DNA from: Puniceicoccaceae bacterium
Lineage (GTDB): Bacteria; Verrucomicrobiota; Verrucomicrobiia; Opitutales; Oceanipulchritudinaceae
Direction: 5' to 3'
Assembly (NCBI GenBank): GCA_040830765.1
Contig: JBFOMH010000032.1
Coordinates: 1 to 64,000 of the forward strand
Length of the DNA stretch: 64,000 nucleotides
Of this stretch, positions 1 through 64,000 are shown one piece after another. The notes under the pieces are model-generated. The model was not told where the DNA came from, ran no database searches, and worked only from the letters and a program-made list of their open reading frames with translations. Each line of letters opens with the position of its first letter. Position 1 is the stretch's first letter. Made by a program: the position numbers and the translations under genes.

Positions 1-3606
<3,606 letters not shown>

Positions 3607-3624
3607 TCCCATATCTATCCTGTC

Positions 3625-5292
3625 ATGAAACATAAAATACACCTGACTCTCTCCATCTTTCTGGCTCTTGGCCCGGTTTTCGCCTCCGAGACCTGGTTTG
3701 GCGATGCCTTAGTCCCCCTTTACCGGGTCTTTGAGACGGAGGTCCAGAACGAGACGCCCTACGCCAACAAGTTCACCGATGTCGAACTGCAGGTCCAGTA
3801 CCAGGCGCCGTCGGGCCGGATCACCAACTTCACCGGCTTCTATGACGGCTATGGCGAAGGGGCCGGCGACGTGACCAATGGCGATACCTGGAAGATGCGT
3901 TTCATGCCGGACGAAACGGGCAAGTGGGAATATGTCTACCGCTGGAGCGATGGAACCGCGGGAGGCAGTGGTACCTTCATGGTCAGCGCTGAGGGCGCCG
4001 GCAAGGGCATCCTCAAGGCCTACCATAAGAATCCTCATTGGCTAGCCTACAACGGGACCGAGCCGGTCTGGATCAAGTCCTATTACGAGACCGGTCATGG
4101 TTCCCTGGGCCAGGACTTCGACTGGATCGTCGAGAATGTCTACGGCAAGCTGCTGGAGCATGGTTACAACCACCTCCAGGTAAACTGGCTGCTCTCGCTG
4201 TGCTGCTTTGGCCAGTACTACCTCGACGGACCGGAACCGGAAACCCTCGACCTCGCCTTGTACGAGGACGGCAAAGTGACCACCACCATGAATCTGGATG
4301 TCTGGCGCCGCATGGAACAGCACCTCGGCTGGCTGAACGATCATGACATCGGCGTCCACATGTTCCTTGGCTTTGACGGGTCCCGCAATGAAGGGCCGGA
4401 GTGGCTTTCGCTGACGCCGGAGGAGCAGGATTTTTACGTCCGTTACGTGGTGGCCCGGCTGGCTCCCTACGCCAACATTGCCGGATGGAACTATGTCTGG
4501 GAAGTCGATGGCGGCCGCGAGGACCAGGAACTTGGCCTGGCCCGCCTGCTGGCCGAGTATGATATTTTTGATCATCTTCGCACCTACGAGGACGAGTATC
4601 CGCGGGAGAACTACTACCACCTTCCGGCCTACAATTTTGCCGCAGTTGAGAACCATGGTATCATGGCCCCTGACAAGTCACAGGAACGGCACATGTGGCG
4701 TTCGCCATGGACGCACCACATGGCCTCGCTGCTCAGCTACAAGGGGAAGCCGGTCTTCATGAGCGAGGGGAATTCCCTCTGGCGGCGCTACTGGCATGAC
4801 AAGGCCCGCGCCAACCAGGATGATCTGCGCCGTGCGGCCTGGGCCACGGTAACCGCAGGTGCTTCCTTCACCTGGAACGGCCATGCCAAGGAATACGAGC
4901 TCTATGCCGGCGGCGAAACCGGCCTGCCGTTCAATGAGGAAAACGAGTACACCCTCAGTGAGACCTGTGTCCAGATCATCGCCGACACCATGAACAATGA
5001 AGTGGAGTTTCACAAACTCCGGCCCGATGACCGCTTGCTCGACCGCCATGAAGTCCTGCGGGTCTATGCCATGGCGGAGTCGGGCCGCCAGTACCTCGTC
5101 TTCTCCATCGAGGCTGAGCCCTTCTCGCTGAGTATCGAACCCGGCAGCTATGCCACCGTCAAATGGATTAACGCCAAGACCGGGGACACCGTGGAGCTTC
5201 CTTCCCTGGATGTATCCGGGGAAGGCGAGAGCGTGCCGTTTACCTGCCCGGATTCCGACAGTGACTGGGTCTTGATTGTCCGCGGCTCCTGA
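3625..5292 (+). CDS. DUF5060 + DUF4038 (GH140 apiosidase-like) + C-terminal collagen-binding-like domain protein
   Basis: Signal peptide. N-terminal GFYDG...WKMRFMPDETGKWEY (DUF5060-like), central YVRYVVARLAPYAN..W barrel, C-terminal DWVLIV. Confidence 0.65.
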   Translation: MKHKIHLTLSIFLALGPVFASETWFGDALVPLYRVFETEVQNETPYANKFTDVELQVQYQAPSGRITNFTGFYDGYGEGAGDVTNGDTWKMRFMPDETGKWEYVYRWSDGTAGGSGTFMVSAEGAGKGILKAYHKNPHWLAYNGTEPVWIKSYYETGHGSLGQDFDWIVENVYGKLLEHGYNHLQVNWLLSLCCFGQYYLDGPEPETLDLALYEDGKVTTTMNLDVWRRMEQHLGWLNDHDIGVHMFLGFDGSRNEGPEWLSLTPEEQDFYVRYVVARLAPYANIAGWNYVWEVDGGREDQELGLARLLAEYDIFDHLRTYEDEYPRENYYHLPAYNFAAVENHGIMAPDKSQERHMWRSPWTHHMASLLSYKGKPVFMSEGNSLWRRYWHDKARANQDDLRRAAWATVTAGASFTWNGHAKEYELYAGGETGLPFNEENEYTLSETCVQIIADTMNNEVEFHKLRPDDRLLDRHEVLRVYAMAESGRQYLVFSIEAEPFSLSIEPGSYATVKWINAKTGDTVELPSLDVSGEGESVPFTCPDSDSDWVLIVRGS

Positions 5293-5293
5293 G

Positions 5294-6358
5294 CTAGTGG
5301 CCGGAGCCGACCAGGTTGCCGAGGTAATTGCCGTAGGTGATCAGGCCGACCGCGCCGACCAGCAGCGCCAGCCCGACTCCCATGTCGAAGAGGGTCTTGC
5401 GCCGCGCTCCCTTCCATTCGCCGATGAGTACGCCGAATCCGCTGCTGAGCAGAATGAGGATAATCATGTGGATGGCCCAACTGGAGAACTTGAAGTCGCC
5501 CATTAGGACATGACCGCGACCATAAAAGAAGAATTGCGTGTACCACATCAGCCCGGTGGCGAAGGAGAGGACATAATTGCGAATGAGTCCGCCCGCCGAT
5601 CCATCCGGGGTGCGTAGGAACTCACCCCAGGTCTTGTTCTTGTTCATCAGGTAGATGATGTAGATCAATGTCGTGGTGAAGGCCCCGTTGTTGGAGAAGA
5701 TGTACTTGATGTTTTCCCGGTTCTGACCGGCCCCGTATTTGGCCGCTACCTCGGCAATGGGGGTCGCGGCATCAAGGGAAAAACTGAAGACCGCCGACAA
5801 GACACCGGCAAGGACACAGAGGGGAAGGCCGATGTGGGCATTGAAGGTTGTTTCCTTCCCATCCTCGGCTAGTTCCCGTTCCTTGCGGAAGCCGGCGATG
5901 CCGGTCAGGATCATGGCAAAGAACCCAAGGATTACCCCAAGGACGACAATCAGGCCACCGTCCTGTTGCAGCTTCTCGGCCAGCACCCCGTTGATAAGGG
6001 GCATGAAGAGGGTCCCGATAAGACAGGAAAAGCCAATCGCGATGGCGTAGGTCAGTGAGAAGCCGATGTACCGGATAGAGACCCCGAAGGCGATGCCCCC
6101 GACCCCGTAGATGACCCCGTAGAGGTACGACAGCAGCATGGCGCCTTTTGGAGCCTCCCCCAGAACAGTCCAGAAGTGATCCCCAAGCGACAGATAGGCC
6201 CCTATCCAGGGCAGCAACAGCCAGCAGAAGAAGGCCTGGGTCAACCAGTAGGTCTGCCAGCTCCATCGGTGGAGGAATTTCTGCGGAGAGTAGCAAAGGG
6301 CAGCGCTGCCAGCGCCAATGGTATGGAGAAAAGTTCCAAAAAGTGGGGCGGATTCCAT
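5294..6358 (-). CDS. rhaT: L-rhamnose/H+ symporter RhaT family transporter
   Basis: About 10 TM helices; WSWQTYW, GFSLTYAIAIG, MWYTQFFFY, SSWAIHM, GEWKG. Likely start MESAPLFG at 6358. Confidence 0.8.
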   Translation of the reverse strand: MESAPLFGTFLHTIGAGSAALCYSPQKFLHRWSWQTYWLTQAFFCWLLLPWIGAYLSLGDHFWTVLGEAPKGAMLLSYLYGVIYGVGGIAFGVSIRYIGFSLTYAIAIGFSCLIGTLFMPLINGVLAEKLQQDGGLIVVLGVILGFFAMILTGIAGFRKERELAEDGKETTFNAHIGLPLCVLAGVLSAVFSFSLDAATPIAEVAAKYGAGQNRENIKYIFSNNGAFTTTLIYIIYLMNKNKTWGEFLRTPDGSAGGLIRNYVLSFATGLMWYTQFFFYGRGHVLMGDFKFSSWAIHMIILILLSSGFGVLIGEWKGARRKTLFDMGVGLALLVGAVGLITYGNYLGNLVGSGH

Positions 6359-6608
6359 GGAAGTGGGCCTTTGTTCGGGTTGTTGAAGGAGAGTGAGGCC
6401 TGTCTTCAGGAGCTTGATTGGGCACCATTGACAGGCAGAAAGTTCCATAAATTCATTTTATTTCATCTAAAGAACTGCATTCGCTCTTGTTATTTCAACT
6501 CCGGCCTCCTTGTCAAGCCAGCATTGTCTAGGGATGCCTGTGCGTTGACTAATATGAAGATTTGTGAACGTTTATGAACGCCTCGTGGGCTTCCGGGAAA
6601 AAGTAATG

Positions 6609-6665
6609 TTGACATCGGGGTTTCATGAAAAATAATAAAAAGCTGTTTTCTTTCATATGAAATAA
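6609..6665 (+). promoter_or_regulatory. sigma70-like promoter with two palindromic operator sites
   Basis: TTGACA 6609-6614, AATAAT 6631-6636, TTTCATGAAA 6621-6630 in the spacer and TTTCATATGAAATAA 6651-6665. Confidence 0.65.
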
Positions 6666-6701
6666 ATCTACTCCAAGCGCGCACCCTTAGGAATTCCAAT
6701 T

Positions 6702-9700
6702 ATGTCGACCCACGATCGTACCCCGTCTGCTCAACGTACACTCGCCAGACGCTTTAGCTTCTGCTTTCTGACGCTGCTGCTATTGCTTCCCAGTTCCCTG
6801 CTGGAGGCCCAGGAAGCGGCCGATGGCCTAATCATCGGACGCGTCTTCAATGCCCGCACTGGCCGCTACGTCAACAATGTGGAGATCACCATCAAGGGGA
6901 CTTCCAGGCGCGAACTGACCAACCAGTTCGGGGAGTACAGCATCTACGGGCTCGAGCCGGGCCAGTATATCCTCACGGCTTCTTACACGGGTCTTTCTCC
7001 TGAGGTTGCCAGCGTGCGGGTGTCTTCCGGAGAGACCATTATTCAGGACTTCACCTTTGCCAGACGCCCCGGAACTGAACAATTGGAATCCGAGGAACAG
7101 ATATTCGAGATGGAGGAATTTGTGGTCGATGCGCATGACTTCGAGAGCATGCAGGAACTGGCCATTCAGGAGGAGCGGGTAGCCGTCAACCTCAAGCACG
7201 TTGTTTCCGCGGAGGCCTACGGGGCAGTCGCTCAAGGGAACATTGGTGAATTCGTAAAGTTCATCCCGGGGGTGCAGGTTGATTATGGCTCACAAGCTTA
7301 TTCCAGCGGTGCCGATGCCACGGCAATCTCCATCCGGGGTTATGGCGCGGAACAGACGGCCGTGACCATCGACGGCATCCCGGTGGCCAATGCCCAGCCG
7401 GGCGAGCTGACCGAGGCTATTGGCCTCGACATGTTGTCCATCAACAACGCCTCCCGGGTTGAGGTTATCAAGGTCCCGACACCCGACCAGCCCAGTGCCT
7501 CGATTTCCGGAACGGTCAACCTGATCAGCAAGACCGCCTTCGAGTATCCCAAGCCCAAGCTCAGCTACCGGGTTTATGCCTCCATCAATTCCGAAAACAC
7601 GGATTTCTTCAGCAAGACCCCGGGGCCGACCAACAAGCCGACCTACAAGACCCTGCCTGGTGTCGACCTGACCTACGCCTGGCCTATTAACGACAAGATT
7701 GGTTTTACATTCACCCTGGCCACTTCCAACCAGTTCAATGAGAACCACCGCATTAAGCCAACCTGGCGCACCCGCCGGGACACCGAGATCGGCGAATGGG
7801 TAGGGGAGGATGGTGAGACGATTTCGCCGGTCTATGCGGATGCCAGCCGTCCGGTCCTTGATAATTTCAGTCTCAGCGACAATCCGCGTTTTTCCTACCG
7901 CAACTCAGCTGCGGTCAAGATGGACTGGCGGCCCCTGGATGGACTGCTGATTACGACCAACTACCAGTTCAGCACATTTAATTCTGAGCAGGGCGAACGC
8001 CTCGCGGAGATGAACGCCGCCGGCAACTTTGCCCTCGAGAGCTATGGACCGGGTTACCACATCGGACAGGACGGTGAAGGTAACCACCAGTTGATTGTCC
8101 GGTCCCTTGACCGTGACGGCGAGACCCACTCCGGTTACATCAAGGCAACCTACATCAAGGGCCCGTGGGATATCCGGACCCACGTCTCCTACTCAACCTC
8201 AGACGGCAATCTCCTCAGTGGTGAGAACGGACACTTTTCCGAGTTGGAGCTATCCATGGGTGGTATCAACAAGTCCTTTTTCTATGAAATAACCGATGGA
8301 ATCCCGGTTGATTTCGAGTATTACGACGAAGACGGAAACCTGCTCAATCCCAATGACCTCGATTCGTACCGGATTTCGGGGTATGATCCGACAGATCCCC
8401 AGGCCGGTACACTGAGTGTGCGGGCTGGTGAAACACGCACCCACAACGAAATCAAGACGGCAAAGTTTGATATCAAGCGGGATCTGGATGACCTCATTCC
8501 CTGGGACTGGATGCACCTTGCGGTAAAGACAGGTGTCTACTGGGAGGAGAAGCTGAAGGAAAAGACGGGCTTGGGTATCAATTACAAGTACCAGTTCACC
8601 GGTGCCTCCGGCAACGACCTTAACCTTGGCGACTTCATCGACGAAAACTACGTCGGGGTGGACCCCGGCTTTGGATTTGATCCCTATGAATGGCCGGATC
8701 CGTACAAGGTCTATGACTACTTTGAAGAGAATCCGGAGGATTTCAGTAATGACCTGGATATCCCTCGCTTCAACAGCGATGGCGATGTGGATGAGATTTC
8801 CGTGGCGGCCAATAATTATAATGAGTCCGTCAATACAAACCTCTCCGTTACTGAGGAGAAGATGTCCTGGTATTGGCAGATAGAGTCCAGTTTCTTCAAT
8901 AACCGGCTGAGCATCGTTGGCGGGGTCCGCCAAAACGAGTCGTCACGGAAGGGACGGGCCAAGTTCACCGATCCCGATTGGAATGTCCTCCGGACAGGAC
9001 TGGATGAGAACGGGGACGGCATCCTTGATGTCATTCCGCCGGATCCGATTTATGGCCAGCCGCGGGTAGACGACCCGATGTTCACCTTTACCGCGGAGTA
9101 TTGGGCCAACCATCCGGAATGGAGTGTTACCTATGCTGATGGCACTCCGTTCCAGGCTGGTGTTGCCTTTGATGGGACTCCTTTGGAAATCCGCCCCGGT
9201 ATTGCCAGCCTGCCAACCTACTTTTATCCCTCGACGAATATCGGGGTTGATAATCAGGGTCATGTCGTCAGCGGCTCCCTCGCCCAGGCGATGCTCAGCA
9301 GCCAGGCTAATTTCCCGGTCAACGAGAAGACGTCATCGCAGCCATCCCCGATCATCAGTGGTTCCTTTGACGTCACGGACAAGATTGTCCTTCGCTTGTC
9401 ATGGGCCCGCTCCCATGCCAACAAGAACATCGAGGATACCATCCTGCGGGACGTCCGCTATGACACGGATGCCACGCCGCCAACCTTGCGGGTCAACAAC
9501 CCGACCCTCACGCCCTGGACGGCAGATAGCTATGACATTGGGCTGACCTATTACACCAACAGCGGTGGGAAGATCTCCCTGTCCTACTTCCTGAAACAGG
9601 AAAAGAATTTCTACGAGGATGTGATCATTCCCATCACTGAGGAAAACTTTGAGGAAATCCTTCCCCTTTATGGCATCTCGCCAAACCCGATTTACCACCA

Positions 9701-10268
9701 GGATGGATGGGTGATCCAGACCCAGCAAAACGGGGAAGGAACCGGTGAGTCGACAGGATACGAGGTTGAGGTCAGCCAGGACCTCGGCATCCTGGGTAAC
9801 TGGGGGAAGTATTTCTACGTCTATGCCAGTTATACTTCCAAGTCACGTCGCCAGCCATTGGTGGGCAACGATCCCATCGGGCCAACCTCGGACGAGCTGG
9901 CTGCCGGTGGTGTCAACTTCAACTACAGGCGGATCAGTGCCCGGGTAAATGCCACCTGGCGCTCGGAACAAGTCAGTGGAGGCCAGCAATTGCGGGTGCT
10001 TATCGACCCGACCCAGAAGGCAGGTGACGACAATTACACCACGGTGGCGGCCTTTACGGAGACGCCGGCCGAGTTGAAGGTGGATGTCAATTTGAGCTAC
10101 CGCATCGGGGACCGTTATTCAATCGACCTGACGGCCAAGAACATCACCAACACCAAGACCGAACGCTTCTTCAAGTCAGTGGATGACACTTATCCCATCT
10201 ATGCCCAGTTGCAGGAGCAGCGCCAGTTTGGTGTCACCTACACGATTGGGTTCAGCGGGCAGTTCTAA
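6702..10268 (+). CDS. TonB-dependent receptor with N-terminal carboxypeptidase-regulatory-like domain
   Basis: Signal peptide; IIGRVFNARTG N-domain; plug (ISIRG, RVEVIKVPTPDQ, GTVNLISK); barrel ending in GFSGQF (terminal Phe). Confidence 0.92.
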   Translation: MSTHDRTPSAQRTLARRFSFCFLTLLLLLPSSLLEAQEAADGLIIGRVFNARTGRYVNNVEITIKGTSRRELTNQFGEYSIYGLEPGQYILTASYTGLSPEVASVRVSSGETIIQDFTFARRPGTEQLESEEQIFEMEEFVVDAHDFESMQELAIQEERVAVNLKHVVSAEAYGAVAQGNIGEFVKFIPGVQVDYGSQAYSSGADATAISIRGYGAEQTAVTIDGIPVANAQPGELTEAIGLDMLSINNASRVEVIKVPTPDQPSASISGTVNLISKTAFEYPKPKLSYRVYASINSENTDFFSKTPGPTNKPTYKTLPGVDLTYAWPINDKIGFTFTLATSNQFNENHRIKPTWRTRRDTEIGEWVGEDGETISPVYADASRPVLDNFSLSDNPRFSYRNSAAVKMDWRPLDGLLITTNYQFSTFNSEQGERLAEMNAAGNFALESYGPGYHIGQDGEGNHQLIVRSLDRDGETHSGYIKATYIKGPWDIRTHVSYSTSDGNLLSGENGHFSELELSMGGINKSFFYEITDGIPVDFEYYDEDGNLLNPNDLDSYRISGYDPTDPQAGTLSVRAGETRTHNEIKTAKFDIKRDLDDLIPWDWMHLAVKTGVYWEEKLKEKTGLGINYKYQFTGASGNDLNLGDFIDENYVGVDPGFGFDPYEWPDPYKVYDYFEENPEDFSNDLDIPRFNSDGDVDEISVAANNYNESVNTNLSVTEEKMSWYWQIESSFFNNRLSIVGGVRQNESSRKGRAKFTDPDWNVLRTGLDENGDGILDVIPPDPIYGQPRVDDPMFTFTAEYWANHPEWSVTYADGTPFQAGVAFDGTPLEIRPGIASLPTYFYPSTNIGVDNQGHVVSGSLAQAMLSSQANFPVNEKTSSQPSPIISGSFDVTDKIVLRLSWARSHANKNIEDTILRDVRYDTDATPPTLRVNNPTLTPWTADSYDIGLTYYTNSGGKISLSYFLKQEKNFYEDVIIPITEENFEEILPLYGISPNPIYHQDGWVIQTQQNGEGTGESTGYEVEVSQDLGILGNWGKYFYVYASYTSKSRRQPLVGNDPIGPTSDELAAGGVNFNYRRISARVNATWRSEQVSGGQQLRVLIDPTQKAGDDNYTTVAAFTETPAELKVDVNLSYRIGDRYSIDLTAKNITNTKTERFFKSVDDTYPIYAQLQEQRQFGVTYTIGFSGQF

Positions 10269-10353
10269 TCCAACCTTCAAGATTGTCATGCCAGATACCG
10301 GAAGCAATCCATCCGGCATCCAAATTCATGGCTAGTGACTCTTTTCTCCCATC

Positions 10354-11028
10354 ATGTTGAAATTCAAAATACAACTCCTCTCGGCAATCTGTCTGGCCGC
10401 CCTTCTGCCGGCTAATGGATATGGCCTCGATGCAGCAAGCGTCGATGAGTACAAGTCCGTAGCCACTGGACGGGCCGAAAAGATCGTGACCGGTATGCAG
10501 TTGGCTGATCCCGCAATCGCCCGGAAACTAGTGGAGGTGATAGCCGGCCAGTATTGTGACCTGTTCGCCATTCACGAAATCCGGGATGCTGCCCTGAAGC
10601 AGTTAACCGAGTACGATCATGGATTCGAATCGCTCAACCGCCTGGCCCGTGAGGGAATTGAGGCGGGTGCACGGGAAGCCGTCGACAATGCGCATCGGCA
10701 GTTTGTGGCACGGGTAGAATCCCTTGTCGGAAGCGATGGCCTTGAGGCGGTCAAGAATGGGATGACCTATCATGTGGCCCCAAACACGTATGGCGTCTAC
10801 ATGCAGATGCTCCCGGACCTCGACGACGAAGGGAAGGCCCTGATCAAGGCCTGGCTGTGGGAAGCCCGCGAGTACGCCATGGATGCGGGCTCCTCGGATG
10901 AAAAACACAAGTGGTTCGGCAAGTACAAGGGACGAATAAATAATTACCTTTCCTCCCGCGGGGTCGACTTGAAGGAAGCAGAGCGGGCAATGTGGGCCCG
11001 TTTGAAAGAGGAGAAGACCTCCCCGTAG
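10354..11028 (+). CDS. DUF3826 domain protein (secreted, helical)
   Basis: Signal peptide; VKNGMTY, EAREYAMDAGSSDEKHKWFGKYKGRINNYLS is the recalled DUF3826 core. Confidence 0.75.
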   Translation: MLKFKIQLLSAICLAALLPANGYGLDAASVDEYKSVATGRAEKIVTGMQLADPAIARKLVEVIAGQYCDLFAIHEIRDAALKQLTEYDHGFESLNRLAREGIEAGAREAVDNAHRQFVARVESLVGSDGLEAVKNGMTYHVAPNTYGVYMQMLPDLDDEGKALIKAWLWEAREYAMDAGSSDEKHKWFGKYKGRINNYLSSRGVDLKEAERAMWARLKEEKTSP

Positions 11029-11037
11029 GACAGACCG

Positions 11038-13275
11038 ATGCCGATCTATCGAAACAAAACCAGGTTTCCCATCCTCCTTGCCGCCGGACTCCTGCCGGGG
11101 TTGCTTGTGGCGTTGCCGGTGCGGATCGACCTCGGGATGGATACCGGGCGCAGTGATACCGCCCGTGATGGCTGGCTTGAGTGGCAGGTGCCCAACGGGA
11201 CAGGGGCGGAAAGACAGTTTGGGGAATTGACTCTGGAGCTGCGTTCTCGCGACGGCTTTACGGGAACGTGGTTCAAGAAGGGCCTGGCCTTTGATGCTGC
11301 CATGGCCACCGATGGAATCGCCTCATCGGGCGCTGGCGGAAATTCAATCGAGGTCCGGATTAGTGGACTCAAGGAGGGGAGCCACTCAATAGTTACCTAC
11401 CACAACTTTGTTGATGATTCCTCATCCGGGAATGTGGATATCGAAATCGGGGATCAGGCAATGCGGGTTCAACCGCCACTCAAGGTAAAGAGTGACCTCC
11501 AATCTGCCAGCGCTTATTTCGAGTTCAGTGTTGAGAACGGTCAGCCCGTGGTAGTACGTATCAGCGGGACCGATACAATTATCCTCAACGGCATTGAGAT
11601 CAATGGCTCCGACCCCATGCGCAAGGCTTTTGGCCCTTACCCGGCCGACGGGGATTTGCATGCCGATGGCGATGCCGGGCAGGTTCGCCTGCAGTGGAGG
11701 AAGGCCGCGGGAACGAAGTCGCACCGGATCTATTACGCGACAGGAAATGACCTGGAGGACTTGAGGGAGCAGGTTTTTGCAGCTGATCCGAGTTCTTCCT
11801 TGGTCCGCGGAACCTTTCCCCATGAAACCTTTGTCCAGAATGTGGAGACCGGCAACAGCCTGGCCTGGCATGCCTGGCGGGTTGACGCCATTGACACGGA
11901 GGGTGTTGTCACCAGGGGAGATGTCTGGACATTCCGGACCCGACAACTGGCGTTCCCCGGGGCTGAAGGCTATGGGCGATTCGCCATCGGGGGCAGGGGC
12001 GGCCGGGTTATCAAGGTGACCAACCTGAACGACAGCGGACCGGGTAGCCTGCGGGCGGCTGTCGAGGCAGAGGGACCACGGACGGTGGTCTTTGACGTCT
12101 CCGGAAGAATCGTCCTGGAGGAAAAACTGGTTGTCCGGAATCCCTACCTTACCATAGCCGGCCAGACAGCTCCCGGGAAAGGTATCTGCATTTCCAACTA
12201 CAACCTTGGAATGCTGGGGACCCATGATGTCATTATCAGGCATATGCGGGTCAGGCCGGGTGACACCTCAGGTGACACGCTTGATGGCATGGGCATGGCC
12301 AGCAGCGACCACTGTATCATCGATCACTGCTCGATTAGCTGGACCCATGACGAGGCATTCAGTTCGCGCGGTGCCGGCAACATCACCCTGCAGCGGACCT
12401 TGATTTCAGAAGCCTTGAACGAGGCCGGTCACCGCAAGTATGGCAAAGGGGCCCGGCACGGGTTTGCCGCCAGCATTTCCGGTGATATTGGCACCTTCCA
12501 TCACAACCTCCTGGCACATTGTGCCGGACGCAATTGGAGCCTGGCCGGTGGTCTGGACAATGCCTCACGGCATGCGGGGCGCCTCGATATCCGCAACAAT
12601 GTCGTCTATAACTGGGATTATCGGACAACCGATGGAGGAGCCCGACAGGTCAATTTTGTCAACAACTACTACAAGCCCGGGCCGGCTAGCCGGGTCTTCC
12701 ATGTCCTCAAGCCGGAACGCAAGCTGGTGGAGGCATTTGGGCCGCAGGACTATTTTGTCATGGGAAATGTCATGGAGGGTCACTACGGACCAGAGGAGCA
12801 TTGGGTCGGGGTGGCCGAAGAGGGTGACGAACCCAAGCAGGCTTACCTTGTTACAACCGCTTTTTTCCCATCTTTCGTGAATACGCAAACGGCCGCAGAG
12901 GCCTACGCTGATGTGCTGGATGACGTCGGGGCCAACGTCCCGGTGCTGGATGAACATGACAGCCGGGTTATTCGGGAAGTCCGGGAGGGCACCGTTACCT
13001 ACAAGGGAAGCCGCTCTGGCCTTCCCGGATTGCCGGACTCCCAGGAGGATGTCGGCGGCTGGGAGAATTATCCGGAAGTGCATCGTCCCAAAGGCTGGGA
13101 CTCCGATAACGATGGTATTCCCGACGACTGGGAAACCGCCCGTGGCCTTGATCCGGAAAATGGGTCCGACGGTGCTGGAGATCCGGATGGCGATGGCTTC
13201 ACTAACCTCGAAGACTATCTGAACTGGCTGGCTGCCGGAGGCAGTATGGCCGAAACAGGAGAGAAGCAAGCATGA
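11038..13275 (+). CDS. PL1 pectate lyase with N-terminal beta-sandwich/Fn3-like domains
   Basis: AFPGAEGYG...GGRGG, GPGSLR, TIAGQTAPG, IIDHCSISW, NNYYKPGP; C-terminal DSDNDGIPD/DPDGDGF Ca-binding repeats. Confidence 0.88.
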   Translation: MPIYRNKTRFPILLAAGLLPGLLVALPVRIDLGMDTGRSDTARDGWLEWQVPNGTGAERQFGELTLELRSRDGFTGTWFKKGLAFDAAMATDGIASSGAGGNSIEVRISGLKEGSHSIVTYHNFVDDSSSGNVDIEIGDQAMRVQPPLKVKSDLQSASAYFEFSVENGQPVVVRISGTDTIILNGIEINGSDPMRKAFGPYPADGDLHADGDAGQVRLQWRKAAGTKSHRIYYATGNDLEDLREQVFAADPSSSLVRGTFPHETFVQNVETGNSLAWHAWRVDAIDTEGVVTRGDVWTFRTRQLAFPGAEGYGRFAIGGRGGRVIKVTNLNDSGPGSLRAAVEAEGPRTVVFDVSGRIVLEEKLVVRNPYLTIAGQTAPGKGICISNYNLGMLGTHDVIIRHMRVRPGDTSGDTLDGMGMASSDHCIIDHCSISWTHDEAFSSRGAGNITLQRTLISEALNEAGHRKYGKGARHGFAASISGDIGTFHHNLLAHCAGRNWSLAGGLDNASRHAGRLDIRNNVVYNWDYRTTDGGARQVNFVNNYYKPGPASRVFHVLKPERKLVEAFGPQDYFVMGNVMEGHYGPEEHWVGVAEEGDEPKQAYLVTTAFFPSFVNTQTAAEAYADVLDDVGANVPVLDEHDSRVIREVREGTVTYKGSRSGLPGLPDSQEDVGGWENYPEVHRPKGWDSDNDGIPDDWETARGLDPENGSDGAGDPDGDGFTNLEDYLNWLAAGGSMAETGEKQA

Positions 13276-14186
13276 CGGAAGCGCGTATCGGACGCAGGAC
13301 CTTTTGCCTGAGCGGCGCATTGGCGGCAATCGGGTTGGCTGCCGGACCGTTATCTGGAAAGGCTTCCGCCCCGCGAACTGCACCAAGCCAACGCTACCGG
13401 ATTGCGGTCTGCGACTGGATGATTTTGAAGCGCCAGAAACTGGGTGCCTTCAAGCGGACCCATGAGATCGGAGCCGACGGGGTGGAGCTGGATATGGGAG
13501 GACTTGGTAATCGGCCGACCTTCGACAGCAAGCTGATGGACCCCATTGAGCGGGCAAGGTTCAAGGCAGAAGTTAGGAAGTACAATCTGGAGATTTGTTC
13601 CATGGCGATGTCCGGATTCTATGCCCAATCCTTTGCCGAACGGGAGACGGTTCCCCTCATGGTCAAGGACACCATCAATACGATGGAACTGATGGGCGTG
13701 AAGGTGGCGTTTCTTCCCCTTGGCGTCCAGGGGGATCTTGTGCAGAGGCCCGAGCTAAGGCCGCGCATCGTGGCCCGGCTCAAGGAGGTAGCTCCAATGG
13801 CCGAGGCAGCCGGTGTGATCATCGGTTTGGAGACTGCTTTGGACGCCCGGGGCGAGGTGGCCCTACTTGATGAAGTCGGCTCGCCTGCCATCCGGAGTTA
13901 TTTCAACTTTGCCAATTCCCTGCAGGCGGGTCGCGATCTTCACAAGGAGCTGCGCATCCTTGGCCGGGACCGTATTTGCCAGATTCACTGCACCGATGAA
14001 GACGGCGTCTGGCTGCAAGACAACAAGCGCCTCGATATGCACCGGGTCAAGGACACCCTTGATGATCTCGGCTGGTCGGGCTGGCTGGTCATCGAGCGCT
14101 CGCGTGATGCCAACAATCCCCGCGATGTTGTCGGTAACTTCGGGGCTAATACCCGATACCTTAAGTCTATTTTTCAATCCTCCTGA
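13272..14186 (+). CDS. Tat-exported xylose-isomerase-like TIM barrel (sugar phosphate isomerase/epimerase family)
   Basis: GRRTFCL twin-Arg signal; GADGVEL, GLET, QIHCTD, GWLVIE. Confidence 0.8.
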   Translation: MTEARIGRRTFCLSGALAAIGLAAGPLSGKASAPRTAPSQRYRIAVCDWMILKRQKLGAFKRTHEIGADGVELDMGGLGNRPTFDSKLMDPIERARFKAEVRKYNLEICSMAMSGFYAQSFAERETVPLMVKDTINTMELMGVKVAFLPLGVQGDLVQRPELRPRIVARLKEVAPMAEAAGVIIGLETALDARGEVALLDEVGSPAIRSYFNFANSLQAGRDLHKELRILGRDRICQIHCTDEDGVWLQDNKRLDMHRVKDTLDDLGWSGWLVIERSRDANNPRDVVGNFGANTRYLKSIFQSS

Positions 14187-14238
14187 ACACTTCTAGCCTC
14201 TTGTTCATCTCACTTTATATAAGACAAGCCATTCCATC

Positions 14239-15783
14239 ATGAAGAAATTGCTTCCAGTGCTCGTCCTTTTCCTGGCCGCTGCCTCCGTATCTGCGGAGAG
14301 TTTTGGGGAGAAGTATGTCAAAGTCACCCGGCCCGTTGTTGACGTTAAGCAGGTCTTTACACCAGGTGACCTTCCACAGTCAGACATTCCGGCCTTTCCC
14401 GGTGCCGAGGGTGGGGGAAAGTATAGCTTCGGCGGCCGTGGAGGTGAGGTTTTTGTTGTGACCACACTGGCGGACTCAGGGCCGGGTTCCCTGCGGGAAG
14501 CAGTTGAGGCACAGGTTCCTCGCATCATCGTCTTCAATGTCGCAGGCATTATTGATCTCGAGTCACCACTGGTTATCGATTCTCCCTATATCACGATTGC
14601 CGGCCAGACTGCTCCGGGTGACGGGATTTGCATCTCCGGTGAAACTGTCGACATCAGTACGCACGACGTGGTCTTGCGCTATCTACGGGTCCGCCGGGGC
14701 CTGATCACCGACCACATGAGCCGGGATGATGCCGTTGGCGGCAACCCAGTGGGGAATATCATTATCGACCATTGCAGTTTCAGTTGGGGAATTGATGAGA
14801 ATGTCTCCCTCTATCGCTATGCCTACAATGCCGCGGAGGGCGGCAAACACCTGATTGGCCCGACCCGTAACATTACCATCCAGTGGTCCATTTCCAGCGA
14901 ATGCCTCGATACGCACAACCATGGCTTTGGCGGAACCTGGGGTGGACGCAACACGAGCCTGCACCATAATCTCTTTGCCAACAACACCGCCCGCAATCCC
15001 AGCGTGGGGATGGGATTCGACTTCAATTTCGTCAACAACGTCATCTTCAATTGGCGCCACCGGACCCTTGATGGCGGGGACTACCGTAGCCGGAAGAACA
15101 TCATCAACAATTACTACAAGCCGGGACCGGCGACCCAGGAAGGGATTATCCAGCGCCGTATTGGTCGCATCCAGCCCGGACCGGACCGCGCGGATAACAA
15201 ATTGGGTCGTCCCCAGCACTGGTACGTTCATGGCAATATCGTTCATGGTGATGCCGAGGTCACCGCCGACAACTGGAATGGAGGTGTCCATTATGACGAC
15301 TGGGGATTCATTCCGGAGGACCGGTTGCCCTTTATCAAGTCAGACGATCCCTTCCCGATGGCTCCCATAACCATCCATACCGCTGAACGGGCATTGGAAC
15401 TTGTCCTTCAGCACGGTGGTGCCTCCCTGCCTCGTCGTGACCCTGTCGATACACGCATCATGGAGGAAGTCCGCACCGGTGAGGTGACTTACCGGAAGGG
15501 CAACGGGATCATTTCTGACATTCGGCAGGTAGGTGGATTTCCCGAATACAAGGGAACGCCCTACAAGGACCGCGACGGTGATGGAATGCCTGACTGGTGG
15601 GAAGAGCGCTTCAGCCTTGATCCGGAAAGCGCCGAGGATGCCCGGTTTGACATGAGTGGCGACGGCTACAGCAACATTGAGTGTTTCCTCAGCGGGCTGG
15701 ACCCATGGCAATATATCGACTGGCGCGATCCGACCCGTAACTTCAATACGCTCCTTCTGCCCAACAACAGCCTTGTCCGTTAA
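14239..15783 (+). CDS. PL1 pectate lyase
   Basis: Signal peptide; AFPGAEGGG, IAGQTAPGDG, IIDHCSFSWGIDEN, DRDGDGMPD. Confidence 0.88.
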   Translation: MKKLLPVLVLFLAAASVSAESFGEKYVKVTRPVVDVKQVFTPGDLPQSDIPAFPGAEGGGKYSFGGRGGEVFVVTTLADSGPGSLREAVEAQVPRIIVFNVAGIIDLESPLVIDSPYITIAGQTAPGDGICISGETVDISTHDVVLRYLRVRRGLITDHMSRDDAVGGNPVGNIIIDHCSFSWGIDENVSLYRYAYNAAEGGKHLIGPTRNITIQWSISSECLDTHNHGFGGTWGGRNTSLHHNLFANNTARNPSVGMGFDFNFVNNVIFNWRHRTLDGGDYRSRKNIINNYYKPGPATQEGIIQRRIGRIQPGPDRADNKLGRPQHWYVHGNIVHGDAEVTADNWNGGVHYDDWGFIPEDRLPFIKSDDPFPMAPITIHTAERALELVLQHGGASLPRRDPVDTRIMEEVRTGEVTYRKGNGIISDIRQVGGFPEYKGTPYKDRDGDGMPDWWEERFSLDPESAEDARFDMSGDGYSNIECFLSGLDPWQYIDWRDPTRNFNTLLLPNNSLVR

Positions 15784-15819
15784 TTCATTCCCAGCCCGAA
15801 CTTCTTGAGGACTCGATTA

Positions 15820-16803
15820 ATGAACCATTCATTTGAGAAACGCATTTTAACCGGCATCAGCCTGCTGGCAGCTCTCCTGCCTGTCTCGCTTGGCGCTGAA
15901 ATCTCCAGCGATGAGGCCTTCGCAATTCCGGCCCGTCTCACCGTTCCCCGGGCCTGGACCCTCGAGCGGATCGTCATTGATGGTGACCTTCGCGACCGGG
16001 CCTGGGAGCAGGGAACCATGACCTACGGATTCGTCAATGCGACCGGCGATAGCGCTCCGACGGAACCCACCCGGGCCCGCATCATTCATGACTACGACGC
16101 GCTCTACATTGCCTTCACAGTTGAAGAGGCGGATATGGACAGCCGGGTCTCCTCAATGGATGACAAGGTAGGACTAACCGGCGATTCCGTTGGGTTCGTA
16201 CTGGAATACGAAAGCAATGGGACACTTTTTGTGACCCGGATCTCTGTCGACCATGAAGGTAATTTCATGCAGGAAGGTGGCCAACCCAGTGTCTGGGGCG
16301 GGCCGGGAGGAATTGAATCCGCCGTGGCCGAACGGCAGGGTGCCTGGGATGTGGAAATTGCAATTCCCTGGGCGCAGTTATCCACCGCATTTCCAAGCCC
16401 CGGGGACATTTGGCGGGTAAATTTTTACAGGAACAGCACCTCCAACAAGGAAGGGAAACCGGAAAAGAGCTCCTGGTTGCCGGCGGGACAAAAGGGAGAG
16501 CTGCGTTTTGGCCGGGATTGCCTGGTCTATCTCTATTCAAAGCGGCCTTTCTACAGCTCTGACGAAATCATGGTCTACAACTACGCCGACCGCCTACATC
16601 GTCTGGTAGGAACCTATGTCAATGACCAGGGTGAGGAAGTGCAGTCGGTTACTGTTCACTTGGGACCGGGTCACCGCCGTCAGCATTACAGGATGGAGGG
16701 ACTCAAGCACGGCATGTATTATGTCATCGTGCGGGACCGCGAGGCAGCACCGGGAACGGATGACGTGGTCATGGTTGTTCCCCGGCCCCAGTTCGGTAAA
16801 TGA
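15820..16803 (+). CDS. CBM9-like/DOMON sugar-binding domain protein
   Basis: Signal peptide; IVIDGDL.D.AW, LYIAF, WDVEIAIPW, WRVNFYR. ATG 15820 preferred over TTG 15805. Confidence 0.7.
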   Translation: MNHSFEKRILTGISLLAALLPVSLGAEISSDEAFAIPARLTVPRAWTLERIVIDGDLRDRAWEQGTMTYGFVNATGDSAPTEPTRARIIHDYDALYIAFTVEEADMDSRVSSMDDKVGLTGDSVGFVLEYESNGTLFVTRISVDHEGNFMQEGGQPSVWGGPGGIESAVAERQGAWDVEIAIPWAQLSTAFPSPGDIWRVNFYRNSTSNKEGKPEKSSWLPAGQKGELRFGRDCLVYLYSKRPFYSSDEIMVYNYADRLHRLVGTYVNDQGEEVQSVTVHLGPGHRRQHYRMEGLKHGMYYVIVRDREAAPGTDDVVMVVPRPQFGK

Positions 16804-16853
16804 GGTAATCCTTGCGGGTTGAAATTCCGCGCCAGGAAGCTTATCTTGATTGC

Positions 16854-17363
16854 ATGAGGATAAAGGTTTGCAGTCTCCTGATTCTCAGCTTCTTCCTCCC
16901 GTCATTTGCTCGTGGCGGTGACCTGACCGTCACCTTTGATCCGGTTGAGGACTTCACGGACTTCAGCCTGCACGAGCCCGAATCGGCAGAGGATGCGCGC
17001 ATCATATTTGAGAAGGAGCTACAGGCCTACTGGGAACGACGTCTCGCTGAGCTGCTCCCGGAAGGCTCCTCATTGGAGTTCCATTTCACGGACATCGACA
17101 TGGCCGGTGACCGCAACATGGCACGCGATGCCACCGGACGGCAGATCCGGCTCTACGATGACCGCTTCCTGCCTCGTCTTTTCTTCGCTTACACCATCAA
17201 AGACGCAGCAGGCGAAATCATCCAGTCAGGCGAGACCCTGGCCATGGACAAGCGCTACCAGTTCGGCGGCTCCGGACGCATTGCCCACGAGGAGTTTGCC
17301 TTTGCCTTCGAACTGGAGGCCCTGCGCAAATGGCTGCGCGGTCTGAATCTGGCGAAAGAGTAA
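16854..17363 (+). CDS. DUF3016 domain protein
   Basis: Signal peptide; VTFDPVEDFTD, FTDIDMAGD, IRLY...PR, ALRKWL. Confidence 0.7.
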   Translation: MRIKVCSLLILSFFLPSFARGGDLTVTFDPVEDFTDFSLHEPESAEDARIIFEKELQAYWERRLAELLPEGSSLEFHFTDIDMAGDRNMARDATGRQIRLYDDRFLPRLFFAYTIKDAAGEIIQSGETLAMDKRYQFGGSGRIAHEEFAFAFELEALRKWLRGLNLAKE

Positions 17364-17430
17364 TTGAGCATACCCTCCAACCTCAATTATCCTTCTCGAA
17401 CCTCACCTATCCTTCCTGAATCCTACCTAT

Positions 17431-17477
17431 TCGTCTCGAAGAGACGATATAAACTAGCCCGGGGATTCATCCCCGGG
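17431..17477. repeat. Paired inverted repeats (REP-like or terminator) between convergent genes
   Basis: TCGTCTC-GAA-GAGACGA at 17431-17447 and CCCGGGGAT-TC-ATCCCCGGG at 17458-17477. Confidence 0.5.
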
Positions 17478-17497
17478 TCTGGGAGGGCGAACGGTAA

Positions 17498-18883
17498 TCA
17501 ATCCCCATCCACCCAGAGGATATTCCGGGTCATGTTCTTCGAAGCCGGTTTTTCCCCTGAGGGGGTAATGATCTTAACATTCTTGAGAAGAATATTTTCG
17601 GCGTTGGAAATCACCCCGGGAGCCGCCGCCTCAATGGTCACGTTTTCGAAAAAGATGTTGCGCACCGGAGCATCCTCCAGTCCGTAAATTTCCAGACCTT
17701 CGTCGGGGCAGGCTTCCACCTTCAGGTTGCGGATGGTGATGTTGCGGAAGAAGGGCAGGCCGTCCTCCGGGGGCACCGGTTCGGCCAGCTTGTGCCAGTG
17801 GTCCGGGTACTCCTTTCCTTCCTCAAGCACTTCCCCATAGCTGTAGGCGGGGAACCAATTGGACTCAAACTTGACCGGGTTCTTTACGTTGACCATCTCA
17901 TTGTCGAAAATATCGATGGCTTCGACGACGCCACCGCGCGTACGGGCTGACTTGAAGCGGATTCCGAAGATCGTTCCGATGGCCTTGTTGTTGTAGACCT
18001 TGACATTGCGGATGCTGCCGGAGGTTTCGCTGCCACAGGTGAACATGCCCATTCCCCGCCGAGCGATGTTATTGCGGATGATGATATTTTCCGTCGGCAG
18101 GTTGACCGCGATACCATCCGAGTCGCGACCCGACTTGAGGGTTATATTGTCGTCATTGCAGTCGATGTCACAGTTCTGGACGATGACATTCCTTGAGGAG
18201 TCCATGTTGACCCCGTCCGTGCTGGGCCCGAATCCTTCCTTCTCCGGGACACCGTCGATATTGTTGCGTATCGTCAGCCCATCAACGAGGACGTTCTGGG
18301 AGTAGACGATGTGACACGTCCAGAAGGCGGACAACTTCAGGTGCAGGTCGCGGATTTCCACATTTTCGCAGTTGTAGATCTGGATCAGCAGCGGACGTCC
18401 GACATCGTAGTCAACAACCCAGCGCAACCCCTTGGCGGAGTATTCCTCCTGCATCTCCCAATACCATGGCCAGAAGTATTCATTGCCCCGGCCATTGATG
18501 GTGCCCGTTCCGGAAAGCTTCACGTTGTGCCGGCCGCGCGCATTGATGAGGGCGGCTGGCCACTCCATTTCAATCCCTGCCACACGTGTCCAAAGCTTCG
18601 GGTAGTCCTCGGGGTCGATGGAACCGACCAGCTCCGCTCCCTCGGCGACATGAAACTCGACGTTGCTTTTCAGGAAGAGGGGGGAAACAAGGTACTTGCC
18701 CGGGCCGACTACCACCCGTCCGCCACCGTCCCGTGCGCAGACATCGATGGCACGCTGGATGTGCTCAGTCGTCAGGGTGGAACCGTCGGAGATGGCCCCG
18801 AAGTCAGAGACAGGGTAGTCCCGGGCGTTGAGGCCTGTGCAGCAAGTCATTAGGAGGATAGTAATAAATTGAAGGGATTTCAT
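17498..18883 (-). CDS. GH28 polygalacturonase/alpha-galacturonidase
   Basis: STDG, CNDDNITLKSGRD, CGSE, GIRFKS motifs; signal peptide. Confidence 0.9.
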   Translation of the reverse strand: MKSLQFITILLMTCCTGLNARDYPVSDFGAISDGSTLTTEHIQRAIDVCARDGGGRVVVGPGKYLVSPLFLKSNVEFHVAEGAELVGSIDPEDYPKLWTRVAGIEMEWPAALINARGRHNVKLSGTGTINGRGNEYFWPWYWEMQEEYSAKGLRWVVDYDVGRPLLIQIYNCENVEIRDLHLKLSAFWTCHIVYSQNVLVDGLTIRNNIDGVPEKEGFGPSTDGVNMDSSRNVIVQNCDIDCNDDNITLKSGRDSDGIAVNLPTENIIIRNNIARRGMGMFTCGSETSGSIRNVKVYNNKAIGTIFGIRFKSARTRGGVVEAIDIFDNEMVNVKNPVKFESNWFPAYSYGEVLEEGKEYPDHWHKLAEPVPPEDGLPFFRNITIRNLKVEACPDEGLEIYGLEDAPVRNIFFENVTIEAAAPGVISNAENILLKNVKIITPSGEKPASKNMTRNILWVDGD

Positions 18884-18898
18884 GACACGTAATCGAGT

Positions 18899-20026
18899 TT
18901 ACTGCGTTGAGAAGCGATGGATGGTTTTTGTGCGATAGGTCTCACCCGGATTGAGACGGGTTGAGGGAAAGTTTGCCTGGTTGGGTGAATCCGGAAAGTG
19001 CTGGGTCTCGAGACACAATCCGTAACGGAAGTGGTAGATCGCGCCTCCTTTGCCTTTCAGCGTCCCGTCGAGGAAATTGCCGCTGTAGAACTGGATGCCC
19101 GGTTCTTCTGTCCAGATTTCCATCTCCCTCCCGCTGTCGGGATCATAGAGGCGGGCGGCAAAGTTCAGCGTCGCCTCCTCGTCGGTGTTGAGCACCCAAT
19201 TGTGGTCGTAGCCACCTCCGAGGAGAAGCTGTTCAAAGTCGGATTCAATACGCGATCCAATGGGCCGTGCCATGCGGAAGTCCATTGGAGTGCCTTCCAC
19301 GGGTGCCAGTTCCCCGGTCGGGATAAGCCCGCTGTCCACTGGCGTGTAGCGGTCCGCATTGAGGGTCAGTTCATGGTCGAGGATGGTCCCGCGTCCCTGG
19401 CCGTGGAGATTGAAATAACTGTGATGGGTCAAATTGACGACGGTGGGCTGATCACTGGTGGCCTCGTAGGTAATGACAAATTGATTCTTGTCGTCGAGTG
19501 TGTAGACAACCGTGGCGGACAGGTTTCCGGGATAACCTTCTTCTCCATCCGGACTGGTATAGCGGAAGGTAACCGAGGCGGAATCTTCTGTGCTGGAGGG
19601 TTCGGATTGCCACAAGACCTTGTCAAATCCCTGGTTCCCCCCATGGAGGTGGTTTTCGTTGTTGTTGATCGTCAATTGGTAGGAAATTCCGTCGATCTCG
19701 AACTGTCCCTTGCCGATGCGGTTACCGTAGCGACCCACGACACAGCCAAAGTAAGGCGTTTCGATCAGGTAATCCTCCAGCTTCTCATAGCCGAGAACGA
19801 CATCACCCAGGTTGCCATCCCGGTCGGGGACATGCAGTTCGGTAACGATGGCCCCGTAGTCAGTGACCTTGAGGACCAGCCCGTTGCTGTTGGTCAGGGT
19901 GTAGAGGCGCGCTTCGCTGCCATCGGGAAGTTGACCATAGGTGGCTTCCTTGATGCTGGGCGCTGAATGAAGGAGCGTACCAATGAGGAGGCAGGAGATA
20001 CAGGCGAGTGGTTTGAGTGTATTCAT
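18899..20026 (-). CDS. galM: Aldose 1-epimerase (mutarotase) with signal peptide
   Basis: GRYGNRI, HLHGG, EEGYPG, NLTHHSYFNL, YDHN, CLETQHFPDSPN. Confidence 0.92.
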   Translation of the reverse strand: MNTLKPLACISCLLIGTLLHSAPSIKEATYGQLPDGSEARLYTLTNSNGLVLKVTDYGAIVTELHVPDRDGNLGDVVLGYEKLEDYLIETPYFGCVVGRYGNRIGKGQFEIDGISYQLTINNNENHLHGGNQGFDKVLWQSEPSSTEDSASVTFRYTSPDGEEGYPGNLSATVVYTLDDKNQFVITYEATSDQPTVVNLTHHSYFNLHGQGRGTILDHELTLNADRYTPVDSGLIPTGELAPVEGTPMDFRMARPIGSRIESDFEQLLLGGGYDHNWVLNTDEEATLNFAARLYDPDSGREMEIWTEEPGIQFYSGNFLDGTLKGKGGAIYHFRYGLCLETQHFPDSPNQANFPSTRLNPGETYRTKTIHRFSTQ

Positions 20027-21315
20027 GATTCAGTAGTGGATGATTCTTGTTTGGGAGGGTTGTTTTTCCAATAATTGGCCAGGATGGATCCGGAAATATT
20101 CATCCATGGACTAAAGACCGCCGAGGCCAGGCCGAGTGTTCCCAGCTTGCCCATCGAACCGGCAATGCCGGAGGCCATGCCACCATTTTGCAGGCCGACC
20201 TCCAGCGCCATCGCCCGGGCAGATTGCTGGTCGAGACCAAGCAGGCGGCTGAGCCAGAACCCAAGGACATATCCGGTGGCGTTGTGAAGGACCGAGGCAA
20301 GGAAGAGAAGGAGTCCTATCTGCAGCAGCTGTTCACGGCCGGCGGCAGTCGTCACGGTAGTGAAATAAACGATACCGGCCATTGAAATATACGGCATGAG
20401 GCTGTCGAGGCGCCGGATCAGCAGGGTAGCGCCGTGGTAGAGGAGCCCGAACAGGACGGCGCCGGCAAAGTAGCCCAGGATGGCGAGGGAGGCTGCAGCC
20501 TGCTCATTGAAGCTGGCCTTGATCCACGCAGCACCGCCCGCAAGGAGGATAACCAGATAGGCTGCAGAGAATCCCGCCAGCACATAGACATTGCGCCTGC
20601 CTTGACTACTGCAATGGCGCAGGAAGTCGTGCAGCAGTGCAGCCCCAATGGGGACCAGGACAATCTTGATGATCTGCAGCATCATCTTCAGGAAATCGAT
20701 CTCGATAAGCGTCCCGGCCAGCATCTTCATCAGGAAGGGGGTGCAGAAGGGCGCCAGCAAAGTGGCGCAGGCCGTAACCGTGATCGAGAGGACAAGGTTG
20801 GCCCGGGCCAGGTAGGTCATGACGTTCGAGGCGAGGCCGCTGGAACAGGAACCAATGAGAATGATACCCGCCGCGATCTCCGCCGGAAAACTGAAGACCT
20901 TTGTCAAAATCAAGCCGGAAACCGGCATGATGGAGAACTGGCACAGGAGGCCAACAAATACCCCTCTTGGTGAGCGGCTGATGCCCTTGAAATCCGTGGT
21001 GTGCATCTGCGTCCCCATGCCGAACATGACCGCCTGGACGACCAACAGGACCAGGACCGGGTTGCGCAAGTCAAATTCGCCCCAGCTCAGGAAGGCGGCA
21101 GGGTAGGCCAGTCCTGCGACAACAGCGGTGACGATCCAGGCGGTGTACTGGTATCCTTTCCATTTCTCAAGCGCTCCCAGTCCAAGGGAGAGGCAGACAC
21201 TGGATGCCAGCAGGGCCGCGTTCCACAGGGTCTGGTTCTGGAGGAACAGGCCGAGCAGGACTGTCAGGCCGGCAAGGGCGCTGGCATAGAGACAGGACTG
21301 GCGTAGAACCTTCAT
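20023..21315 (-). CDS. Bile acid:sodium symporter (BASS) family transporter
   Basis: MFGMG, QFSIMP, SSGLASNVMTYLA, EVGLQNGGMA; polytopic membrane protein. Confidence 0.85.
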   Translation of the reverse strand: MKVLRQSCLYASALAGLTVLLGLFLQNQTLWNAALLASSVCLSLGLGALEKWKGYQYTAWIVTAVVAGLAYPAAFLSWGEFDLRNPVLVLLVVQAVMFGMGTQMHTTDFKGISRSPRGVFVGLLCQFSIMPVSGLILTKVFSFPAEIAAGIILIGSCSSGLASNVMTYLARANLVLSITVTACATLLAPFCTPFLMKMLAGTLIEIDFLKMMLQIIKIVLVPIGAALLHDFLRHCSSQGRRNVYVLAGFSAAYLVILLAGGAAWIKASFNEQAAASLAILGYFAGAVLFGLLYHGATLLIRRLDSLMPYISMAGIVYFTTVTTAAGREQLLQIGLLLFLASVLHNATGYVLGFWLSRLLGLDQQSARAMALEVGLQNGGMASGIAGSMGKLGTLGLASAVFSPWMNISGSILANYWKNNPPKQESSTTES

Positions 21316-21980
21316 TTATCAGAATCGAGTTGGCCCGCCAGCCATTGCATGGCCAGGGCGGGACTGGATAAAATTGGAACCCGGCACTCCTCTGCCGGAA
21401 TGGTGTCCACGACACGAGCCATCGAGGCTTGGGCAAGGAGGATGACATCACAGTCCGCCATCAAGGCGAAGAGACCCTCACGGACGCTTGCGTCATGCGC
21501 TTCAGGATCGCCTGACATGAGTGCCTCAAACGCGCCTTCGCAGAGATGCGATTGAACGTCGATTTCCTTGAGGGCAGTCTTGGCTACCCGTTCGACGAGA
21601 TTCCTGGTCGGCTCAAGAGTGGTGGGCAGTGTGGCAATAACTCCAATCCGACTGCCGCTGGCAACGGCCTTTTCGGCCATCGCCTGATCCACCCGGTAGA
21701 CTGGCACGGAGACAAAGAGGCGCGAGGCCTCAACAGCTGCCCCTATGGAAGAACAGGTGACAAGGATCCGCGTGGCCCCGCTCCCTTCCGCCTGTCGCAC
21801 AAGTTCTGCCACCCGCCAGGCGACATCCGGGGTCAGGCATCCGCTGGCGATGACATCCTTGATAAGGCTGTCGTTGGCGATGTGGAAGGTTGCCACTCCT
21901 GGAAGGGAATTGCTGGCCAGGTCCGTGAATAAGGGAACCAGGGTGGCGGAGGTGTGGATAAAGGCTATTTTCTCTTCCAT
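21312..21980 (-). CDS. Asp/Glu/hydantoin racemase superfamily protein (single-Cys type)
   Basis: IAFIHTS, ILVTCSSIG, RVDQAM, IGVIATLPTTL; ILLAQASM has Gln at the second Cys position. Start MEEKIAF at 21980. Confidence 0.75.
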   Translation of the reverse strand: MEEKIAFIHTSATLVPLFTDLASNSLPGVATFHIANDSLIKDVIASGCLTPDVAWRVAELVRQAEGSGATRILVTCSSIGAAVEASRLFVSVPVYRVDQAMAEKAVASGSRIGVIATLPTTLEPTRNLVERVAKTALKEIDVQSHLCEGAFEALMSGDPEAHDASVREGLFALMADCDVILLAQASMARVVDTIPAEECRVPILSSPALAMQWLAGQLDSDK

Positions 21981-21982
21981 AA

Positions 21983-23386
21983 TTACAAGGTCAGGAGGTG
22001 GCATTGGCTATGGGATGCGGCTTTGATGAAGTAATCTGGCGTTCCGATTTGGCCGCCCTTGAAATTGATTTCTTTTCCATCAAGCTTAGATCCGGCGGCG
22101 TGTATGCGGCAAAACGGGGCCCCGCGGACAAAGGGCTGACTGACAGTCATGGCCTCAATGCCCATGGCGGCTGCGACATGTCCGGACGTGTCCCCACCGG
22201 CCACTACGATACGTTCCAAGCCCGTTTGCTCGATCACTTGATGTGCGATCGATCCCATGGCTGTCCCGAGAATACGCGGCACTTCAGACCCAGCTGCCTG
22301 CTCGCTGAAACGTTTCCGGATGGCTGCCCGGGTGTAACGGGTGCGTCCGTCATCCGGACCGGAATAGGTGTGCAGAATGGCACTCTTTTTGTCCCGCATC
22401 ATCCGGTTAATTCGTTCCACTGTGTTGGAAATGACCGCCTCTTCATTACCGGCAAATATCCCGACGGTATCAAGGGCCAGCTCGGCAAAGCCGGCCTTCG
22501 TCGCTTCCTGGATCTGATTGACAGTCACTGGCGAGCAACTGCCTGAGAGGACGAGGATTGGTTCATCGTAAGCCCCTTCTGCAGTAGCGGGTTCTGGCGG
22601 TGTCGGCCGGTTATCACGCCATGCATGAGCCAGGGCGTATTCCACAGCGGATGAACCGACCGAAAAAAGTGTCCCCTCTTCCGGCACATTGTCTTCCATC
22701 AAGAAACCGGGAATCGACAAGTCAGACTCGACAAATGCGTCGAAGAGAACCGCCTCGGTATAGCCGTCTGCGAGCAAGGTTGCCAGGGCCTCGGAGGCTT
22801 GAGCTCGCTCCATCCGGCAGTGGAAGATATCGAAAAGAGCCGTTTCCCAGCCAGCTTGTTCCTTCAATCTCAGGCGGATATCACTTTCCCGTGCCGGTGT
22901 CACTGGATGATGGGCCATCGACGGGTGCCGGTCCAACCGGTAGACAGGGCTGATATCCCCGGTACCAAGTCGCGCAAACAAGTGTCCGAAAATGCAATAC
23001 CGCCCGAGGTCAGGAACCCCGATCAGGACAGGGACAAACTTCGATTTGAAACAGGCAGCACCAACCCGCATGGCAACCCCAATATTGCCCGTTTCCGGGG
23101 ATGAATCAAAAGTTGAGCATACCTTGTAATGGCAGTGCCTTGGATTGATGGAGCGGATGAAATCAAAGACCGGCTCGAGGGTTTCCCGCATCCTGTCCGG
23201 TCCCATGGTCCGGGTTGTCCCTGCGATGCCAAACGCCTCGAGATCCTCAAATGCGGCTAGTTGCTCTTTGGTCGGGACATTCGGAAAAAGCGCTGTCCGG
23301 ATTCCGGCAAGATGTAATAATTCCAAGGCGTCCGTGGACCCGGTGAAGTCGTCCCCGTAGAACACAAGTTGGTTTCGCGTGGGCAT
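21983..23386 (-). CDS. Four-carbon acid sugar kinase (DUF1537), 3-oxo-isoapionate kinase OiaK-like
   Basis: YGDDFTGSTD, HYKVCSTFDSS, HPVTP, SGSCS, AGGDTSG, KGGQIG. ATG 23386 directly follows the RLP stop. Confidence 0.85.
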   Translation of the reverse strand: MPTRNQLVFYGDDFTGSTDALELLHLAGIRTALFPNVPTKEQLAAFEDLEAFGIAGTTRTMGPDRMRETLEPVFDFIRSINPRHCHYKVCSTFDSSPETGNIGVAMRVGAACFKSKFVPVLIGVPDLGRYCIFGHLFARLGTGDISPVYRLDRHPSMAHHPVTPARESDIRLRLKEQAGWETALFDIFHCRMERAQASEALATLLADGYTEAVLFDAFVESDLSIPGFLMEDNVPEEGTLFSVGSSAVEYALAHAWRDNRPTPPEPATAEGAYDEPILVLSGSCSPVTVNQIQEATKAGFAELALDTVGIFAGNEEAVISNTVERINRMMRDKKSAILHTYSGPDDGRTRYTRAAIRKRFSEQAAGSEVPRILGTAMGSIAHQVIEQTGLERIVVAGGDTSGHVAAAMGIEAMTVSQPFVRGAPFCRIHAAGSKLDGKEINFKGGQIGTPDYFIKAASHSQCHLLTL

Positions 23387-23387
23387 C

Positions 23388-24638
23388 TTAATTCTGGCTC
23401 CCTCCAAATTTTTCCATAGCCTTGCGCAGTTCAGGTTTTTCGGTTGCCGCCTCTTCCAGGGGAATACCGGCAATGGCACATTCCCAGGCCTGGCGAATGG
23501 CCGTCACGCCTCCAGCCGGACCGTCCGGGTGGGCCATGATTCCCCCTCCAGCAAGGTAAAGGAGGTCTGTGGTCTGAGTCAGCTTGTAGGTTTCCGGGGC
23601 CTGGCCGCCCCATTGACCCGAGGAAATGACTGGCATGACCGGTCTCAGGTTATGCCAGTCCTTACGGCACTCAGTGATGGATGCGACCACGGACTCGTCG
23701 GGTTCCCAGAACTTGTTCGCGATACCATTGACATGCAGTTGGTCGATTCCGGCCAGGCGCCAGAACTTCTGGTAGGCGGCAAAACCCATGCCTGTTGCCG
23801 GTTGACGGTTGAGCATACCCCAGCCATTCCGGTGACCGTGGAGAACGAAACGGCCCTCGTCGGCTATTGCCTTGACGGCGGCAAAGCCGAGGGGATTCAC
23901 GCTGAGCATGGCGCAGGTCCCGCCAAGGGATTCCAGATGGTCACAGTTACGCCGCATGACATCCAGTTCATCCGTGATGTTGGCGGCGTAGATAACCTTC
24001 TTGCCCGTTTCATCGAAGTGCCGCCGGATTTCCCCGAGGATGGCTCGTGTCCGTTCCTTGAAAGGCGAGTGGGGAGGATTGCCCATGAGTTCGTCGTCCT
24101 TTATGAAATCAATCCCCGCCGGCAACAACTGCCGTACCAAGGCAGCAGTGGCTTCTGGTGAAAGGCCCACACTGGGCTTGATGATGGTGCCGACGAGTGG
24201 GCCTTCCTGGCGTCCTGCTGCGGCAAGTGTTCCCGCAATTCCGTGGGAAGGACCCTTGAACCGGGCGCTTACCTCTGCTGGCAAATCAAAATCCAGCAAC
24301 CGGATACCGGAGAGTTGTGCCAGCTCATAAAGGTTCCCCTGCAGGGTGGAGAGGAGGACAGGAATATTGTCACCCACATTTTCCGCGGGCCAGGAAATGC
24401 GCACATGGGCCCGGTTGTAAGTCCCTGCTGCGGGCCGGGAACCGGGCAGGGAAGGTTCATTGACCGAATCAAGGACCTCCACTTCCTCCACCCGGGCGGC
24501 GAACTTCTCTTTCAGGGAAGTCGTCTCACCCGGCACCTCGACGAAGGTCCCGCTCGATTGCTCGCCGGCAATCGATTCAGCGGCCTTCTTCGGCTCCAGT
24601 GGGGTCTCAATCCAGTAAGTGGCTGATATGCGGTTCAT
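23388..24638 (-). CDS. RuBisCO-like protein (form IV), OiaT/OiaX-like
   Basis: AGEQSSGTF, GTIIKPSVGL, GIDFIKDDE (carbamyl-Lys motif), HGHRNGWG, SSGQW, GGGIMAHP. Start MNRISATY at 24638. Confidence 0.9.
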   Translation of the reverse strand: MNRISATYWIETPLEPKKAAESIAGEQSSGTFVEVPGETTSLKEKFAARVEEVEVLDSVNEPSLPGSRPAAGTYNRAHVRISWPAENVGDNIPVLLSTLQGNLYELAQLSGIRLLDFDLPAEVSARFKGPSHGIAGTLAAAGRQEGPLVGTIIKPSVGLSPEATAALVRQLLPAGIDFIKDDELMGNPPHSPFKERTRAILGEIRRHFDETGKKVIYAANITDELDVMRRNCDHLESLGGTCAMLSVNPLGFAAVKAIADEGRFVLHGHRNGWGMLNRQPATGMGFAAYQKFWRLAGIDQLHVNGIANKFWEPDESVVASITECRKDWHNLRPVMPVISSGQWGGQAPETYKLTQTTDLLYLAGGGIMAHPDGPAGGVTAIRQAWECAIAGIPLEEAATEKPELRKAMEKFGGSQN

Positions 24639-27402
24639 GGTTCTTGTCCGGATGGTCGGGTTCGCAGGGAATGCGGAAAGTGTAATGCCCGGATGGCAAA
24701 TGGACTGTGAGGCCTCCATCCGCTTGCTCAGTTACCTTACCTTCAGCGTCATCCTTGAGCGGCTGCCCCGACTCGGTTATGAGCTCTGCTGTTCCCCAAG
24801 GGAAACAAACGTCCGCCGAGCTGTTGGCCGGGATCTCAACGGACCACTCGAGCAGGGTGTCCTCTACATACCTCCAGTGACTACGGATGCGTCCATAGGG
24901 AGAGGTGTATTCTCCCTCGGCCCATTGCAGGGAGGGATGAGGATGCGGTTTTAAAATAAAGGTCTGGAAACCGGGTTCGTTCGGTTTGTAGTTAATACCC
25001 GCTACATGGCTGTAGAGCCATTCCCCGATGGAGCCGAGTGAGTAATGGTTGAAGGAATTCATGTGGGCATCGAGGAAGCCATCCTCCTCAGTCCAGGCAT
25101 TCCAGCGCTCCCAGATGGTAGTGGCCCCGTGCCGGACAGGATAGAGCCACGACGGATAGTCATCCTTTAGCAGCAGCTCGTAGGCAAGGTCGGCATGGCC
25201 ATAGTCGGTTAGGATCGGGTTGAGGAAACGGATTCCGATGAATCCCGTACTGAGGTGCTTATCGAGCGAACGGATATTGTCGACAAGGTGGCCAACGGCC
25301 TTCGCCCGGAGTTCCGCCGGGAGGAGGTCCATGGCCAAGGCAAGCAGGTAAGCGGTCTGGGTATCGACCTCAAGCGATCCATCCGGCCGAACGTAGGCTT
25401 CCTGGAAGGCATCCCGGACGCGGGTAAAGGTCTGCTCGAAGCGTACGGCTTCCTCTTCCCGTCCGAGTTCCCTGGCCATTTCCGCCATCTTGCTGGCATC
25501 ATCGGCCCAAAAGGCCGTAGCGAGCAGATTCTTCAGCGGCGAATGGGTCCGGAACGTTGTATCCGATGGTATGCTGAGCCAGTCCCCGTAGTTGTTGGCT
25601 AGTTCGTTGATCCGCAGGCCGTCCGGGTTGGTCCGTTCAATGTAATCGAGCCAGGCGGTCATGGCATTCCAGTGGCGCTCGATGATGCGGCGGTCACCAT
25701 AGACCTTCCAGATGGTCCACGGGATGATAACCCCGGCATCCGCCCAACCGGGACTTCCGCCAAGGCCATCGAGGCCAATGAAATTGCCATCCTCCGGAAG
25801 GCGGGGAGCGGTGTCGGGAAAGATGCCATTCTCCGTCTGGGCATCCTCAACATCGACCATCCATTTGGTAAAGAACGCGGCCACATCCATGTTGAAGGCA
25901 GCTGTGCGGATAAAGACTTGGGCATCTCCCATCCATCCAAGGCGTTCGTCGCGCTGGGGACAATCGGTCGGGACACTGAGGAAATTATCGATCTGCGACC
26001 ACAGGCCGTTGAGCCAGAGTCTGTTGACCCCCTCATGTGAGCAGGAAAAGCTGCCGCTTTGCGGCGTGGCCGACTGGACCACGCAGGCAGTCAGGTCGCC
26101 GCTCGAGGGTGCCTTGGAGAGACCGGAAATTTCGAAATACTGGAACCCGTGAAAAGTAAAGGACGGTTCCCAGGTTGCAGGACCCTGCCCATCACAGATG
26201 TACGTATCGGTCGCCCTGGCCCGGCGAAGATTTTCCGTGAAGAGGCTACCGTCGGCCTTGAGGCGTTCCCCGTGGCGGAGGACGATTGACTTACCAGCCG
26301 GCTCATCGACCCGTATCCGCATCCAGCCGGCGATGTTTTGACCGAGGTCACAGAGCCAGGTATCTTCACCGGTTTGGCGGATGGAAACGGGCTCCAGTTC
26401 CTTGATCACCCGCACTGGCTGCGATTGCTGGGCGACCAGAGGCACATCTGGTTGGTCGACTTCCAGAACCGGCAGCCAGTCCTGTTCATCGAACTGTGGC
26501 TGGTCCCACCCCTCCACCTGGCGGCGGTTGTCGCAGGTCTCGCCCATCATGAAGTCAGAGAAGAGGATGGGGCCGGTGTTACAGCGCCAGGATGAGTCGG
26601 TGCTAACGGTCGTAACCGTGCCATCATCCATTTCCAGCTCCAGCTGGCAGATAAAGCTGTTGGTGAGTCCATACTGGCCCCGCGTTTCCTGCCAGCCGAC
26701 ATAACCGCTGAACCAACCATCACCAAGAATGGCTGCGAGCACATTCTCTCCTTCCTGCAGCAGGGAGGTAACGTCGAATGTCCGGTAATGGATCCGTTTG
26801 CGGTAATCGGTCCACTCGGGCAGGAAGCGGTCCTCTGTTACTTCCGTCCTATTGATCCGGAGTCGCAGCAAGCCGCGGCCACTCGCATAGAGGATTGCCC
26901 GCTTCGGTCTGGCTGATGCAGTGATATTTTTCCGGAAGTAACCCGGGCTGGAACAGGTTGTCCAGTCGGATGGACTTGCCTCCTTGTCCCGGGCAATTGC
27001 CTCCGGATTCAATCCGATCCAATCCGTATTCCAGTCAGATGTCTCCAGCAGGCCGATGCTAAAGAAGGCGGGCCCGGAAGCGACTTCCAACCCAGTCTCG
27101 TCCCTGACGACAACCCTCCAATAAACGTTGGCTCGCGAGGTCAGCGCCTTTCCCTCGCAGGCAATCTGGGTGCTCTGGCTACCTTCGATCCAGCCGCTGT
27201 CCCAGATGTCAGTTTCCCCGGATTCAAGTAACCCTGCCTCGCTGGCGGCGAGGATACGATAGGCTACCTGTCGCTTGCCCCGCTGGTCGGACTGCATCCG
27301 CCATGCCAGGCGCGGTTGGACCGTGTCAATGCCCAACGGGTTGACAAGATATTCGCAGGTCAGATCCGAGAGGGTAAAGGATTGCTGGGAGTCGGTAGCC
27401 AT
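24607..27402 (-). CDS. GH78 alpha-L-rhamnosidase, no signal peptide
   Basis: LTCEYLVNPLG, DLGQN, FTFHGFQY, PTDCPQRDERLGWMGD, GATTIWERW, MNSFNHY. Confidence 0.93.
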   Translation of the reverse strand: MATDSQQSFTLSDLTCEYLVNPLGIDTVQPRLAWRMQSDQRGKRQVAYRILAASEAGLLESGETDIWDSGWIEGSQSTQIACEGKALTSRANVYWRVVVRDETGLEVASGPAFFSIGLLETSDWNTDWIGLNPEAIARDKEASPSDWTTCSSPGYFRKNITASARPKRAILYASGRGLLRLRINRTEVTEDRFLPEWTDYRKRIHYRTFDVTSLLQEGENVLAAILGDGWFSGYVGWQETRGQYGLTNSFICQLELEMDDGTVTTVSTDSSWRCNTGPILFSDFMMGETCDNRRQVEGWDQPQFDEQDWLPVLEVDQPDVPLVAQQSQPVRVIKELEPVSIRQTGEDTWLCDLGQNIAGWMRIRVDEPAGKSIVLRHGERLKADGSLFTENLRRARATDTYICDGQGPATWEPSFTFHGFQYFEISGLSKAPSSGDLTACVVQSATPQSGSFSCSHEGVNRLWLNGLWSQIDNFLSVPTDCPQRDERLGWMGDAQVFIRTAAFNMDVAAFFTKWMVDVEDAQTENGIFPDTAPRLPEDGNFIGLDGLGGSPGWADAGVIIPWTIWKVYGDRRIIERHWNAMTAWLDYIERTNPDGLRINELANNYGDWLSIPSDTTFRTHSPLKNLLATAFWADDASKMAEMARELGREEEAVRFEQTFTRVRDAFQEAYVRPDGSLEVDTQTAYLLALAMDLLPAELRAKAVGHLVDNIRSLDKHLSTGFIGIRFLNPILTDYGHADLAYELLLKDDYPSWLYPVRHGATTIWERWNAWTEEDGFLDAHMNSFNHYSLGSIGEWLYSHVAGINYKPNEPGFQTFILKPHPHPSLQWAEGEYTSPYGRIRSHWRYVEDTLLEWSVEIPANSSADVCFPWGTAELITESGQPLKDDAEGKVTEQADGGLTVHLPSGHYTFRIPCEPDHPDKNHEPHISHLLD

Positions 27403-27423
27403 GGGTCCGGAAGCGGGGACTTC

Positions 27424-27606
27424 CTAATTGTCGTCAAGACTGGTACTGTGCATCCAGAAAGGAGCGGAGGAAAACCAGGCAACCATGCCAATCAGCATCA
27501 GGGTATACTGGAGGGAGTTGTCGATAACGCCGATGAGGACAAGCGCCCCGGGAATCAAGGTCAGGGCAAGACCGGTAAATGAGATAAGTTTCAATATGTT
27601 ATTCAT
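27424..27606 (-). CDS. Small two-helix membrane protein
   Basis: 60 aa with two hydrophobic segments; fills the gap between the permease and GH78 on the same strand. Confidence 0.65.
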   Translation of the reverse strand: MNNILKLISFTGLALTLIPGALVLIGVIDNSLQYTLMLIGMVAWFSSAPFWMHSTSLDDN

Positions 27607-27620
27607 GGGAATGTAATTTA

Positions 27621-29081
27621 TTAGGAGTTAGTCGATGCAGGATGACGACGCTGTTGCAGCCAGGAGAAGAAGAGATACAGGGAGACGGCGAGGATCCATT
27701 CCGGGCCAACCATGAACAGCAGGTCTACCTTGATGGCAGCCAGCCAGTCCGGTTGCCAGGGAGCGACCAGCTTGTTCATCCAAGCGTAGTGGTCCTTGGC
27801 GTACATGAAGAATGAAAATCCGAACGAGATGATCCAGGCCAGCAGGGCAGGCCAGCTTAACAGCTTGCCTGTTTTCTCGATGTAGTTACTGACCATGCCA
27901 AGGCGGGGAAGGATCCAGACATCAATGAAGATACAGGCTCCCAGAGGCATGAAGAAAAGGCCGTAGAAGCCTACGATCCGGTCGAGGTTCCGGTTGACGT
28001 CGGGAATGCAGGCCGTGATGACCATGAAGGCCCCGGCGGCAAAGGTTACCTTCCAGCGCTGCCAGTTGGGTGTCGCCACCTGAATGGCGAGGCCGGCCCG
28101 GTAGAGGGTCGGATTGGCGGTTGTCCACCCGGCAATGACAACACAGACCGCACCGGCGACGCCCGCCCCAAGCAGGGCGATTTCACCGGGGGTTGTATTC
28201 CCCATGGCGGCGGCGCAGAGGATGGCGGAAGCGATCCAGGCAAGAAAGTGTCCGATGTACATGCCGAAGGCGGAAGCAAAGCCACTGGTCCACTTTCTGG
28301 CGTAGCGGAAAATGGTGACATCCGACATTCCGATGTGCTGGGTGGCATTGCAAAGCCAGGCAAAACCCATCACATGCCAGAAGGTGTACTTGGAGAATCC
28401 GGGTAACGGTTCCCCGGTAAAGATCCGTTCCTTGAAGGCCGGCCAGATTTCCCCGAACGAATGGACGTCCAGCATCGGGAGGACAGCCATGCCGGCGGAG
28501 AGAAAGACCAGTGCCATCCAGGGGGCGCAAATCTTGGAGAACTGGGCCAGTTTCTCGAAACCGAGGACGGCCAGGATGGCGATGACGGAACCGACCACCA
28601 GCGCCAGCAGCATCCATGGCACGCTGGGGAACATGTCCTGCGGCCCCGGATTCTGGATGCCGGGAAAGACCAGGGAAACGGCGGTTACCGAGACGTTGAC
28701 CATGGCACCAGCCAGCAGGCAGAGGACGATGGCATAAAAGACGCTATAGGCGACGGTAATGTAGGGACCACACATCTTGCGCAGCTGCCAGTAGATGGTG
28801 AGGCGGGTCCTGACCGCAACCGGGGCACAGAGGAGCGCCCAACTGAGGACGGCAAGAAGGTTGCCGACAAGCAAGCCTCCGAGGAAGTCGGTCGCCGTTA
28901 CCCCGTGGGCCAGCATGAGCGGACCGAGGACAAATTCCGTTCCGGCAACGTGCTCGCCGGCGAACATGGCGATAAAGGTCTTGTGTCCATGTAGCTTTTT
29001 TCCGGCAACAGGTTCCCGGTCGTATTCGTAGAGGGCGTCCAGGCGCTCTACGATTGTGTGTTGGGATTCATCATGACTCAT
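27621..29081 (-). CDS. NCS1 (purine-cytosine permease) family transporter
   Basis: About 12 TM helices; FAGEHVAGTEF, GWTTANPTLY. Confidence 0.75.
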   Translation of the reverse strand: MSHDESQHTIVERLDALYEYDREPVAGKKLHGHKTFIAMFAGEHVAGTEFVLGPLMLAHGVTATDFLGGLLVGNLLAVLSWALLCAPVAVRTRLTIYWQLRKMCGPYITVAYSVFYAIVLCLLAGAMVNVSVTAVSLVFPGIQNPGPQDMFPSVPWMLLALVVGSVIAILAVLGFEKLAQFSKICAPWMALVFLSAGMAVLPMLDVHSFGEIWPAFKERIFTGEPLPGFSKYTFWHVMGFAWLCNATQHIGMSDVTIFRYARKWTSGFASAFGMYIGHFLAWIASAILCAAAMGNTTPGEIALLGAGVAGAVCVVIAGWTTANPTLYRAGLAIQVATPNWQRWKVTFAAGAFMVITACIPDVNRNLDRIVGFYGLFFMPLGACIFIDVWILPRLGMVSNYIEKTGKLLSWPALLAWIISFGFSFFMYAKDHYAWMNKLVAPWQPDWLAAIKVDLLFMVGPEWILAVSLYLFFSWLQQRRHPASTNS

Positions 29082-29126
29082 AGGGGTGTTTTTTGGTGTT
29101 ATTGTTTATGAGGTACCGGAACGGAT

Positions 29127-31190
29127 TCAGCGGAGTGGTATCCAGACGGTCATGTCGTGGTCGCCGCGGTTTCCCCATGCATAATAGGGTATCCAGCGGG
29201 TATCGATTGATTTCAGCTTCTGCGGGCGCAGTGGGCGGTAAAGTTGATTCTCGTCCCACTGGGAGCGGTCGATGACCGTGGCAGGCAGCTCGATGGAGAG
29301 CATCTCCGCATCCTCGACCTTGACCGGCTTGAGCCCGGCGGAGCCGGTGGAGTCCACCTCGAGGGCGACGTCGAGAATATTGACGCCCTCCGGCAGGTCG
29401 ACGGATTCAAGGCAATAGACCAGGGGACCGTACTTGAGGGCTACCTGGTTGGCTGTTTCCTCGACAAGGGGATTGGCCTCCCAAAGCTCCGGCTGCAGCT
29501 GCAGTTGCAGGCTGATGGAGTCGCCCGGTTGCCACTGGCGTTCAATGGAGTGGTAGGTGCCGGGGAGCAATGCCTCCCCGCAGTCTTCCCCGTTGACGGA
29601 GAGGGAGGCGCCTCCGGTGGCCAGCCATCCGGGAATTCTCAGCTTGATGGTTGCCGGATGGTCCGGGGCTTCCTTGATGGAGAGTTTGATGGAACCGTTC
29701 CAGGGATAGCCCGTTTCCTGAATCAGATGCAAGGGGCTGCCGTCGGGCAGGACAGTATCCAGTTCGCTGGGACCGTAGAGGTTCACCCAGACGGTGTCTT
29801 CCGACAGGCTGTAGACGTAGTTTTGGACCTGTGCCAGCGTCCGGATGACATTGGGAGGGCAGCAGAAACTGCGGGGAATGTTGGGCTCACGCGTGCGCGA
29901 CCAGCGCAGGGGCCAGTCAAAGGCGTCTACCTTCTGAAGGGCGTTGACGTAGAAGTAGTGGGTGCCATCGAGGCTGATTCCCGGCAGAACTCCATTATAA
30001 AGCGAGTTCTCGAACAAGTCGGCATAGCGGGCTTCGCCTGTCAGCATCAGCATGCGCCAGTTCCACATGGCGTAGCCGATGGTGGCGCAGGTCTCGTTGT
30101 AGGCCGTCTTGTTTGGTAGTTGATAATCGATACCATAAGCCTGGTGGGTGGTCTTGATGCCTTCGTGGTCCTTGGTGCCGTACGGGGAGGCACCATCGTA
30201 GAGGGCCCCGGTCATGCCGGTGATATAAAGCTTCTGCCCGGCGACGTCGTCGGCGATTGTCTCCAGCGTCTCGAGAATCGTGTCATCACCGGACTCCGTG
30301 TAGACATCCGCCGCCCCGGCATAGAGATAGTTTGCGCGGACGGCATGGCCGACAGCCTCCTCCATTTCACGGAACGGTACACGGTCCTGGTTGTGGTCGG
30401 AACCGTCATCGACAAGGTCCCGGATCTCGATGAGCTGCTTTGCCAGTTCGAGGTAACGGGGCTCCCGCGTGGTGCGGTACAGCTCAACAACTCCCATGTA
30501 GTGGGACGGGCAAATGGCATTTCTGGCTAATTCCGGGGAGGAGGTCTCGTAGAAATTGTAGAGGTAGTCCGCCGCCTTTCGAGCCAGTTGCAGCATGCTG
30601 GTCTTGCCCGTGGCCCGGTAATGGACGCAGGCCGTCGTCATGAGGTGCCCCATGTTGTAGGTCTCGAAGTGGTAGCGGTCGAGAAACTGGTTGGCCCGGG
30701 TCTGTCCCTGTCGTTCCGGAATGATGTTCTGGGTATGAAGATACCCGTCTTCCCGCTGGGCGAGGCCGACCACATGAATGATCCGGTCCATGAGGCTGTC
30801 GATCTCCGGATCCCGGGTTATGGCATAGACACTGGCCATGCCCTCGAACCACTTGAGAAAGTCACCATCATTAAAGGGAGGGCCATGGAACTTGCCATCC
30901 CGGCCATCATCAAGTCCGGCGGCGAGGAGGAAGTTGGCCCAGGCATGGCTTCCATGCTCGTCCTGGAATATTTCCCACATGTAAGGAATCATGGTGTCCT
31001 GGAGGACCTGAAAGCGGTCACCCCAGAGGCCGCCGGTCCAGTGGGCGTCATCCAGCTCCACCATCCGCATGACAGCCATGGGCGAATGGGTGGTATCGAT
31101 GAGGCAGTTTTGGCCGGCCTGAAGGCCTGTGGAGAGGACCACCGGAAAGGTTAGAAGAAGTGTAACTCGATGCAGAATAGATTTGGTCAT
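29127..31190 (-). CDS. GH127, aceric acid hydrolase (BT1003-like)
   Basis: GHAVRANYLY, YNETCA, FCCPPN (GH127 Zn/Cys site); HFETYNMGH and NAICPSHYMG match my recall of BT1003-type enzymes; signal peptide. Confidence 0.8.
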   Translation of the reverse strand: MTKSILHRVTLLLTFPVVLSTGLQAGQNCLIDTTHSPMAVMRMVELDDAHWTGGLWGDRFQVLQDTMIPYMWEIFQDEHGSHAWANFLLAAGLDDGRDGKFHGPPFNDGDFLKWFEGMASVYAITRDPEIDSLMDRIIHVVGLAQREDGYLHTQNIIPERQGQTRANQFLDRYHFETYNMGHLMTTACVHYRATGKTSMLQLARKAADYLYNFYETSSPELARNAICPSHYMGVVELYRTTREPRYLELAKQLIEIRDLVDDGSDHNQDRVPFREMEEAVGHAVRANYLYAGAADVYTESGDDTILETLETIADDVAGQKLYITGMTGALYDGASPYGTKDHEGIKTTHQAYGIDYQLPNKTAYNETCATIGYAMWNWRMLMLTGEARYADLFENSLYNGVLPGISLDGTHYFYVNALQKVDAFDWPLRWSRTREPNIPRSFCCPPNVIRTLAQVQNYVYSLSEDTVWVNLYGPSELDTVLPDGSPLHLIQETGYPWNGSIKLSIKEAPDHPATIKLRIPGWLATGGASLSVNGEDCGEALLPGTYHSIERQWQPGDSISLQLQLQPELWEANPLVEETANQVALKYGPLVYCLESVDLPEGVNILDVALEVDSTGSAGLKPVKVEDAEMLSIELPATVIDRSQWDENQLYRPLRPQKLKSIDTRWIPYYAWGNRGDHDMTVWIPLR

Positions 31191-31206
31191 GGATCAGAGA
31201 GGGAGG

Positions 31207-32685
31207 TTAATGGAGAAGGGCTTGGCGGATGGCCGAAGACCATCCTGCGTAAAGTTTCTGTTTTTGTTGGTCGTCCATCGCCGGGGAATAAACCGGCTCA
31301 TTACCGGCAGGTTCGGGCAGTGATTCCAAGTCGGCTATGGTGCCGGTCCCGATCATTCCCATGAGGGCGGAACCGAGTGGTGAACCGTCGGCGACACTGC
31401 TCACGCGGACCGGAATCTGTGTCATGTCGGCTATGAACTGCATGAGGAACCGGTTTGCAGTGGGGCCTCCATCGGCATGGACCGCTTTGAGTTCGAGGGA
31501 GGAGCTGGCTGCCATGGCATCGAGGGCATCCTTCAACTGGTAGGCAATGGCCTCAAGGGCTGCGCGGACAACATGCCGGCGGTCGCTATGGCTGCTCAAT
31601 CCGGTAATCAAGGCGCGTGCATTGGGGTCCCAGTGCGGCAAGCCGAGCCCGGTAAAGGCCGGTACGAGGTAGACACCCCCGTTGTCATCGATCTCGGTGG
31701 CCAATGATTCGGACTCGGCGGCATCAGCAAGGATGCCCAGTTGTGATTTCAGCCACGCCAGAGTGGAGGCGGAGCTGACAATGATCCCCTCCAGGGCATA
31801 GGTGGCCTTGTTCGAGCGGACCCAACCAAGGGTGGTCAGGACACCATTGTCCGAGAGGGAGGCCGCCTCACCAATGTTCATGAGAATCGATGAGCCGGTG
31901 CCGAGGGTTACCTTGGTCATTCCCGGGCTGAAGCAGCGCTGGGCGAATAGGGAAGCATGGGAGTCTCCCATAACGCCGCAAATGGGTGTTCCGTTCAGGG
32001 GTTCACAGTCCGCCACTTCGCCGAACGTGGCATCGCAATCCCTGATTTCCGCAAGGGCTTTACGGGGAACTCCCCAGAGATCGCAAAGGTGGTCATCCCA
32101 ATCCCGCTCCGTGATGTTGTAGAGAAGGGTGCGGCAGGCGTTAGTGTGGTCCGTCGCGAAGACCCTGCCCCGGGTGAGGCGATAGATGAGATACGTGTCG
32201 ATCGTCCCGACGAGGGCCCGGCCCTCCTCGAGTTGTTGAGTCAGTCCGGGGTTGGCCTCAATCAACACCTGTAACTTGCTGGCGGAAAAGTAGGGATCGA
32301 GCGTCAATCCTGTCCGTTGGTGGACATCGGGCTCCGCGCCACTTTCCTTGAGCTTCTGGCAGGCATCTGTTCCCCGGCGGCATTGCCAGACGATGGCAGG
32401 GTAGAGCGGTTCTCCGGTTTCGCGGGAGAAGACAACGACCGTTTCGCGCTGATTGGAAATGCTGAGACAGCGCACGCCGGACGGGTCGTTGCACTGGGCC
32501 GCTGCTTCTTCCAGGACGGCCAGGGTGTTGGCGTAGATTTCCCCGGCATCCTGCTCAACGTATCCAGGTTGTGGATACGATTGCCCGTGTTCCTTGGATG
32601 CCCGGGCCAGGACGCTGGCATTCCCGTCTAGGAGAATGGCCTTGGTGGCGGAAGTACTTTGGTCAATGGAGAGGAAACAGGGCAT
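31207..32685 (-). CDS. aplK: FGGY kinase, probable apulose kinase
   Basis: IDQSTSATK, SNQRET, IVWQCRR, GDSHA, PAFTGLG, DGG; follows a split transketolase and an isomerase. Confidence 0.7.
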   Translation of the reverse strand: MPCFLSIDQSTSATKAILLDGNASVLARASKEHGQSYPQPGYVEQDAGEIYANTLAVLEEAAAQCNDPSGVRCLSISNQRETVVVFSRETGEPLYPAIVWQCRRGTDACQKLKESGAEPDVHQRTGLTLDPYFSASKLQVLIEANPGLTQQLEEGRALVGTIDTYLIYRLTRGRVFATDHTNACRTLLYNITERDWDDHLCDLWGVPRKALAEIRDCDATFGEVADCEPLNGTPICGVMGDSHASLFAQRCFSPGMTKVTLGTGSSILMNIGEAASLSDNGVLTTLGWVRSNKATYALEGIIVSSASTLAWLKSQLGILADAAESESLATEIDDNGGVYLVPAFTGLGLPHWDPNARALITGLSSHSDRRHVVRAALEAIAYQLKDALDAMAASSSLELKAVHADGGPTANRFLMQFIADMTQIPVRVSSVADGSPLGSALMGMIGTGTIADLESLPEPAGNEPVYSPAMDDQQKQKLYAGWSSAIRQALLH

Positions 32686-32704
32686 GGGGTATGTCAGGAT
32701 GGAC

Positions 32705-33709
32705 TCATGTCTTGGGGATCAGCTTCATGGCTGCCTGGGAAAGGCCTTCCATGGATATGCCATAGTGACGGAATATATCGGCCTGGCTTCCGGTTACGGT
32801 GTATTCGTCAGGAATGCCAATACGTTGGAACGGCTTGTGGACACCGGCTTCCATGAACAAGCCAGCGCAGGCTTCCCCGAGTCCACCGTTGACCATGTGT
32901 TCCTCAACGGTGACCACGGCGCTGCAGGTGCGGGCGCCTTCCAGAATGGCCTCCGTGTCGAGGGGCTTGATGGTCGGAAGACTGAGGACAGATGCCTCGA
33001 TTCCGGCCTCCTTGTGCAGTAGCTCGGCTGCCAGCCAGGCATGGATGACCGTTTCGCCGGTGGCAATAAAGAGGATGTCCTTGCCGCTGCGCAGAGGCCG
33101 CGCTTGGCCGATTTGGAAAGGCTTATTCCCGGGAAGATCATATTGGGCCGCTTTCCCAAAGCGCAGATAGACAGGACTTTCCAGGTTGACTGCCTGCCTG
33201 ACCGCTTCGGCGGTCTCGAAGTTGTCCGCGGGGACGAGGATGGTGAGATTGTTGATAGCCCGCAAGGCCGCCAAGTCATGCAGGGAATGGTGAGTCGAAC
33301 CGAGGGCACCATAGCTGACACCGGCACTGATGCCAACGAGCGTTACGGGGTTGTCTGAGTAGGCGACGTCGTTCTTGATCTGTTCCAGCGCTCGTGCCGA
33401 GAGGAAGCAGGCGGGTGAGACTGCCAGGGTTTTCTTGCCTGTTGAGGCAAGGCCGGCTGCGACGCCGACGAGGTTTTGTTCGGCAATGCCCATCTCGACA
33501 ATCTGGTCCGGCAGAGCTTCCCCGAAGGGCTTCAGTTTGCCTGAACCGCGGGAGTCACTGGTCACGACCAGCACATCGCGATCGGCTCTTGCCAACTCGA
33601 GGGCGGTCTCAGCAAAAACCTCGAGGTTGGGCCGTCCGAGCTTGAGGCCAGTCTCCTTAATCAGGCTGGCTGCCGCTTCGCTGAACAGGGATGGGGCGGG
33701 TGCGCTCAT
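32705..33709 (-). CDS. aptB: Transketolase C-terminal subunit, probable apulose-4-phosphate transketolase B
   Basis: SDSRGS, GIAEQN, GSTHHSLHD, PVYLR, EEH...GGLG. Confidence 0.75.
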   Translation of the reverse strand: MSAPAPSLFSEAAASLIKETGLKLGRPNLEVFAETALELARADRDVLVVTSDSRGSGKLKPFGEALPDQIVEMGIAEQNLVGVAAGLASTGKKTLAVSPACFLSARALEQIKNDVAYSDNPVTLVGISAGVSYGALGSTHHSLHDLAALRAINNLTILVPADNFETAEAVRQAVNLESPVYLRFGKAAQYDLPGNKPFQIGQARPLRSGKDILFIATGETVIHAWLAAELLHKEAGIEASVLSLPTIKPLDTEAILEGARTCSAVVTVEEHMVNGGLGEACAGLFMEAGVHKPFQRIGIPDEYTVTGSQADIFRHYGISMEGLSQAAMKLIPKT

Positions 33710-34548
33710 GTGGTTAACCTCCCCTTAGCTGCTTCAAGTTTCTTGTCCAGTTCAGCCATGGCCGTTTGCAATTGTTCCTCGCTCGGGACGCCATGATGCC
33801 AGCTCCCGACATCTTCCATGAAAGAGACACCCTTGCCCTTTGTTGTCCTCGTGATGACAACCGTTGGCTTGCCAACTTCAAGGGGTGAAGCCATGGCCTC
33901 CTCCAAGGCTTGGAAATCGTGCCCGTCCACTGTCGTTACCGCCCAGCCAAAAGAGCGGAACTTATCCTCCAGTGGTTCATGGTTCATGACCTCGCAGGTG
34001 CGGCCGGTTATCTGCAGGGTGTTGACATCGAGAATCGCAGTCAGGTTGTCCAGCTTGTAGTGGGATGCTGCCATGGCCGCTTCCCAGTTGGAGCCTTCCG
34101 CCAGCTCGCCATCCCCGAGAAGGGTGAACACGCGATAGTCCTTATTATCCAACTTGCCGGCAATGGCCATGCCGACCGCAATGGGCAGTCCATGGCCAAG
34201 GGCACCGGTGTTTTGTTCGATTCCGGGAATCTTGCGGGTCGGATGGCCGACAAAGTGCGATTGGTATTGGCAAAGGGTATCGAGTTCAGCCGCCGGAAAA
34301 AATCCCCGGTTGGAAAGGACTACGTAAAGTGCCTCGACCGAGTGTCCCTTGCTTTGGACATAGCGGTCACGGTCTGGATCATCGGGCCTTTCGGGGGAAA
34401 TCCTCAGGATGCGGTTATAAAGGACAATCAGGATGTCGAGGCAGGAGAGGCTTCCACCCGTATGACCGGCGCCAGCTTGGTAAATGGCGCCGAGCATCTG
34501 CTTGCGCAACTCAAGCGACTTGATCTGGAGGTCTTCGCTAACGGACAT
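33706..34548 (-). CDS. aptA: Transketolase N-terminal subunit, probable apulose-4-phosphate transketolase A
   Basis: GHTGGSLS, SKGH, GDGELAEG...N ThDP motif. Start MSVSED at 34548. Confidence 0.75.
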   Translation of the reverse strand: MSVSEDLQIKSLELRKQMLGAIYQAGAGHTGGSLSCLDILIVLYNRILRISPERPDDPDRDRYVQSKGHSVEALYVVLSNRGFFPAAELDTLCQYQSHFVGHPTRKIPGIEQNTGALGHGLPIAVGMAIAGKLDNKDYRVFTLLGDGELAEGSNWEAAMAASHYKLDNLTAILDVNTLQITGRTCEVMNHEPLEDKFRSFGWAVTTVDGHDFQALEEAMASPLEVGKPTVVITRTTKGKGVSFMEDVGSWHHGVPSEEQLQTAMAELDKKLEAAKGRLTT

Positions 34549-34556
34549 CGGTTTGT

Positions 34557-35975
34557 TTACTTGGCGGGATGTCGGTGGATTTCCCATCCGAGGTAAATCT
34601 CACAGGCTTCGATCATGACGTCCGCGGTATGGGAGGCATTCATGACCACATGGTGCTCGAATCCCTCACGACAGACAAAGCGCATCAGGTCCTGCAGGTC
34701 CTTGACTTCCGCGACCGCGCGGTTGCCGAAGGTCTTCAATTCGTCGTTGGTCAGCTGGCCCTCACCGAAGTATCCCTTGATGGTCCCGGTTGCGTCGTCT
34801 GTGCTCAGACGGCCAAACGTCAGGGGCGCGGCCGGTGTCCGCCCATCCAGCGCGCCGTAGGTGTTCTCCTCGCCAACAGAGGTTCCGAGAATGGGGGCTG
34901 TGCTCACCTTGGCATCGTCGAGGAACGACTTCGCCCAGTTTCCGCAATGGAAGAGGACACATTTGTCATCCTCGTCGCCGTAGTTGTTGTTCCAGTCGAC
35001 CAATGCGCTGGGGCTGGAGGAGGCCAATTGCATGGCATACATGGTCAGGACGCCGGTTACATCGACTTCACAGGCGCTCGGCGCCAGCTCCTCGCTCATC
35101 ATGCTCATGCTGGTGCAGAAGTTGCAGCCATGGTTCAGCTGGACGCTGGTCCAGCACTGGATGGCGGTGGCGTCGAGGTCGTTGTCGGCAATAAATTTGT
35201 CAAGGACTACACCCAGCCGGGCCATCTTTTCCAATCGGTCGGCAGGAACGCCGGTTGTATCGGCGTATCCCTCGATTTCAGCGACCTTGGCTTTCAAGGT
35301 AGCGTCGGAAGCCTCCAGCTTGTCGGCTGCCCCGAGGACTTCTGAGAGATCGACTGTGGTTACACTGATCCCGTTACGCTCAAGGATCTTTTCACTGTAG
35401 CGGACGGTATTGAATGCCCCGGGCCGTGCCCCGACGGCCCCGATGCGCAGGTTGCGCAAGCCATTGACCACCCGGCAGACGGAAAGGAATCGTGACAGGT
35501 CCTTCCGGAAGGAGGGATCTGAGGGATGGACAACGTGTTTATTGGTCAGGCTATAGGGGATGCCGGCCTGGCGAAGGTTGTTGCAAACCGATATCTTGCC
35601 GCAATAAGCATCGCGGCGACGGACAACGTCAAGGCGGTCCAGGGAGTCAGGGTAGGCGTGGATCAGGACCGGGACGTTCAGCCCAGCCAGCTTGAGGGTT
35701 TCCAGCACGCCTTTCTCATCACCAAAGTTGGGAAGGACCACGATAATTCCCCCAATTTCATCGGCGTGGGCCTTGAATAGCTGGGCACAAGCCTTGGCTT
35801 CGGCATGGGTTTCCACTCCTCCCAGCTTGGTCGCCTCGGGATCGAGTTGGATGGTCTTGAGATTGAGCTCTTCGGCCAGTTGTTGATAGTCATTTCGCGC
35901 TTCCTCGACGAGGCTATCGGGAAAAAAGTCACGATTTCCAAAAAGGAGTCCAAGTGATTCTTTGCTGTTTTTCAT
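34557..35975 (-). CDS. L-fucose/L-arabinose isomerase family protein, candidate D-apiose isomerase
   Basis: PNFGDE, AIQCW, ACEVD, FHCGN, GFEHH metal motifs. Confidence 0.75.
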   Translation of the reverse strand: MKNSKESLGLLFGNRDFFPDSLVEEARNDYQQLAEELNLKTIQLDPEATKLGGVETHAEAKACAQLFKAHADEIGGIIVVLPNFGDEKGVLETLKLAGLNVPVLIHAYPDSLDRLDVVRRRDAYCGKISVCNNLRQAGIPYSLTNKHVVHPSDPSFRKDLSRFLSVCRVVNGLRNLRIGAVGARPGAFNTVRYSEKILERNGISVTTVDLSEVLGAADKLEASDATLKAKVAEIEGYADTTGVPADRLEKMARLGVVLDKFIADNDLDATAIQCWTSVQLNHGCNFCTSMSMMSEELAPSACEVDVTGVLTMYAMQLASSSPSALVDWNNNYGDEDDKCVLFHCGNWAKSFLDDAKVSTAPILGTSVGEENTYGALDGRTPAAPLTFGRLSTDDATGTIKGYFGEGQLTNDELKTFGNRAVAEVKDLQDLMRFVCREGFEHHVVMNASHTADVMIEACEIYLGWEIHRHPAK

Positions 35976-36250
35976 GAAATAAAATCTTTAAAAGCGATAT
36001 TTGCATGTTTTTCAATGAAATAAATTCGATTAAGGAAATTTATCAGGTTTCATAATGATTGCCTGAGCGAGATGTTCGAAAATTCAGTGCCCGATTATTC
36101 ATTTCCGTAATAAAATTCATAAGTGACTAATAAACAGTATATTAAGGAATGATTGTTCGAGCTTTCCTTGATTCCATGTACGATTTCCAAGGGGGAACGG
36201 GAAAGCAAATCCAGTCGGGTCCCGAAAACATTGACAACTTTAATGAAATT
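35970..36250. promoter_or_regulatory. AT-rich divergent promoter region with operator-like sites
   Basis: TTTCATGAAATAA 35970-35982, TTTCAATGAAATAA 36010-36023, and TTGACA 36231-36236 followed by TTTAATGAAA. Confidence 0.55.
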
Positions 36251-36289
36251 GAGTGAATTAAAAATACAATTTCCACCCTTTTAATATCC

Positions 36290-38224
36290 ATGCGAACACA
36301 AGAATTTATCTTTTCCTACCGCTCCAGGACTATTCTGGGCCTGCTATCCGCCGCTTTGGCTTGGCAACAAACGGCCCTTGCCGATCCGTCTCACATCATC
36401 GAGGTAGATGGTGGCGTCCATTGGGAACAATGGACGGAAGCAAACCCCTATGTTCTCCGGGAGGCTCTGAGGAAAGCCCGCGAAATCAGGCGTACCAGCG
36501 AGGAGAACCTTAGCGGCGAGATTCAAATTGTCCTTGGTGATGGATTCTATCCGCTGGTTGATTCCGTCCTGATTCGGCCTGAAGACTCCGGAACGCTGGA
36601 CTCTCCGACGGTTATCATGGCGGCACCCGGTACGCGTCCGGTAATCAGCGGGGGAATCGCCCTGGCTGGCTGGCGCCTGGCCGAGAATCTTCCCGCTGGC
36701 TTCCCGGCCACCGCCCTTGGGAAAGTCTGGGTAGTGGAGGCACCGATGAGCGCTGGTCGACCGGTTGAATATCGCCATATGTGGTTGAATGGAAATCGCG
36801 TAGCGAAGGCCCGCGATAATTTTGGCGAGGAGATGCAGCGCATTCTTGAGTGGGATAAGCCGGGCCAAGTCTGTTGGATCCCGGCTGAGGCGGTTGTGGA
36901 TATTAAAGAGATTGGCCGGATGGAGATGGTCATCCACCAAATGTGGGCCATCGCCATCCTGAGGGTAAAGTCGCTCGAGGTTGTCGAGGACCGGGCCCGC
37001 CTGACCTTCCATGAACCTGAGGGCCGGATACAGTTCGAGCACCCCTGGCCACCGGTTGTGATATCGGAGGAAGGCAATTCGGCCTATTACCTGACAAACC
37101 ATCCAGCTTTCCTTAACCAGCCCGGGGAATGGTATCAGGATTTGACCTCCGGAAAAATCTACTACTGGCCGCAGGAGGGTGAGTCGATGCCGGAGGCGCA
37201 GGCCATCGTTCCGTCGATGGAGACATTGCTCAACGTGGCGGGTACGGTTGACCGTCCGGTGGAGCATGTTCGTTTCGAGGGAGTCACTTTTTCACACACC
37301 AACTGGTTGCGTCCGTCGAGGGCTGGGCACGTTCCCCTGCAGGCAGGGATGTATTTGCTGGATGCCTACAAGCTTCGGCCTGCGGGAACCCCGGACAAGG
37401 CCGGATTGGAAAATCAGGCATGGATTGGGCGGCAACCGGCCGCAGTACAGGTCGAGGGGGCCCGCGATCTGCTATTTGAGGATTGCCGGTTTACCCAGCT
37501 CGGGGCATCCGGACTGGACTTGATTGAGGGCGTGAGGGACAGCACCATCCGTGGCAGTCTCTTCCGGGACATTGGCAGCAACGGGCTTGTCATGGGTACA
37601 TTCCAGGAAGGTGGTATTGAAACACATCTGCCTTTTGATCCCGCGGATGCGCGTATCCTTTGCCAGGCTATCAACGTCAGCGACAATCTGTTCACTGACA
37701 TTGCCAATGAGGACTGGGGCTGCGTGGGCATTGTCACCGGCTTTGTCCGCGATGTAACCATTGCCCACAACGAAATTTGCGATGTTTCCTATACCGGAAT
37801 CAGTCTAGGATGGGGATGGACAAAGTCCGTCAATGTGATGCAGGACAACCGGATCCACGCCAACCATATCCACCATTTTGGAAAGCGGATGTATGACACG
37901 GGAGGGATCTACACGCTTTCTCCCCAGCCGAGCTCGGTTATCTCGGAGAATTTCATCCACAGCATCTATCGTCCGTCGTACGTCCACGACCCGAACCACT
38001 GGTCCTACATCTACCTCGATGAAGGATCCTCATACTTTACGGTTAGGGACAACTGGACCGAGGGGCTGAAGTACTCAACCAATGCCAATGGTCCGGGAAA
38101 TACCTGGACCAACAACGGGCCAAGCGTCTCAGCCAGGATCCTGCAACGGGCAGGCATCCGGGAGGAGTTTGCGGGGTTGATTAACTTCCGGACAGTACAA
38201 CCGGATGACCCGGTGGTTCCCTGA
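36290..38224 (+). CDS. GH141 alpha-L-fucosidase (BT1002-like, right-handed beta-helix)
   Basis: IRPEDSGT, HQMWAIAILRV, FEHPWP, GHVPLQAG, YTGISLGWGW, DTGGIYTLS, YLDEGSS. Confidence 0.82.
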   Translation: MRTQEFIFSYRSRTILGLLSAALAWQQTALADPSHIIEVDGGVHWEQWTEANPYVLREALRKAREIRRTSEENLSGEIQIVLGDGFYPLVDSVLIRPEDSGTLDSPTVIMAAPGTRPVISGGIALAGWRLAENLPAGFPATALGKVWVVEAPMSAGRPVEYRHMWLNGNRVAKARDNFGEEMQRILEWDKPGQVCWIPAEAVVDIKEIGRMEMVIHQMWAIAILRVKSLEVVEDRARLTFHEPEGRIQFEHPWPPVVISEEGNSAYYLTNHPAFLNQPGEWYQDLTSGKIYYWPQEGESMPEAQAIVPSMETLLNVAGTVDRPVEHVRFEGVTFSHTNWLRPSRAGHVPLQAGMYLLDAYKLRPAGTPDKAGLENQAWIGRQPAAVQVEGARDLLFEDCRFTQLGASGLDLIEGVRDSTIRGSLFRDIGSNGLVMGTFQEGGIETHLPFDPADARILCQAINVSDNLFTDIANEDWGCVGIVTGFVRDVTIAHNEICDVSYTGISLGWGWTKSVNVMQDNRIHANHIHHFGKRMYDTGGIYTLSPQPSSVISENFIHSIYRPSYVHDPNHWSYIYLDEGSSYFTVRDNWTEGLKYSTNANGPGNTWTNNGPSVSARILQRAGIREEFAGLINFRTVQPDDPVVP

Positions 38225-38225
38225 T

Positions 38226-41200
38226 TCATTCAACCTGCAGTTGGGCAAAGCTGAGCTTATTGAGGTCGTCTGCCTGAAGCCGGATAAAGTAAGTCCCGGC
38301 ATTGATATCATCGCAGGTCCGGTTGCGGGAAACTTCCCAGTCATTGCCTTTGGAAGGTGAGAAGGTGAGGGTATCCTCGCATACCAGCCGGTCGTCACGG
38401 GTGGAGATGATTTGCAGGGTCGCTTCAATGGGCTCCTTTAGCGGGGAGCGATAAGTGAAGTTCAATCCGTATCGGTCGCCAACGCCGACTTTGATGATCC
38501 AGTCCATCCGGTTCCCTTCAATCTCGGGCGGTTGATAAACCTGGTCAGGGCGTACCTGCCTCGCCAACACGCAGTACATGGAAGCAGGGCTTCCATCAGG
38601 AAGGCTTGGATTCTGGAAAAGGCTGACCGGCTCCCCGGGCTTCAGGCGGCGCTTGAGAAGGTCGAAGCTGCCACCATCCTCACTCGTTGCTTCCAGCGAC
38701 CAACCGGTGGGAATCCAGTCCTTTAACCAGTCCGGCAACTGTTCAACCCGGGCATCGATCCCGACAAATACCTCCGCGTGGCCTTCCACCATGAATGTGG
38801 CCTTGATATTCGGATTGGCCGCATCAGTGATGGGCGTGCGAATCCAGTCACAACCGCCGAGCCGGGTTGTGTATCTGCTGATGACCGCTCCACCATCACT
38901 ATAGAGTCGTCGTCCGGCCTTTAGGTTGCCGAATGGCTTCCATCCATTTGGATCAGAACTTGAATAAACAGCAAACCCGTTAATGGCTGCGGCGGGCGGG
39001 GGCGGAGAATGGGGTTTCACAATGACCGTGTACATGTCGGCGGATCCCGCTGGGGAATGTCCGGTTTGTCCGGTGGTAACGGTTTCGCCAGCCTTGAAGT
39101 GTTTCCGGAAAACGGCATGGCGGATGTCCGGGGCTCCGCTCGTCGAGAGAGAGTGGGTGGTCTTGTCCCAGCTCTGGAGCCAGTCTGGAAGCTCTTGAAG
39201 GCGGGGATCCAAGGTAACAAAAACATCGGCATCCGATGTCAGTTCGAATTGCAGCAGATCTCCGTAATTGAAATGGGGGACGGTTCTCGCGGTTTGAATC
39301 CATTCGGACTCCCGCAACTCCCAGGAAAGGGAATGAATGGTCTCATCATCGTCGGAGTAACGGGAAACCCCCGTGTCGAGGAATGTCCGGACCTGCGTCT
39401 TTCCTTGTAGCGATGCGGTAGCGACAAGATTTTTGATGAGCCGTGACGCTTCGACTGGAACAGGATTTATCTCAGCGGAAGAAATGGCAATGGCACACAG
39501 GATGGCCTGGCTTGCCTTGACGGAGGGGAAGCTGATTTCGAGAACGCCTCCGGAAACTTGCGTCACCACGGTCTTGCGCAAGGCGGTGTCGTGTCCGGCC
39601 TCCTTCCAGATATCAAGTTCGGCAAGTGCGACTTGTCCGTTGACCGCTACGTCAAACAAGCGCCATCCCGTGCAATCCATCCCGCCTCCTGTCCCGTACC
39701 AAGGCTCGATGAAGTAGAGATCGACTGCGTACTGTCCGTCTGGAATCTCAAACGTGTAGGCCAGTTCATGGCGACCATAGCGGAAGGACTGGAACAGAGG
39801 GTCGTCGACCGTTCCCCTGACGGGGTCATAGGTTTCCCGCTTGCTGCCAAATTGCGGGGGAAGATTGGGAAAGGCGGATGCCCACGAGCGGGCTCCCCAT
39901 GTTCTTCCGGGACCATGCTCCTGATCGCTCATCCAGGTACTGCCATGGCTGTCCACAAAGGTGGGTCCCCCAACATTGACCCGGTAAAGGTAGTGGCGCC
40001 CGGCTATCGGCTGGCAGGGATTTGCCGGATCGGGATCCCAGTCCGGCAGGTTTGGATCCCCGGGCAAGTGATGCAGGGTAATGATGTCGGTGGCGACGGT
40101 CCGGCCCTGGATGCGTGCCTCCGCGTAGAGGACATTGGTCTTGATCAAGGCCTTGTCCCACCGGAAATGCGTCCCGGTTCCGTTCTTGCGCTGAATGCCC
40201 AGTGAGCGACCCTTGTAGCCATTGAATAACTCAACCTCCTCGGCGTTGGAATAGACGATTATCCCATCCTTCAATCCCGGCTCCGTCCAACGGTCTGGCC
40301 AGGTGTGGGATACAATGTAGACCATGGGCTCTGTTTCCGCGGGGACAAAGTTGCTGCGGTACATGTAGTAGACATCGAGGGGCTCTCCCCATATGGTCAG
40401 GAGCCCCTTGTTGTTGGCCGGACCGATACGGTCCCATTCGCGAATCCCGTCACTGGCCTGTTGCAGCTTGCTGCCGATATTCCTTCCCGGATTATTGTGG
40501 GTCACCAGTGGCCAGGCGAAGTGGCCGATAGCCTGCTCCCGGACTGTATCCGCAAGGCGGACTTTCGTTTCCATGAGGGCAGCCATCCGGTCCTCGGTGA
40601 GTGGGCCCTCTTCAATGAAGCCGCCTTCCGAATGATATCCGATGCTGCGCCATGCACCGTATTCACCGACCAGCCTTTGTTGGACCAGCTCCCTGTTGTA
40701 GGCCTGGAGATCCCCACCATAGGTTCCGGACCAGTTTTGCGGGACATCCCAGTCCGTGCCTTCGCCCCCGTTGCAGGTGACGATGGGTCGCTGAATCGAG
40801 GCTGTGGGGTCCATTTCACGCATGATTTCAACGCACTCCCGGGCAAAGTCCGCCGGAAGCTTGCTTTCATTTTGAAGCCCGTAGAGGAAGAGGGAAGGGC
40901 TGTTGCGCCGCTCCCGAATCCAGTCCCGTAGCAGGGCTTTGTAGTTATCCTTGAAGGCCTCGTTTTCAAACCAGATGTGGGCCCCGAATTGGGTCCACCA
41001 GAGGATGCCTTCCCGGTCCCAGATCTTGTTGAACCTCAAGTTGTGGGGGTGATGGGCATCCCGGAAGGCGTTGAAGCCGGCTGCCCTGACTTGGTTGGCC
41101 CGGATGTCCACCATCTCCGCCGAAAAGGCGTGGCTGCCTCCGAGAAGATGCTCGTAGTCGGCGACCCCATTGATGAAGACGGGCTCTCCATTCAGCTTGA

Positions 41201-42173
41201 AGGGTTGTCCCGGAGGGCCATTGAGGTCCGGCCACTCGAGCCAGCGGACCCCGTAGCCTGTTTCACAGGAGTCGGTCACTCTATCCGCCTCAACCAGTTC
41301 TGTCTTGAGGGTATACAGGCAGGGATCCTCCAGTGACCACAAGCGGGGATTCTCGAGGACCGGACTTTCGCTGGTAAAGGTCTTCTTTTCCCCCGGTTCC
41401 AGCATTTCCTCGGATTCACCAATCCAGCAGACTGTACCGTCTGGAGATATCAACAAATGCCGGAGGACGAAAGTTCGCGGCGTGTTGCTGTAATTGCGGA
41501 TTTCCGCCGTGATGTTCAGTTCGGCCCGATCGGCCGAGATGTTGCTTCCATTCCAGATATGGATGCCCCATGGTTCAATCCGTAGCGACCGGGTGATGAC
41601 AAGATGAGCCGGACGAAAGATACCAAATGGCTGGGAACCCTCGGAGAATCCGTATGCCTGCTCACACCCGCCGCATACCCATGGGAGGTCGCGAATACCT
41701 GCCGGGTGATGAGCCCGAACCAGGAGGCTGTTGGGCCTCCCGGGGATGGCCAGGTCTGTTGCGTCAAGGGTGAAGGTTGTCAGGCCACCGGCGTGGCTGC
41801 CGGCGTGCTTTCCATTGAGGTAAATGTCGGCATAGGAGCCGATCCCTTCGAAATATAGGAAGGCCCGCTGGTCCGGGTCCATTTCGGGAATCATGACTTG
41901 CCTGCGGTACCATGCCGTCCCGTGAAGATTACCATGCTTCAGCTGGCGATATCCAAAATAGTCATCCCAGTTATGGGGGACCGTCACGGATTTCCAGTTA
42001 TCCACTGTCTCAAGGTCGGTCAGCTGGGTTTCCTCAGCCGAAAGGACCGTTTGCCAGTTATCCTCAAGTGGAATGACCCATCGGGCCGCTTCTCCAGGTA
42101 AAGCAAAGGCAAGAAGGGTCAGGAAATTGACGACAAGATGACTACGGGCGCGACTCAATGGAAACATCATCAA
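38226..42173 (-). CDS. GH2 (BT0996 beta-glucuronidase-like) + malectin domain + two tandem accessory modules
   Basis: VPHNWD, FRDAHHPH, LQNES, VGEYGAW; malectin (YRVNVGG, LYFIEP, RLFDVAVNG). Confidence 0.85.
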   Translation of the reverse strand: MMMFPLSRARSHLVVNFLTLLAFALPGEAARWVIPLEDNWQTVLSAEETQLTDLETVDNWKSVTVPHNWDDYFGYRQLKHGNLHGTAWYRRQVMIPEMDPDQRAFLYFEGIGSYADIYLNGKHAGSHAGGLTTFTLDATDLAIPGRPNSLLVRAHHPAGIRDLPWVCGGCEQAYGFSEGSQPFGIFRPAHLVITRSLRIEPWGIHIWNGSNISADRAELNITAEIRNYSNTPRTFVLRHLLISPDGTVCWIGESEEMLEPGEKKTFTSESPVLENPRLWSLEDPCLYTLKTELVEADRVTDSCETGYGVRWLEWPDLNGPPGQPFKLNGEPVFINGVADYEHLLGGSHAFSAEMVDIRANQVRAAGFNAFRDAHHPHNLRFNKIWDREGILWWTQFGAHIWFENEAFKDNYKALLRDWIRERRNSPSLFLYGLQNESKLPADFARECVEIMREMDPTASIQRPIVTCNGGEGTDWDVPQNWSGTYGGDLQAYNRELVQQRLVGEYGAWRSIGYHSEGGFIEEGPLTEDRMAALMETKVRLADTVREQAIGHFAWPLVTHNNPGRNIGSKLQQASDGIREWDRIGPANNKGLLTIWGEPLDVYYMYRSNFVPAETEPMVYIVSHTWPDRWTEPGLKDGIIVYSNAEEVELFNGYKGRSLGIQRKNGTGTHFRWDKALIKTNVLYAEARIQGRTVATDIITLHHLPGDPNLPDWDPDPANPCQPIAGRHYLYRVNVGGPTFVDSHGSTWMSDQEHGPGRTWGARSWASAFPNLPPQFGSKRETYDPVRGTVDDPLFQSFRYGRHELAYTFEIPDGQYAVDLYFIEPWYGTGGGMDCTGWRLFDVAVNGQVALAELDIWKEAGHDTALRKTVVTQVSGGVLEISFPSVKASQAILCAIAISSAEINPVPVEASRLIKNLVATASLQGKTQVRTFLDTGVSRYSDDDETIHSLSWELRESEWIQTARTVPHFNYGDLLQFELTSDADVFVTLDPRLQELPDWLQSWDKTTHSLSTSGAPDIRHAVFRKHFKAGETVTTGQTGHSPAGSADMYTVIVKPHSPPPPAAAINGFAVYSSSDPNGWKPFGNLKAGRRLYSDGGAVISRYTTRLGGCDWIRTPITDAANPNIKATFMVEGHAEVFVGIDARVEQLPDWLKDWIPTGWSLEATSEDGGSFDLLKRRLKPGEPVSLFQNPSLPDGSPASMYCVLARQVRPDQVYQPPEIEGNRMDWIIKVGVGDRYGLNFTYRSPLKEPIEATLQIISTRDDRLVCEDTLTFSPSKGNDWEVSRNRTCDDINAGTYFIRLQADDLNKLSFAQLQVE

Positions 42174-43956
42174 TCAGGTATGTTTGCAGGGTGGCCTTCC
42201 TATCGGATCCGGGGAGCTCATGTCCTCCGTCGCCCCGATGGCGGTACTTTCCGGTACGGAATACCAGTCTTTCCACCTCCGGGATAAAATCCGTGAAGTA
42301 GGCGATGCGGTAAAGGACTTCCTTCCCGTCGACGCGGAGTTGGAACCGTTCTGTATTGGAGTCCGGGTTGACGTCGATTTCAATTTCAGTCCAGCGGTTG
42401 GCCTCATAGGTCCCGCCCGGTTTCCAAATTCCCTCATGACGGGCTTCGATTTTTCCCTCTTCTGTCAGGGCAATTTGTACCGGACGCCCGCCATTCGGGC
42501 CCACCACGTCAATTTCCAGACGTCCGTCAATCCGGGAAGGTTTGACCTTGAAGCGGATCAACGCACTCCGGTTCCTCGGGAAGACCTTGGTAACGGCTGC
42601 ATAATCATAGGGATCCGCATCGGAAAGCCTGAGAGCCATTTCCTGTTGGCCCTGAGTGTCGTGAACTTCAACCGGTGCCCACAGGGGGCGGTAGACATTC
42701 CATCCAACGGGCATCCCGCCTTCGGCAAAGGACTCGAAGTCTTCCTTGAAGGCGTTGTACTGGACGGTTCCGTTGACCGGAACCGGAACCCGGCTGACCC
42801 AGATGTCCTCTTTGTTGACCGAGTAGGTCAGCCAAAGGTCATCGCCTGGAGGGTTGCCGTTGCCCGGGAAGATTCCCCGCACATACTGGGGTCCCATGTT
42901 CTTGTAGAGTCCGGGGAAACGCTGCACGGGCAATTCACCGTGGACCGTCAGCAGGTTGCCGAAATGGCGACCGTCTTCACTCAGGGCGACAGCGAGCGGG
43001 TGCCGCAGACGGCTGGTCGGGTTAAAGACAAGGACATAGTGGCCATCATCCGTTTGCTGGGCCCAATACTTGGACGAATTGACGGGAAGGTTTTCCGCGA
43101 ATCCCGTGCGAGTGAATGTTTCTCCCTCATCGATCGATATGGATGCCTGGGCATCCTTGGCTATTCCGACGACTTTCCCCTCGGGATTGCGGTAGAATGA
43201 GAAGGCCTTCCCCTTGACGCGGTAAAACCCGTCCTCGGAGCGGTCTTCTTCCCACCATTGAGCTGTTGCCAGGCGATCTCCCAGCAGGGCCTCACAGGCG
43301 GTAACGAATCCCTCGTCGGGAGATTCCTCATAAAACGGATAAGCCTCCGTCAAATCGGCGTCCAAGTCCTCATGCTGGTTGTAGCGAATAAAAAATACAG
43401 GACCGAGCGACCCGTCGGGATAAATTTCCCGGACAACCCGGCCGATCCCACTCCCATCGTTCGGGCGGGGATAGAGTCCGTGGAAAGCCGTTGCCAGCAG
43501 GCGGCCGTTTGGAGCGACATAAAACACCATCCGCTGGTGGGTGATGGTCTGCTTGCCATCAGGCAGCTGGATTGCCGGGAAAAGCAATCGTGGTGCTTCC
43601 CAGTGGACACCGTCCGTTGAGGAGGTGAAGGAGGTGTCCGTCGGCATGTCATGTTCATTGACCGGTGCGCTGAGATAGGCGAGGTAGAAGCGCTCGTTCC
43701 AATAGGCAAGGTTTGGAGCGTGCAGATAGGTGTGGGCGAGCTTGTCGACATGCTCCGGAAAGGAACGGTTGGCCCGGTAGACTTGAATATTGTGGGTCCC
43801 CACTGCCGGCGCCAGGCCACCATCGGCGGCCGTACTTACTTCCTGTGTGCCGGTATAGACAATCGGGGAGGGGGTCTCATTAGAGACGCAGCCGGTTGTC
43901 CCGAGAAGTATCGAGAGGAACGGAAGGGTCCATTTCTTGAACATCAATTCAGGCAT
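42142..43956 (-). CDS. GH143 Dha (3-deoxy-D-lyxo-heptulosaric acid) hydrolase, stand-alone lipoprotein
   Basis: DGGLAPAVGTHNIQVYRANR, LAYWN, HQRMVFY, PNDGSGIGRVVREI, GPQYVRGI, YSVNKEDIWV match the recalled N-terminal domain of BT1020. Lipobox-like TTGC. ATG 43956 with AAGGA RBS. Confidence 0.8.
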   Translation of the reverse strand: MPELMFKKWTLPFLSILLGTTGCVSNETPSPIVYTGTQEVSTAADGGLAPAVGTHNIQVYRANRSFPEHVDKLAHTYLHAPNLAYWNERFYLAYLSAPVNEHDMPTDTSFTSSTDGVHWEAPRLLFPAIQLPDGKQTITHQRMVFYVAPNGRLLATAFHGLYPRPNDGSGIGRVVREIYPDGSLGPVFFIRYNQHEDLDADLTEAYPFYEESPDEGFVTACEALLGDRLATAQWWEEDRSEDGFYRVKGKAFSFYRNPEGKVVGIAKDAQASISIDEGETFTRTGFAENLPVNSSKYWAQQTDDGHYVLVFNPTSRLRHPLAVALSEDGRHFGNLLTVHGELPVQRFPGLYKNMGPQYVRGIFPGNGNPPGDDLWLTYSVNKEDIWVSRVPVPVNGTVQYNAFKEDFESFAEGGMPVGWNVYRPLWAPVEVHDTQGQQEMALRLSDADPYDYAAVTKVFPRNRSALIRFKVKPSRIDGRLEIDVVGPNGGRPVQIALTEEGKIEARHEGIWKPGGTYEANRWTEIEIDVNPDSNTERFQLRVDGKEVLYRIAYFTDFIPEVERLVFRTGKYRHRGDGGHELPGSDRKATLQTYLIDDVSIESRP

Positions 43957-44953
43957 CGTTGGGTCCTTTTTGTCGCGCCATGCTGGCAGCCATGCGGATT
44001 GCCTCGAGGAGACTGCGGGGATCGGATTTGCCGGTTCCGGCAAGGTCAAAGTTGGTTCCATGTTCTACAGAGGTTCGGATGATGGGGAGTCCCAAAGTAA
44101 TATTCACCCCAAGCCAGATGCCGAGCATTTTCACCGCGACATGTCCCTGGTCATGGTACATCGCCACTGCGGCATCAAACTCACCTTGCAGGGTCCGGAA
44201 GAAGACGGTGTCTCCCGGGTAGGGACCGCTGACGTTGAAGCCTTCCTTGGTGGCCTGTTCAATCGCCGGCTCAATAAACTCGGATTCCTCGCTGCCAAAG
44301 AGTCCATGTTCTCCCGCGTGCGGATTGAGCCCGGCCACCGCAATTGATGGATTTTCGATGCCCATCTGCTGCAAGGCCTCACGGGTCAAGGCAATGACCT
44401 TGAGTATCCGTTCCGGTTGGACGCGGTCCACTGCCTCGCGAAGGGAAACATGTGTGGAAACATGACTTACCCGGAGCTTTCCTGCAGCCAGCATCATGGT
44501 GGCCCCGGGTGACTTGCAGAGGTGGGACAAGAGGCCCGTATGGCCGTCGAAGGTATGGCCGGCAAGATTCAGCGATTCCTTGTTGATGGCATTGGTAACC
44601 ATGGCACCGGCCTGCCCGTTGAGGCACAATTCACCGGCCTTGCAGATGTATTGATAAGCTGCTTCACCTGCTTCAGGCGCAACTTTGCCAATATTCAGTG
44701 TTCCGGTATCCACATTGGCCATGTCGAGAACACGAATAACCTGTGGAGATGAGCCTTCGTCAGGAATCCCTGTAACTGGTTCGACCGTCGATCCTGTTCC
44801 AGTGTACTCTTGCGCGCGCTCAATGATTGTCGCATCGCCGATGACAATGGGATTGCAGATGCGGTGGATATCTTCCTCTTGCCAGGCTTTTGTTATTAAT
44901 TCGGGACCTGTCCCGGCAGGGTCCCCCATGGTGATAGCTATGGTTGGGCGCAT
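43949..44953 (-). CDS. pdxA2: PdxA-family dehydrogenase, D-threonate/erythronate-4-phosphate dehydrogenase type
   Basis: TMGDPAG, STHVSL, GLNPHAGE, MYHDQG, RTSVEHGT; adjacent to a DUF1537 kinase. Confidence 0.82.
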   Translation of the reverse strand: MRPTIAITMGDPAGTGPELITKAWQEEDIHRICNPIVIGDATIIERAQEYTGTGSTVEPVTGIPDEGSSPQVIRVLDMANVDTGTLNIGKVAPEAGEAAYQYICKAGELCLNGQAGAMVTNAINKESLNLAGHTFDGHTGLLSHLCKSPGATMMLAAGKLRVSHVSTHVSLREAVDRVQPERILKVIALTREALQQMGIENPSIAVAGLNPHAGEHGLFGSEESEFIEPAIEQATKEGFNVSGPYPGDTVFFRTLQGEFDAAVAMYHDQGHVAVKMLGIWLGVNITLGLPIIRTSVEHGTNFDLAGTGKSDPRSLLEAIRMAASMARQKGPNDA

Positions 44954-46149
44954 TATTGAATGGTTTGGTCGTGGATATTGCTTAGCTCGGGCCAGACTTC
45001 CCTGGTAATGGTATCCGGCCAGGGATAGCTGCCCGGCTTGATGGTGAAGTTAACCTTATGTTGCTTCAAGGGTGCAAGGGTGACCACCCCCGGTCCCCAG
45101 GCATGCATCATTTCGAATTCTTCCCAGCCTAGTTGCATGGCTATCGAGGCAGCGGTAGCCCCTCCTTCAACAATCAGATGGTCGACATGACCGGACTGGA
45201 GCGCTATTGAGGTAGCCAGGGCAAGTTGCTGGGCCACCCAGGTGGCGTTTCCGGAGTTCGGCTTGGCCTCGGATTGCATCCGCAGGACACAGCCCCTTGA
45301 CTGGGTTTCACCTTGGAGAAGTTGCTTGCCCCATCGCTCTCCTGCAGCCTCGGTCGTGTCCTCTGTAGTGCCCTTGACGGTGACAATATTGGAGGTTTCC
45401 AACTGGTCCAGAAATGCCTGCTGCCCAATGTGGGTTGTGCCAGATACAAGGAGGTATTGCCCTTGGTTGAAAGTGGGTTCCGGAAAGTCAACTGGGGAGC
45501 GTTTCAGGGTCTTGACCAGCGCTTGGAAAAGGCCACCCCCACCAGCTAATAAGGTGGCATCATCCCACAGGCCGGCCCAACTATCCAAATCCTCCTCTGT
45601 TCGGGCATCACCAATAATAATCCCCTTCGTGGGTAATGTGTCCCCGGGCCTGGCCGTATGAACCTCGATACCGGGAACCGCACCTAAAAGATTAACTACA
45701 GCAGCGGACTTTGCCGGATGATGCAGGTCATCAGCGAAGGGTGTCTCGTCCAGGGGAACGCCATCAATGCGGTAAATTCCATCCTCGATTGTCCGACCCA
45801 GATGTGGATTGGCCGGGACGAGAATGGTCCGTTGCATGCCCATGACCCGCATCAGTGTAGAGAGTTCCGCGGCGATGGGTCCACGCATCACTGAATCGGT
45901 TTTCTTGAATAGAAAACGGGTGTTTCCCTGGTCACTCAGTTTTTCGGCAAGATGGCGAACCTGGGCTACTGCTGCCTCCTCCCCGCAGAGCCGGGTTTCG
46001 GTATCATATACGACAAGGTCCGCCTTTTCCTCCACGGGCTGCTGGCTCATGCTGACAATTGACCGCAGGCCCGGCCTGTGCCCGATGGCGGCAATCTCGC
46101 AGGCGCCAGTCAGGTCATCGGCCAGGGCCGTGAAGGATTTCCTGCTCAT
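44953..46149 (-). CDS. Four-carbon acid sugar kinase (DUF1537), DtnK/DenK-like
   Basis: ADDLTGA, DTETR, KKTDSVMRG, EGGATA, KPGSY. Confidence 0.85.
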   Translation of the reverse strand: MSRKSFTALADDLTGACEIAAIGHRPGLRSIVSMSQQPVEEKADLVVYDTETRLCGEEAAVAQVRHLAEKLSDQGNTRFLFKKTDSVMRGPIAAELSTLMRVMGMQRTILVPANPHLGRTIEDGIYRIDGVPLDETPFADDLHHPAKSAAVVNLLGAVPGIEVHTARPGDTLPTKGIIIGDARTEEDLDSWAGLWDDATLLAGGGGLFQALVKTLKRSPVDFPEPTFNQGQYLLVSGTTHIGQQAFLDQLETSNIVTVKGTTEDTTEAAGERWGKQLLQGETQSRGCVLRMQSEAKPNSGNATWVAQQLALATSIALQSGHVDHLIVEGGATAASIAMQLGWEEFEMMHAWGPGVVTLAPLKQHKVNFTIKPGSYPWPDTITREVWPELSNIHDQTIQ

Positions 46150-47059
46150 CAGTCAAGAAAGGGCAAAGGGCGGTTATCTGGTTCTTGATGTCTTCTGCTT
46201 CCTCGCCGCCCAATGTCTGAAGTGGCGGAAGAACATCGCTCCGGCAGAGGCCGATACCTGCCATGGCTGCCTTCAATGCCGCCAGGGATTGTCCCAAAGT
46301 GCGGTTTACCTGGGTGACAGCGGCAACCGCATCCAATTGCCTCTGCAGGTTTTCCGCCTTTTCCCATTGGCCTTGAAGGGCGGCATCGTAGAGTTGCTCC
46401 CACAGTTGGGGTACCAGGTTGCCACTGCTTGGTACGAGACCGTCATATCCAAGCTTCAGGGAATCGACGGAGAGAATAGCTGAACCCATGAAGAGGGCGA
46501 AATCGTCCCGTCCGCCCAGGGCGTTGAAGACTGCTTCCATCCTGCCAGGTGCGTTTTCGGAATCCTTGAATCCGACACAAAGGGGAAGATCGGACAGGGC
46601 CACAACAACCTCGGGGGGAATCGACATCCGCGTTGTCGCGGGGATGTTGTAAATCATGTAGGGCCCGGTGACTTGCTTGTCCAGAAGCAGAAAGTAATCC
46701 CGCATCTCGTTTTCGGTCAGGGGATAATAAGCCGGGAGATGGGCCACCACGGCAGCAACCCCGAGGTCATGATAACGCTGGGCTGCGATAAGGGAATTGG
46801 AGAGACAATTGTCGCCGATTCCGGCATATATTGGGACCTTGCCGTCTGCCGCCTTGACCGCAGCCTCAACCAGTAGTTGCCGATCCTGGCGCGGGATGGA
46901 TGCAGTTTCACCTGTGGTTCCAAGAACAAAGACGCCAAGGTTATGGCGGGCGATTCGTTGGACTATCCGACCGGCGGCCGCTAAATCGATAGCACCGTCC
47001 GCGGTGAACGGGGTGGTTAGGGGGACGATTACTCCGGAGTGATTCATATTCGCCTTCAT
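46115..47059 (-). CDS. DapA/NanA-family class I pyruvate aldolase
   Basis: TPF, GTTGE, YNIP, GFKDS (Schiff-base Lys). Confidence 0.88.
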   Translation of the reverse strand: MKANMNHSGVIVPLTTPFTADGAIDLAAAGRIVQRIARHNLGVFVLGTTGETASIPRQDRQLLVEAAVKAADGKVPIYAGIGDNCLSNSLIAAQRYHDLGVAAVVAHLPAYYPLTENEMRDYFLLLDKQVTGPYMIYNIPATTRMSIPPEVVVALSDLPLCVGFKDSENAPGRMEAVFNALGGRDDFALFMGSAILSVDSLKLGYDGLVPSSGNLVPQLWEQLYDAALQGQWEKAENLQRQLDAVAAVTQVNRTLGQSLAALKAAMAGIGLCRSDVLPPLQTLGGEEAEDIKNQITALCPFLTDEQEILHGPGR

Positions 47060-47062
47060 GAT

Positions 47063-48235
47063 TCAAAAAGCTTCCTCATAGATTGACATTGCAGCTGCCC
47101 GGTCGATGGGCCGGGGGTTGTTGTTTAATAAACGGGTAACCTGGAGTGCCTGGTCAGCCAGTTCAGGCAGGGCCTCGGATGGAATACCGAGACTGCCGAG
47201 GCCTGTTTCCAGGGAGCAGTCGCGGAGCATTTGCTGGATATGTCCGACGGCAGCTTCCGCCATTTCCATATCCGTCCCGGAATGCGCCACTCCCATGGCA
47301 CGGGCGACTTCTGCGTAGCGCGTGGTCGCGGAGGGGAGATTGTACCGCATGACGGGAGCCAGCAGGACGGCATTGGCAAGGCCATGGGGGACCTTGTAGC
47401 GGGACCCTACAGGATAGGAAAGGGCATGGACGGCGGCGGTATTGACTGGTCCCAGGCATAGACCGCCCAAGTAGCTGCCGAGGGCAAGTGCGCTCCTGGC
47501 AATAAGATCGTTCCCGTCCTTGATCGCTGCCACAAGTTGACTCGAAATCAGGGAAATTCCCTGGAGTGCGAAGGCATCGACGAGAACATGGGCATGCAGA
47601 TTGGTATAGGCCTCGATACAATGGGAGAGCGCATCAAAGCCAGTGGCTGCGGTTACAGCCGGCGGCAGCGAACGGGCCAGCTCGGGATCAATAACAACGA
47701 GGTCCGGCACCAGGTAGGGACTGATTACCGCCTGTTTAAGTCCGCTGGCTGGTTCCAGAAGGATGGCGTTTGGCGATGCCTCACTGCCGGCACCAGCGGT
47801 TGTGGGGAGACAAATCAATCTACGTTGGCGTTCCGGCAGAAGGTTTTTGCCAAAGTAGTGGGGCAACCGCGAGGGCTGATCCCCGATGGCCGCGACAAGC
47901 TTGGCGATGTCGAGAACGCTTCCACCACCGATACCAATAATGGTGTCACATACGGAGGCGGGTTCCTCACTGCAGACTGCCTGGAAATCAGCAACTGTCG
48001 GTTCTGCCGGAAGGTCGCTCTTGATGAAGGCCTCAATCCCGCATTCAGCGAAAGCCGTAGCCAGTGTATCGGCTGTTTCAATACAAAAGTCAGCTGTCAG
48101 GATCCAAGCCTTGCGGCTTCCAAGTCCTTGCAAACCTTCAGCAAGCCGCGTGCGTTCACCACAGCCAAACCACAGTGCGGCAGGCGTGTTCAGGTGAATG
48201 GCCCCAAGGGCAGTTGCGGTTTGCGTCGGGATCAT
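47063..48235 (-). CDS. Iron-containing alcohol dehydrogenase
   Basis: GGGSVLD, PTTAGAGSE, DALSH, HAL, PHG, NNPR. Confidence 0.9.
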   Translation of the reverse strand: MIPTQTATALGAIHLNTPAALWFGCGERTRLAEGLQGLGSRKAWILTADFCIETADTLATAFAECGIEAFIKSDLPAEPTVADFQAVCSEEPASVCDTIIGIGGGSVLDIAKLVAAIGDQPSRLPHYFGKNLLPERQRRLICLPTTAGAGSEASPNAILLEPASGLKQAVISPYLVPDLVVIDPELARSLPPAVTAATGFDALSHCIEAYTNLHAHVLVDAFALQGISLISSQLVAAIKDGNDLIARSALALGSYLGGLCLGPVNTAAVHALSYPVGSRYKVPHGLANAVLLAPVMRYNLPSATTRYAEVARAMGVAHSGTDMEMAEAAVGHIQQMLRDCSLETGLGSLGIPSEALPELADQALQVTRLLNNNPRPIDRAAAMSIYEEAF

Positions 48236-49779
48236 GCGGCACTCCTTTCCCCGGATGCTTTCCCGTAGATGGTCAGCTGCTCAACCTCCTCTGGCCGGTA
48301 ACCACCAAAGATCAGGCTGGCTGCATAGCCGACCCCGAAAAGGACAATGTGGCTAAGGACGCCAATGATGATCGGGTTGAGGCCGAAATTTAACGGCAGG
48401 TCAAGAATGTTGTTCTTGGGCTCGGTGAGCAGGGCCCAACCAGTGAACAACAGGCAGCTGATGATGCCTATGTAACAACCGGTTCGTGTGGCCCTGCGTG
48501 TGAGGAATCCGAGGAAGAACAGGCCCAGCATTCCCCCTGAGAGGATGGCAGCAATGGTTACCGCCCGCTCCATGACAGAGGCCAGTCCTTGTTCCGGTAT
48601 TAAAAGAATGGCGATCAGCATGGTCACGATGCCGGCCACCACGACCATGAGGCGGCCAAAAATGAGTTGAAACCTGTCCGAGGCTTCTGGCCGGAGGTAG
48701 TTCAGGTAATCGCGGGTCAGTACGGTGGCGATGCTGTTAAGGTCCCCGCTGACCGAGGACATCGAGGCCGCAAGGATGGCTGCAAGGATCAGGCCGACAA
48801 TCCCCGCCGGCATGTTGTTAACGATGAAGTAGGGGACGACATTGTCGACCAATTGCGGCGGCGGTTGTTCCGTAAGGGCATAGTAGCCGAAGAGGCAGGC
48901 GCCGATAAACATGAAAATGCAGTAGATGGGCACGCAGAGGAGGGCGTTCCAGATTGCTCCACGGCTGGCTTCACGGTCAGACTTGGCGATCAGGTAACGC
49001 TGCACCATGTGCTGGTCGGAAATGTAACGCCTTCCCCAGTTGACCATGTAGGCAAGGATAAAGAGCCATTGGGAGGTCAGCATTGGATCACCTAGAGAGG
49101 TCAGGTCGAAGGATCCCAGGGTGAACTTGCCCGCGCTCCAGGCTTCCCCGACAACAGCCCCGAAGGGACCTGCTTCCGGAGCGAACAGTAAACGGGCCAC
49201 AATAAGCACAGCCGCCCCGACGAAAATAAAGCCCTGCACCACGCTGGCCCAGACCACCGCACTGATACCGCCAATCATGGTGTAGAAGACGGTGAAAAGG
49301 GAGCTCCAGAAGATGACGCTGGGCAAGGGCCAGCCTGTCATCACATTGAGGGCGATAGCCGTGGTCAAAAGGGTCAGTCCGAGATCAAAGAGGCGGTCAG
49401 CAAGAAATCCGAAAGATGCATAGAACCGCCCTCCCAGTCCAAATCGCTTGCCAATGTACTCGTAGGCACTCATGCCCACCGTTCGTCGGTAGAAGGGAAC
49501 GATGTAACGGGCGACGAAGAGCAGCACAATGACCAGGGTCAGGTTACCCAGGAGCAAAATCATGCCGCTTTGGTAGACCGTGGCCGGATGACCGACGACG
49601 GTACCGCTCCCGATGAGGACAGCCATCAGGGTCATGGCTACGGCCCATCCCGGCATGGATTTGCCGGCTATGAAATACTGGCGGGTATCCTTCTGTCGCC
49701 TGGAGAGAAATACGCTCATTCCCAGGATACCCAGCCCGTAGACGATAAGAATGCTGTAATCTAGTGCGGATAAGGTCAC
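48232..49779 (-). CDS. Sodium:solute symporter (SSS)
   Basis: YFIAGKSMP, SAYEY..RF, DQHMVQRY, AASMSS. GTG 49779 preferred because ATG 49836 overlaps the promoter. Confidence 0.9.
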   Translation of the reverse strand: MTLSALDYSILIVYGLGILGMSVFLSRRQKDTRQYFIAGKSMPGWAVAMTLMAVLIGSGTVVGHPATVYQSGMILLLGNLTLVIVLLFVARYIVPFYRRTVGMSAYEYIGKRFGLGGRFYASFGFLADRLFDLGLTLLTTAIALNVMTGWPLPSVIFWSSLFTVFYTMIGGISAVVWASVVQGFIFVGAAVLIVARLLFAPEAGPFGAVVGEAWSAGKFTLGSFDLTSLGDPMLTSQWLFILAYMVNWGRRYISDQHMVQRYLIAKSDREASRGAIWNALLCVPIYCIFMFIGACLFGYYALTEQPPPQLVDNVVPYFIVNNMPAGIVGLILAAILAASMSSVSGDLNSIATVLTRDYLNYLRPEASDRFQLIFGRLMVVVAGIVTMLIAILLIPEQGLASVMERAVTIAAILSGGMLGLFFLGFLTRRATRTGCYIGIISCLLFTGWALLTEPKNNILDLPLNFGLNPIIIGVLSHIVLFGVGYAASLIFGGYRPEEVEQLTIYGKASGERSAA

Positions 49780-49834
49780 GGGAGCGAGGATTGTGGAATG
49801 GTCGCGGGATGTGGAGACAGATGAATTACATGTC

Positions 49835-49880
49835 ATAGAATTTCATGAAATAGGTTCTGTCAACTCTCTTATTTCATAAA
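49835..49880 (-). promoter_or_regulatory. Promoter -35 element with operator palindrome
   Basis: TTGACA on the minus strand 49863-49858; ATTTCATGAAAT 49840-49851; a related site TTATTTCATAAAA at about 49869-49881. Confidence 0.6.
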
Positions 49881-49889
49881 ATAGCCATA

Positions 49890-49921
49890 GAAAAACCGGG
49901 CCGAAGCAATCGGCCCGGTTC
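49890..49921 (-). terminator. Rho-independent terminator of the LacI gene
   Basis: Perfect 11-bp stem AACCGGGCCGA-AGCAA-TCGGCCCGGTT with a U-tract on the minus strand. Confidence 0.8.
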
Positions 49922-49955
49922 TGTTATTCAAGACGATTGAAAGAAGTCAGCCTCT

Positions 49956-51044
49956 TCAGGGATTGGTAACCGATTCCCCGCGAATGAGTGATGGCTTGAT
50001 GAGGATCTCCATGTCCGTCTCCACGTTCGGGTGGGCTATCCGCCAGAGGAGCTGGTCGACTGCCCGGTGGCCAATGAGTTCCGCATGCACATCGATGGAA
50101 GCGAGTGCCGGATGGAGATTGGCGGTCATGGATTTTTCATTGTTACAGGAGATGATGCTAACATCCCTTCCGGCACGTAAGCCCTTGCGCTCGAGCGCAG
50201 TGTAGAGCTGGATCGACGTCCTGTCCGAGGGCACGAATAGGCCGGTCGGCCGTTGCTCCTTGGGGATGGCCAGCCAGTCCTCAACCAGATGGAAGACGTT
50301 CTCCGTCTGGGTGATGGCCGGAAGCGGCCATTGCAGTTCAGTTGGAGGCTCAACCTCCAGCAGGCTGGAGTCCACTCCCTTTTCCTGGCAGGCGACAAGA
50401 AAGGTGGACTTCAGGCGCTCGAACTGGGTCTGGCCGGGCTTGGGATTGAAGAAAGCGACATGCTTGTGCCCCTTTTCGGCGAAATAATCGACAGCCAGGT
50501 GGCTGGCTTCCCACGTGTCGAAGTTGCAGTGATCGCCCTCGGCACCGGACAGTTTGCCCATGAGCCAGATGTGGGGGAGGCGGTAGATATACTTCAGGAG
50601 CTCGTAATTCTGGACCGGTGGCAGTTTTCCCTGGTTGGGTCCTTTGAGGATGAGGCCCTCAACCTTTCCCTCGACGAGGAAGGGTGGAATGCGGTCGCCC
50701 CGCGGGATGTTGGCAATCATCAGGTTTCTGCCCTCATTAGAAAGGGAATGCTCCACTCCCTGGAGGGCCCGGCTGATGATCGGTATCTGGATCAGGGTGT
50801 CTTCCATCCCGAAGCAAATGATTCCGATATTTCCCTGTTTCTGGCTGACGCCGCTACGGGTCGACTTGCGTTGGCGGAGGCGAACGTAGCCCAGTTCATT
50901 GGCTGCTGCCAAAACCCTCTGGCGGATCTCCTCATTAACGTCGGCATGTCGGTTAAACACCCGTGAAACAGTGCCGGTAGCGACCCCGGCGGCCTTGGCC
51001 ACATCGGTTATGGTGGCCTTCTTTTTTGGTTCAAGCTTGCTCAT
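49956..51044 (-). CDS. LacI-family transcriptional regulator
   Basis: HTH TITDVAKAAGVATGTVSRVFN plus a sugar-binding domain (DVSIISCNN, LASID). Confidence 0.92.
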   Translation of the reverse strand: MSKLEPKKKATITDVAKAAGVATGTVSRVFNRHADVNEEIRQRVLAAANELGYVRLRQRKSTRSGVSQKQGNIGIICFGMEDTLIQIPIISRALQGVEHSLSNEGRNLMIANIPRGDRIPPFLVEGKVEGLILKGPNQGKLPPVQNYELLKYIYRLPHIWLMGKLSGAEGDHCNFDTWEASHLAVDYFAEKGHKHVAFFNPKPGQTQFERLKSTFLVACQEKGVDSSLLEVEPPTELQWPLPAITQTENVFHLVEDWLAIPKEQRPTGLFVPSDRTSIQLYTALERKGLRAGRDVSIISCNNEKSMTANLHPALASIDVHAELIGHRAVDQLLWRIAHPNVETDMEILIKPSLIRGESVTNP

Positions 51045-51235
51045 ATAAATTGTTGAATCAGGAGGATTTTAATCTAGTTCAACTGAAACTTGGTGAAATA
51101 AAATCGGTTTGACAACCCGAATTGTCAGATTTGCGCATTTTCCAAGTAGCGCACTGCCAATGGGAAAGAGAACGGATTAGGGGATGAGGGTGGTGTCCCC
51201 GCAGGTGAACGGGTCAGGTGTCGGGAAAATAAGCC

Positions 51236-51392
51236 TTTCATATGAAATAATCCAGCTGGCTGGAAGAGGAAATACCTCGTTAAAGCCTTTACTAAAGGGC
51301 ATTCAGGCTGGCACAAGGGTATCCGCTAATTCTTGTTGACAATGCCTGCCGGGGCAACCTTTATGAAAAAGGCTATATTTCATATGAAATAA
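51236..51392. promoter_or_regulatory. Two identical operator sites and a -35 element
   Basis: TTTCATATGAAATAA at 51236-51250 and 51378-51392; TTGACA at 51336-51341. Confidence 0.7.
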
Positions 51393-51470
51393 TTGACTCA
51401 TTCGCTTTCTTCCAGAGAGAATACACTTCATTGTTTTCACTCTACCGACTATATATTACCCTTCTTTCTC

Positions 51471-54380
51471 ATGCGCTGGCTTTGTTTCATCTCCCTTGTC
51501 CTGTTGACTGCTTTAAATGCCCCTGCCGGAAGTCCCGAAATTCCATCATTTCCGGGAGCGGAAGGAGCTGGCGGACTGACACCTGGAGGTCGCGGGGGCC
51601 GGGTCCTGTTTGTCACCAACCTTCAGGATCGAGGTCCAGGCAGTTTCCGGGCGGCGGTTGAGGCAGCGGGTCCGCGCATCGTCGTCTTCCGGGTCAGTGG
51701 GCGGATCCAGTTAGAATCCCCGGTGGAGATCGAGCATCCCTACCTGACGGTGGCTGGCCAAACGGCACCGGGCGATGGCATCTGCATCAGTGGAGAGACC
51801 GTTTCCATCAATGCGGAGCATGTCATTATCCGCTACCTCCGGTTTCGACGGGGCAGCCTCGAACGGCGGGACGACGCCCTGAACGCGGTCCATTCGCCGG
51901 GCAACGTGATAATCGATCACTGTTCGTTCAGCTGGGGCCTTGACGAGAATGTCTCGCTATACCGGTACATGGTGCCGGACGGGGAGGGCGGATTCATCAA
52001 GAAGCCGATTGAGAACCTGACGATCCAGTGGTGCATATCCAGCGAAGGCTTGAACCTGCACAATCATGCCTTTGGCGCGACCTGGGGAGGGCGCAATGCC
52101 AGTTTTCATCACAATCTCTTTGCCAACAACACTGGCCGCATTCCCAGCATCGGCTGGGGGGACCATATTGATTTCAGGAACAATGTCTTGTTCAACTGGC
52201 GGCACCGCAATATCGACGGCGGCGACTCCTCCTCACGGATCAACATAATCGCCAATGCCTACAAGGCGGGTCCGGCAACGCGTCCGGGTGATTTGCAGTT
52301 CCGTATCGCCAAGCCGGAAGTATTCCGGTCCTTCAAGGAATCGGACCAAAGCGGCCAGTGGTACATTTCGGAGAATCTCGTTTTTGGATATCCTGACATA
52401 AGCGCCGACAACTGGAATGGAGGGGTGCAGTTTGAGGATGGTGTTCCGGACCAGAAAGTTGCCGCCTATGTCGATAAGATGCGGCAAGCGGATCCGGTGC
52501 CGATGGTTCGACCGTTAGTGCATGAAGCAGCAGATGCGGCGTATGCCGCAGTACTTGCCGGGGCGGGAGCAACCCGTCCGGTCCGCGACCCGGTTGACCG
52601 CCGGATCATTGATGAGGTTGCCTCGGGCGAACCGACATATGGCAACGGGATCATCAATACACCGGAGGAGGTCGGAGGCTGGCCTGAGTACCGTTCCCTG
52701 ACTCCGGTCGTGGACCGGGACAACGACGGGATGGCGGATGCATGGGAGAGGCGGTTCGCCCTTAATTGGAATAATCCTGCCGATTATGTCCACGATCCCG
52801 ACGGGGATGGCTATGGAAACCTTGAGGAGTACATCAACGGAACGCAGCCGCGCATCAATGACTTGGAAACCGATAGTGGGCAGTCCTTAACCAGCACGGA
52901 GATCAGCCTGGAGGAAACGTTGCGGCGTCATGTGGAATTCTTCAATGCCAATGATCCGGAACGGATAGTAAACCTGGTCTCCAACCGGGATTCGATGGAT
53001 TGGCTGAAGGATTCCATCCCACTCTTTGAATGTTCAGACTCGGAGATCGAGGAAATCTACTATTTCCGCTGGTGGGCCCTGCGGAAGCACTTGAAGGTCG
53101 TCGGGGACTACTTTGCCTACACGGAGTTCATTGAACTGGATACCAAGGCTCCATTCATTCCTCCGGAACGCACCATTGCCAGTGCGCTGGGTCATCATTT
53201 CCGGGAGACCCGCTGGTTAAGTGAGCAAAAATGGGATGACAGCTACATCCGCTATTGGCTGCAGGGGAAGGGCGGCGAGCCACAAGGACATTTTCATCGA
53301 TACAGCAGCTGGCTAATTGAGTCCCTCTGGCATCGAGCCATGGTGACCGGGGATTGGGATGATCTCCTTGAATTGTATCCATTGCTTCTGGCGGACTACG
53401 AGCGCTGGAAGGAGGAAAAGCAGCTCCAGTCCGGACTTTACTGGCAGTATGACGTCTGGGATGCGATGGAGGAATCCATCAGCGGTTCGCGCCATGAGAA
53501 AAACCTGCGGCCGACGATCAACAGCTACATGTACGGAAATGCCCGGGCGCTTGTCGCGATGGCCCGCCTGGCCGGTGACGAGGAGACTGCATCTGACCTC
53601 GAGGTGGAAGCGGCCGAGTTGAGGGAACGGGTCCTGGTCCAATTGTGGAATGAGGAGAGGAGTTTCTTCGAGGTCCGGAGTCCGGAAGGCGGATTCGCTA
53701 ATGTCCGGGAAGCGATTGGATTCATTCCGTGGTATTTTCATTTGCCTCCCGACGAGGCAGAATACGGAGAGGCCTGGAAGCAACTGGTGGACCCGGAAGG
53801 ATTCTGGGCACCTTGGGGACTCACGACCGCTGAAAGGCGTCATCCGGAATTCCGATCCCATGGGGTGGGAACCTGTGAATGGGATGGTGCCATCTGGCCT
53901 TATGCGACGTCGCAGACCTTGCACGCGATGGGGAACCTCTTGCGGGATTATGAGCACACTCCTGTCACCCGGGATGATTACTTCGATGCCTTTGTCACCT
54001 ACACCCGTTCCCAATATTATGACGGAATCCCCCATATTGGTGAGTATCAGGATGAGACGACCGGCCAATGGTTGAAGGGGCGCAATCCCCGCAGTGCCTT
54101 TTATCATCACTCTACCTATGCTGACCTGCTGATAACGGGCCTGATCGGCCTGCGACCGCGGGCGGACTCCATCATTGAAGTTGATCCGCTCCTTCCTGCA
54201 GGGCGCTGGGAGTGGTTCCGGCTCGAAAACGTAAGCTATCGCGGGCACAACTTGAGCATCGTCTGGGATGCAGACGGGCAGCGCTACGGCTTGGGTCCGG
54301 GCATGCATCTGATGGTTGACGGTGAAAAGGTTGCTTCATCGTCCTCTCTTGAGCCCTTGACGGGGGAACTGCCGGAATGA
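51471..54380 (+). CDS. PL1 pectate lyase fused to a GH142 beta-L-arabinofuranosidase domain
   Basis: N half: SFPGAEG, AGQTAPGDG, IDHCSFSW, DRDNDG. C half: IPLFEC, YYFRWW, DAMEESISG, RPTINSYMYGNA, CEWDGAIWP, IGEY, HSTY, matching the recalled C-terminal domain of BT1020. Start ATG 51471. Confidence 0.85.
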   Translation: MRWLCFISLVLLTALNAPAGSPEIPSFPGAEGAGGLTPGGRGGRVLFVTNLQDRGPGSFRAAVEAAGPRIVVFRVSGRIQLESPVEIEHPYLTVAGQTAPGDGICISGETVSINAEHVIIRYLRFRRGSLERRDDALNAVHSPGNVIIDHCSFSWGLDENVSLYRYMVPDGEGGFIKKPIENLTIQWCISSEGLNLHNHAFGATWGGRNASFHHNLFANNTGRIPSIGWGDHIDFRNNVLFNWRHRNIDGGDSSSRINIIANAYKAGPATRPGDLQFRIAKPEVFRSFKESDQSGQWYISENLVFGYPDISADNWNGGVQFEDGVPDQKVAAYVDKMRQADPVPMVRPLVHEAADAAYAAVLAGAGATRPVRDPVDRRIIDEVASGEPTYGNGIINTPEEVGGWPEYRSLTPVVDRDNDGMADAWERRFALNWNNPADYVHDPDGDGYGNLEEYINGTQPRINDLETDSGQSLTSTEISLEETLRRHVEFFNANDPERIVNLVSNRDSMDWLKDSIPLFECSDSEIEEIYYFRWWALRKHLKVVGDYFAYTEFIELDTKAPFIPPERTIASALGHHFRETRWLSEQKWDDSYIRYWLQGKGGEPQGHFHRYSSWLIESLWHRAMVTGDWDDLLELYPLLLADYERWKEEKQLQSGLYWQYDVWDAMEESISGSRHEKNLRPTINSYMYGNARALVAMARLAGDEETASDLEVEAAELRERVLVQLWNEERSFFEVRSPEGGFANVREAIGFIPWYFHLPPDEAEYGEAWKQLVDPEGFWAPWGLTTAERRHPEFRSHGVGTCEWDGAIWPYATSQTLHAMGNLLRDYEHTPVTRDDYFDAFVTYTRSQYYDGIPHIGEYQDETTGQWLKGRNPRSAFYHHSTYADLLITGLIGLRPRADSIIEVDPLLPAGRWEWFRLENVSYRGHNLSIVWDADGQRYGLGPGMHLMVDGEKVASSSSLEPLTGELPE

Positions 54381-57300
54381 AGCTCGGCTTTGCCAGTCGA
54401 GTTGTCTGCCTCACCAGCCTTGCCGGATTGGTTCTATCCACGAATGGAATTGCCGAACAAGTGGGGCAGGTGGTCCATCTGGATCGGACCGGTAGCCTGG
54501 TTTACGAGGTGGATGATAGAGGGAACCGCTTACCCGACTTTTCCCATGCCGGTTACATGGGAGGCGGCGTGCCCTTGCCGGAAGTTGGTGCCGTCGTCCG
54601 GGTCTCTCCGGTTGACGGGGATGATACGGCCCGCTTGCAGGCAGCTATCGACCACGTATCCGGCTTGCCTGCAGGTCCTGATGGATGGCGCGGAGCTGTC
54701 TTGCTGGAGGCAGGCACATTCGAGGTTAGTGAATCGCTCTTTATTCGGGATAGCGGTGTCGTCCTTCGTGGCCACGGTTCAGGTGAGGACGGAACCATCC
54801 TGTTAGCCATTGGGCCGGGTAGATACACGTTGCTGCGAATCCTGGGGGACGCCTCCATTGACTTCGCAGGGGAAGCCGTGGCCATCAAGACGCCTTGCAC
54901 TGTTGGAGCCACTTCCGTGGAACTGGCGGATGCCAGTGGATTTTCCAAGGGCGATCGCATCCGGGTATTCCGGCCTTCAACTATGGAATGGATTGAGGAG
55001 GTCGGCATGGACACAGCCCCCGCGCGCACCCCCTACAAGTGGAAACCCGGCACGGTGGATCTGGCATGGCACCGGGTCGTCGAATCGACACAAGGGAACA
55101 CGCTTGTTCTCGATGCCCCTCTTACTTCCGCCCTCGATGATGGAGCAGGGAGTGGGACGGTTCAGCGCATCGATTCCATGGGAAGAATTACACAGGTGGG
55201 AATTGAGCACTTGCGCATGGTCTCATCCTATGACCGGGAAAATCCCAAGGACGAGAATCATCCTTGGATGGCCGTCGAGCTGGACCATGTCGAGAACGCC
55301 TGGATCGACGACCTGACGGGTGTTCATTTTGTCAGTTCCATCGTGGATGTTGGAGTCGATTGCCGTGCCATCACCGTCTCCAATTGCCGCTCCCTGGAAC
55401 CGGTATCGGAAGACGGCGGTTACCGGCGGCATGCCTTTCACTCATCCGGTGAACTGGTTCTTTTCAATCGCTGCTACTCGGAATACGGCCGTTGTGATTT
55501 CACTACCGGTTACCAGACTGCCGGTCCGGTTGTCTTTCTTGACTGTGAGGCCCGTCACTCCAGCGGCAGGAGCGGGTCCCTGGGCAGTTGGTCCTCGGGT
55601 ATCCTCTTTGACAATGTTACCATAGACGGTGGCCAGTTGGCGCTCGACAATCTTGAAATCCGGTTTGGCGGGGCGGGTTGGTCCGCGGCAAATTCCATTC
55701 TCTGGCAGTGTTCCGCTTCCCAGATTGTTGTCCAGTCCCCACCAGGGGCCAGGAATTGGGGAGTCGGTGTATGGGGAGAGTTCTACGGGGATGGCCGCTG
55801 GCAGCAATCCAACGAGTTTGTCACGCCGCAAAGCCTGTACCTGGCCCAATTGAGGGAGCGTCTTGGCCAGAAAGCGGTCCTTGCCACCAAGGACCGTCAG
55901 CGGTGTATAGACAATCTGGATGTCATTCCGGTCTTTGAGGAGGTTGTGCCTGCGATCGCAATGCCGGTTGTCGAGGAAAAGCATCCTATGACCATCCGCA
56001 ATGGCTGGCTGACCGATCCGGATGGCCTCATGACGGGTGGACGATCCCCGGTCTCCTGGTGGAGGGGAAATCTGGCCCCGGCACGAACCCGCCAGCACAA
56101 TGCCGCCCTGACTCGATTCCTGCCCGGCCGATACGGGCAGGGTGCCACCGATGACCTGCATGAGCTAGCCAAAATGATGAAGGCGCGTAGTGAAATTCAA
56201 CTACGCCATCATTACGGGCTCTGGTACGACCGCCGCCGGGAGGACCACCAGATGATCCGTCGTCACTCCAATGATGTCTGGCCGCCTTTCTTCGAGCAGC
56301 CCTATGCCCGCAGCGGTAGGGGAATCGCCTGGGATGGATTGAGCAAGTACGACCTTGAGCGCTTCAATCCCTGGTATTTCAGCCGACTGGAGCAGTTTGC
56401 GGAAATTGCCGGGACGGAGGGGCTGGTCCTGGTCAATGAGATGTTTTTCCAGCATAACATCATTGAATCCGGCGCTCACTGGGTGGATTGCCCATGGCGG
56501 CCGGTCAACAACATCAACGACACTCCCTTCCCGGAGCCACCGCCATTTACGGGCGACACGGTGAAGATAGGAAACATGTTTTATGATGTTGAGAATGATA
56601 AGCTGCGGGCGATTCATAAAGCCTATATCCGCCAGTGTCTCGCGAATCTTTCCGGGCAATCGAATGTCATCCACACGACAGGGGATGAGTTCACCGGCCC
56701 GTTGCACTTTGTTGAATTCTGGCTGGATACCATCATCGCCTGGACAGGGGAGGGTAATCCGGATCCTGTGGTGGCCCTGAGTGTAACCAAGGATGTCCAG
56801 GATGCCATTCTCAAGGATCCGGCGCGCGAGCCGGCAGTCGATGTCATTGAAATCAAGTACTGGTTCAATACCGCCGCCGGGCTTTTCACACCTGCCGGTG
56901 GAGAGGAACTGGCGCCCCGGCAACACCTCCGCAAGTGGAAAGGCGGTCGCTCCACGCCACGGGATGTGGCGATGATGATCCGGGACTACCGGGAGGCCTT
57001 TCCGGACAAGGCCATCATCTGTTCCGAAATCGCCGGCCTGGATGGCTGGGCCGTGCTTGCCGGGGGTGGCTCATTGCCTAACCTGCCACCGACTCTTGAT
57101 AACGAACTGCGGCGTCAACTACCGGACGCAAAGGTCATCAATCCTCCATTATCGGTCCGCTCCAAGCAGTGGACGCTGGGTCAACCGGGCGAATTCTACT
57201 TCATCTACTCCCTGGATGGTGATTGCAGCCTCCTGGACCTGCGGGGCCATCCGGGCGCTTACAGTGTCCACTCCATCGATCCCTCGACCGGGCAATTGCA

Positions 57301-57400
57301 TCCCTCCGGACTGACAATGCAAGGGGACGAACTGGTGGAGATTAAGAACAATGAGACAAACCCCTCCCTTTTCTGGATAAAACGTCAATCCGCCCCCTAG
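54377..57400 (+). CDS. DUF6298-type protein: N-terminal pectin-lyase-fold beta-helix + C-terminal barrel-like domain
   Basis: PDFSHAGY.GG, GVVLRG, GGYRRH beta-helix; HHYGLWYDRRR.DH, DGLSKYDL, FFQHNIIE.GAHW C-domain. Confidence 0.65.
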   Translation: MKLGFASRVVCLTSLAGLVLSTNGIAEQVGQVVHLDRTGSLVYEVDDRGNRLPDFSHAGYMGGGVPLPEVGAVVRVSPVDGDDTARLQAAIDHVSGLPAGPDGWRGAVLLEAGTFEVSESLFIRDSGVVLRGHGSGEDGTILLAIGPGRYTLLRILGDASIDFAGEAVAIKTPCTVGATSVELADASGFSKGDRIRVFRPSTMEWIEEVGMDTAPARTPYKWKPGTVDLAWHRVVESTQGNTLVLDAPLTSALDDGAGSGTVQRIDSMGRITQVGIEHLRMVSSYDRENPKDENHPWMAVELDHVENAWIDDLTGVHFVSSIVDVGVDCRAITVSNCRSLEPVSEDGGYRRHAFHSSGELVLFNRCYSEYGRCDFTTGYQTAGPVVFLDCEARHSSGRSGSLGSWSSGILFDNVTIDGGQLALDNLEIRFGGAGWSAANSILWQCSASQIVVQSPPGARNWGVGVWGEFYGDGRWQQSNEFVTPQSLYLAQLRERLGQKAVLATKDRQRCIDNLDVIPVFEEVVPAIAMPVVEEKHPMTIRNGWLTDPDGLMTGGRSPVSWWRGNLAPARTRQHNAALTRFLPGRYGQGATDDLHELAKMMKARSEIQLRHHYGLWYDRRREDHQMIRRHSNDVWPPFFEQPYARSGRGIAWDGLSKYDLERFNPWYFSRLEQFAEIAGTEGLVLVNEMFFQHNIIESGAHWVDCPWRPVNNINDTPFPEPPPFTGDTVKIGNMFYDVENDKLRAIHKAYIRQCLANLSGQSNVIHTTGDEFTGPLHFVEFWLDTIIAWTGEGNPDPVVALSVTKDVQDAILKDPAREPAVDVIEIKYWFNTAAGLFTPAGGEELAPRQHLRKWKGGRSTPRDVAMMIRDYREAFPDKAIICSEIAGLDGWAVLAGGGSLPNLPPTLDNELRRQLPDAKVINPPLSVRSKQWTLGQPGEFYFIYSLDGDCSLLDLRGHPGAYSVHSIDPSTGQLHPSGLTMQGDELVEIKNNETNPSLFWIKRQSAP

Positions 57401-57410
57401 CCGAAATTCC

Positions 57411-58385
57411 ATGCGTTACCTTGTCTACCTCCTCTCCTTTCTCCTTGCTTCCAGTCAGTTTCTCGCGGCGGAAGAGGAAACCGTCCTGCCTGAGACCTGT
57501 TACCTGTTCGCGCACTTTTATTTGAACGGTGACAGCGGCCTGCATTTGGCATGGAGTCCGGATGGCCTCAAGTGGACCATGCTCAACGGGGGCGAAAGTT
57601 TTCTCGTTCCGGCGGTCGGGGAGTCCGGACTTATGCGCGACCCCAGTTTGACGGTTGGCCCGGACGGGCGCTTCCACATGGTCTGGACAACTTCCTGGAC
57701 CGGTCAGACCATAGGCTATGCTTCTTCGGACGACCTCCTTAACTGGAGCGAGCAGAAGGCGATCCCGGTCATGGGGCATGAGCCTGAGGTCTGGAACTGC
57801 TGGGCCCCAGAGGTCATCTGGGTCCCGGAGGATGAGCACTTTCTCATTATCTGGTCGTCCACCATAACCGGCAGGTTTCCCGAGACCGGCCTGACCAACA
57901 GGCGACCGCCAAGAAACCACCGTATCTATCGTACAACTACAAAAAATTTCGTAACATTTACCCCGACGGAGCTGCATTACGATGGGGGCTTCAATGTGAT
58001 TGACGCGGTGCTGACTCCGTTCGGCGACGAATGGATGATGTTTGTCAAGCATGAGGCGGTCAGTCCGCATACGCAGAAGAATATTCGCTCGATCCGTTGC
58101 CGGACACCTTACGGGCCATTCTCGGCGAGCTCCGCTCCCATCTCCGGGGAGCACTGGTCGGAGGGACCGTCGGTCCTCAAGGTCGGGGACGCCTGGTTGC
58201 TATATTACGACCAGCATATGATCGATGTATATGGCTGTCGCCGGACGGTGGATTTCCAAAACTGGGACAACCTTGATGCCGAAGTGGAGTTTCCCCACCG
58301 GGCGAAGCACGGGAGCTTTGTTGCCGTCGACCGGGCATTCCTGCTGCAACTTATGGAAGCGACAGGCGACACTACAAAACAATAA
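57411..58385 (+). CDS. GH43 arabinofuranosidase (BT1021-like)
   Basis: GLHLAWS.DG, LMRDP, CWAPE, NVIDA, SEGP, HGS. Confidence 0.85.
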   Translation: MRYLVYLLSFLLASSQFLAAEEETVLPETCYLFAHFYLNGDSGLHLAWSPDGLKWTMLNGGESFLVPAVGESGLMRDPSLTVGPDGRFHMVWTTSWTGQTIGYASSDDLLNWSEQKAIPVMGHEPEVWNCWAPEVIWVPEDEHFLIIWSSTITGRFPETGLTNRRPPRNHRIYRTTTKNFVTFTPTELHYDGGFNVIDAVLTPFGDEWMMFVKHEAVSPHTQKNIRSIRCRTPYGPFSASSAPISGEHWSEGPSVLKVGDAWLLYYDQHMIDVYGCRRTVDFQNWDNLDAEVEFPHRAKHGSFVAVDRAFLLQLMEATGDTTKQ

Positions 58386-58391
58386 CTTGTC

Positions 58392-59960
58392 ATGAATAAC
58401 AAACAGCTGATAACCGGCCTTACCGGCCTATTCCTTGCCATGCTTTCTTGCCATGGTGCCGATTTCAACGTGCTCGACCATGGGGCAACCGGCGATGGGG
58501 AGACCCTCGACACCGCAGCCATCCATGCGGCGATCGATGCCTGTTCCGAGGCAGGTGGGGGAAGAGTGGTTGTCCCGGCGGGTCGCTATCTCACCGGATC
58601 CATTCACCTCGAGGACAACGTTAACCTCTACCTCGCCGGTGGAGCTGAACTGCTGTACAGCGGGGACCCTGAGGATTCGCCGCTCGTGCAAACCCGATGG
58701 GAAGGGACACGCGTCTATACCCATGGGCCGCTGATTTACGCCAACGGGAAAAAGAATATCAGTGTCACCGGACGCGGGCGCATCAATGGGCAGGGAGTCA
58801 ACTGGTGGTGGAGAAATACCGAAGATCCTGCCCGCGTGCATATTTCCCAACCGGCAAAGGATGCATGGTTAGCGCTTTTCAAACGCATCCAGGCTGGGGA
58901 ACCCTTCGAGAAGGCCGACTTCGAGTTGCCCTCCAAGTTCCTTCGCCCGTCGCTGGTTGTCTTCTACGAGTGCGAAAACGTTCTCGTGGAAGGAGTCACC
59001 TTGCTGGATTCCCCGATGTGGATGCTGCATCCCATTTTCTGTGAGAATGTCCTCATCAACGGTGTATCGTTCGTCTCCTACGGTCCCAACGGGGACGGGA
59101 TTGATATCGATTCCTGCAGGAATGTCCGGGTCTCGGACTGCTACTTCGACACCGAGGACGACTGCATCGTCATCAAGTCCGGACGTGATGCCGATGGACG
59201 GCGGGTCGGACGGGCTTCCGAATTCATCACGATCACCAATTGTGTCATGTACCGCGGCCATGGGGCAGTGGTCATTGGTAGCGAGATGTCCGGTGGCGTG
59301 CGGGATGTCAGCGCCTCCAATATTGTCTGCTTCGGAACGGATCGGGGGATTCGCCTGAAGACTGCTCGTGGCCGGGGCGGGGTGGTGGAGAACCTCCGCT
59401 TCGACAATTGGGTCATTCATGATTCCCCGCAGGAAGCCATCCAGATTAGCAGCAATTACGTGGACTTGCCGGAGGAACCATTCACCGAGCGGACACCGAC
59501 GATGCGCAATGTCTCGATCAGCAACGTCACAGTCAATGGTGCGCGGACCGTCATCAACATCGGTGGTTTAGCGGAGCAACCGATTGAGGGCCTGCGTTTC
59601 AGTGACATCCGGGGCCGTGGCCAGGCGGGAATGGTCTGCAACCTGGCGCGCGATGTTGAAGTGCACGATGTCCGCATTGACGCGGAGGAGGGCCCGGCCT
59701 TTTTCTTCAGCGATGTCGAGGACATCCATCTGGATAATGTCGGTACCCGGACCTCCCGGAGGGAACCGGTCATTGCCCTGCACAATGCGCGCAATGTCTG
59801 GTTGCACGATTCCCTGGCCGTCCGTGGTAACCGGACATTTGTCCAGGTCCAGGGTGCGGCCTCCAATGGTATCATTATGAGTGGTAACGAGCTCTCCGCT
59901 GCTACCAAGTCCGTCATTCTCGGCCCGGATGTACACCCGGAGGCAGTACGGGAAGATTAG
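58392..59960 (+). CDS. GH28 polygalacturonase
   Basis: NGDGID, EDDCIVIKSGRD, GHG, IGSEMSGG, RLKT. Confidence 0.92.
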   Translation: MNNKQLITGLTGLFLAMLSCHGADFNVLDHGATGDGETLDTAAIHAAIDACSEAGGGRVVVPAGRYLTGSIHLEDNVNLYLAGGAELLYSGDPEDSPLVQTRWEGTRVYTHGPLIYANGKKNISVTGRGRINGQGVNWWWRNTEDPARVHISQPAKDAWLALFKRIQAGEPFEKADFELPSKFLRPSLVVFYECENVLVEGVTLLDSPMWMLHPIFCENVLINGVSFVSYGPNGDGIDIDSCRNVRVSDCYFDTEDDCIVIKSGRDADGRRVGRASEFITITNCVMYRGHGAVVIGSEMSGGVRDVSASNIVCFGTDRGIRLKTARGRGGVVENLRFDNWVIHDSPQEAIQISSNYVDLPEEPFTERTPTMRNVSISNVTVNGARTVINIGGLAEQPIEGLRFSDIRGRGQAGMVCNLARDVEVHDVRIDAEEGPAFFFSDVEDIHLDNVGTRTSRREPVIALHNARNVWLHDSLAVRGNRTFVQVQGAASNGIIMSGNELSAATKSVILGPDVHPEAVRED

Positions 59961-60002
59961 GCCGACCCTTATCCCAAAAACCCACGGCAACACTTCTATT
60001 TC

Positions 60003-61517
60003 ATGTCATCACACATATCAGCACTCGATCTCTGGGTACTCGGTATCTACTTCCTCGCTGTATTGGGAATTGGATACGGTTTCCGTCGTAAAAGCAGTTC
60101 TGTGGACGGCTTCACCGCGGCTGGAAGAAGCCTTCCCGGATGGCTGACCGGGCTTTCCATATTGGGAACCTACGTCAGTAGCATCAGCTTCCTGGCCTTG
60201 CCGGGAAAGGCCTTTATCGACAACTGGAATCCCTTTGTTTTCAGCCTTTCCCTGCCCATCAGTACCTGGATTGCCGTGCGCTGGTTTCTTCCGTTCTACC
60301 GGAACTCGTCTCATGTCTCGGCCTATGAGCACCTGGAGGAACGGTTCGGCACCTGGGCGCGTATCTACGCCAGTTTCTGTTATTTGCTGACCCAGCTGGC
60401 CCGCATGGGAACGGTGATGTATCTCATGGCCTTGCCGATGAGCGTCCTGCTGGGTTGGGATATCCGCATTATCCTCCTGATAACGGGGATCTCAGTCACC
60501 ATCTACACCTTCCTTGGTGGATTGGTGGCCGTTATTTGGACGGACGCCCTGCAGACGGTGATTCTCATCCTTGGGGCCTTGGTTTGTGCATTCCTGATGG
60601 TCAGTGGATTGCCGGAGGGTCCCGGCCAGTTGATTGATATCGCTGTCGAGCATGGCAAGTTCAGCCTGGGGAGCTTTGGACTGACGCTCTTCGAATCAAC
60701 CTTCTGGGTGACCCTTGTTTACGGCCTGGTCATCAACCTGCAGAATTTCGGTATCGATCAGAACTACATCCAGCGTTACTTTGCCGCCCGTTCCGACGCC
60801 GAAGCGCGCAAGAGTATCTGGATTGGCGGCCTGCTTTATATTCCAGTTTCCGCCGTTTTCTTCTTCATCGGAACAGCGCTTTTCGCCTACTACAGCGTCT
60901 ACCCGCAGGAGTTGCCGGTTTCCTACACCGAGGGTGGCATGGCTGATTCGGTATTCCCGCACTTTATTGTCTCTGTCCTGCCGGCCGGAATAACCGGATT
61001 GTTGATTGCGGCTGTTTTCGCCGCCGCCATGAGCACGGTCTCCACCAGTCTCAATTCCTCGGCGACGATCATCATGAATGATTATTTTATCCGGCTTTTC
61101 CGGCCCAATGCCACCGAGAAGCAATCGATGCGCATGCTGCACGGAACGACCATCGTATGGGGAGCCCTCGGCACCCTTATTGCCATTGCGATGACGACCG
61201 TCCGCAGCGCGCTCGATGCCTGGTGGACCCTGGCCGGTATTTTCGGCGGGGGAATTCTCGGGCTATTCCTGCTGGGCTTTCTTTCCCGGAAACCGAAATC
61301 GAGCTGTGCCCTGTGGGGTGTTGTTGCCGGCGTCACGATCATCCTGTGGATGACCCTTTCGCCGAAAATGGAGTTTCTTCCACAATTCCTCAAGAGCCCC
61401 TTCCACAACTTTCTCATTATTGTCTTTGGGACCGCGACCATTCTTGGCGTTGGCTTTCTGCTGACCCGTTTCTTGAGCGGGGCCAAAGCTGTACCACAAC
61501 CCTCTTCCAATGAATAA
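60003..61517 (+). CDS. Sodium:solute symporter (SiaT-like)
   Basis: SSISFLALPG, SAYEHLEERF, WTDALQ, DQNYIQRY. Confidence 0.9.
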   Translation: MSSHISALDLWVLGIYFLAVLGIGYGFRRKSSSVDGFTAAGRSLPGWLTGLSILGTYVSSISFLALPGKAFIDNWNPFVFSLSLPISTWIAVRWFLPFYRNSSHVSAYEHLEERFGTWARIYASFCYLLTQLARMGTVMYLMALPMSVLLGWDIRIILLITGISVTIYTFLGGLVAVIWTDALQTVILILGALVCAFLMVSGLPEGPGQLIDIAVEHGKFSLGSFGLTLFESTFWVTLVYGLVINLQNFGIDQNYIQRYFAARSDAEARKSIWIGGLLYIPVSAVFFFIGTALFAYYSVYPQELPVSYTEGGMADSVFPHFIVSVLPAGITGLLIAAVFAAAMSTVSTSLNSSATIIMNDYFIRLFRPNATEKQSMRMLHGTTIVWGALGTLIAIAMTTVRSALDAWWTLAGIFGGGILGLFLLGFLSRKPKSSCALWGVVAGVTIILWMTLSPKMEFLPQFLKSPFHNFLIIVFGTATILGVGFLLTRFLSGAKAVPQPSSNE

Positions 61518-62613
61518 CATGAATAGCATCCGTATTAGTTCTCTGAAGAAACTCTACCTCACGCTAACCATAGCCGGCTTAAGCCTGTTGTTGACGCATG
61601 CCGGGACAGCTGGAACAACCAGCGACTGCGCGGTAGTCCAGTCGGGCTTTATTTATGAAACGGCATCCTATCCCTCCTGCCATGCTTCCACGATAGCGGA
61701 AGTGAGCGGGGGCCAGTTGGTGGCTGCCTGGTTTGGCGGGACCCACGAACGTCATCCCGATGTGGGCATCTGGGTGGCCCGAATGGTTGATGGCAAATGG
61801 GAGGAAGCAACGGAAGTGGCCAACGGGCTACAAGAGGACGGTGAACGCTTCCCGACCTGGAATCCGGTCTTGTTTCAGCCGGAGAAGGGCGACTTGTTTC
61901 TTTTCTACAAGGTCGGCCCAAATCCCCGCGAGTGGTGGGGGATGGTCATGACCTCCCCGGACGCCGGCCAGACCTGGACCGAGCCGGTACGATTACCGGA
62001 CGGTATTCTCGGGCCCATCAAGAACAAGCCGGTCATCCTTCCGGACGGCACATGGATGTCGCCATCCAGCACGGAAACCCCGGGGATTGGATGGAGAGTG
62101 CATTTCGAACTCAGCCGGGATCAAGGGACCACTTGGGAAAAGATTGGCCCGGTTGGACCCGGAGTTGGATTTGATGCCATTCAGCCGAGCATCCTTTTTC
62201 ATCCTGACAATACCCTGCAGGCCCTTTGCCGGACCAAGCAAGGCGTTGTCGGAATGACCTGGTCCTATGACGGCGGGCAAACCTGGACCGACATCTCGGC
62301 GTCCGAGTTACCCAATCCAAGTTCCGGCACAGATGCGGTTACCCTGGCCGACGGCCGCCAGTTGATCGTCTACAACCACTTTGGCCATCTTCCCGAGCGC
62401 TCCGGCAAGGGATTGCGCTATCCCCTGAACATTGCCCTTTCCGACGACGGCATTCACTGGCGGCGGGTGCTTGACCTTGAAACGGAAGCCAAGCCCGCCG
62501 GGTATGCCTATCCTGCCGTCATTCAAACCAGTGACGGGCTTATCCACGTGACTTACACCTGGGACCGGAAACGGATTAAGCACCTCGTCATCGATCCAAC
62601 GAAAATCAAATAG
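61510..62613 (+). CDS. BNR-repeat sialidase-family (GH33-like) protein, candidate Kdo hydrolase
   Basis: CHASTI, GPIKNKP, four Asp-boxes (SPDAGQTW, SRDQGTTW, SYDGGQTW, SDDGIHW), YAYPAVI. Confidence 0.8.
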   Translation: MNNMNSIRISSLKKLYLTLTIAGLSLLLTHAGTAGTTSDCAVVQSGFIYETASYPSCHASTIAEVSGGQLVAAWFGGTHERHPDVGIWVARMVDGKWEEATEVANGLQEDGERFPTWNPVLFQPEKGDLFLFYKVGPNPREWWGMVMTSPDAGQTWTEPVRLPDGILGPIKNKPVILPDGTWMSPSSTETPGIGWRVHFELSRDQGTTWEKIGPVGPGVGFDAIQPSILFHPDNTLQALCRTKQGVVGMTWSYDGGQTWTDISASELPNPSSGTDAVTLADGRQLIVYNHFGHLPERSGKGLRYPLNIALSDDGIHWRRVLDLETEAKPAGYAYPAVIQTSDGLIHVTYTWDRKRIKHLVIDPTKIK

Positions 62614-62627
62614 GAGTCGCCGTTTAC

Positions 62628-64000
62628 ATGAATCTCCCCGGATACACGCGCCTCGCCTACAGATGCCTCCTGATCCTTCTGGGCGGCTCCGGATTCTTGT
62701 CCGGGATGGTCGTTGTCGAGGACCTGACCTGCGGGTATTCCACCAACCCGCTCGGGGTTGATAATGCCCGGCCGCATCTGTTCTGGCGCCTCACCAGCGA
62801 TGAACAGGGCCAGCGACAGACAGCGTATAGGATTCTTGTAGCCTCGGACAAGGAGGCCCTGGCCAGCGATGTGGGCGACTTGTGGGACAGTGGTATTGTC
62901 AAGAGTGACCAGACAACCCATGTGAAGTATGACGGTGTGCCCCTGACCTCCTCCCAAAATGTATACTGGAAGGTGCAGGCGTGGGATCGTAATGGGAATC
63001 CGACCGCTTGGAGTGAGCCCGCCCAATGGACCATGGGCATATTGGAGTCGGATGAGTGGCAAGGAAACTGGATCACGTCTCCCGAGCAACACGAGTCCAT
63101 TCTTCTTCGGCGTGACATTGAGTTGAGCGGGACCCTGACCCGCGCTGTGATGCATGTCAGCGGACTTGGGCACTGTGTTGTTTCCATCAATGGCCAGCGG
63201 GTTGGACAAAAGTTGCTCGCGCCTGGCTGGACCGACTATGACAAGACAACCCTTTACGATACCTACGACATAACAAACCTGTTGCAGAACGGCGACAATG
63301 CAATTGGGGCTTTGCTGGGCAACGGCATGTATCATGTTGAGCGTCGCGGTCGCTTCGCCAAATTTGTAGGTTCATTCGGGCCCAAGCGGCTGATGGCCCA
63401 TATCCTGTTGGAGTTTGAAGATGGAAGTCGTGAAATTGTCTCTACAGATGAACAGTGGCTGACCCATTCCGGGCCAATTACCTTTTCCAGCATCTACGGG
63501 GGCGAGGACTATGATGCCCGGCTCCTTCCTGATGGTTGGGATCTTCCGGGATTCAATTCAGCGGATTGGGATCCCGCGGTCATCCTTGATGCGTATGACA
63601 CCTCCACCCTGAAAGGTCATTCCGCATCTGCCCATCCAGTGGTCGAGATTGAGGCCCGCCTGCCGGTCGAGGTGCGCCCGCTTGCCGCCCCTGGGGCAGC
63701 CTTGTATGACTTTGGTCAAAACACCTCCTACATGCCCCGGTTGACCGTCACAGGGCCCAAGGGTAGCCGTGTAATCCTGACTCCGGGTGAACTGATTTAT
63801 CCGGACGGTTATATCACACGCTCGTCGATGGGCGGTGTCTACCGGGGATATTCCTGGTGTGAATACATCAAGGCGACCGATGATGCGGAGACATGGATGC
63901 CGGAGTTCTTTTATATCGGCAGCCGATACATCCAGACCCAGGCGGTTGCTGCGGAGGAAGGCGGACCGTTGCCCGTTATCGAGACACTGGAAGGGGTTAT
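62628..64000 (+). CDS. GH78 alpha-L-rhamnosidase, N-terminal part (runs off the window)
   Basis: Not in the ORF track. ATG 62628: MNLPGYTRLAYRCLLILLGG...LTCGYSTNPLGVD...QTAYRILVAS...WDSG...PGWTDY...IYGGEDYDAR...YDFGQN. Confidence 0.88.
   Translation, partial: MNLPGYTRLAYRCLLILLGGSGFLSGMVVVEDLTCGYSTNPLGVDNARPHLFWRLTSDEQGQRQTAYRILVASDKEALASDVGDLWDSGIVKSDQTTHVKYDGVPLTSSQNVYWKVQAWDRNGNPTAWSEPAQWTMGILESDEWQGNWITSPEQHESILLRRDIELSGTLTRAVMHVSGLGHCVVSINGQRVGQKLLAPGWTDYDKTTLYDTYDITNLLQNGDNAIGALLGNGMYHVERRGRFAKFVGSFGPKRLMAHILLEFEDGSREIVSTDEQWLTHSGPITFSSIYGGEDYDARLLPDGWDLPGFNSADWDPAVILDAYDTSTLKGHSASAHPVVEIEARLPVEVRPLAAPGAALYDFGQNTSYMPRLTVTGPKGSRVILTPGELIYPDGYITRSSMGGVYRGYSWCEYIKATDDAETWMPEFFYIGSRYIQTQAVAAEEGGPLPVIETLEGV

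Follow-up and report, generated by a model that had tools for sequence, protein, structure and literature searches.

Gene content and organization of the locus

The stretch of DNA analysed here, 64,000 nt from a Puniceicoccaceae bacterium (JBFOMH010000032.1:1-64000; referred to below as the window, whose numbering is used throughout), encodes a predicted aceric acid hydrolase in the same gene cluster as a RuBisCO-like protein, an acid-sugar kinase and a racemase-like protein, which raises the question of whether this cluster specifies the catabolism of L-aceric acid (3-C-carboxy-5-deoxy-L-xylose), a rare sugar acid of the plant pectin rhamnogalacturonan-II (RG-II). No published aceric acid catabolism was found in the searchable literature.

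A first-pass annotation of the window had described a tight run of seven genes on the minus strand, all of which were recovered by ORF calling and by Pfam and NCBIfam searches on that strand and at the same coordinates. The tight clustering was confirmed but its extent was not, as the run comprises 13 minus-strand genes (35975-17498), including an aldose 1-epimerase and a GH28 downstream and an FGGY kinase, a split transketolase and a FucI-like isomerase upstream, which had been omitted. The run opens with the FucI-like isomerase gene (34557..35975; Pfam Fucose_iso_C, 5.7e-27), whose product may isomerize D-apiose in the transketolase route, followed by genes for the N-terminal, TPP-binding subunit (33706..34587; Transketolase_N, 7.7e-45) and the C-terminal subunit (32705..33709; Transket_pyr and Transketolase_C) of transketolase, which overlap by 4 nt, and for an FGGY-family sugar kinase (31207..32685; FGGY_N/FGGY_C). 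The latter, a candidate apulose kinase, falls below every NCBIfam equivalog cut-off and exceeds that of the PRK00047 glycerol-kinase subfamily model (525.7 bits, cut-off 498).

The central part of the run encodes a GH127 that is predicted to be exported and of the BT1003-like, aceric acid hydrolase type (29127..31190), a 486-aa purine-cytosine-permease-like membrane protein (27621..29081) and a GH78 α-L-rhamnosidase with five Pfam rhamnosidase domains (24607..27402). The membrane protein has no Pfam or NCBIfam match and resembles cytosine/purine permease clusters of the ESM Atlas (score 0.98). These genes are followed by those for a 416-aa RuBisCO-like protein of the OiaT/OiaX family (RLP, P0001; 23388..24638; RuBisCO_large, PF00016, 5.5e-73, and PF02788, 2.5e-08), an OiaK-like DUF1537 acid-sugar kinase (21983..23386; SBD_N and NBD_C; PF07005, 2.6e-46, and PF17042, 9.7e-30), an Asp/Glu-racemase-fold protein (designated here as RACE; 21312..21980) and a BASS/SBF transporter proposed to import aceric acid (20023..21315; SBF, PF01758, 8.9e-33). 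The kinase ATG, read from the sequence, lies 1 nt past the RLP stop codon. The final two genes encode the aldose 1-epimerase, or mutarotase (18899..20026; Aldose_epim, 2.2e-96), which overlaps the BASS gene by 4 nt, and GH28 (17498..18883; Glyco_hydro_28). A terminator-like hairpin with an 8-bp stem and seven G-C pairs is located directly 3' of the GH28 gene (17458..17477, minus strand), in a region where the count of terminator-like sites is no higher than in shuffled sequences.

Possible apiose and apionate functions in the window

The isomerase, the FGGY kinase and the split transketolase domains are encoded side by side, as judged from Pfam matches (the libraries searched contain no specific family model), and this module, presumably serving the D-apiose transketolase route, apparently equips the organism for apiose. 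Both the transketolase route for D-apiose and the oxidative route for D-apionate via ApnO, OiaK and OiaT were reportedly described by Carter in 2018. The oxidative D-apionate routes, including that via ApnO, OiaK and OiaT, are summarized in PMC13753588, which, together with PMC6302742, provides some of the background on OiaK, OiaT, OiaX and the transketolase route. ApnL and ApnO are missing from the window, as the first-pass annotation had stated: the ApnL-like and ApnO-like (c30) proteins of related loci yielded no BLASTP match within the 64 kb (E<=1e-10, >=50% query coverage), and an NCBIfam search of the window gave no ApnL or ApnO call. An ApnO gene may nonetheless be encoded in another part of this genome.

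RACE- and ApnO-type loci

For a comparative survey, 80 related loci (the top 80 out of at least 579 relatives) were analysed together with the window, yielding 81 loci in a sample that is skewed to the window's own type and contains many related Bacteroidota with common synteny. Of these, 59, the window included, belong to a RACE type, 14 to an apionate (ApnO) type and eight remained unclassified. RACE-type loci combine the RLP, the DUF1537 kinase and RACE, usually with BASS, and were found in Bacteroidota (36), Planctomycetota (nine), Verrucomicrobiota (nine), Chloroflexota, Acidobacteriota and Pseudomonadota (one each). In 52 of the 59, RACE immediately follows the kinase, with BASS as the next gene in 44; BASS is present in 50/59 RACE-type loci, compared with 0/14 ApnO-type loci.

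The c30 gene was identified in 12 of the 14 ApnO-type loci and in none of the 59 RACE-type loci, and in all 12 loci that carry it, it occupies the slot of RACE. ApnL was similarly confined to ApnO-type loci (8/14 versus 0/59). RACE and c30 were not found together in any locus, and the RACE and ApnO contexts are mutually exclusive. Homologs of the NCS1-like permease and of the mutarotase were present in 1/81 (the window only) and 2/81 loci, respectively, and both were rejected as cassette members. A single ORF spanning RACE and BASS in locus L060 was rejected as a fusion, because the adjacent kinase looks split and indel errors are an equally likely cause. A plasmid copy of the cassette occurs in Rufibacter, for which the RefSeq annotation provides family names only.

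GH127 and the link to aceric acid release

The window GH127 scored 942.5 bits against the NCBIfam model for aceric acid hydrolase (NF049879, AcerHdlse) across profile positions 3-657 of 657, which is 7.5 bits below the cut-off of 950, as is also observed for other members from Planctomycetota and Verrucomicrobiota (875-943 bits). Among the 28 GH127 proteins of the surveyed loci, 22 exceeded the cut-off and four further proteins scored 875-943 bits. The best PDB match of the window GH127 was 5mqo (693 bits), which we take to be BT1003, followed by 4qjy (378 bits) and 3wkw (261 bits), and its N-terminus is signal-peptide-like. In this comparison the enzyme is closer to BT1003 than to the HypBA1-type β-L-arabinofuranosidases (261 bits), and the first-pass proposal that it is BT1003-like was not refuted.

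Besides GH127, GH78 and GH28, the window encodes GH141, GH2-malectin, BT1020-like, GH43-like and DUF3826 proteins, all of them families that also occur, with GH127 of the BT1003 type, in the RG-II loci of Bacteroides thetaiotaomicron. These utilization loci include the aceric acid hydrolase BT1003 and, in the accessible part of PMC13501991, the system is described up to monosaccharide release, with no downstream aceric acid enzymes found described there.

The first-pass annotation had suggested comparing the co-occurrence of this clade with BT1003-type GH127 and with apnO, and the outcome favours its proposal. GH127 (>=45% identity) was found in 29/59 RACE-type, 0/14 ApnO-type and 1/8 unclassified loci, whereas neither ApnL nor ApnO is linked to any RACE-type locus. 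The GH127 gene lies <=200 nt upstream of the RLP gene in 21 loci, which belong to Bacteroidota and Chloroflexota; in the window the two are 4.4 kb apart, with the permease and GH78 genes intervening. The association between GH127 and context type was significant when relatedness was ignored (Fisher p 4.5e-4), while an independent-pairs test, underpowered with only 3-5 usable pairs, returned p = 1. Other RG-II-type CAZymes were present in 48/59 RACE-type and 0/14 ApnO-type loci, and since RACE-type cassettes are generally located in RG-II clusters, the proximity of GH127 could mark the cluster rather than the substrate. Judged by gene content, the tie between the RACE-type cassette and aceric acid release appears strong.

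The racemase-fold protein RACE

RACE matches Pfam PF01177 (Asp_Glu_race, 5e-21), and its AlphaFold2 model (pLDDT 96, pTM 0.89) represents a two-domain α/β fold, for which Foldseek reported glutamate and aspartate racemases at a probability of 1.00 and TM scores of 0.70-0.76. By sequence, the only PDB match was a weak one to a hydantoin racemase (E 0.0023). The first catalytic Cys of RACE is C84 (motif TCSS), which matches the Cys of 2eq5, a hydantoin racemase, in the alignment, while the position of the second, assigned by motif and secondary-structure symmetry and not by structural superposition, is occupied by Gln (Q192; motif LAQASM). RACE hence lacks the complete Cys pair of two-base racemases, in which each domain contributes one Cys at a helix start. 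C84 and Q192 are conserved in 144 and 143 of 150 family representatives, respectively, and Q192 in 38/38 orthologs, which are 44-62% identical.

The single retained Cys is indicative of a reaction other than two-base racemization. Such one-thiol members of the superfamily, for example arylmalonate decarboxylase (AMDase), are presumably represented by 3eis and 2vlb, both of which were among the Foldseek matches of RACE. AMDase shares the fold and likewise keeps one of the two catalytic Cys residues, although it is the second that is kept in AMDase and the first in RACE; the two proteins are <20% identical, and the context of RACE is one of sugar-acid catabolism. We know of no aldose-ketose isomerase with the Asp/Glu-racemase fold. 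Clustering at 50% identity divides the RACE family, as delimited at E<=1e-30, into about 945 clusters, and homologs of 40-46% identity occur in unrelated contexts without an RLP or kinase, so that the reaction is not fixed by family membership.

The RLP, kinase and transporter

Sequence alignment revealed that the RLP motifs KDDE, HGHR, HVNG..K and GGG are invariant in 30 aligned relatives. The invariant residues (K180-D181-D182-E183, H267/H269-R270, H302, K309 and G364-G366) presumably include the counterparts of RuBisCO K201, D203, E204, H294, H327 and K334, with the carbamylated Lys in KDDE, whereas Ser occupies the K177-equivalent position. The RLP scored 438 bits against PDB 3nwr and 474 bits against the NCBIfam OiaX model (NF042437; profile positions 1-412 of 412), the cut-off of which (700) was not reached by this protein or by any of 71 related locus RLPs (71/71, 424-543 bits). 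OiaX as best match is not discriminating, because a model for OiaT seems to be missing from NCBIfam.

RLPs of the cassette share about 50-57% identity with their ApnO-type counterparts. Two clades separated by context had been expected; this was rejected by the phylogeny, in which RACE- and ApnO-type RLPs are interleaved (single clade rejected, AU test p 0.003). Only four alignment columns separate the two types, and essentially no specificity residues in the alignment are common to six scattered RACE-type RLPs and the main clade. Relatives 79-81% identical to the ApnO-type RLP of locus L077 carry the JGI name 3-oxoisoapionate-4-phosphate transcarboxylase/hydrolase (OiaT), and the window RLP appears to resemble OiaT more than OiaX. 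The new RLP reaction put forward in the first-pass annotation is not supported in that form: given the absence of a clean split by context, the RLP step is probably known chemistry, and the RLP most likely performs an OiaT-type reaction on a homologous substrate, i.e. the methyl homologue.

The best model for the kinase was OiaK (NF042436; 372.5 bits, cut-off 700 not reached), compared with 171 bits for OtnK. For BASS, the nearest NCBIfam model was the pantoate/ketopantoate transporter PanS (199.8 bits, cut-off 400), and its score was also below the TIGR00841 cut-off.

A proposed aceric acid pathway and its alternatives

We propose, with a probability of roughly 0.6, that aceric acid is imported, isomerized to a ketose by RACE, phosphorylated and cleaved to 3-phosphoglycerate and L-lactate, BASS, RACE, the kinase and the RLP forming a self-contained cytoplasmic route. 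Comparative genomics establishes the synteny and gene content of the cassette, the families of its proteins, the Cys/Gln pattern of the RACE active site and the mutual exclusion of RACE and ApnO contexts, while the individual steps are proposals. Aceric acid would be freed from RG-II in the periplasm by the exported GH127, and its carboxylate taken in by BASS. RACE would then shift the C2 proton via an enediolate, converting the aldose into the 2-ketose HOOC-C(OH)(CHOH-CH3)-CO-CH2OH, the methyl homologue of 3-oxo-isoapionate. The OiaK-like kinase would phosphorylate the new primary hydroxyl, after which the OiaT-like RLP would decarboxylate, recarboxylate and hydrolyse the product, and with 3-phosphoglycerate and L-lactate as end products no extra dedicated enzyme would be needed.

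The aldose-ketose isomerization, already envisaged in the first-pass annotation, is chemically sound and is also required ahead of the kinase, because aceric acid gains a primary hydroxyl for phosphorylation only once isomerized. As the cassette contains no oxidoreductase, its substrate must enter as an acid, and RACE in place of the NAD-dependent ApnO would be explained by aceric acid already having a carboxyl group and needing isomerization only. To our knowledge, aceric acid is the only RG-II acid with the tertiary α-hydroxy acid core of 3-oxo-isoapionate.

A variant of this route, in which an OiaX-like RLP would release CO2 and a 5-deoxy-L-pentulose 1-phosphate, to be converted to DHAP and acetaldehyde by an aldolase encoded elsewhere, is considered unlikely. 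The β-keto acid substrate would readily decarboxylate and OiaX is the only specific model matched, yet all these RLPs score far below its cut-off, the relatives of ApnO-type members are named OiaT and the genes that recur around RACE-type loci do not include a class II aldolase. More improbable still is a cassette feeding 3-oxo-isoapionate 4-phosphate from an apiose-derived or other acid, where RACE would isomerize a 3-C-carboxy-tetrose and GH127 would be a coincidental feature of RG-II clusters. The near-indistinguishable conserved columns of the interleaved RLPs are consistent with such a role, as is the presence of the FucI-like gene with split transketolase and FGGY genes in 7-10 of the 59 RACE-type loci. 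Conversely, a GH140 apiosidase is found in only 3/59 of these loci, compared with 29/59 for GH127, the latter directly adjoins the RLP in 21 loci, and apiose appears to be served already by the adjacent module in the window; in addition, we know of no natural 3-C-carboxy-tetrose.

A similarly low probability is assigned to another plant acid as the substrate (Dha, Kdo, a uronate product or an undescribed branched acid), with RACE acting as an epimerase or tautomerase. The RACE family does have members in diverse sugar- and amino-acid-related contexts, and BASS proteins, here with PanS as the nearest model, carry many small acids; however, the ~50% identity of the OiaK- and OiaT-like enzymes to those of the apionate route suggests a branched 3-oxo acid of closely similar structure, and the adjacency of GH127 is specific. 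For Dha, a separate PdxA/DUF1537/aldolase/Fe-ADH module in the window is the better fit, and a search of plasmid sequences with its DUF1537 kinase at 1e-30 gave no match, which leaves the Dha idea without comparative support.

Comparison with known pathways and significance

The proposed aceric acid route shares the kinase family (DUF1537), the RLP family and the gene order RLP-kinase-X with the ApnO-OiaK-OiaT route. The latter relies on ApnO, an oxidoisomerase of KARI-like fold that depends on NAD and metal, where the cassette has the cofactor-free, racemase-fold RACE; it includes ApnL and an apiose ABC transporter, whereas the cassette lacks both and has BASS and GH127; and the CH2OH group that yields glycolate would be replaced by CH(OH)CH3, yielding lactate. 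A further parallel is the tetronate pathway via OtnI, OtnK and OtnC, reportedly described by Zhang et al. in 2016. Its logic, likewise summarized in PMC13753588, is shared, in that an α-hydroxycarbonyl acid is isomerized to a 3-oxo acid, phosphorylated by a DUF1537 kinase and broken down as a β-keto acid. The enzymes differ, as the isomerase OtnI is a TIM barrel and the decarboxylase OtnC has the class II aldolase fold, compared with a racemase-fold isomerase candidate and an RLP in the cassette.

Few plant glycans are as complex as RG-II, and while its depolymerization is well mapped, the fate of its rarest sugars was not found described. With confidence falling somewhat short of even odds, we suggest that the cassette represents the first aceric acid pathway, distributed over at least six phyla, in which a cofactor-free racemase-fold isomerase with one Cys, and Gln in place of the second, acts ahead of an RLP that generates 3-phosphoglycerate and L-lactate by splitting a branched six-carbon keto-acid phosphate. 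If true, the aceric acid route would fill in a missing part of how communities in soil, water and the gut cycle pectin carbon, provide a function for a widespread and uncharacterized branch of the Asp/Glu racemase superfamily and widen the substrate range of RuBisCO-like proteins, and RACE, the kinase, the RLP and BASS would constitute a marker set that predicts which bacteria consume aceric acid.

Organization of the RLP-encoding gene run

The window, with a GC content of ~57%, was shown by its Pfam and NCBIfam gene content to be almost wholly an RG-II (rhamnogalacturonan-II) degradation region, encompassing CAZyme-type genes (GH2, GH28, GH43-like, GH78, GH127, GH141, BT1020-like and DUF3826) as well as genes encoding a TonB-dependent receptor, pectate-lyase-like proteins and several transporters. 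ORF calls and Pfam and NCBIfam matches confirmed the position and minus-strand orientation of all seven genes that the first-pass annotation had placed in a single run, although the extent assigned to that run did not hold: it comprises 13 co-directional genes (35975 to 17498) with intergenic gaps of at most 218 nt and many 4-nt overlaps. On the minus strand, these genes encode, in order, a FucI-like isomerase, the N and C subunits of a transketolase, an FGGY kinase, GH127, a purine-cytosine-permease-like protein, GH78, the RuBisCO-like protein (RLP; 23388..24638), a DUF1537 kinase, the Asp/Glu-racemase-fold protein RACE (21312..21980), a BASS transporter, an aldose 1-epimerase and GH28. A terminator-like hairpin is located 3' of the run (17477-17458), in a region without enrichment of such sites. 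For RLP, the 416-aa form was chosen; the ATG of the DUF1537 kinase lies 1 nt past the RLP stop codon and is preceded by GGAGGG. The second Met is the most likely start of RACE, giving a 4-nt overlap with the kinase gene; RACE orthologues begin there.

The first four genes of the run (31207-35975, minus strand), directly upstream of GH127, resemble a D-apiose transketolase route, and such FucI-like, split transketolase and FGGY genes were observed near RLP in 7-10 of 59 RACE-type loci (described below). With this candidate apiose module adjacent, an apionate function of the RLP cassette would be redundant in the window. Comparison with related loci bore out the earlier statement that no ApnL- or ApnO-like protein is encoded within the 64 kb.

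Two proteins without a Pfam match, encoded at 11038-13275 and 14239-15783, scored weakly (109 and 160 bits, respectively; cut-off 840) on the PelZ pectate lyase model and clustered (cluster c16) with RLP-cassette neighbours in six other loci. Furthermore, on the minus strand at 42142-51044, a BT1020-like gene is followed by genes for a PdxA-like protein and a second, D-threonate-kinase-like DUF1537 kinase, with further genes encoding a DHDPS-family aldolase, an Fe-alcohol dehydrogenase, an SSF transporter and a LacI regulator. The BT1020-like family includes the GH143 DHA hydrolase, and this predicted gene content fits a Dha breakdown route. Aldol cleavage would yield pyruvate and a C4 aldehyde-acid, which would be reduced to D-threonate (stereochemistry worked out in this analysis), phosphorylated and converted to DHAP by PdxA2-type oxidative decarboxylation. 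No paper describing such a route was found in the literature outside subscription journals, and no homologue of the second DUF1537 kinase was found on plasmids.

Two genomic contexts of the RLP family

Loci were fetched from GTDB species genomes with an alignment of 30 RLP relatives and analysed by ORF calling, neighbour clustering and annotation of cluster representatives. Of at least 579 confirmed relatives, the best 80 were retained, which biases the sample towards loci of the window's type. Among the resulting 81 loci, two contexts were identified, i.e. RACE type (59, including the window) and ApnO type (14), the remaining eight being uninformative, mostly owing to short contigs. RACE-type loci display the order RLP, kinase, RACE, with RACE immediately after the kinase in 52/59; BASS is present in 50/59 and follows RACE in 44. 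In ApnO-type loci, the slot after the kinase is occupied by an ApnO-like protein (c30) in all 12 loci that carry it. This protein of ~290 aa contains a PGDH_C domain and matches PDB 5t57 (295 bits), and nine of the 12 contain the exact NAD-binding hexapeptide of Aurantimonas ApnO, as given in section 8 of PMC13753588. ApnO-type loci also contain sugar ABC transporter genes, the GH140 apiosidase (4/14) and, in 8/14 cases, ApnL-like genes (ApnL model scores of 286-345 bits; cut-off 750).

Several further features were observed among these loci. In Oleiharenicola sp. Vm1 (L060, 12442-14586), RACE and BASS form a single 714-aa ORF downstream of an apparently frame-split kinase, reflecting either a natural isomerase-transporter fusion or assembly indel errors. 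In Sphingobacteriaceae and Cytophagales, a block that recurs upstream of GH127/RLP (L005-L007, L013, L021, L037 and L047), adjoining GH106 and GH127, encodes a solute-binding protein, a Gfo/Idh/MocA oxidoreductase, a MaoC-like hydratase and an MFS transporter, to which some loci add two family III CoA-transferases; this block may be involved in the use of a different RG-II sugar. Another Gfo/Idh/MocA oxidoreductase (cluster c7; 54-100% identity among loci), absent from the window, accompanies 14/59 RACE-type cassettes (L002, L004, L015, L024, L026, L029, L032, L033, L039, L040, L042, L048, L050 and L057), often together with an SSF transporter between GH141 and GH78.

Association of the cassette with aceric acid release

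The window GH127, whose N-terminus resembles a signal peptide, matched the NCBIfam aceric acid hydrolase model over its full length (942.5 bits; cut-off 950) and scored 693 bits against PDB 5mqo, which we take to be BT1003, versus 261 bits against HypBA1-type arabinofuranosidases. A 2026 review (PMC13501991) confirms that BT1003 is the GH127 aceric acid hydrolase. Counting GH127s at least 45% identical to that of the window as aceric-acid-hydrolase type, the enzyme was present in 29/59 RACE-type, 0/14 ApnO-type and 1/8 unclassified loci, and RACE and c30 did not co-occur in any of the 81 loci. The pathway-level idea of the first-pass annotation, which had proposed this co-occurrence test, thus survived it. 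The model cut-off was reached by 22 of 28 locus GH127s, with four more at 875-943 bits, one partial sequence at 357 bits and one without a match.

GH127 lies at most 200 nt upstream of RLP in 21 loci; it adjoins RLP in Bacteroidota and one Chloroflexota genome (L078), and is several kb away in Verrucomicrobiota and Planctomycetota. Other RG-II-type CAZymes were found in 48/59 RACE-type versus 0/14 ApnO-type loci. Some proximity of GH127 is expected simply because RACE-type cassettes sit inside RG-II clusters. Two observations argue for a specific link: GH127 clearly outnumbers every other immediate neighbour, and the GH140 apiosidase is rare there (3/59). A naive Fisher test of GH127 against context gave p = 4.5e-4 but ignored the relatedness of the loci, and an independent-pairs test on the RLP tree gave p = 1 with just 3-5 usable pairs. 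In a Cytophagales MAG (L009, about 7956-11239), GH127 adjoins RLP with a BT1020-like gene next, and no kinase, RACE or BASS was found in the following 10 kb.

RLP and kinase families across the two contexts

The best NCBIfam models for the window RLP and kinase were OiaX (474 bits) and OiaK (372.5 bits), respectively, both with a cut-off of 700. All 71 locus RLPs tested scored 424-543 bits on the OiaX model, indicating that none is an OiaX equivalog. The sampled family is OiaT-like, since relatives (79-81% identical) of the Xanthobacteraceae ApnO-type RLP of L077 are named 3-oxoisoapionate-4-phosphate transcarboxylase/hydrolase by JGI, a reaction that the Xanthobacter autotrophicus RLP performs according to a review (PMC6302742).

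A quick LG+G4 tree of RLPs contained a 58-row clade of 53 RACE-type and five uninformative rows. The other 23 rows comprised one ApnO-type RLP (L079) on a long branch beside this clade and a mixed part of 22 rows (13 ApnO-type, six RACE-type and three uninformative). Monophyly of the RACE-type RLPs, a group named after the tree had been seen, was rejected by the AU test (p 0.003). The main RACE-type clade differs from ApnO-type RLPs at just four columns; at these positions, the six scattered RACE-type rows mostly share the state of the ApnO-type RLPs. The kinase tree likewise displayed clustered contexts without a clean split. These trees and columns leave room for both contexts feeding one shared RLP substrate. 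We read them as indicating that the RACE and ApnO pathways can exchange their RLP and kinase, that the RLP chemistry is identical in both, and that the transporter and the entry enzyme, either RACE or ApnO, determine the substrate. With OiaT-like RLPs and contexts mixed in the tree, the new RLP reaction initially proposed is reduced to known chemistry acting on a homologous substrate.

A proposed route for aceric acid

BASS carriers transport carboxylates, and the cassette lacks an oxidoreductase, so its substrate would have to be an acid already on import. OiaK-like kinases require a primary hydroxyl beside a ketone, which aceric acid, CHO-CHOH-C(OH)(COOH)-CHOH-CH3, acquires only upon C1/C2 isomerisation. 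This step would give HOOC-C(OH)(CHOH-CH3)-CO-CH2OH, which is identical to 3-oxo-isoapionate except for CH(OH)CH3 in place of CH2OH. The OiaK-like kinase would phosphorylate this ketose, and OiaT-type transcarboxylation and hydrolysis of the phosphate would yield 3-phosphoglycerate and lactate, the latter expected to be L-lactate given the L-xylo configuration. Such a route would fit the four-gene cassette, as no extra dedicated enzyme is needed; no recurrent aldolase was found among the neighbour clusters of the surveyed loci. Based on gene content and context, we consider it rather probable (about 60%) that the cassette acts on aceric acid.

Outside subscription journals, the titles and abstract openings found described no aceric acid catabolism, and the 25 top-ranked matches on aceric acid, BT1003 and related subjects were exclusively reviews and plant papers; no literature linking aceric acid to RuBisCO-like proteins was found, nor, by title, anything relevant on RLPs with a DUF1537 kinase or racemase, including in RG-II. 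In the available part of a 2026 preprint about tools for RG-II, the apiose enzymes are mentioned and no aceric acid route is.

RACE as the candidate entry enzyme

RACE matched only the generic Pfam Asp_Glu_race family and no NCBIfam model. Its orthologues (n=59) are 44-62% identical, and the motifs HTS, TCSS, RVD, ATLxTTLxPT, GAF, HD, LAQASMAR and SP are invariant in 38 aligned sequences. The AlphaFold2 model (pLDDT 96, pTM 0.89) was closest to glutamate and aspartate racemases among solved folds (TM 0.70-0.76, identity 13-20%). C84, which aligns with a Cys of the hydantoin racemase 2eq5, represents the retained first catalytic Cys, and motif and secondary-structure symmetry suggests that the corresponding second-domain position is occupied by Gln (Q192). 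Among 150 family representatives (the best of 945 clusters, E<=1e-30), C84 was present in 144 and Q192 in 143. As a predicted one-base enzyme, RACE cannot be a classical two-base racemase and would be suited to a suprafacial 1,2-proton shift via an enediolate, as in aldose-ketose isomerases.

Homologues (40-46% identical) without RLP or kinase were also observed on three plasmids (L083-L085): in an amino-acid-type setting with FAD oxidoreductases and an ornithine cyclodeaminase as neighbours in Rhizobium sp. TAL182; after a sugar ABC transporter in Caballeronia sp. M1242; and flanked by GH38 and a class II FBP aldolase in Deinococcus sp. QL22. Given these other contexts, the RACE family probably encompasses several sugar-related specificities. 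The new enzymology of the proposed aceric acid route is likely to reside in RACE.

Follow-up and report, generated by a model that had tools for sequence, protein, structure and literature searches.

What does a bacterium that degrades rhamnogalacturonan-II (RG-II), a complex pectin of plants, do with the rare sugar acid Dha once it has been freed from side chain D? The question is raised by a minus-strand operon in the window, the 64,000-nucleotide stretch of Puniceicoccaceae DNA analysed here, which the first-pass annotation had read as a complete catabolic operon for Dha (3-deoxy-D-lyxo-heptulosarate). Its statement that no Dha catabolic route has been characterised agrees with our search of the literature, in which no described route was found. 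On balance, we think it probable that the operon encodes one, comprising release, import, splitting and feeding into central metabolism as pyruvate, DHAP and CO2. If true, the operon would encode a Dha breakdown route that is still undescribed. This reading is supported by genomic context and chemistry, the enzyme steps being predicted, and the operon and its surroundings are best explained as a module for side chain D (L-Araf-Dha) within an RG-II utilisation locus, coupling Dha release to a cytoplasmic four-enzyme route.

Operon layout and putative release enzymes

The window is an RG-II degradation super-locus (Table 1). Its other modules for rare RG-II sugars include OiaK/OiaX-like genes (apiose) and an aceric acid hydrolase homolog; because both sugars have separate modules, the Dha cassette is not required for either. 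The operon spans 38226-49779 and was placed 3' of lacI and a terminator-like hairpin on the same strand. Its genes run in the order SSS symporter, Fe-ADH, DHDPS/NAL-family aldolase, DUF1537 kinase, PdxA, GH143 and GH2. Pfam and NCBIfam profile matches bear out the first six identities as originally assigned, and the junctions agree with the claim of overlapping or abutting genes. Upstream of GH143 these range from a 35-nt overlap (aldolase/kinase) to a 3-nt gap (Fe-ADH/aldolase), with overlaps of 4 nt at SSS/Fe-ADH, 1 nt at kinase/PdxA and, given a GH143 start at ATG 43956, 8 nt at PdxA/GH143; GH143 and GH2 overlap by about 26-32 nt. The extent first proposed, 42142-49779, captured this gene block but stopped too early, since the 1315-aa GH2 gene runs on from GH143 and continues the operon. 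The symporter start assigned at 49779 is a GTG codon; an in-frame ATG lies further upstream at 49836, and is unlikely as the start because it is too near the promoter-like box.

Table 1. Features of the proposed Dha operon and its surroundings (positions in the window)
Feature	Position	Strand	Evidence
OiaK/OiaX-like genes	21983-24719		OiaK 372 bits, OiaX 474 bits
GH2 + malectin-domain protein, 1315 aa, last operon gene	38226..42173	-	NF049877 1216 bits, cut-off 1800
GH143-like, Dha hydrolase family, stand-alone	42142..43956	-	PF24067 'BT_1020-like beta propeller' 285.8 bits
PdxA-family NAD-dependent decarboxylating dehydrogenase	43949..44953	-	PF04166 349.7 bits
DUF1537-family four-carbon acid-sugar kinase	44953..46149	-	PF07005 125.7 bits
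DHDPS/NAL-superfamily class I (Schiff-base) pyruvate aldolase	46115..47059	-	PF00701 170.5 bits
Fe-ADH, group III iron-dependent alcohol dehydrogenase	47063..48235	-	PF25137 171 bits, PF00465 119 bits
SSS symporter	48232..49779 (GTG) or ..49836 (ATG)	-	PF00474 136.5 bits; TIGR00813 201.9 bits, cut-off 184
Promoter/operator region	49841..49882	-	TTGACA 49857-49862, palindrome, imperfect copy
Terminator-like GC-rich hairpin + T run, 3' of lacI	49887..49927	-	inverted repeat, 18-nt arms 83% complementary; terminator scan
LacI-family regulator	49956..51044	-	PF00356 LacI 56 bits, PF13377 Peripla_BP_3 97 bits
Two TTTCATATGAAA copies, divergent lacI/PL1-GH142 region	51236-51247, 51378-51389	.	exact match
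Pectate-lyase domain + GH142-like domain fusion	51393..54380	+	PF22422 256.7 bits, PF03633 38 bits

Membership of the GH143 and GH142-like families is shown by alignment, and by analogy with BT1020 the two proteins would share its activities. GH143 matched the BT1020 structure 5mqr_A with E = 2.5e-113 (query residues 27-573, chain residues 22-576) and shares 38% identity with residues 8-609 of a fusion protein of BT1020 type, 1105 aa long. The longer reading frame first considered (42142-44061) was discarded because its start at 44061 intrudes 113 nt into PdxA; ATG 43956 is the likelier start, with a predicted lipoprotein-type leader ending in LLGTTGC. We propose that this enzyme acts outside the cytoplasm, freeing Dha from side chain D of RG-II. 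The PL1-GH142 gene is divergent from the operon across a shared operator region, and a GH142-like gene is kept beside lacI in Opitutales loci. In the product of the PL1-GH142 gene, residues 462-990, the GH142-like domain, align at 46% identity (E = 6e-158) with residues 581-1099 of a GH143-GH142 fusion of BT1020 type, and we propose that this domain removes the beta-L-arabinofuranose cap from Dha. Describing the operon as complete was slightly off, as a GH142-type beta-L-arabinofuranosidase is required to uncap Dha and the putative one is encoded outside 42142-49779.

BT1020 of Bacteroides thetaiotaomicron is identified in passages of PMC6811678 and PMC13501991 as the Dha hydrolase/beta-L-arabinofuranosidase of RG-II chain D. 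While the window GH143 aligns with the N-terminal part of BT1020 and the GH142-like domain with the C-terminal half of a BT1020-type fusion, the domains are split here: GH143 is a stand-alone, predicted lipoprotein in a catabolic operon, and the GH142-like domain shares a divergent gene with a pectate-lyase domain. Those passages report no link between BT1020 and a Dha catabolic route. The GH2 protein that ends the operon matches NF049877 ('beta-D-glucuronidase/beta-L-arabinofuranosidase') over model positions 364-1281 of 1400, and GH143 is followed by a GH2 gene in 13 related loci. By sequence, this protein is similar to the GH2 (beta-glucuronidase) portion at the C-terminus of BT0996, whose domain roles are given in a passage of PMC13501991, and it is outside the Dha route proper.

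Predicted route from Dha to pyruvate and DHAP

In the proposed mechanism, the GH142-like domain would strip the arabinofuranose cap and the lipoprotein GH143 would then free Dha, both outside the cytoplasm, and the SSS symporter would import the free sugar acid. Lys165 of the aldolase would form a Schiff base at C2, and cutting of the C3-C4 bond would give pyruvate and D-threuronate. Fe-ADH, using NAD(P)H, would reduce the aldehyde to D-threonate, which the DUF1537 kinase would convert to 4-phospho-D-threonate; the PdxA2-like enzyme would then oxidise C3, and the resulting beta-keto acid would lose CO2 to leave DHAP. Such a route would be redox-neutral, with one ATP spent. The stereochemistry on which the original proposal turned, D-lyxo leading to D-threonate, held up when worked through by hand with Fischer projections. 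The D-lyxo configuration places C4 left, C5 left and C6 right. When a retro-aldol reaction breaks the C3-C4 bond, the remaining fragment, CHO-C(L)-C(R)-COOH, is D-threuronate; its reduction gives D-threonate because the threo skeleton is C2-symmetric.

The substrate of the aldolase cannot be read from its sequence. The residues G47-T48-T49-G50-E51, Y137 and K165 are invariant among 32 sequences, and the GTTGE stretch is, in our reading, the motif with which pyruvate-dependent NAL-family lyases bind the carboxylate of the alpha-keto acid. Thr142 aligns with the Arg of a 'PGRT' stretch in chains deposited as DHDPS. The protein fell under the cut-off of the dapA model (149.8 vs 206) and missed the NanA models (93 vs 281 and 74 vs 382), and its best solved relative scored only 129 bits. 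We propose that it is a Dha aldolase forming pyruvate and D-threuronate, and that Fe-ADH is the D-threuronate (2,3-dihydroxy-4-oxobutanoate) reductase acting on the second product. Fe-ADH met no NCBIfam equivalog cut-off, the best scores being ErcA 242, lactaldehyde reductase 238 and 4-hydroxybutyrate dehydrogenase 201 bits.

The kinase and PdxA are proposed to be a D-threonate 4-kinase and a 4-phospho-D-threonate dehydrogenase yielding DHAP and CO2. At 108 bits (cut-off 450), D-threonate kinase is the top NCBIfam model for the window kinase, as it is for the cassette kinases of 14 other loci, making 15 of 15, all far under the cut-off. These proteins are 369-400 aa long against model lengths of 418-451, and match the C-terminal domain weakly; in the window kinase the nucleotide-binding domain is just below the Pfam threshold (PF17042 26.3, cut-off 28.3). 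Among solved relatives, PdxA scored higher against the 'dehydrogenase 2' 2hi1 (289.5 bits) and the 'D-threonate 4-phosphate dehydrogenase' 6e85 (275 bits) than against PdxA 1ps6/1ps7 (214 bits), and it reached 323.9 bits against NF002891 (cut-off 583). Both proteins are far from the curated D-threonate equivalogs, which counts against the Dha reading.

Several known systems resemble parts of this scheme. The D-threonate pathway of DtnK and PdxA2, reportedly described by Zhang et al. in PNAS in 2016, has the same pairing of the same two protein families, but the window proteins score far under the equivalog cut-offs, and here an aldolase and a reductase precede them; D-threonate would arise in the cell from a C7 diacid rather than by import. 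The E. coli GarL-GarR-GarK route for glucarate/galactarate takes a 2-keto-3-deoxy diacid to pyruvate and an aldehyde-acid, and the latter to a hydroxy acid that is then phosphorylated, the same split-reduce-phosphorylate logic as proposed for Dha. However, GarL is an aldolase of class II, GarR and GarK come from families other than those of the window enzymes, and the Gar substrate has one carbon fewer, so that a C6 compound yields a C3 product and no decarboxylation step is called for. Sialic acid utilisation clusters, which consist of a sialidase, an SSS-type transporter and the NanA lyase, likewise combine an exo-acting sialidase-fold hydrolase and an SSS symporter with a NAL-superfamily lyase for a 2-keto-3-deoxy sugar acid; they differ in that the window aldolase misses the NanA models and the later enzymes would act on a four-carbon acid instead of N-acetylmannosamine. 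The D-apiose OiaK/OiaX routes also serve a rare RG-II sugar with a DUF1537 kinase, together with a RuBisCO-like decarboxylase. The second DUF1537 gene of the window best matches OiaK, and its module uses another DUF1537 subfamily and another decarboxylase than the Dha cassette, so the cassette kinase is a paralog distinct from it, with partners of its own.

Conservation of the cassette and competing readings

For comparison, 80 loci were retrieved through the aldolase. Kinase and/or PdxA adjoin it in 66 of them (the cassette loci), both in 53; Fe-ADH is present in 58, and all three genes in 46. Where at least 8 kb was available on each side (n = 38), the cassette was found in 33 loci, 28 of which have all three genes. 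The cassette loci span labels of eight named phyla, although several labels come from metagenome bins and may be wrong. In 54 of the 58 loci with Fe-ADH, this gene immediately precedes the aldolase in the same orientation, and the cassette genes follow the order aldolase-kinase-PdxA (22 loci) or aldolase-PdxA-kinase (30 loci), always on a single strand. In 45 of the 80 loci, an SSS gene lies no more than 8 kb from the aldolase. Departures also occur: L026 and L064 have no kinase gene between aldolase and PdxA, and at least five loci that are complete in other respects, Planctomycetota or unlabelled (L029, L031, L032, L053, L055), lack Fe-ADH; in these, Pfam revealed no obvious substitute reductase. 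Eleven aldolase loci are without any partner gene, five of them forming a Chloroflexota clade nested among cassette clades.

The Dha proposal was not refuted on a point named at the outset, a lack of association between GH143 and the gene set: within the flanking DNA examined per locus, GH143 is present in 18 of the 80 aldolase loci, in two phyla. It occurs in 17 of 18 loci of the window's own clade with more than 2.3 kb of downstream flank, and in the second phylum as a fused GH143-GH142 gene (Pirellulales locus L053). The Tepidisphaerales locus L029 carries a GH142-like gene directly 3' of the cassette. Seven loci without GH143 have a different sialidase-fold (BNR_2) gene within the operon, in L045 in the exact GH143 slot. 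A neighbour akin to the window's other glycoside-hydrolase/lyase or apiose-route genes accompanies 36 of 66 cassette loci versus 0 of 14 non-cassette loci; RG-II-type neighbours are absent from 30 of the 66 within the DNA examined, many of these contigs being short. GH143 adjacency represents only two independent clades.

It is improbable that the cassette instead serves Kdo or 2-keto-3-deoxy-ulosonic acids in general, with a Kdo aldolase giving pyruvate and D-arabinose and the in-operon sialidase-fold enzymes acting as Kdo hydrolases. RG-II side chain C does bear Kdo (a passage of PMC13501991 assigns the B. thetaiotaomicron Kdo hydrolase to the BT1013 C-terminus), the BNR_2 proteins of the seven operons could equally be Kdo hydrolases, and the aldolase sequence does not disclose its substrate. 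D-arabinose has no carboxylate, however, so the DUF1537 acid-sugar kinase and decarboxylating PdxA-type dehydrogenase kept in 66 of 80 loci would be left without a role; a separate SSS, BNR_2 and GH78 trio at 60003-63998 suits chain C better, and the linked hydrolases of known family, GH143 and GH142, are both chain-D enzymes. We also find it quite unlikely that this is a general tetronate (D-threonate/D-erythronate) cluster amid pectin genes, whose symporter would import a free four-carbon acid while the aldolase and Fe-ADH serve an unrelated 2-keto-3-deoxy acid, for instance 5-keto-4-deoxyglucarate from oxidised galacturonate, which would give tartronate semialdehyde and then glycerate. A kinase and PdxA2 by themselves do make up a tetronate route of two steps that is already known (a passage of PMC10971088 names DtnK and DenK, and PMC13753588 describes tetronate use), and some loci are without Fe-ADH and two without the kinase. 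But even in a set of 80 loci retrieved via the aldolase, 53 have both kinase and PdxA 3' of it in the same orientation, in two different orders, which argues for one pathway. Fe-ADH abuts the aldolase in 54 of 58 loci. Moreover, a C6 diacid gives a C3 aldehyde needing neither tetronate kinase nor PdxA, and the linkage to GH143/GH142 and sialidase-fold genes would go unexplained.

An aceric acid route is highly improbable. On paper, by our own reasoning, Fe-ADH, kinase and PdxA would all have roles, C1 reduction giving a 2-C-substituted tetronate that kinase and PdxA would turn into a 5-deoxy-pentulose 1-phosphate and hence DHAP and acetaldehyde; no paper on the fate of aceric acid was found, the literature found concerning its synthesis or structure. 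The GTTGE-bearing aldolase, however, would be left without a substrate of pyruvate type, the homolog of the aceric acid hydrolase (942.5 bits, cut-off 950) belongs to another operon (29127-31190), and the linked hydrolases belong to chain D, not chain B. Scarcely credible is a vitamin B6 salvage or biosynthesis pair of 4-hydroxy-L-threonine kinase and housekeeping PdxA, even though PdxA clears the TIGR00557 pdxA cut-off (364 vs 290) and DUF1537 members can phosphorylate 4-hydroxy-L-threonine, according to passages of PMC7954711 and PMC10971088. The pair is embedded in a sugar-regulated operon alongside a transporter, aldolase, reductase and glycosidases, under a LacI-type operator common to pectin genes; it is kept with the aldolase across eight phyla, and PdxA matches the 'dehydrogenase 2' and D-threonate-4-phosphate dehydrogenase entries better than it does 1ps6/1ps7.

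Regulator and putative operators

Orthologs of the LacI-family regulator (444-509 bits) adjoin the cassette in 16 Opitutales-type loci. The operator-bearing promoter of the first-pass annotation stood in part: the operator motif is an overrepresented palindrome, but a consensus scan of the operon strand found no sigma-70 -10 box. A perfect palindrome, TTTCATGAAA, lies at 49841-49850, just downstream of the TTGACA box, and an imperfect copy at 49872-49881. The extended form TTTCATATGAAA has three exact copies in the window versus 0.01 expected, the third at 6651, upstream of a TonB-dependent receptor gene. Exact palindrome matches number 27 in 14 of the 80 loci, every one outside called genes, and in 14 Opitutales loci the palindrome is kept 5' of the cassette's first gene (SSS or Fe-ADH), lacI, the GH142 gene and TonB receptor genes. 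Judging by this position and conservation, the LacI repressor probably controls the operon and the divergent GH142 gene by binding TTTCAT(AT)GAAA palindromes. With up to one mismatch allowed, TTTCATGAAA occurs eight times in the window versus 1.9 expected, a count reached in 0 of 100 shuffles; the sites at 3621, 18878 and 35970 coincide with ATG-AAA start codons and are therefore not counted as operators.

Gene identities and the predicted route from Dha

ORF calling in the window gave six minus-strand ORFs between 49836 and 42142, and the identities proposed for them in the first-pass annotation were borne out by Pfam and NCBIfam: an SSS symporter, an Fe-ADH, a DHDPS/NAL aldolase, a DUF1537 kinase, a PdxA homolog and a 'BT_1020-like' beta-propeller protein. 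That annotation read the genes as a complete operon for the catabolism of 3-deoxy-D-lyxo-heptulosarate (Dha), a sugar acid of side chain D of rhamnogalacturonan-II (RG-II). We find it reasonably likely that the operon is indeed a Dha catabolic route, new and built from known enzyme families, with enzyme activities that are predicted. The genes overlap or abut as described, but the operon does not end at 42142, as a GH2 gene similar to the C-terminal GH2 part of BT0996 belongs to it too. Position 49779, the probable start of the symporter, is a GTG codon. The long ORF of the GH143 gene intrudes into PdxA; the ATG at 43956 is the likelier start and gives an 8-nt overlap with the PdxA stop and a lipoprotein-type leader.

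The aldolase belongs to the DHDPS/NAL superfamily (PF00701, 170.5 bits; cut-off 22.1). G47-T48-T49-G50-E51, Y137 and K165 are invariant in 32 aligned sequences and align with the corresponding positions of chains that were deposited as DHDPS; we take the Lys, Tyr and GxTGE positions to be the Schiff-base, catalytic and carboxylate-binding residues. A true DapA identity was rejected because the protein scores below the dapA equivalog TIGR00674 (149.8 bits, cut-off 206.15) and because the Arg of 'PGRT' in 4icn and 4pfm, which in DHDPS binds aspartate semialdehyde, is replaced by Thr142 in the aligned 'PATT'. NanA (93.1 against a cut-off of 281, and 73.9 against 382) and KdgD (72.2 against 374, and 88 against 278) were likewise rejected. 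A KdgD-like dehydratase/decarboxylase role was rejected because the KdgD models gave the lowest scores and because, by our reasoning, the distal carboxylate of Dha lies one carbon too far for vinylogous decarboxylation. No NCBIfam equivalog cut-off was reached by the aldolase, and its best solved relative scored 129 bits; judged by sequence, it belongs to the pyruvate-dependent class I aldolases, within a subfamily as yet unassigned.

By the same kind of comparison the kinase is a divergent DUF1537 member, with 125.7 bits on PF07005 (SBD_N; cut-off 25), 26.3 on PF17042 (NBD_C), just under the cut-off of 28.3, and only 40-46 bits against PDB relatives. It misses the cut-off of 450 of the D-threonate kinase model NF047819 (108 bits). 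D-threonate kinase is the top model both for this kinase and for 14 of 14 kinases from 14 other cassette loci (93-137 bits, cut-off 450), where a cassette is the aldolase gene with a kinase and/or PdxA neighbor, usually together with Fe-ADH. The other DUF1537 gene of the window scores best on OiaK (372 bits). The PdxA homolog passes TIGR00557 pdxA (364.4, cut-off 290) and misses the D-threonate equivalog NF002891 (323.9, cut-off 583); among PDB chains it scores 289.5 bits against 2hi1 ('dehydrogenase 2'), 275 against 6e85 ('D-threonate 4-phosphate dehydrogenase') and 214 against 1ps6/1ps7 (PdxA). The Fe-ADH falls in the group III family (PF00465, 118.8 bits; PF25137, 171.1 bits), is without a close characterized relative and reached no NCBIfam equivalog cut-off. 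It scores 201 bits, against a cut-off of 500, on the model of 4-hydroxybutyrate dehydrogenase, an enzyme that turns an omega-aldehyde acid into an omega-hydroxy acid and back.

By our own reasoning, the hydroxyls of Dha in Fischer projection point left at C4 and C5 and right at C6. A retro-aldol cut between C3 and C4 would yield pyruvate and OHC-C5(L)-C6(R)-COO-, which is D-threuronate, and reduction of the aldehyde would yield D-threonate because the threo skeleton is C2-symmetric; the stereochemical path from D-lyxo to D-threonate claimed earlier agrees with this derivation. DtnK and PdxA2 are said to form DHAP and CO2 (work of Zhang et al. in 2016), and the net reaction would be Dha + ATP to pyruvate + DHAP + CO2, redox-neutral. 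D-threonate kinase and D-threonate 4-phosphate dehydrogenase are known enzymes, appearing in PMC10971088 and as NCBIfam and PDB entry names.

Proposed Dha release and regulation within the RG-II super-locus

The GH143 protein (residues 27-573) aligns with residues 22-576 of the solved BT1020 chain 5mqr_A at E = 2.5e-113 and scores 285.8 bits on PF24067 (cut-off 27), with family homology across the beta-propeller. It is a GH143 family member and a putative Dha hydrolase; the N-terminus of BT1020, a GH143-GH142 fusion of Bacteroides thetaiotaomicron, is described as the founding GH143 Dha hydrolase (PMC6811678; PMC13501991). Divergent from lacI lies a fusion gene whose product, at residues 462-990, is 46% identical to residues 581-1099 of P0344 (E = 6e-158; PF22422, 256.7 bits), a 1105-aa protein taken as BT1020-like from its domain architecture and length. 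This region is homologous to GH142, the (alpha/alpha)6 domain at the C-terminus of BT1020-type proteins. As the N-terminal half of P0344 matches the operon GH143 and its C-terminal half the GH142-like domain, both halves of a BT1020-type protein are found beside the cassette, and both activities for removing side chain D (L-Araf-Dha) would thus flank it. Two other GH142 candidates were set aside: a 486-aa protein without a solved relative, GH142 being the C-terminal half of the fusion gene, and a 745-aa protein that is pectate-lyase-like instead (9buj_A, 156.5 bits) and has no Pfam match. The PL1-GH142 gene is followed by a gene for a 1007-aa DUF6298 protein (568.6 bits), which keeps this place in Opitutales loci.

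Taken as a whole, the window is a super-locus for RG-II degradation, and the names of homologs suggest Opitutales (Verrucomicrobiota) as its origin. It has two GH78, two GH28, GH141 and GH2 genes, a TonB-dependent receptor, DUF3826 and RhaT, and an apiose-type module (see the table). On the model of aceric acid hydrolase the GH127 protein reaches 942.5 bits (cut-off 950). It and the genes after it could belong to the transketolase route for apiose or to an undescribed one for aceric acid, and this four-gene set also adjoins the cassette in L053, L057, L058, L060 and L080 (loci here are numbered as collected through the aldolase). At the window's end, a trio of genes looks like a split BT1013 (GH78 plus Kdo hydrolase) and on this likeness would be a candidate module for side chain C (Rha-Kdo), importer included; its BNR_2 protein has weak sialidase matches only.

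Features of the window and of cassette loci
Feature	Location	Strand	Remarks
SSS symporter	48232-49779	minus	operon
Fe-ADH	47063-48235	minus	operon
Aldolase	46115-47059	minus	operon
Kinase	44953-46149	minus	operon
PdxA	43949-44953	minus	operon
GH143	42142-43956	minus	operon
GH2 gene	38226-42173	minus	1315 aa; last operon gene
lacI	49956-51044		upstream of operon; terminator-like hairpin after it
PL-GH142 fusion	51393-54380	plus	pectate-lyase domain + GH142-like domain
DUF6298 gene	54377-57400	plus	1007 aa
745-aa protein	11038-13275	plus	rejected GH142 candidate
486-aa protein	27621-29081		rejected GH142 candidate
Apiose-type module	20023-24719	minus	OiaK/OiaX-like, Asp/Glu-racemase-like gene, SBF-family transporter, aldose 1-epimerase
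GH127 and genes after it	29127-35975	minus	GH127, glycerol-kinase-like FGGY kinase, split transketolase, fucose-isomerase-like gene
SSS + BNR_2 + GH78 trio	60003-63998	plus	BNR_2 367 aa; GH78 rhamnosidase runs off window
TTTCAT(AT)GAAA sites	6621-6662, 36239-36248, 49841-49881, 51236-51389		several super-locus promoters
BNR_2 family	L031 3135-5291; L043 7890-9980 (three paralogs 13061-20880); L045 13064-15583; L058 5428-7245
BNR_2 family (continued)	L060 5444-7279; L074 5435-7228; L080 7036-8850		cassette operons without GH143
Laminin_G_3/Ig-domain proteins	L025 4298-8722; L028; L032 5640-9879		Phycisphaerae
Second DHDPS-family gene	L070 6211-8819		Chitinophagaceae

An operator-bearing promoter had been proposed for the operon, and as a motif it is present: the lacI hairpin is followed by TTGACA and, immediately downstream, by the perfect palindrome TTTCATGAAA. 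The window's regulator has LacI HTH and periplasmic-binding-protein-like domains. Of the 12-nt palindrome TTTCATATGAAA the window has three copies against 0.01 expected, two of them between the divergent lacI and GH142 genes and one upstream of the TonB receptor gene. In 14 Opitutales-type loci the exact palindrome has 27 copies, none inside called genes, and 26 of them lie at most 400 bp upstream of a symporter, Fe-ADH, lacI, GH142 or TonB receptor gene. TTTCAT(AT)GAAA is present at the promoters of the TonB receptor gene, of GH141 (one mismatch) and of the Dha operon as well as between the divergent lacI and PL1-GH142 genes, which suggests one regulon with LacI as the putative binding protein; the motif is unlike the LacI-type operators known to us. 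In nine loci that gave no match to a LacI of the window's type (L038, labeled Lentisphaerota, and L050, L058, L060, L072, L073, L074, L076 and L080, labeled Verrucomicrobiota), the cassette is followed by a gene for an AraC-family regulator.

The cassette across genomes

Thirty-two close aldolase homologs were aligned, and a profile search of genome contigs gave 80 loci (±10 kb each), in which all ORFs of at least 90 aa were searched with 39 window proteins (phmmer, E <= 1e-8). A kinase or PdxA gene stands beside the aldolase in 66 loci and both in 53; Fe-ADH does so in 58, all three enzymes in 46 and an SSS gene in 45, and 11 loci have none of the three enzymes. In 54 of its 58 loci Fe-ADH directly precedes the aldolase on the same strand. 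Many of the 80 loci are on short contigs; of the 38 whose flanks both reach at least 8 kb, 33 carry the cassette, 28 of these with all three enzymes and 23 with the symporter too. The 66 cassette loci are labeled Verrucomicrobiota (42), Planctomycetota (10), Bacteroidota (6), Actinomycetota (2), Chloroflexota (2), Lentisphaerota, Acidobacteriota and Myxococcota (1 each), with one unlabeled; some of these labels may be wrong, since several belong to metagenome bins with aldolases nested inside Verrucomicrobiota clades. The order aldolase-kinase-PdxA was found in 22 loci, all Verrucomicrobiota, and aldolase-PdxA-kinase in 30 loci of seven phyla, on one strand throughout in both cases; that the cassette is kept despite rearranged order argues for functional coupling. 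The kinase is absent between aldolase and PdxA in L026 and L064 (Opitutaceae) and present in the sister locus L024. Fe-ADH is absent from L029, L031, L032, L053 and L055, and no substitute reductase was visible by Pfam in Fe-ADH-less cassette loci. Five Chloroflexota aldolases stand alone, without partners, and are nested among cassette clades in the tree.

The first-pass annotation had staked its reading in part on an association of these genes with GH143, and GH143 was found within the examined flanks in 18 of the 80 loci, 17 in one clade plus L053 (Pirellulales), where it is part of a fused GH143-GH142 gene. Direct GH143 linkage rests on two independent clades. A quick maximum-likelihood tree was built from 80 aldolases, those of 79 loci and that of the window; L069, with only 190 residues, was left out. 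The window's clade in this tree has 27 rows (SH-aLRT 99), 18 of them with GH143. In eight of the nine GH143-less rows the DNA downstream of the aldolase is no longer than 2.3 kb. The remaining one, L045, is fully flanked and has, exactly where GH143 would stand, a gene for a protein that combines an FGE-sulfatase-like domain with a BNR_2 sialidase-fold propeller. In L031, L043, L058, L060, L074 and L080, related BNR_2 proteins lie inside or directly against the cassette, some of these in-operon proteins having an N-terminal FGE-sulfatase-like domain and some C-terminal MORN repeats. For the one representative checked, that of L058, no solved relative was found at E <= 0.01. These proteins may constitute a new family of hydrolases for ulosonic acids; they could instead be Kdo hydrolases.

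A stand-alone GH142-like gene follows the symporter of the cassette in L029 (Tepidisphaerales). More broadly, neighbors scoring at least 100 bits to other glycoside-hydrolase/lyase or apiose-route genes of the window occur in 36 of the 66 cassette loci as compared to none of the 14 loci without kinase or PdxA, and RG-II-type neighbors are absent from the examined flanks of the other 30 cassette loci. In Phycisphaerae loci, one or two proteins of ~700 aa with Laminin_G_3/Ig domains are encoded directly upstream of the cassette; they might serve for binding or represent a further releasing enzyme. In L070, a second member of the DHDPS family, a distant one with 84.6 bits on the dapA model (cut-off 206), is encoded between an SSS_b-type symporter and the cassette. 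It could be a lyase in its own right, acting on a different ulosonic acid, for instance Kdo.

Alternative substrates and meaning of the proposed route

Kdo fails as the substrate of the cassette, as its cleavage would give D-arabinose, a sugar without the carboxylate that a tetronate kinase and a decarboxylating PdxA would require. An aceric acid route can be drawn for three of the enzymes, but it leaves the pyruvate-type aldolase without a substrate and ignores the chain-D hydrolases, while B6 salvage by the kinase and PdxA does not fit, being at odds with a sugar-regulated operon. The gene context, the chemistry, the phylogenetic conservation of the cassette and the signals of co-regulation all speak for Dha catabolism, as first proposed.

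No plant polysaccharide known is more complex than RG-II, whose depolymerization has been mapped enzyme by enzyme; among its rare sugars, a catabolic route was found in the literature searched for apiose only. The earlier statement that no Dha route has been characterized held in that literature, which lay mostly outside subscription journals. Searches on heptulosarate catabolism returned no pathway, and RG-II combined with D-threonate returned nothing. Among the matches listed for GH143, none concerned Dha catabolism by title or abstract, and GH143 with aldolase gave nothing relevant. The matches listed for aceric acid, Dha, Kdo and aldolase dealt with synthesis, structure or unrelated topics; threuronate, tartrate semialdehyde and Dha aldolase gave nothing relevant, and DUF1537 with threonate no pectin link. 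In the available portions of a 2026 pectin review (PMC13501991) and a 2026 preprint on RG-II tools, Dha is handled only as a release product.

We would give an even chance to the following holding jointly: a first Dha catabolic pathway, a substrate source for DtnK/PdxA2, new aldolase and reductase types, a mobile cassette and Dha release by BNR_2 proteins. If true, plant RG-II and green-algal scales would be the physiological substrate source for D-threonate kinase/PdxA2-type enzymes, the aldolase would define a new NAL-type Dha aldolase subfamily, and the Fe-ADHs would include a D-threuronate reductase. The four-gene cassette would be mobile over at least eight bacterial phyla, and the BNR_2 protein, with or without its FGE-sulfatase-like domain, would be an unrecognized Dha-releasing enzyme replacing GH143 in some lineages. 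A defined Dha route would fill one gap in the mineralization of pectin carbon in soil, water and gut, explain the natural origin of D-threonate and provide correct names for thousands of genes annotated 'dihydrodipicolinate synthase', 'PdxA' or 'four-carbon acid sugar kinase'. The route would also supply four enzymes that are easy to express and whose predicted activities lend themselves to direct assay. As Dha is present in green-algal scales (PMC1413533), the cassette may also matter in aquatic carbon turnover.
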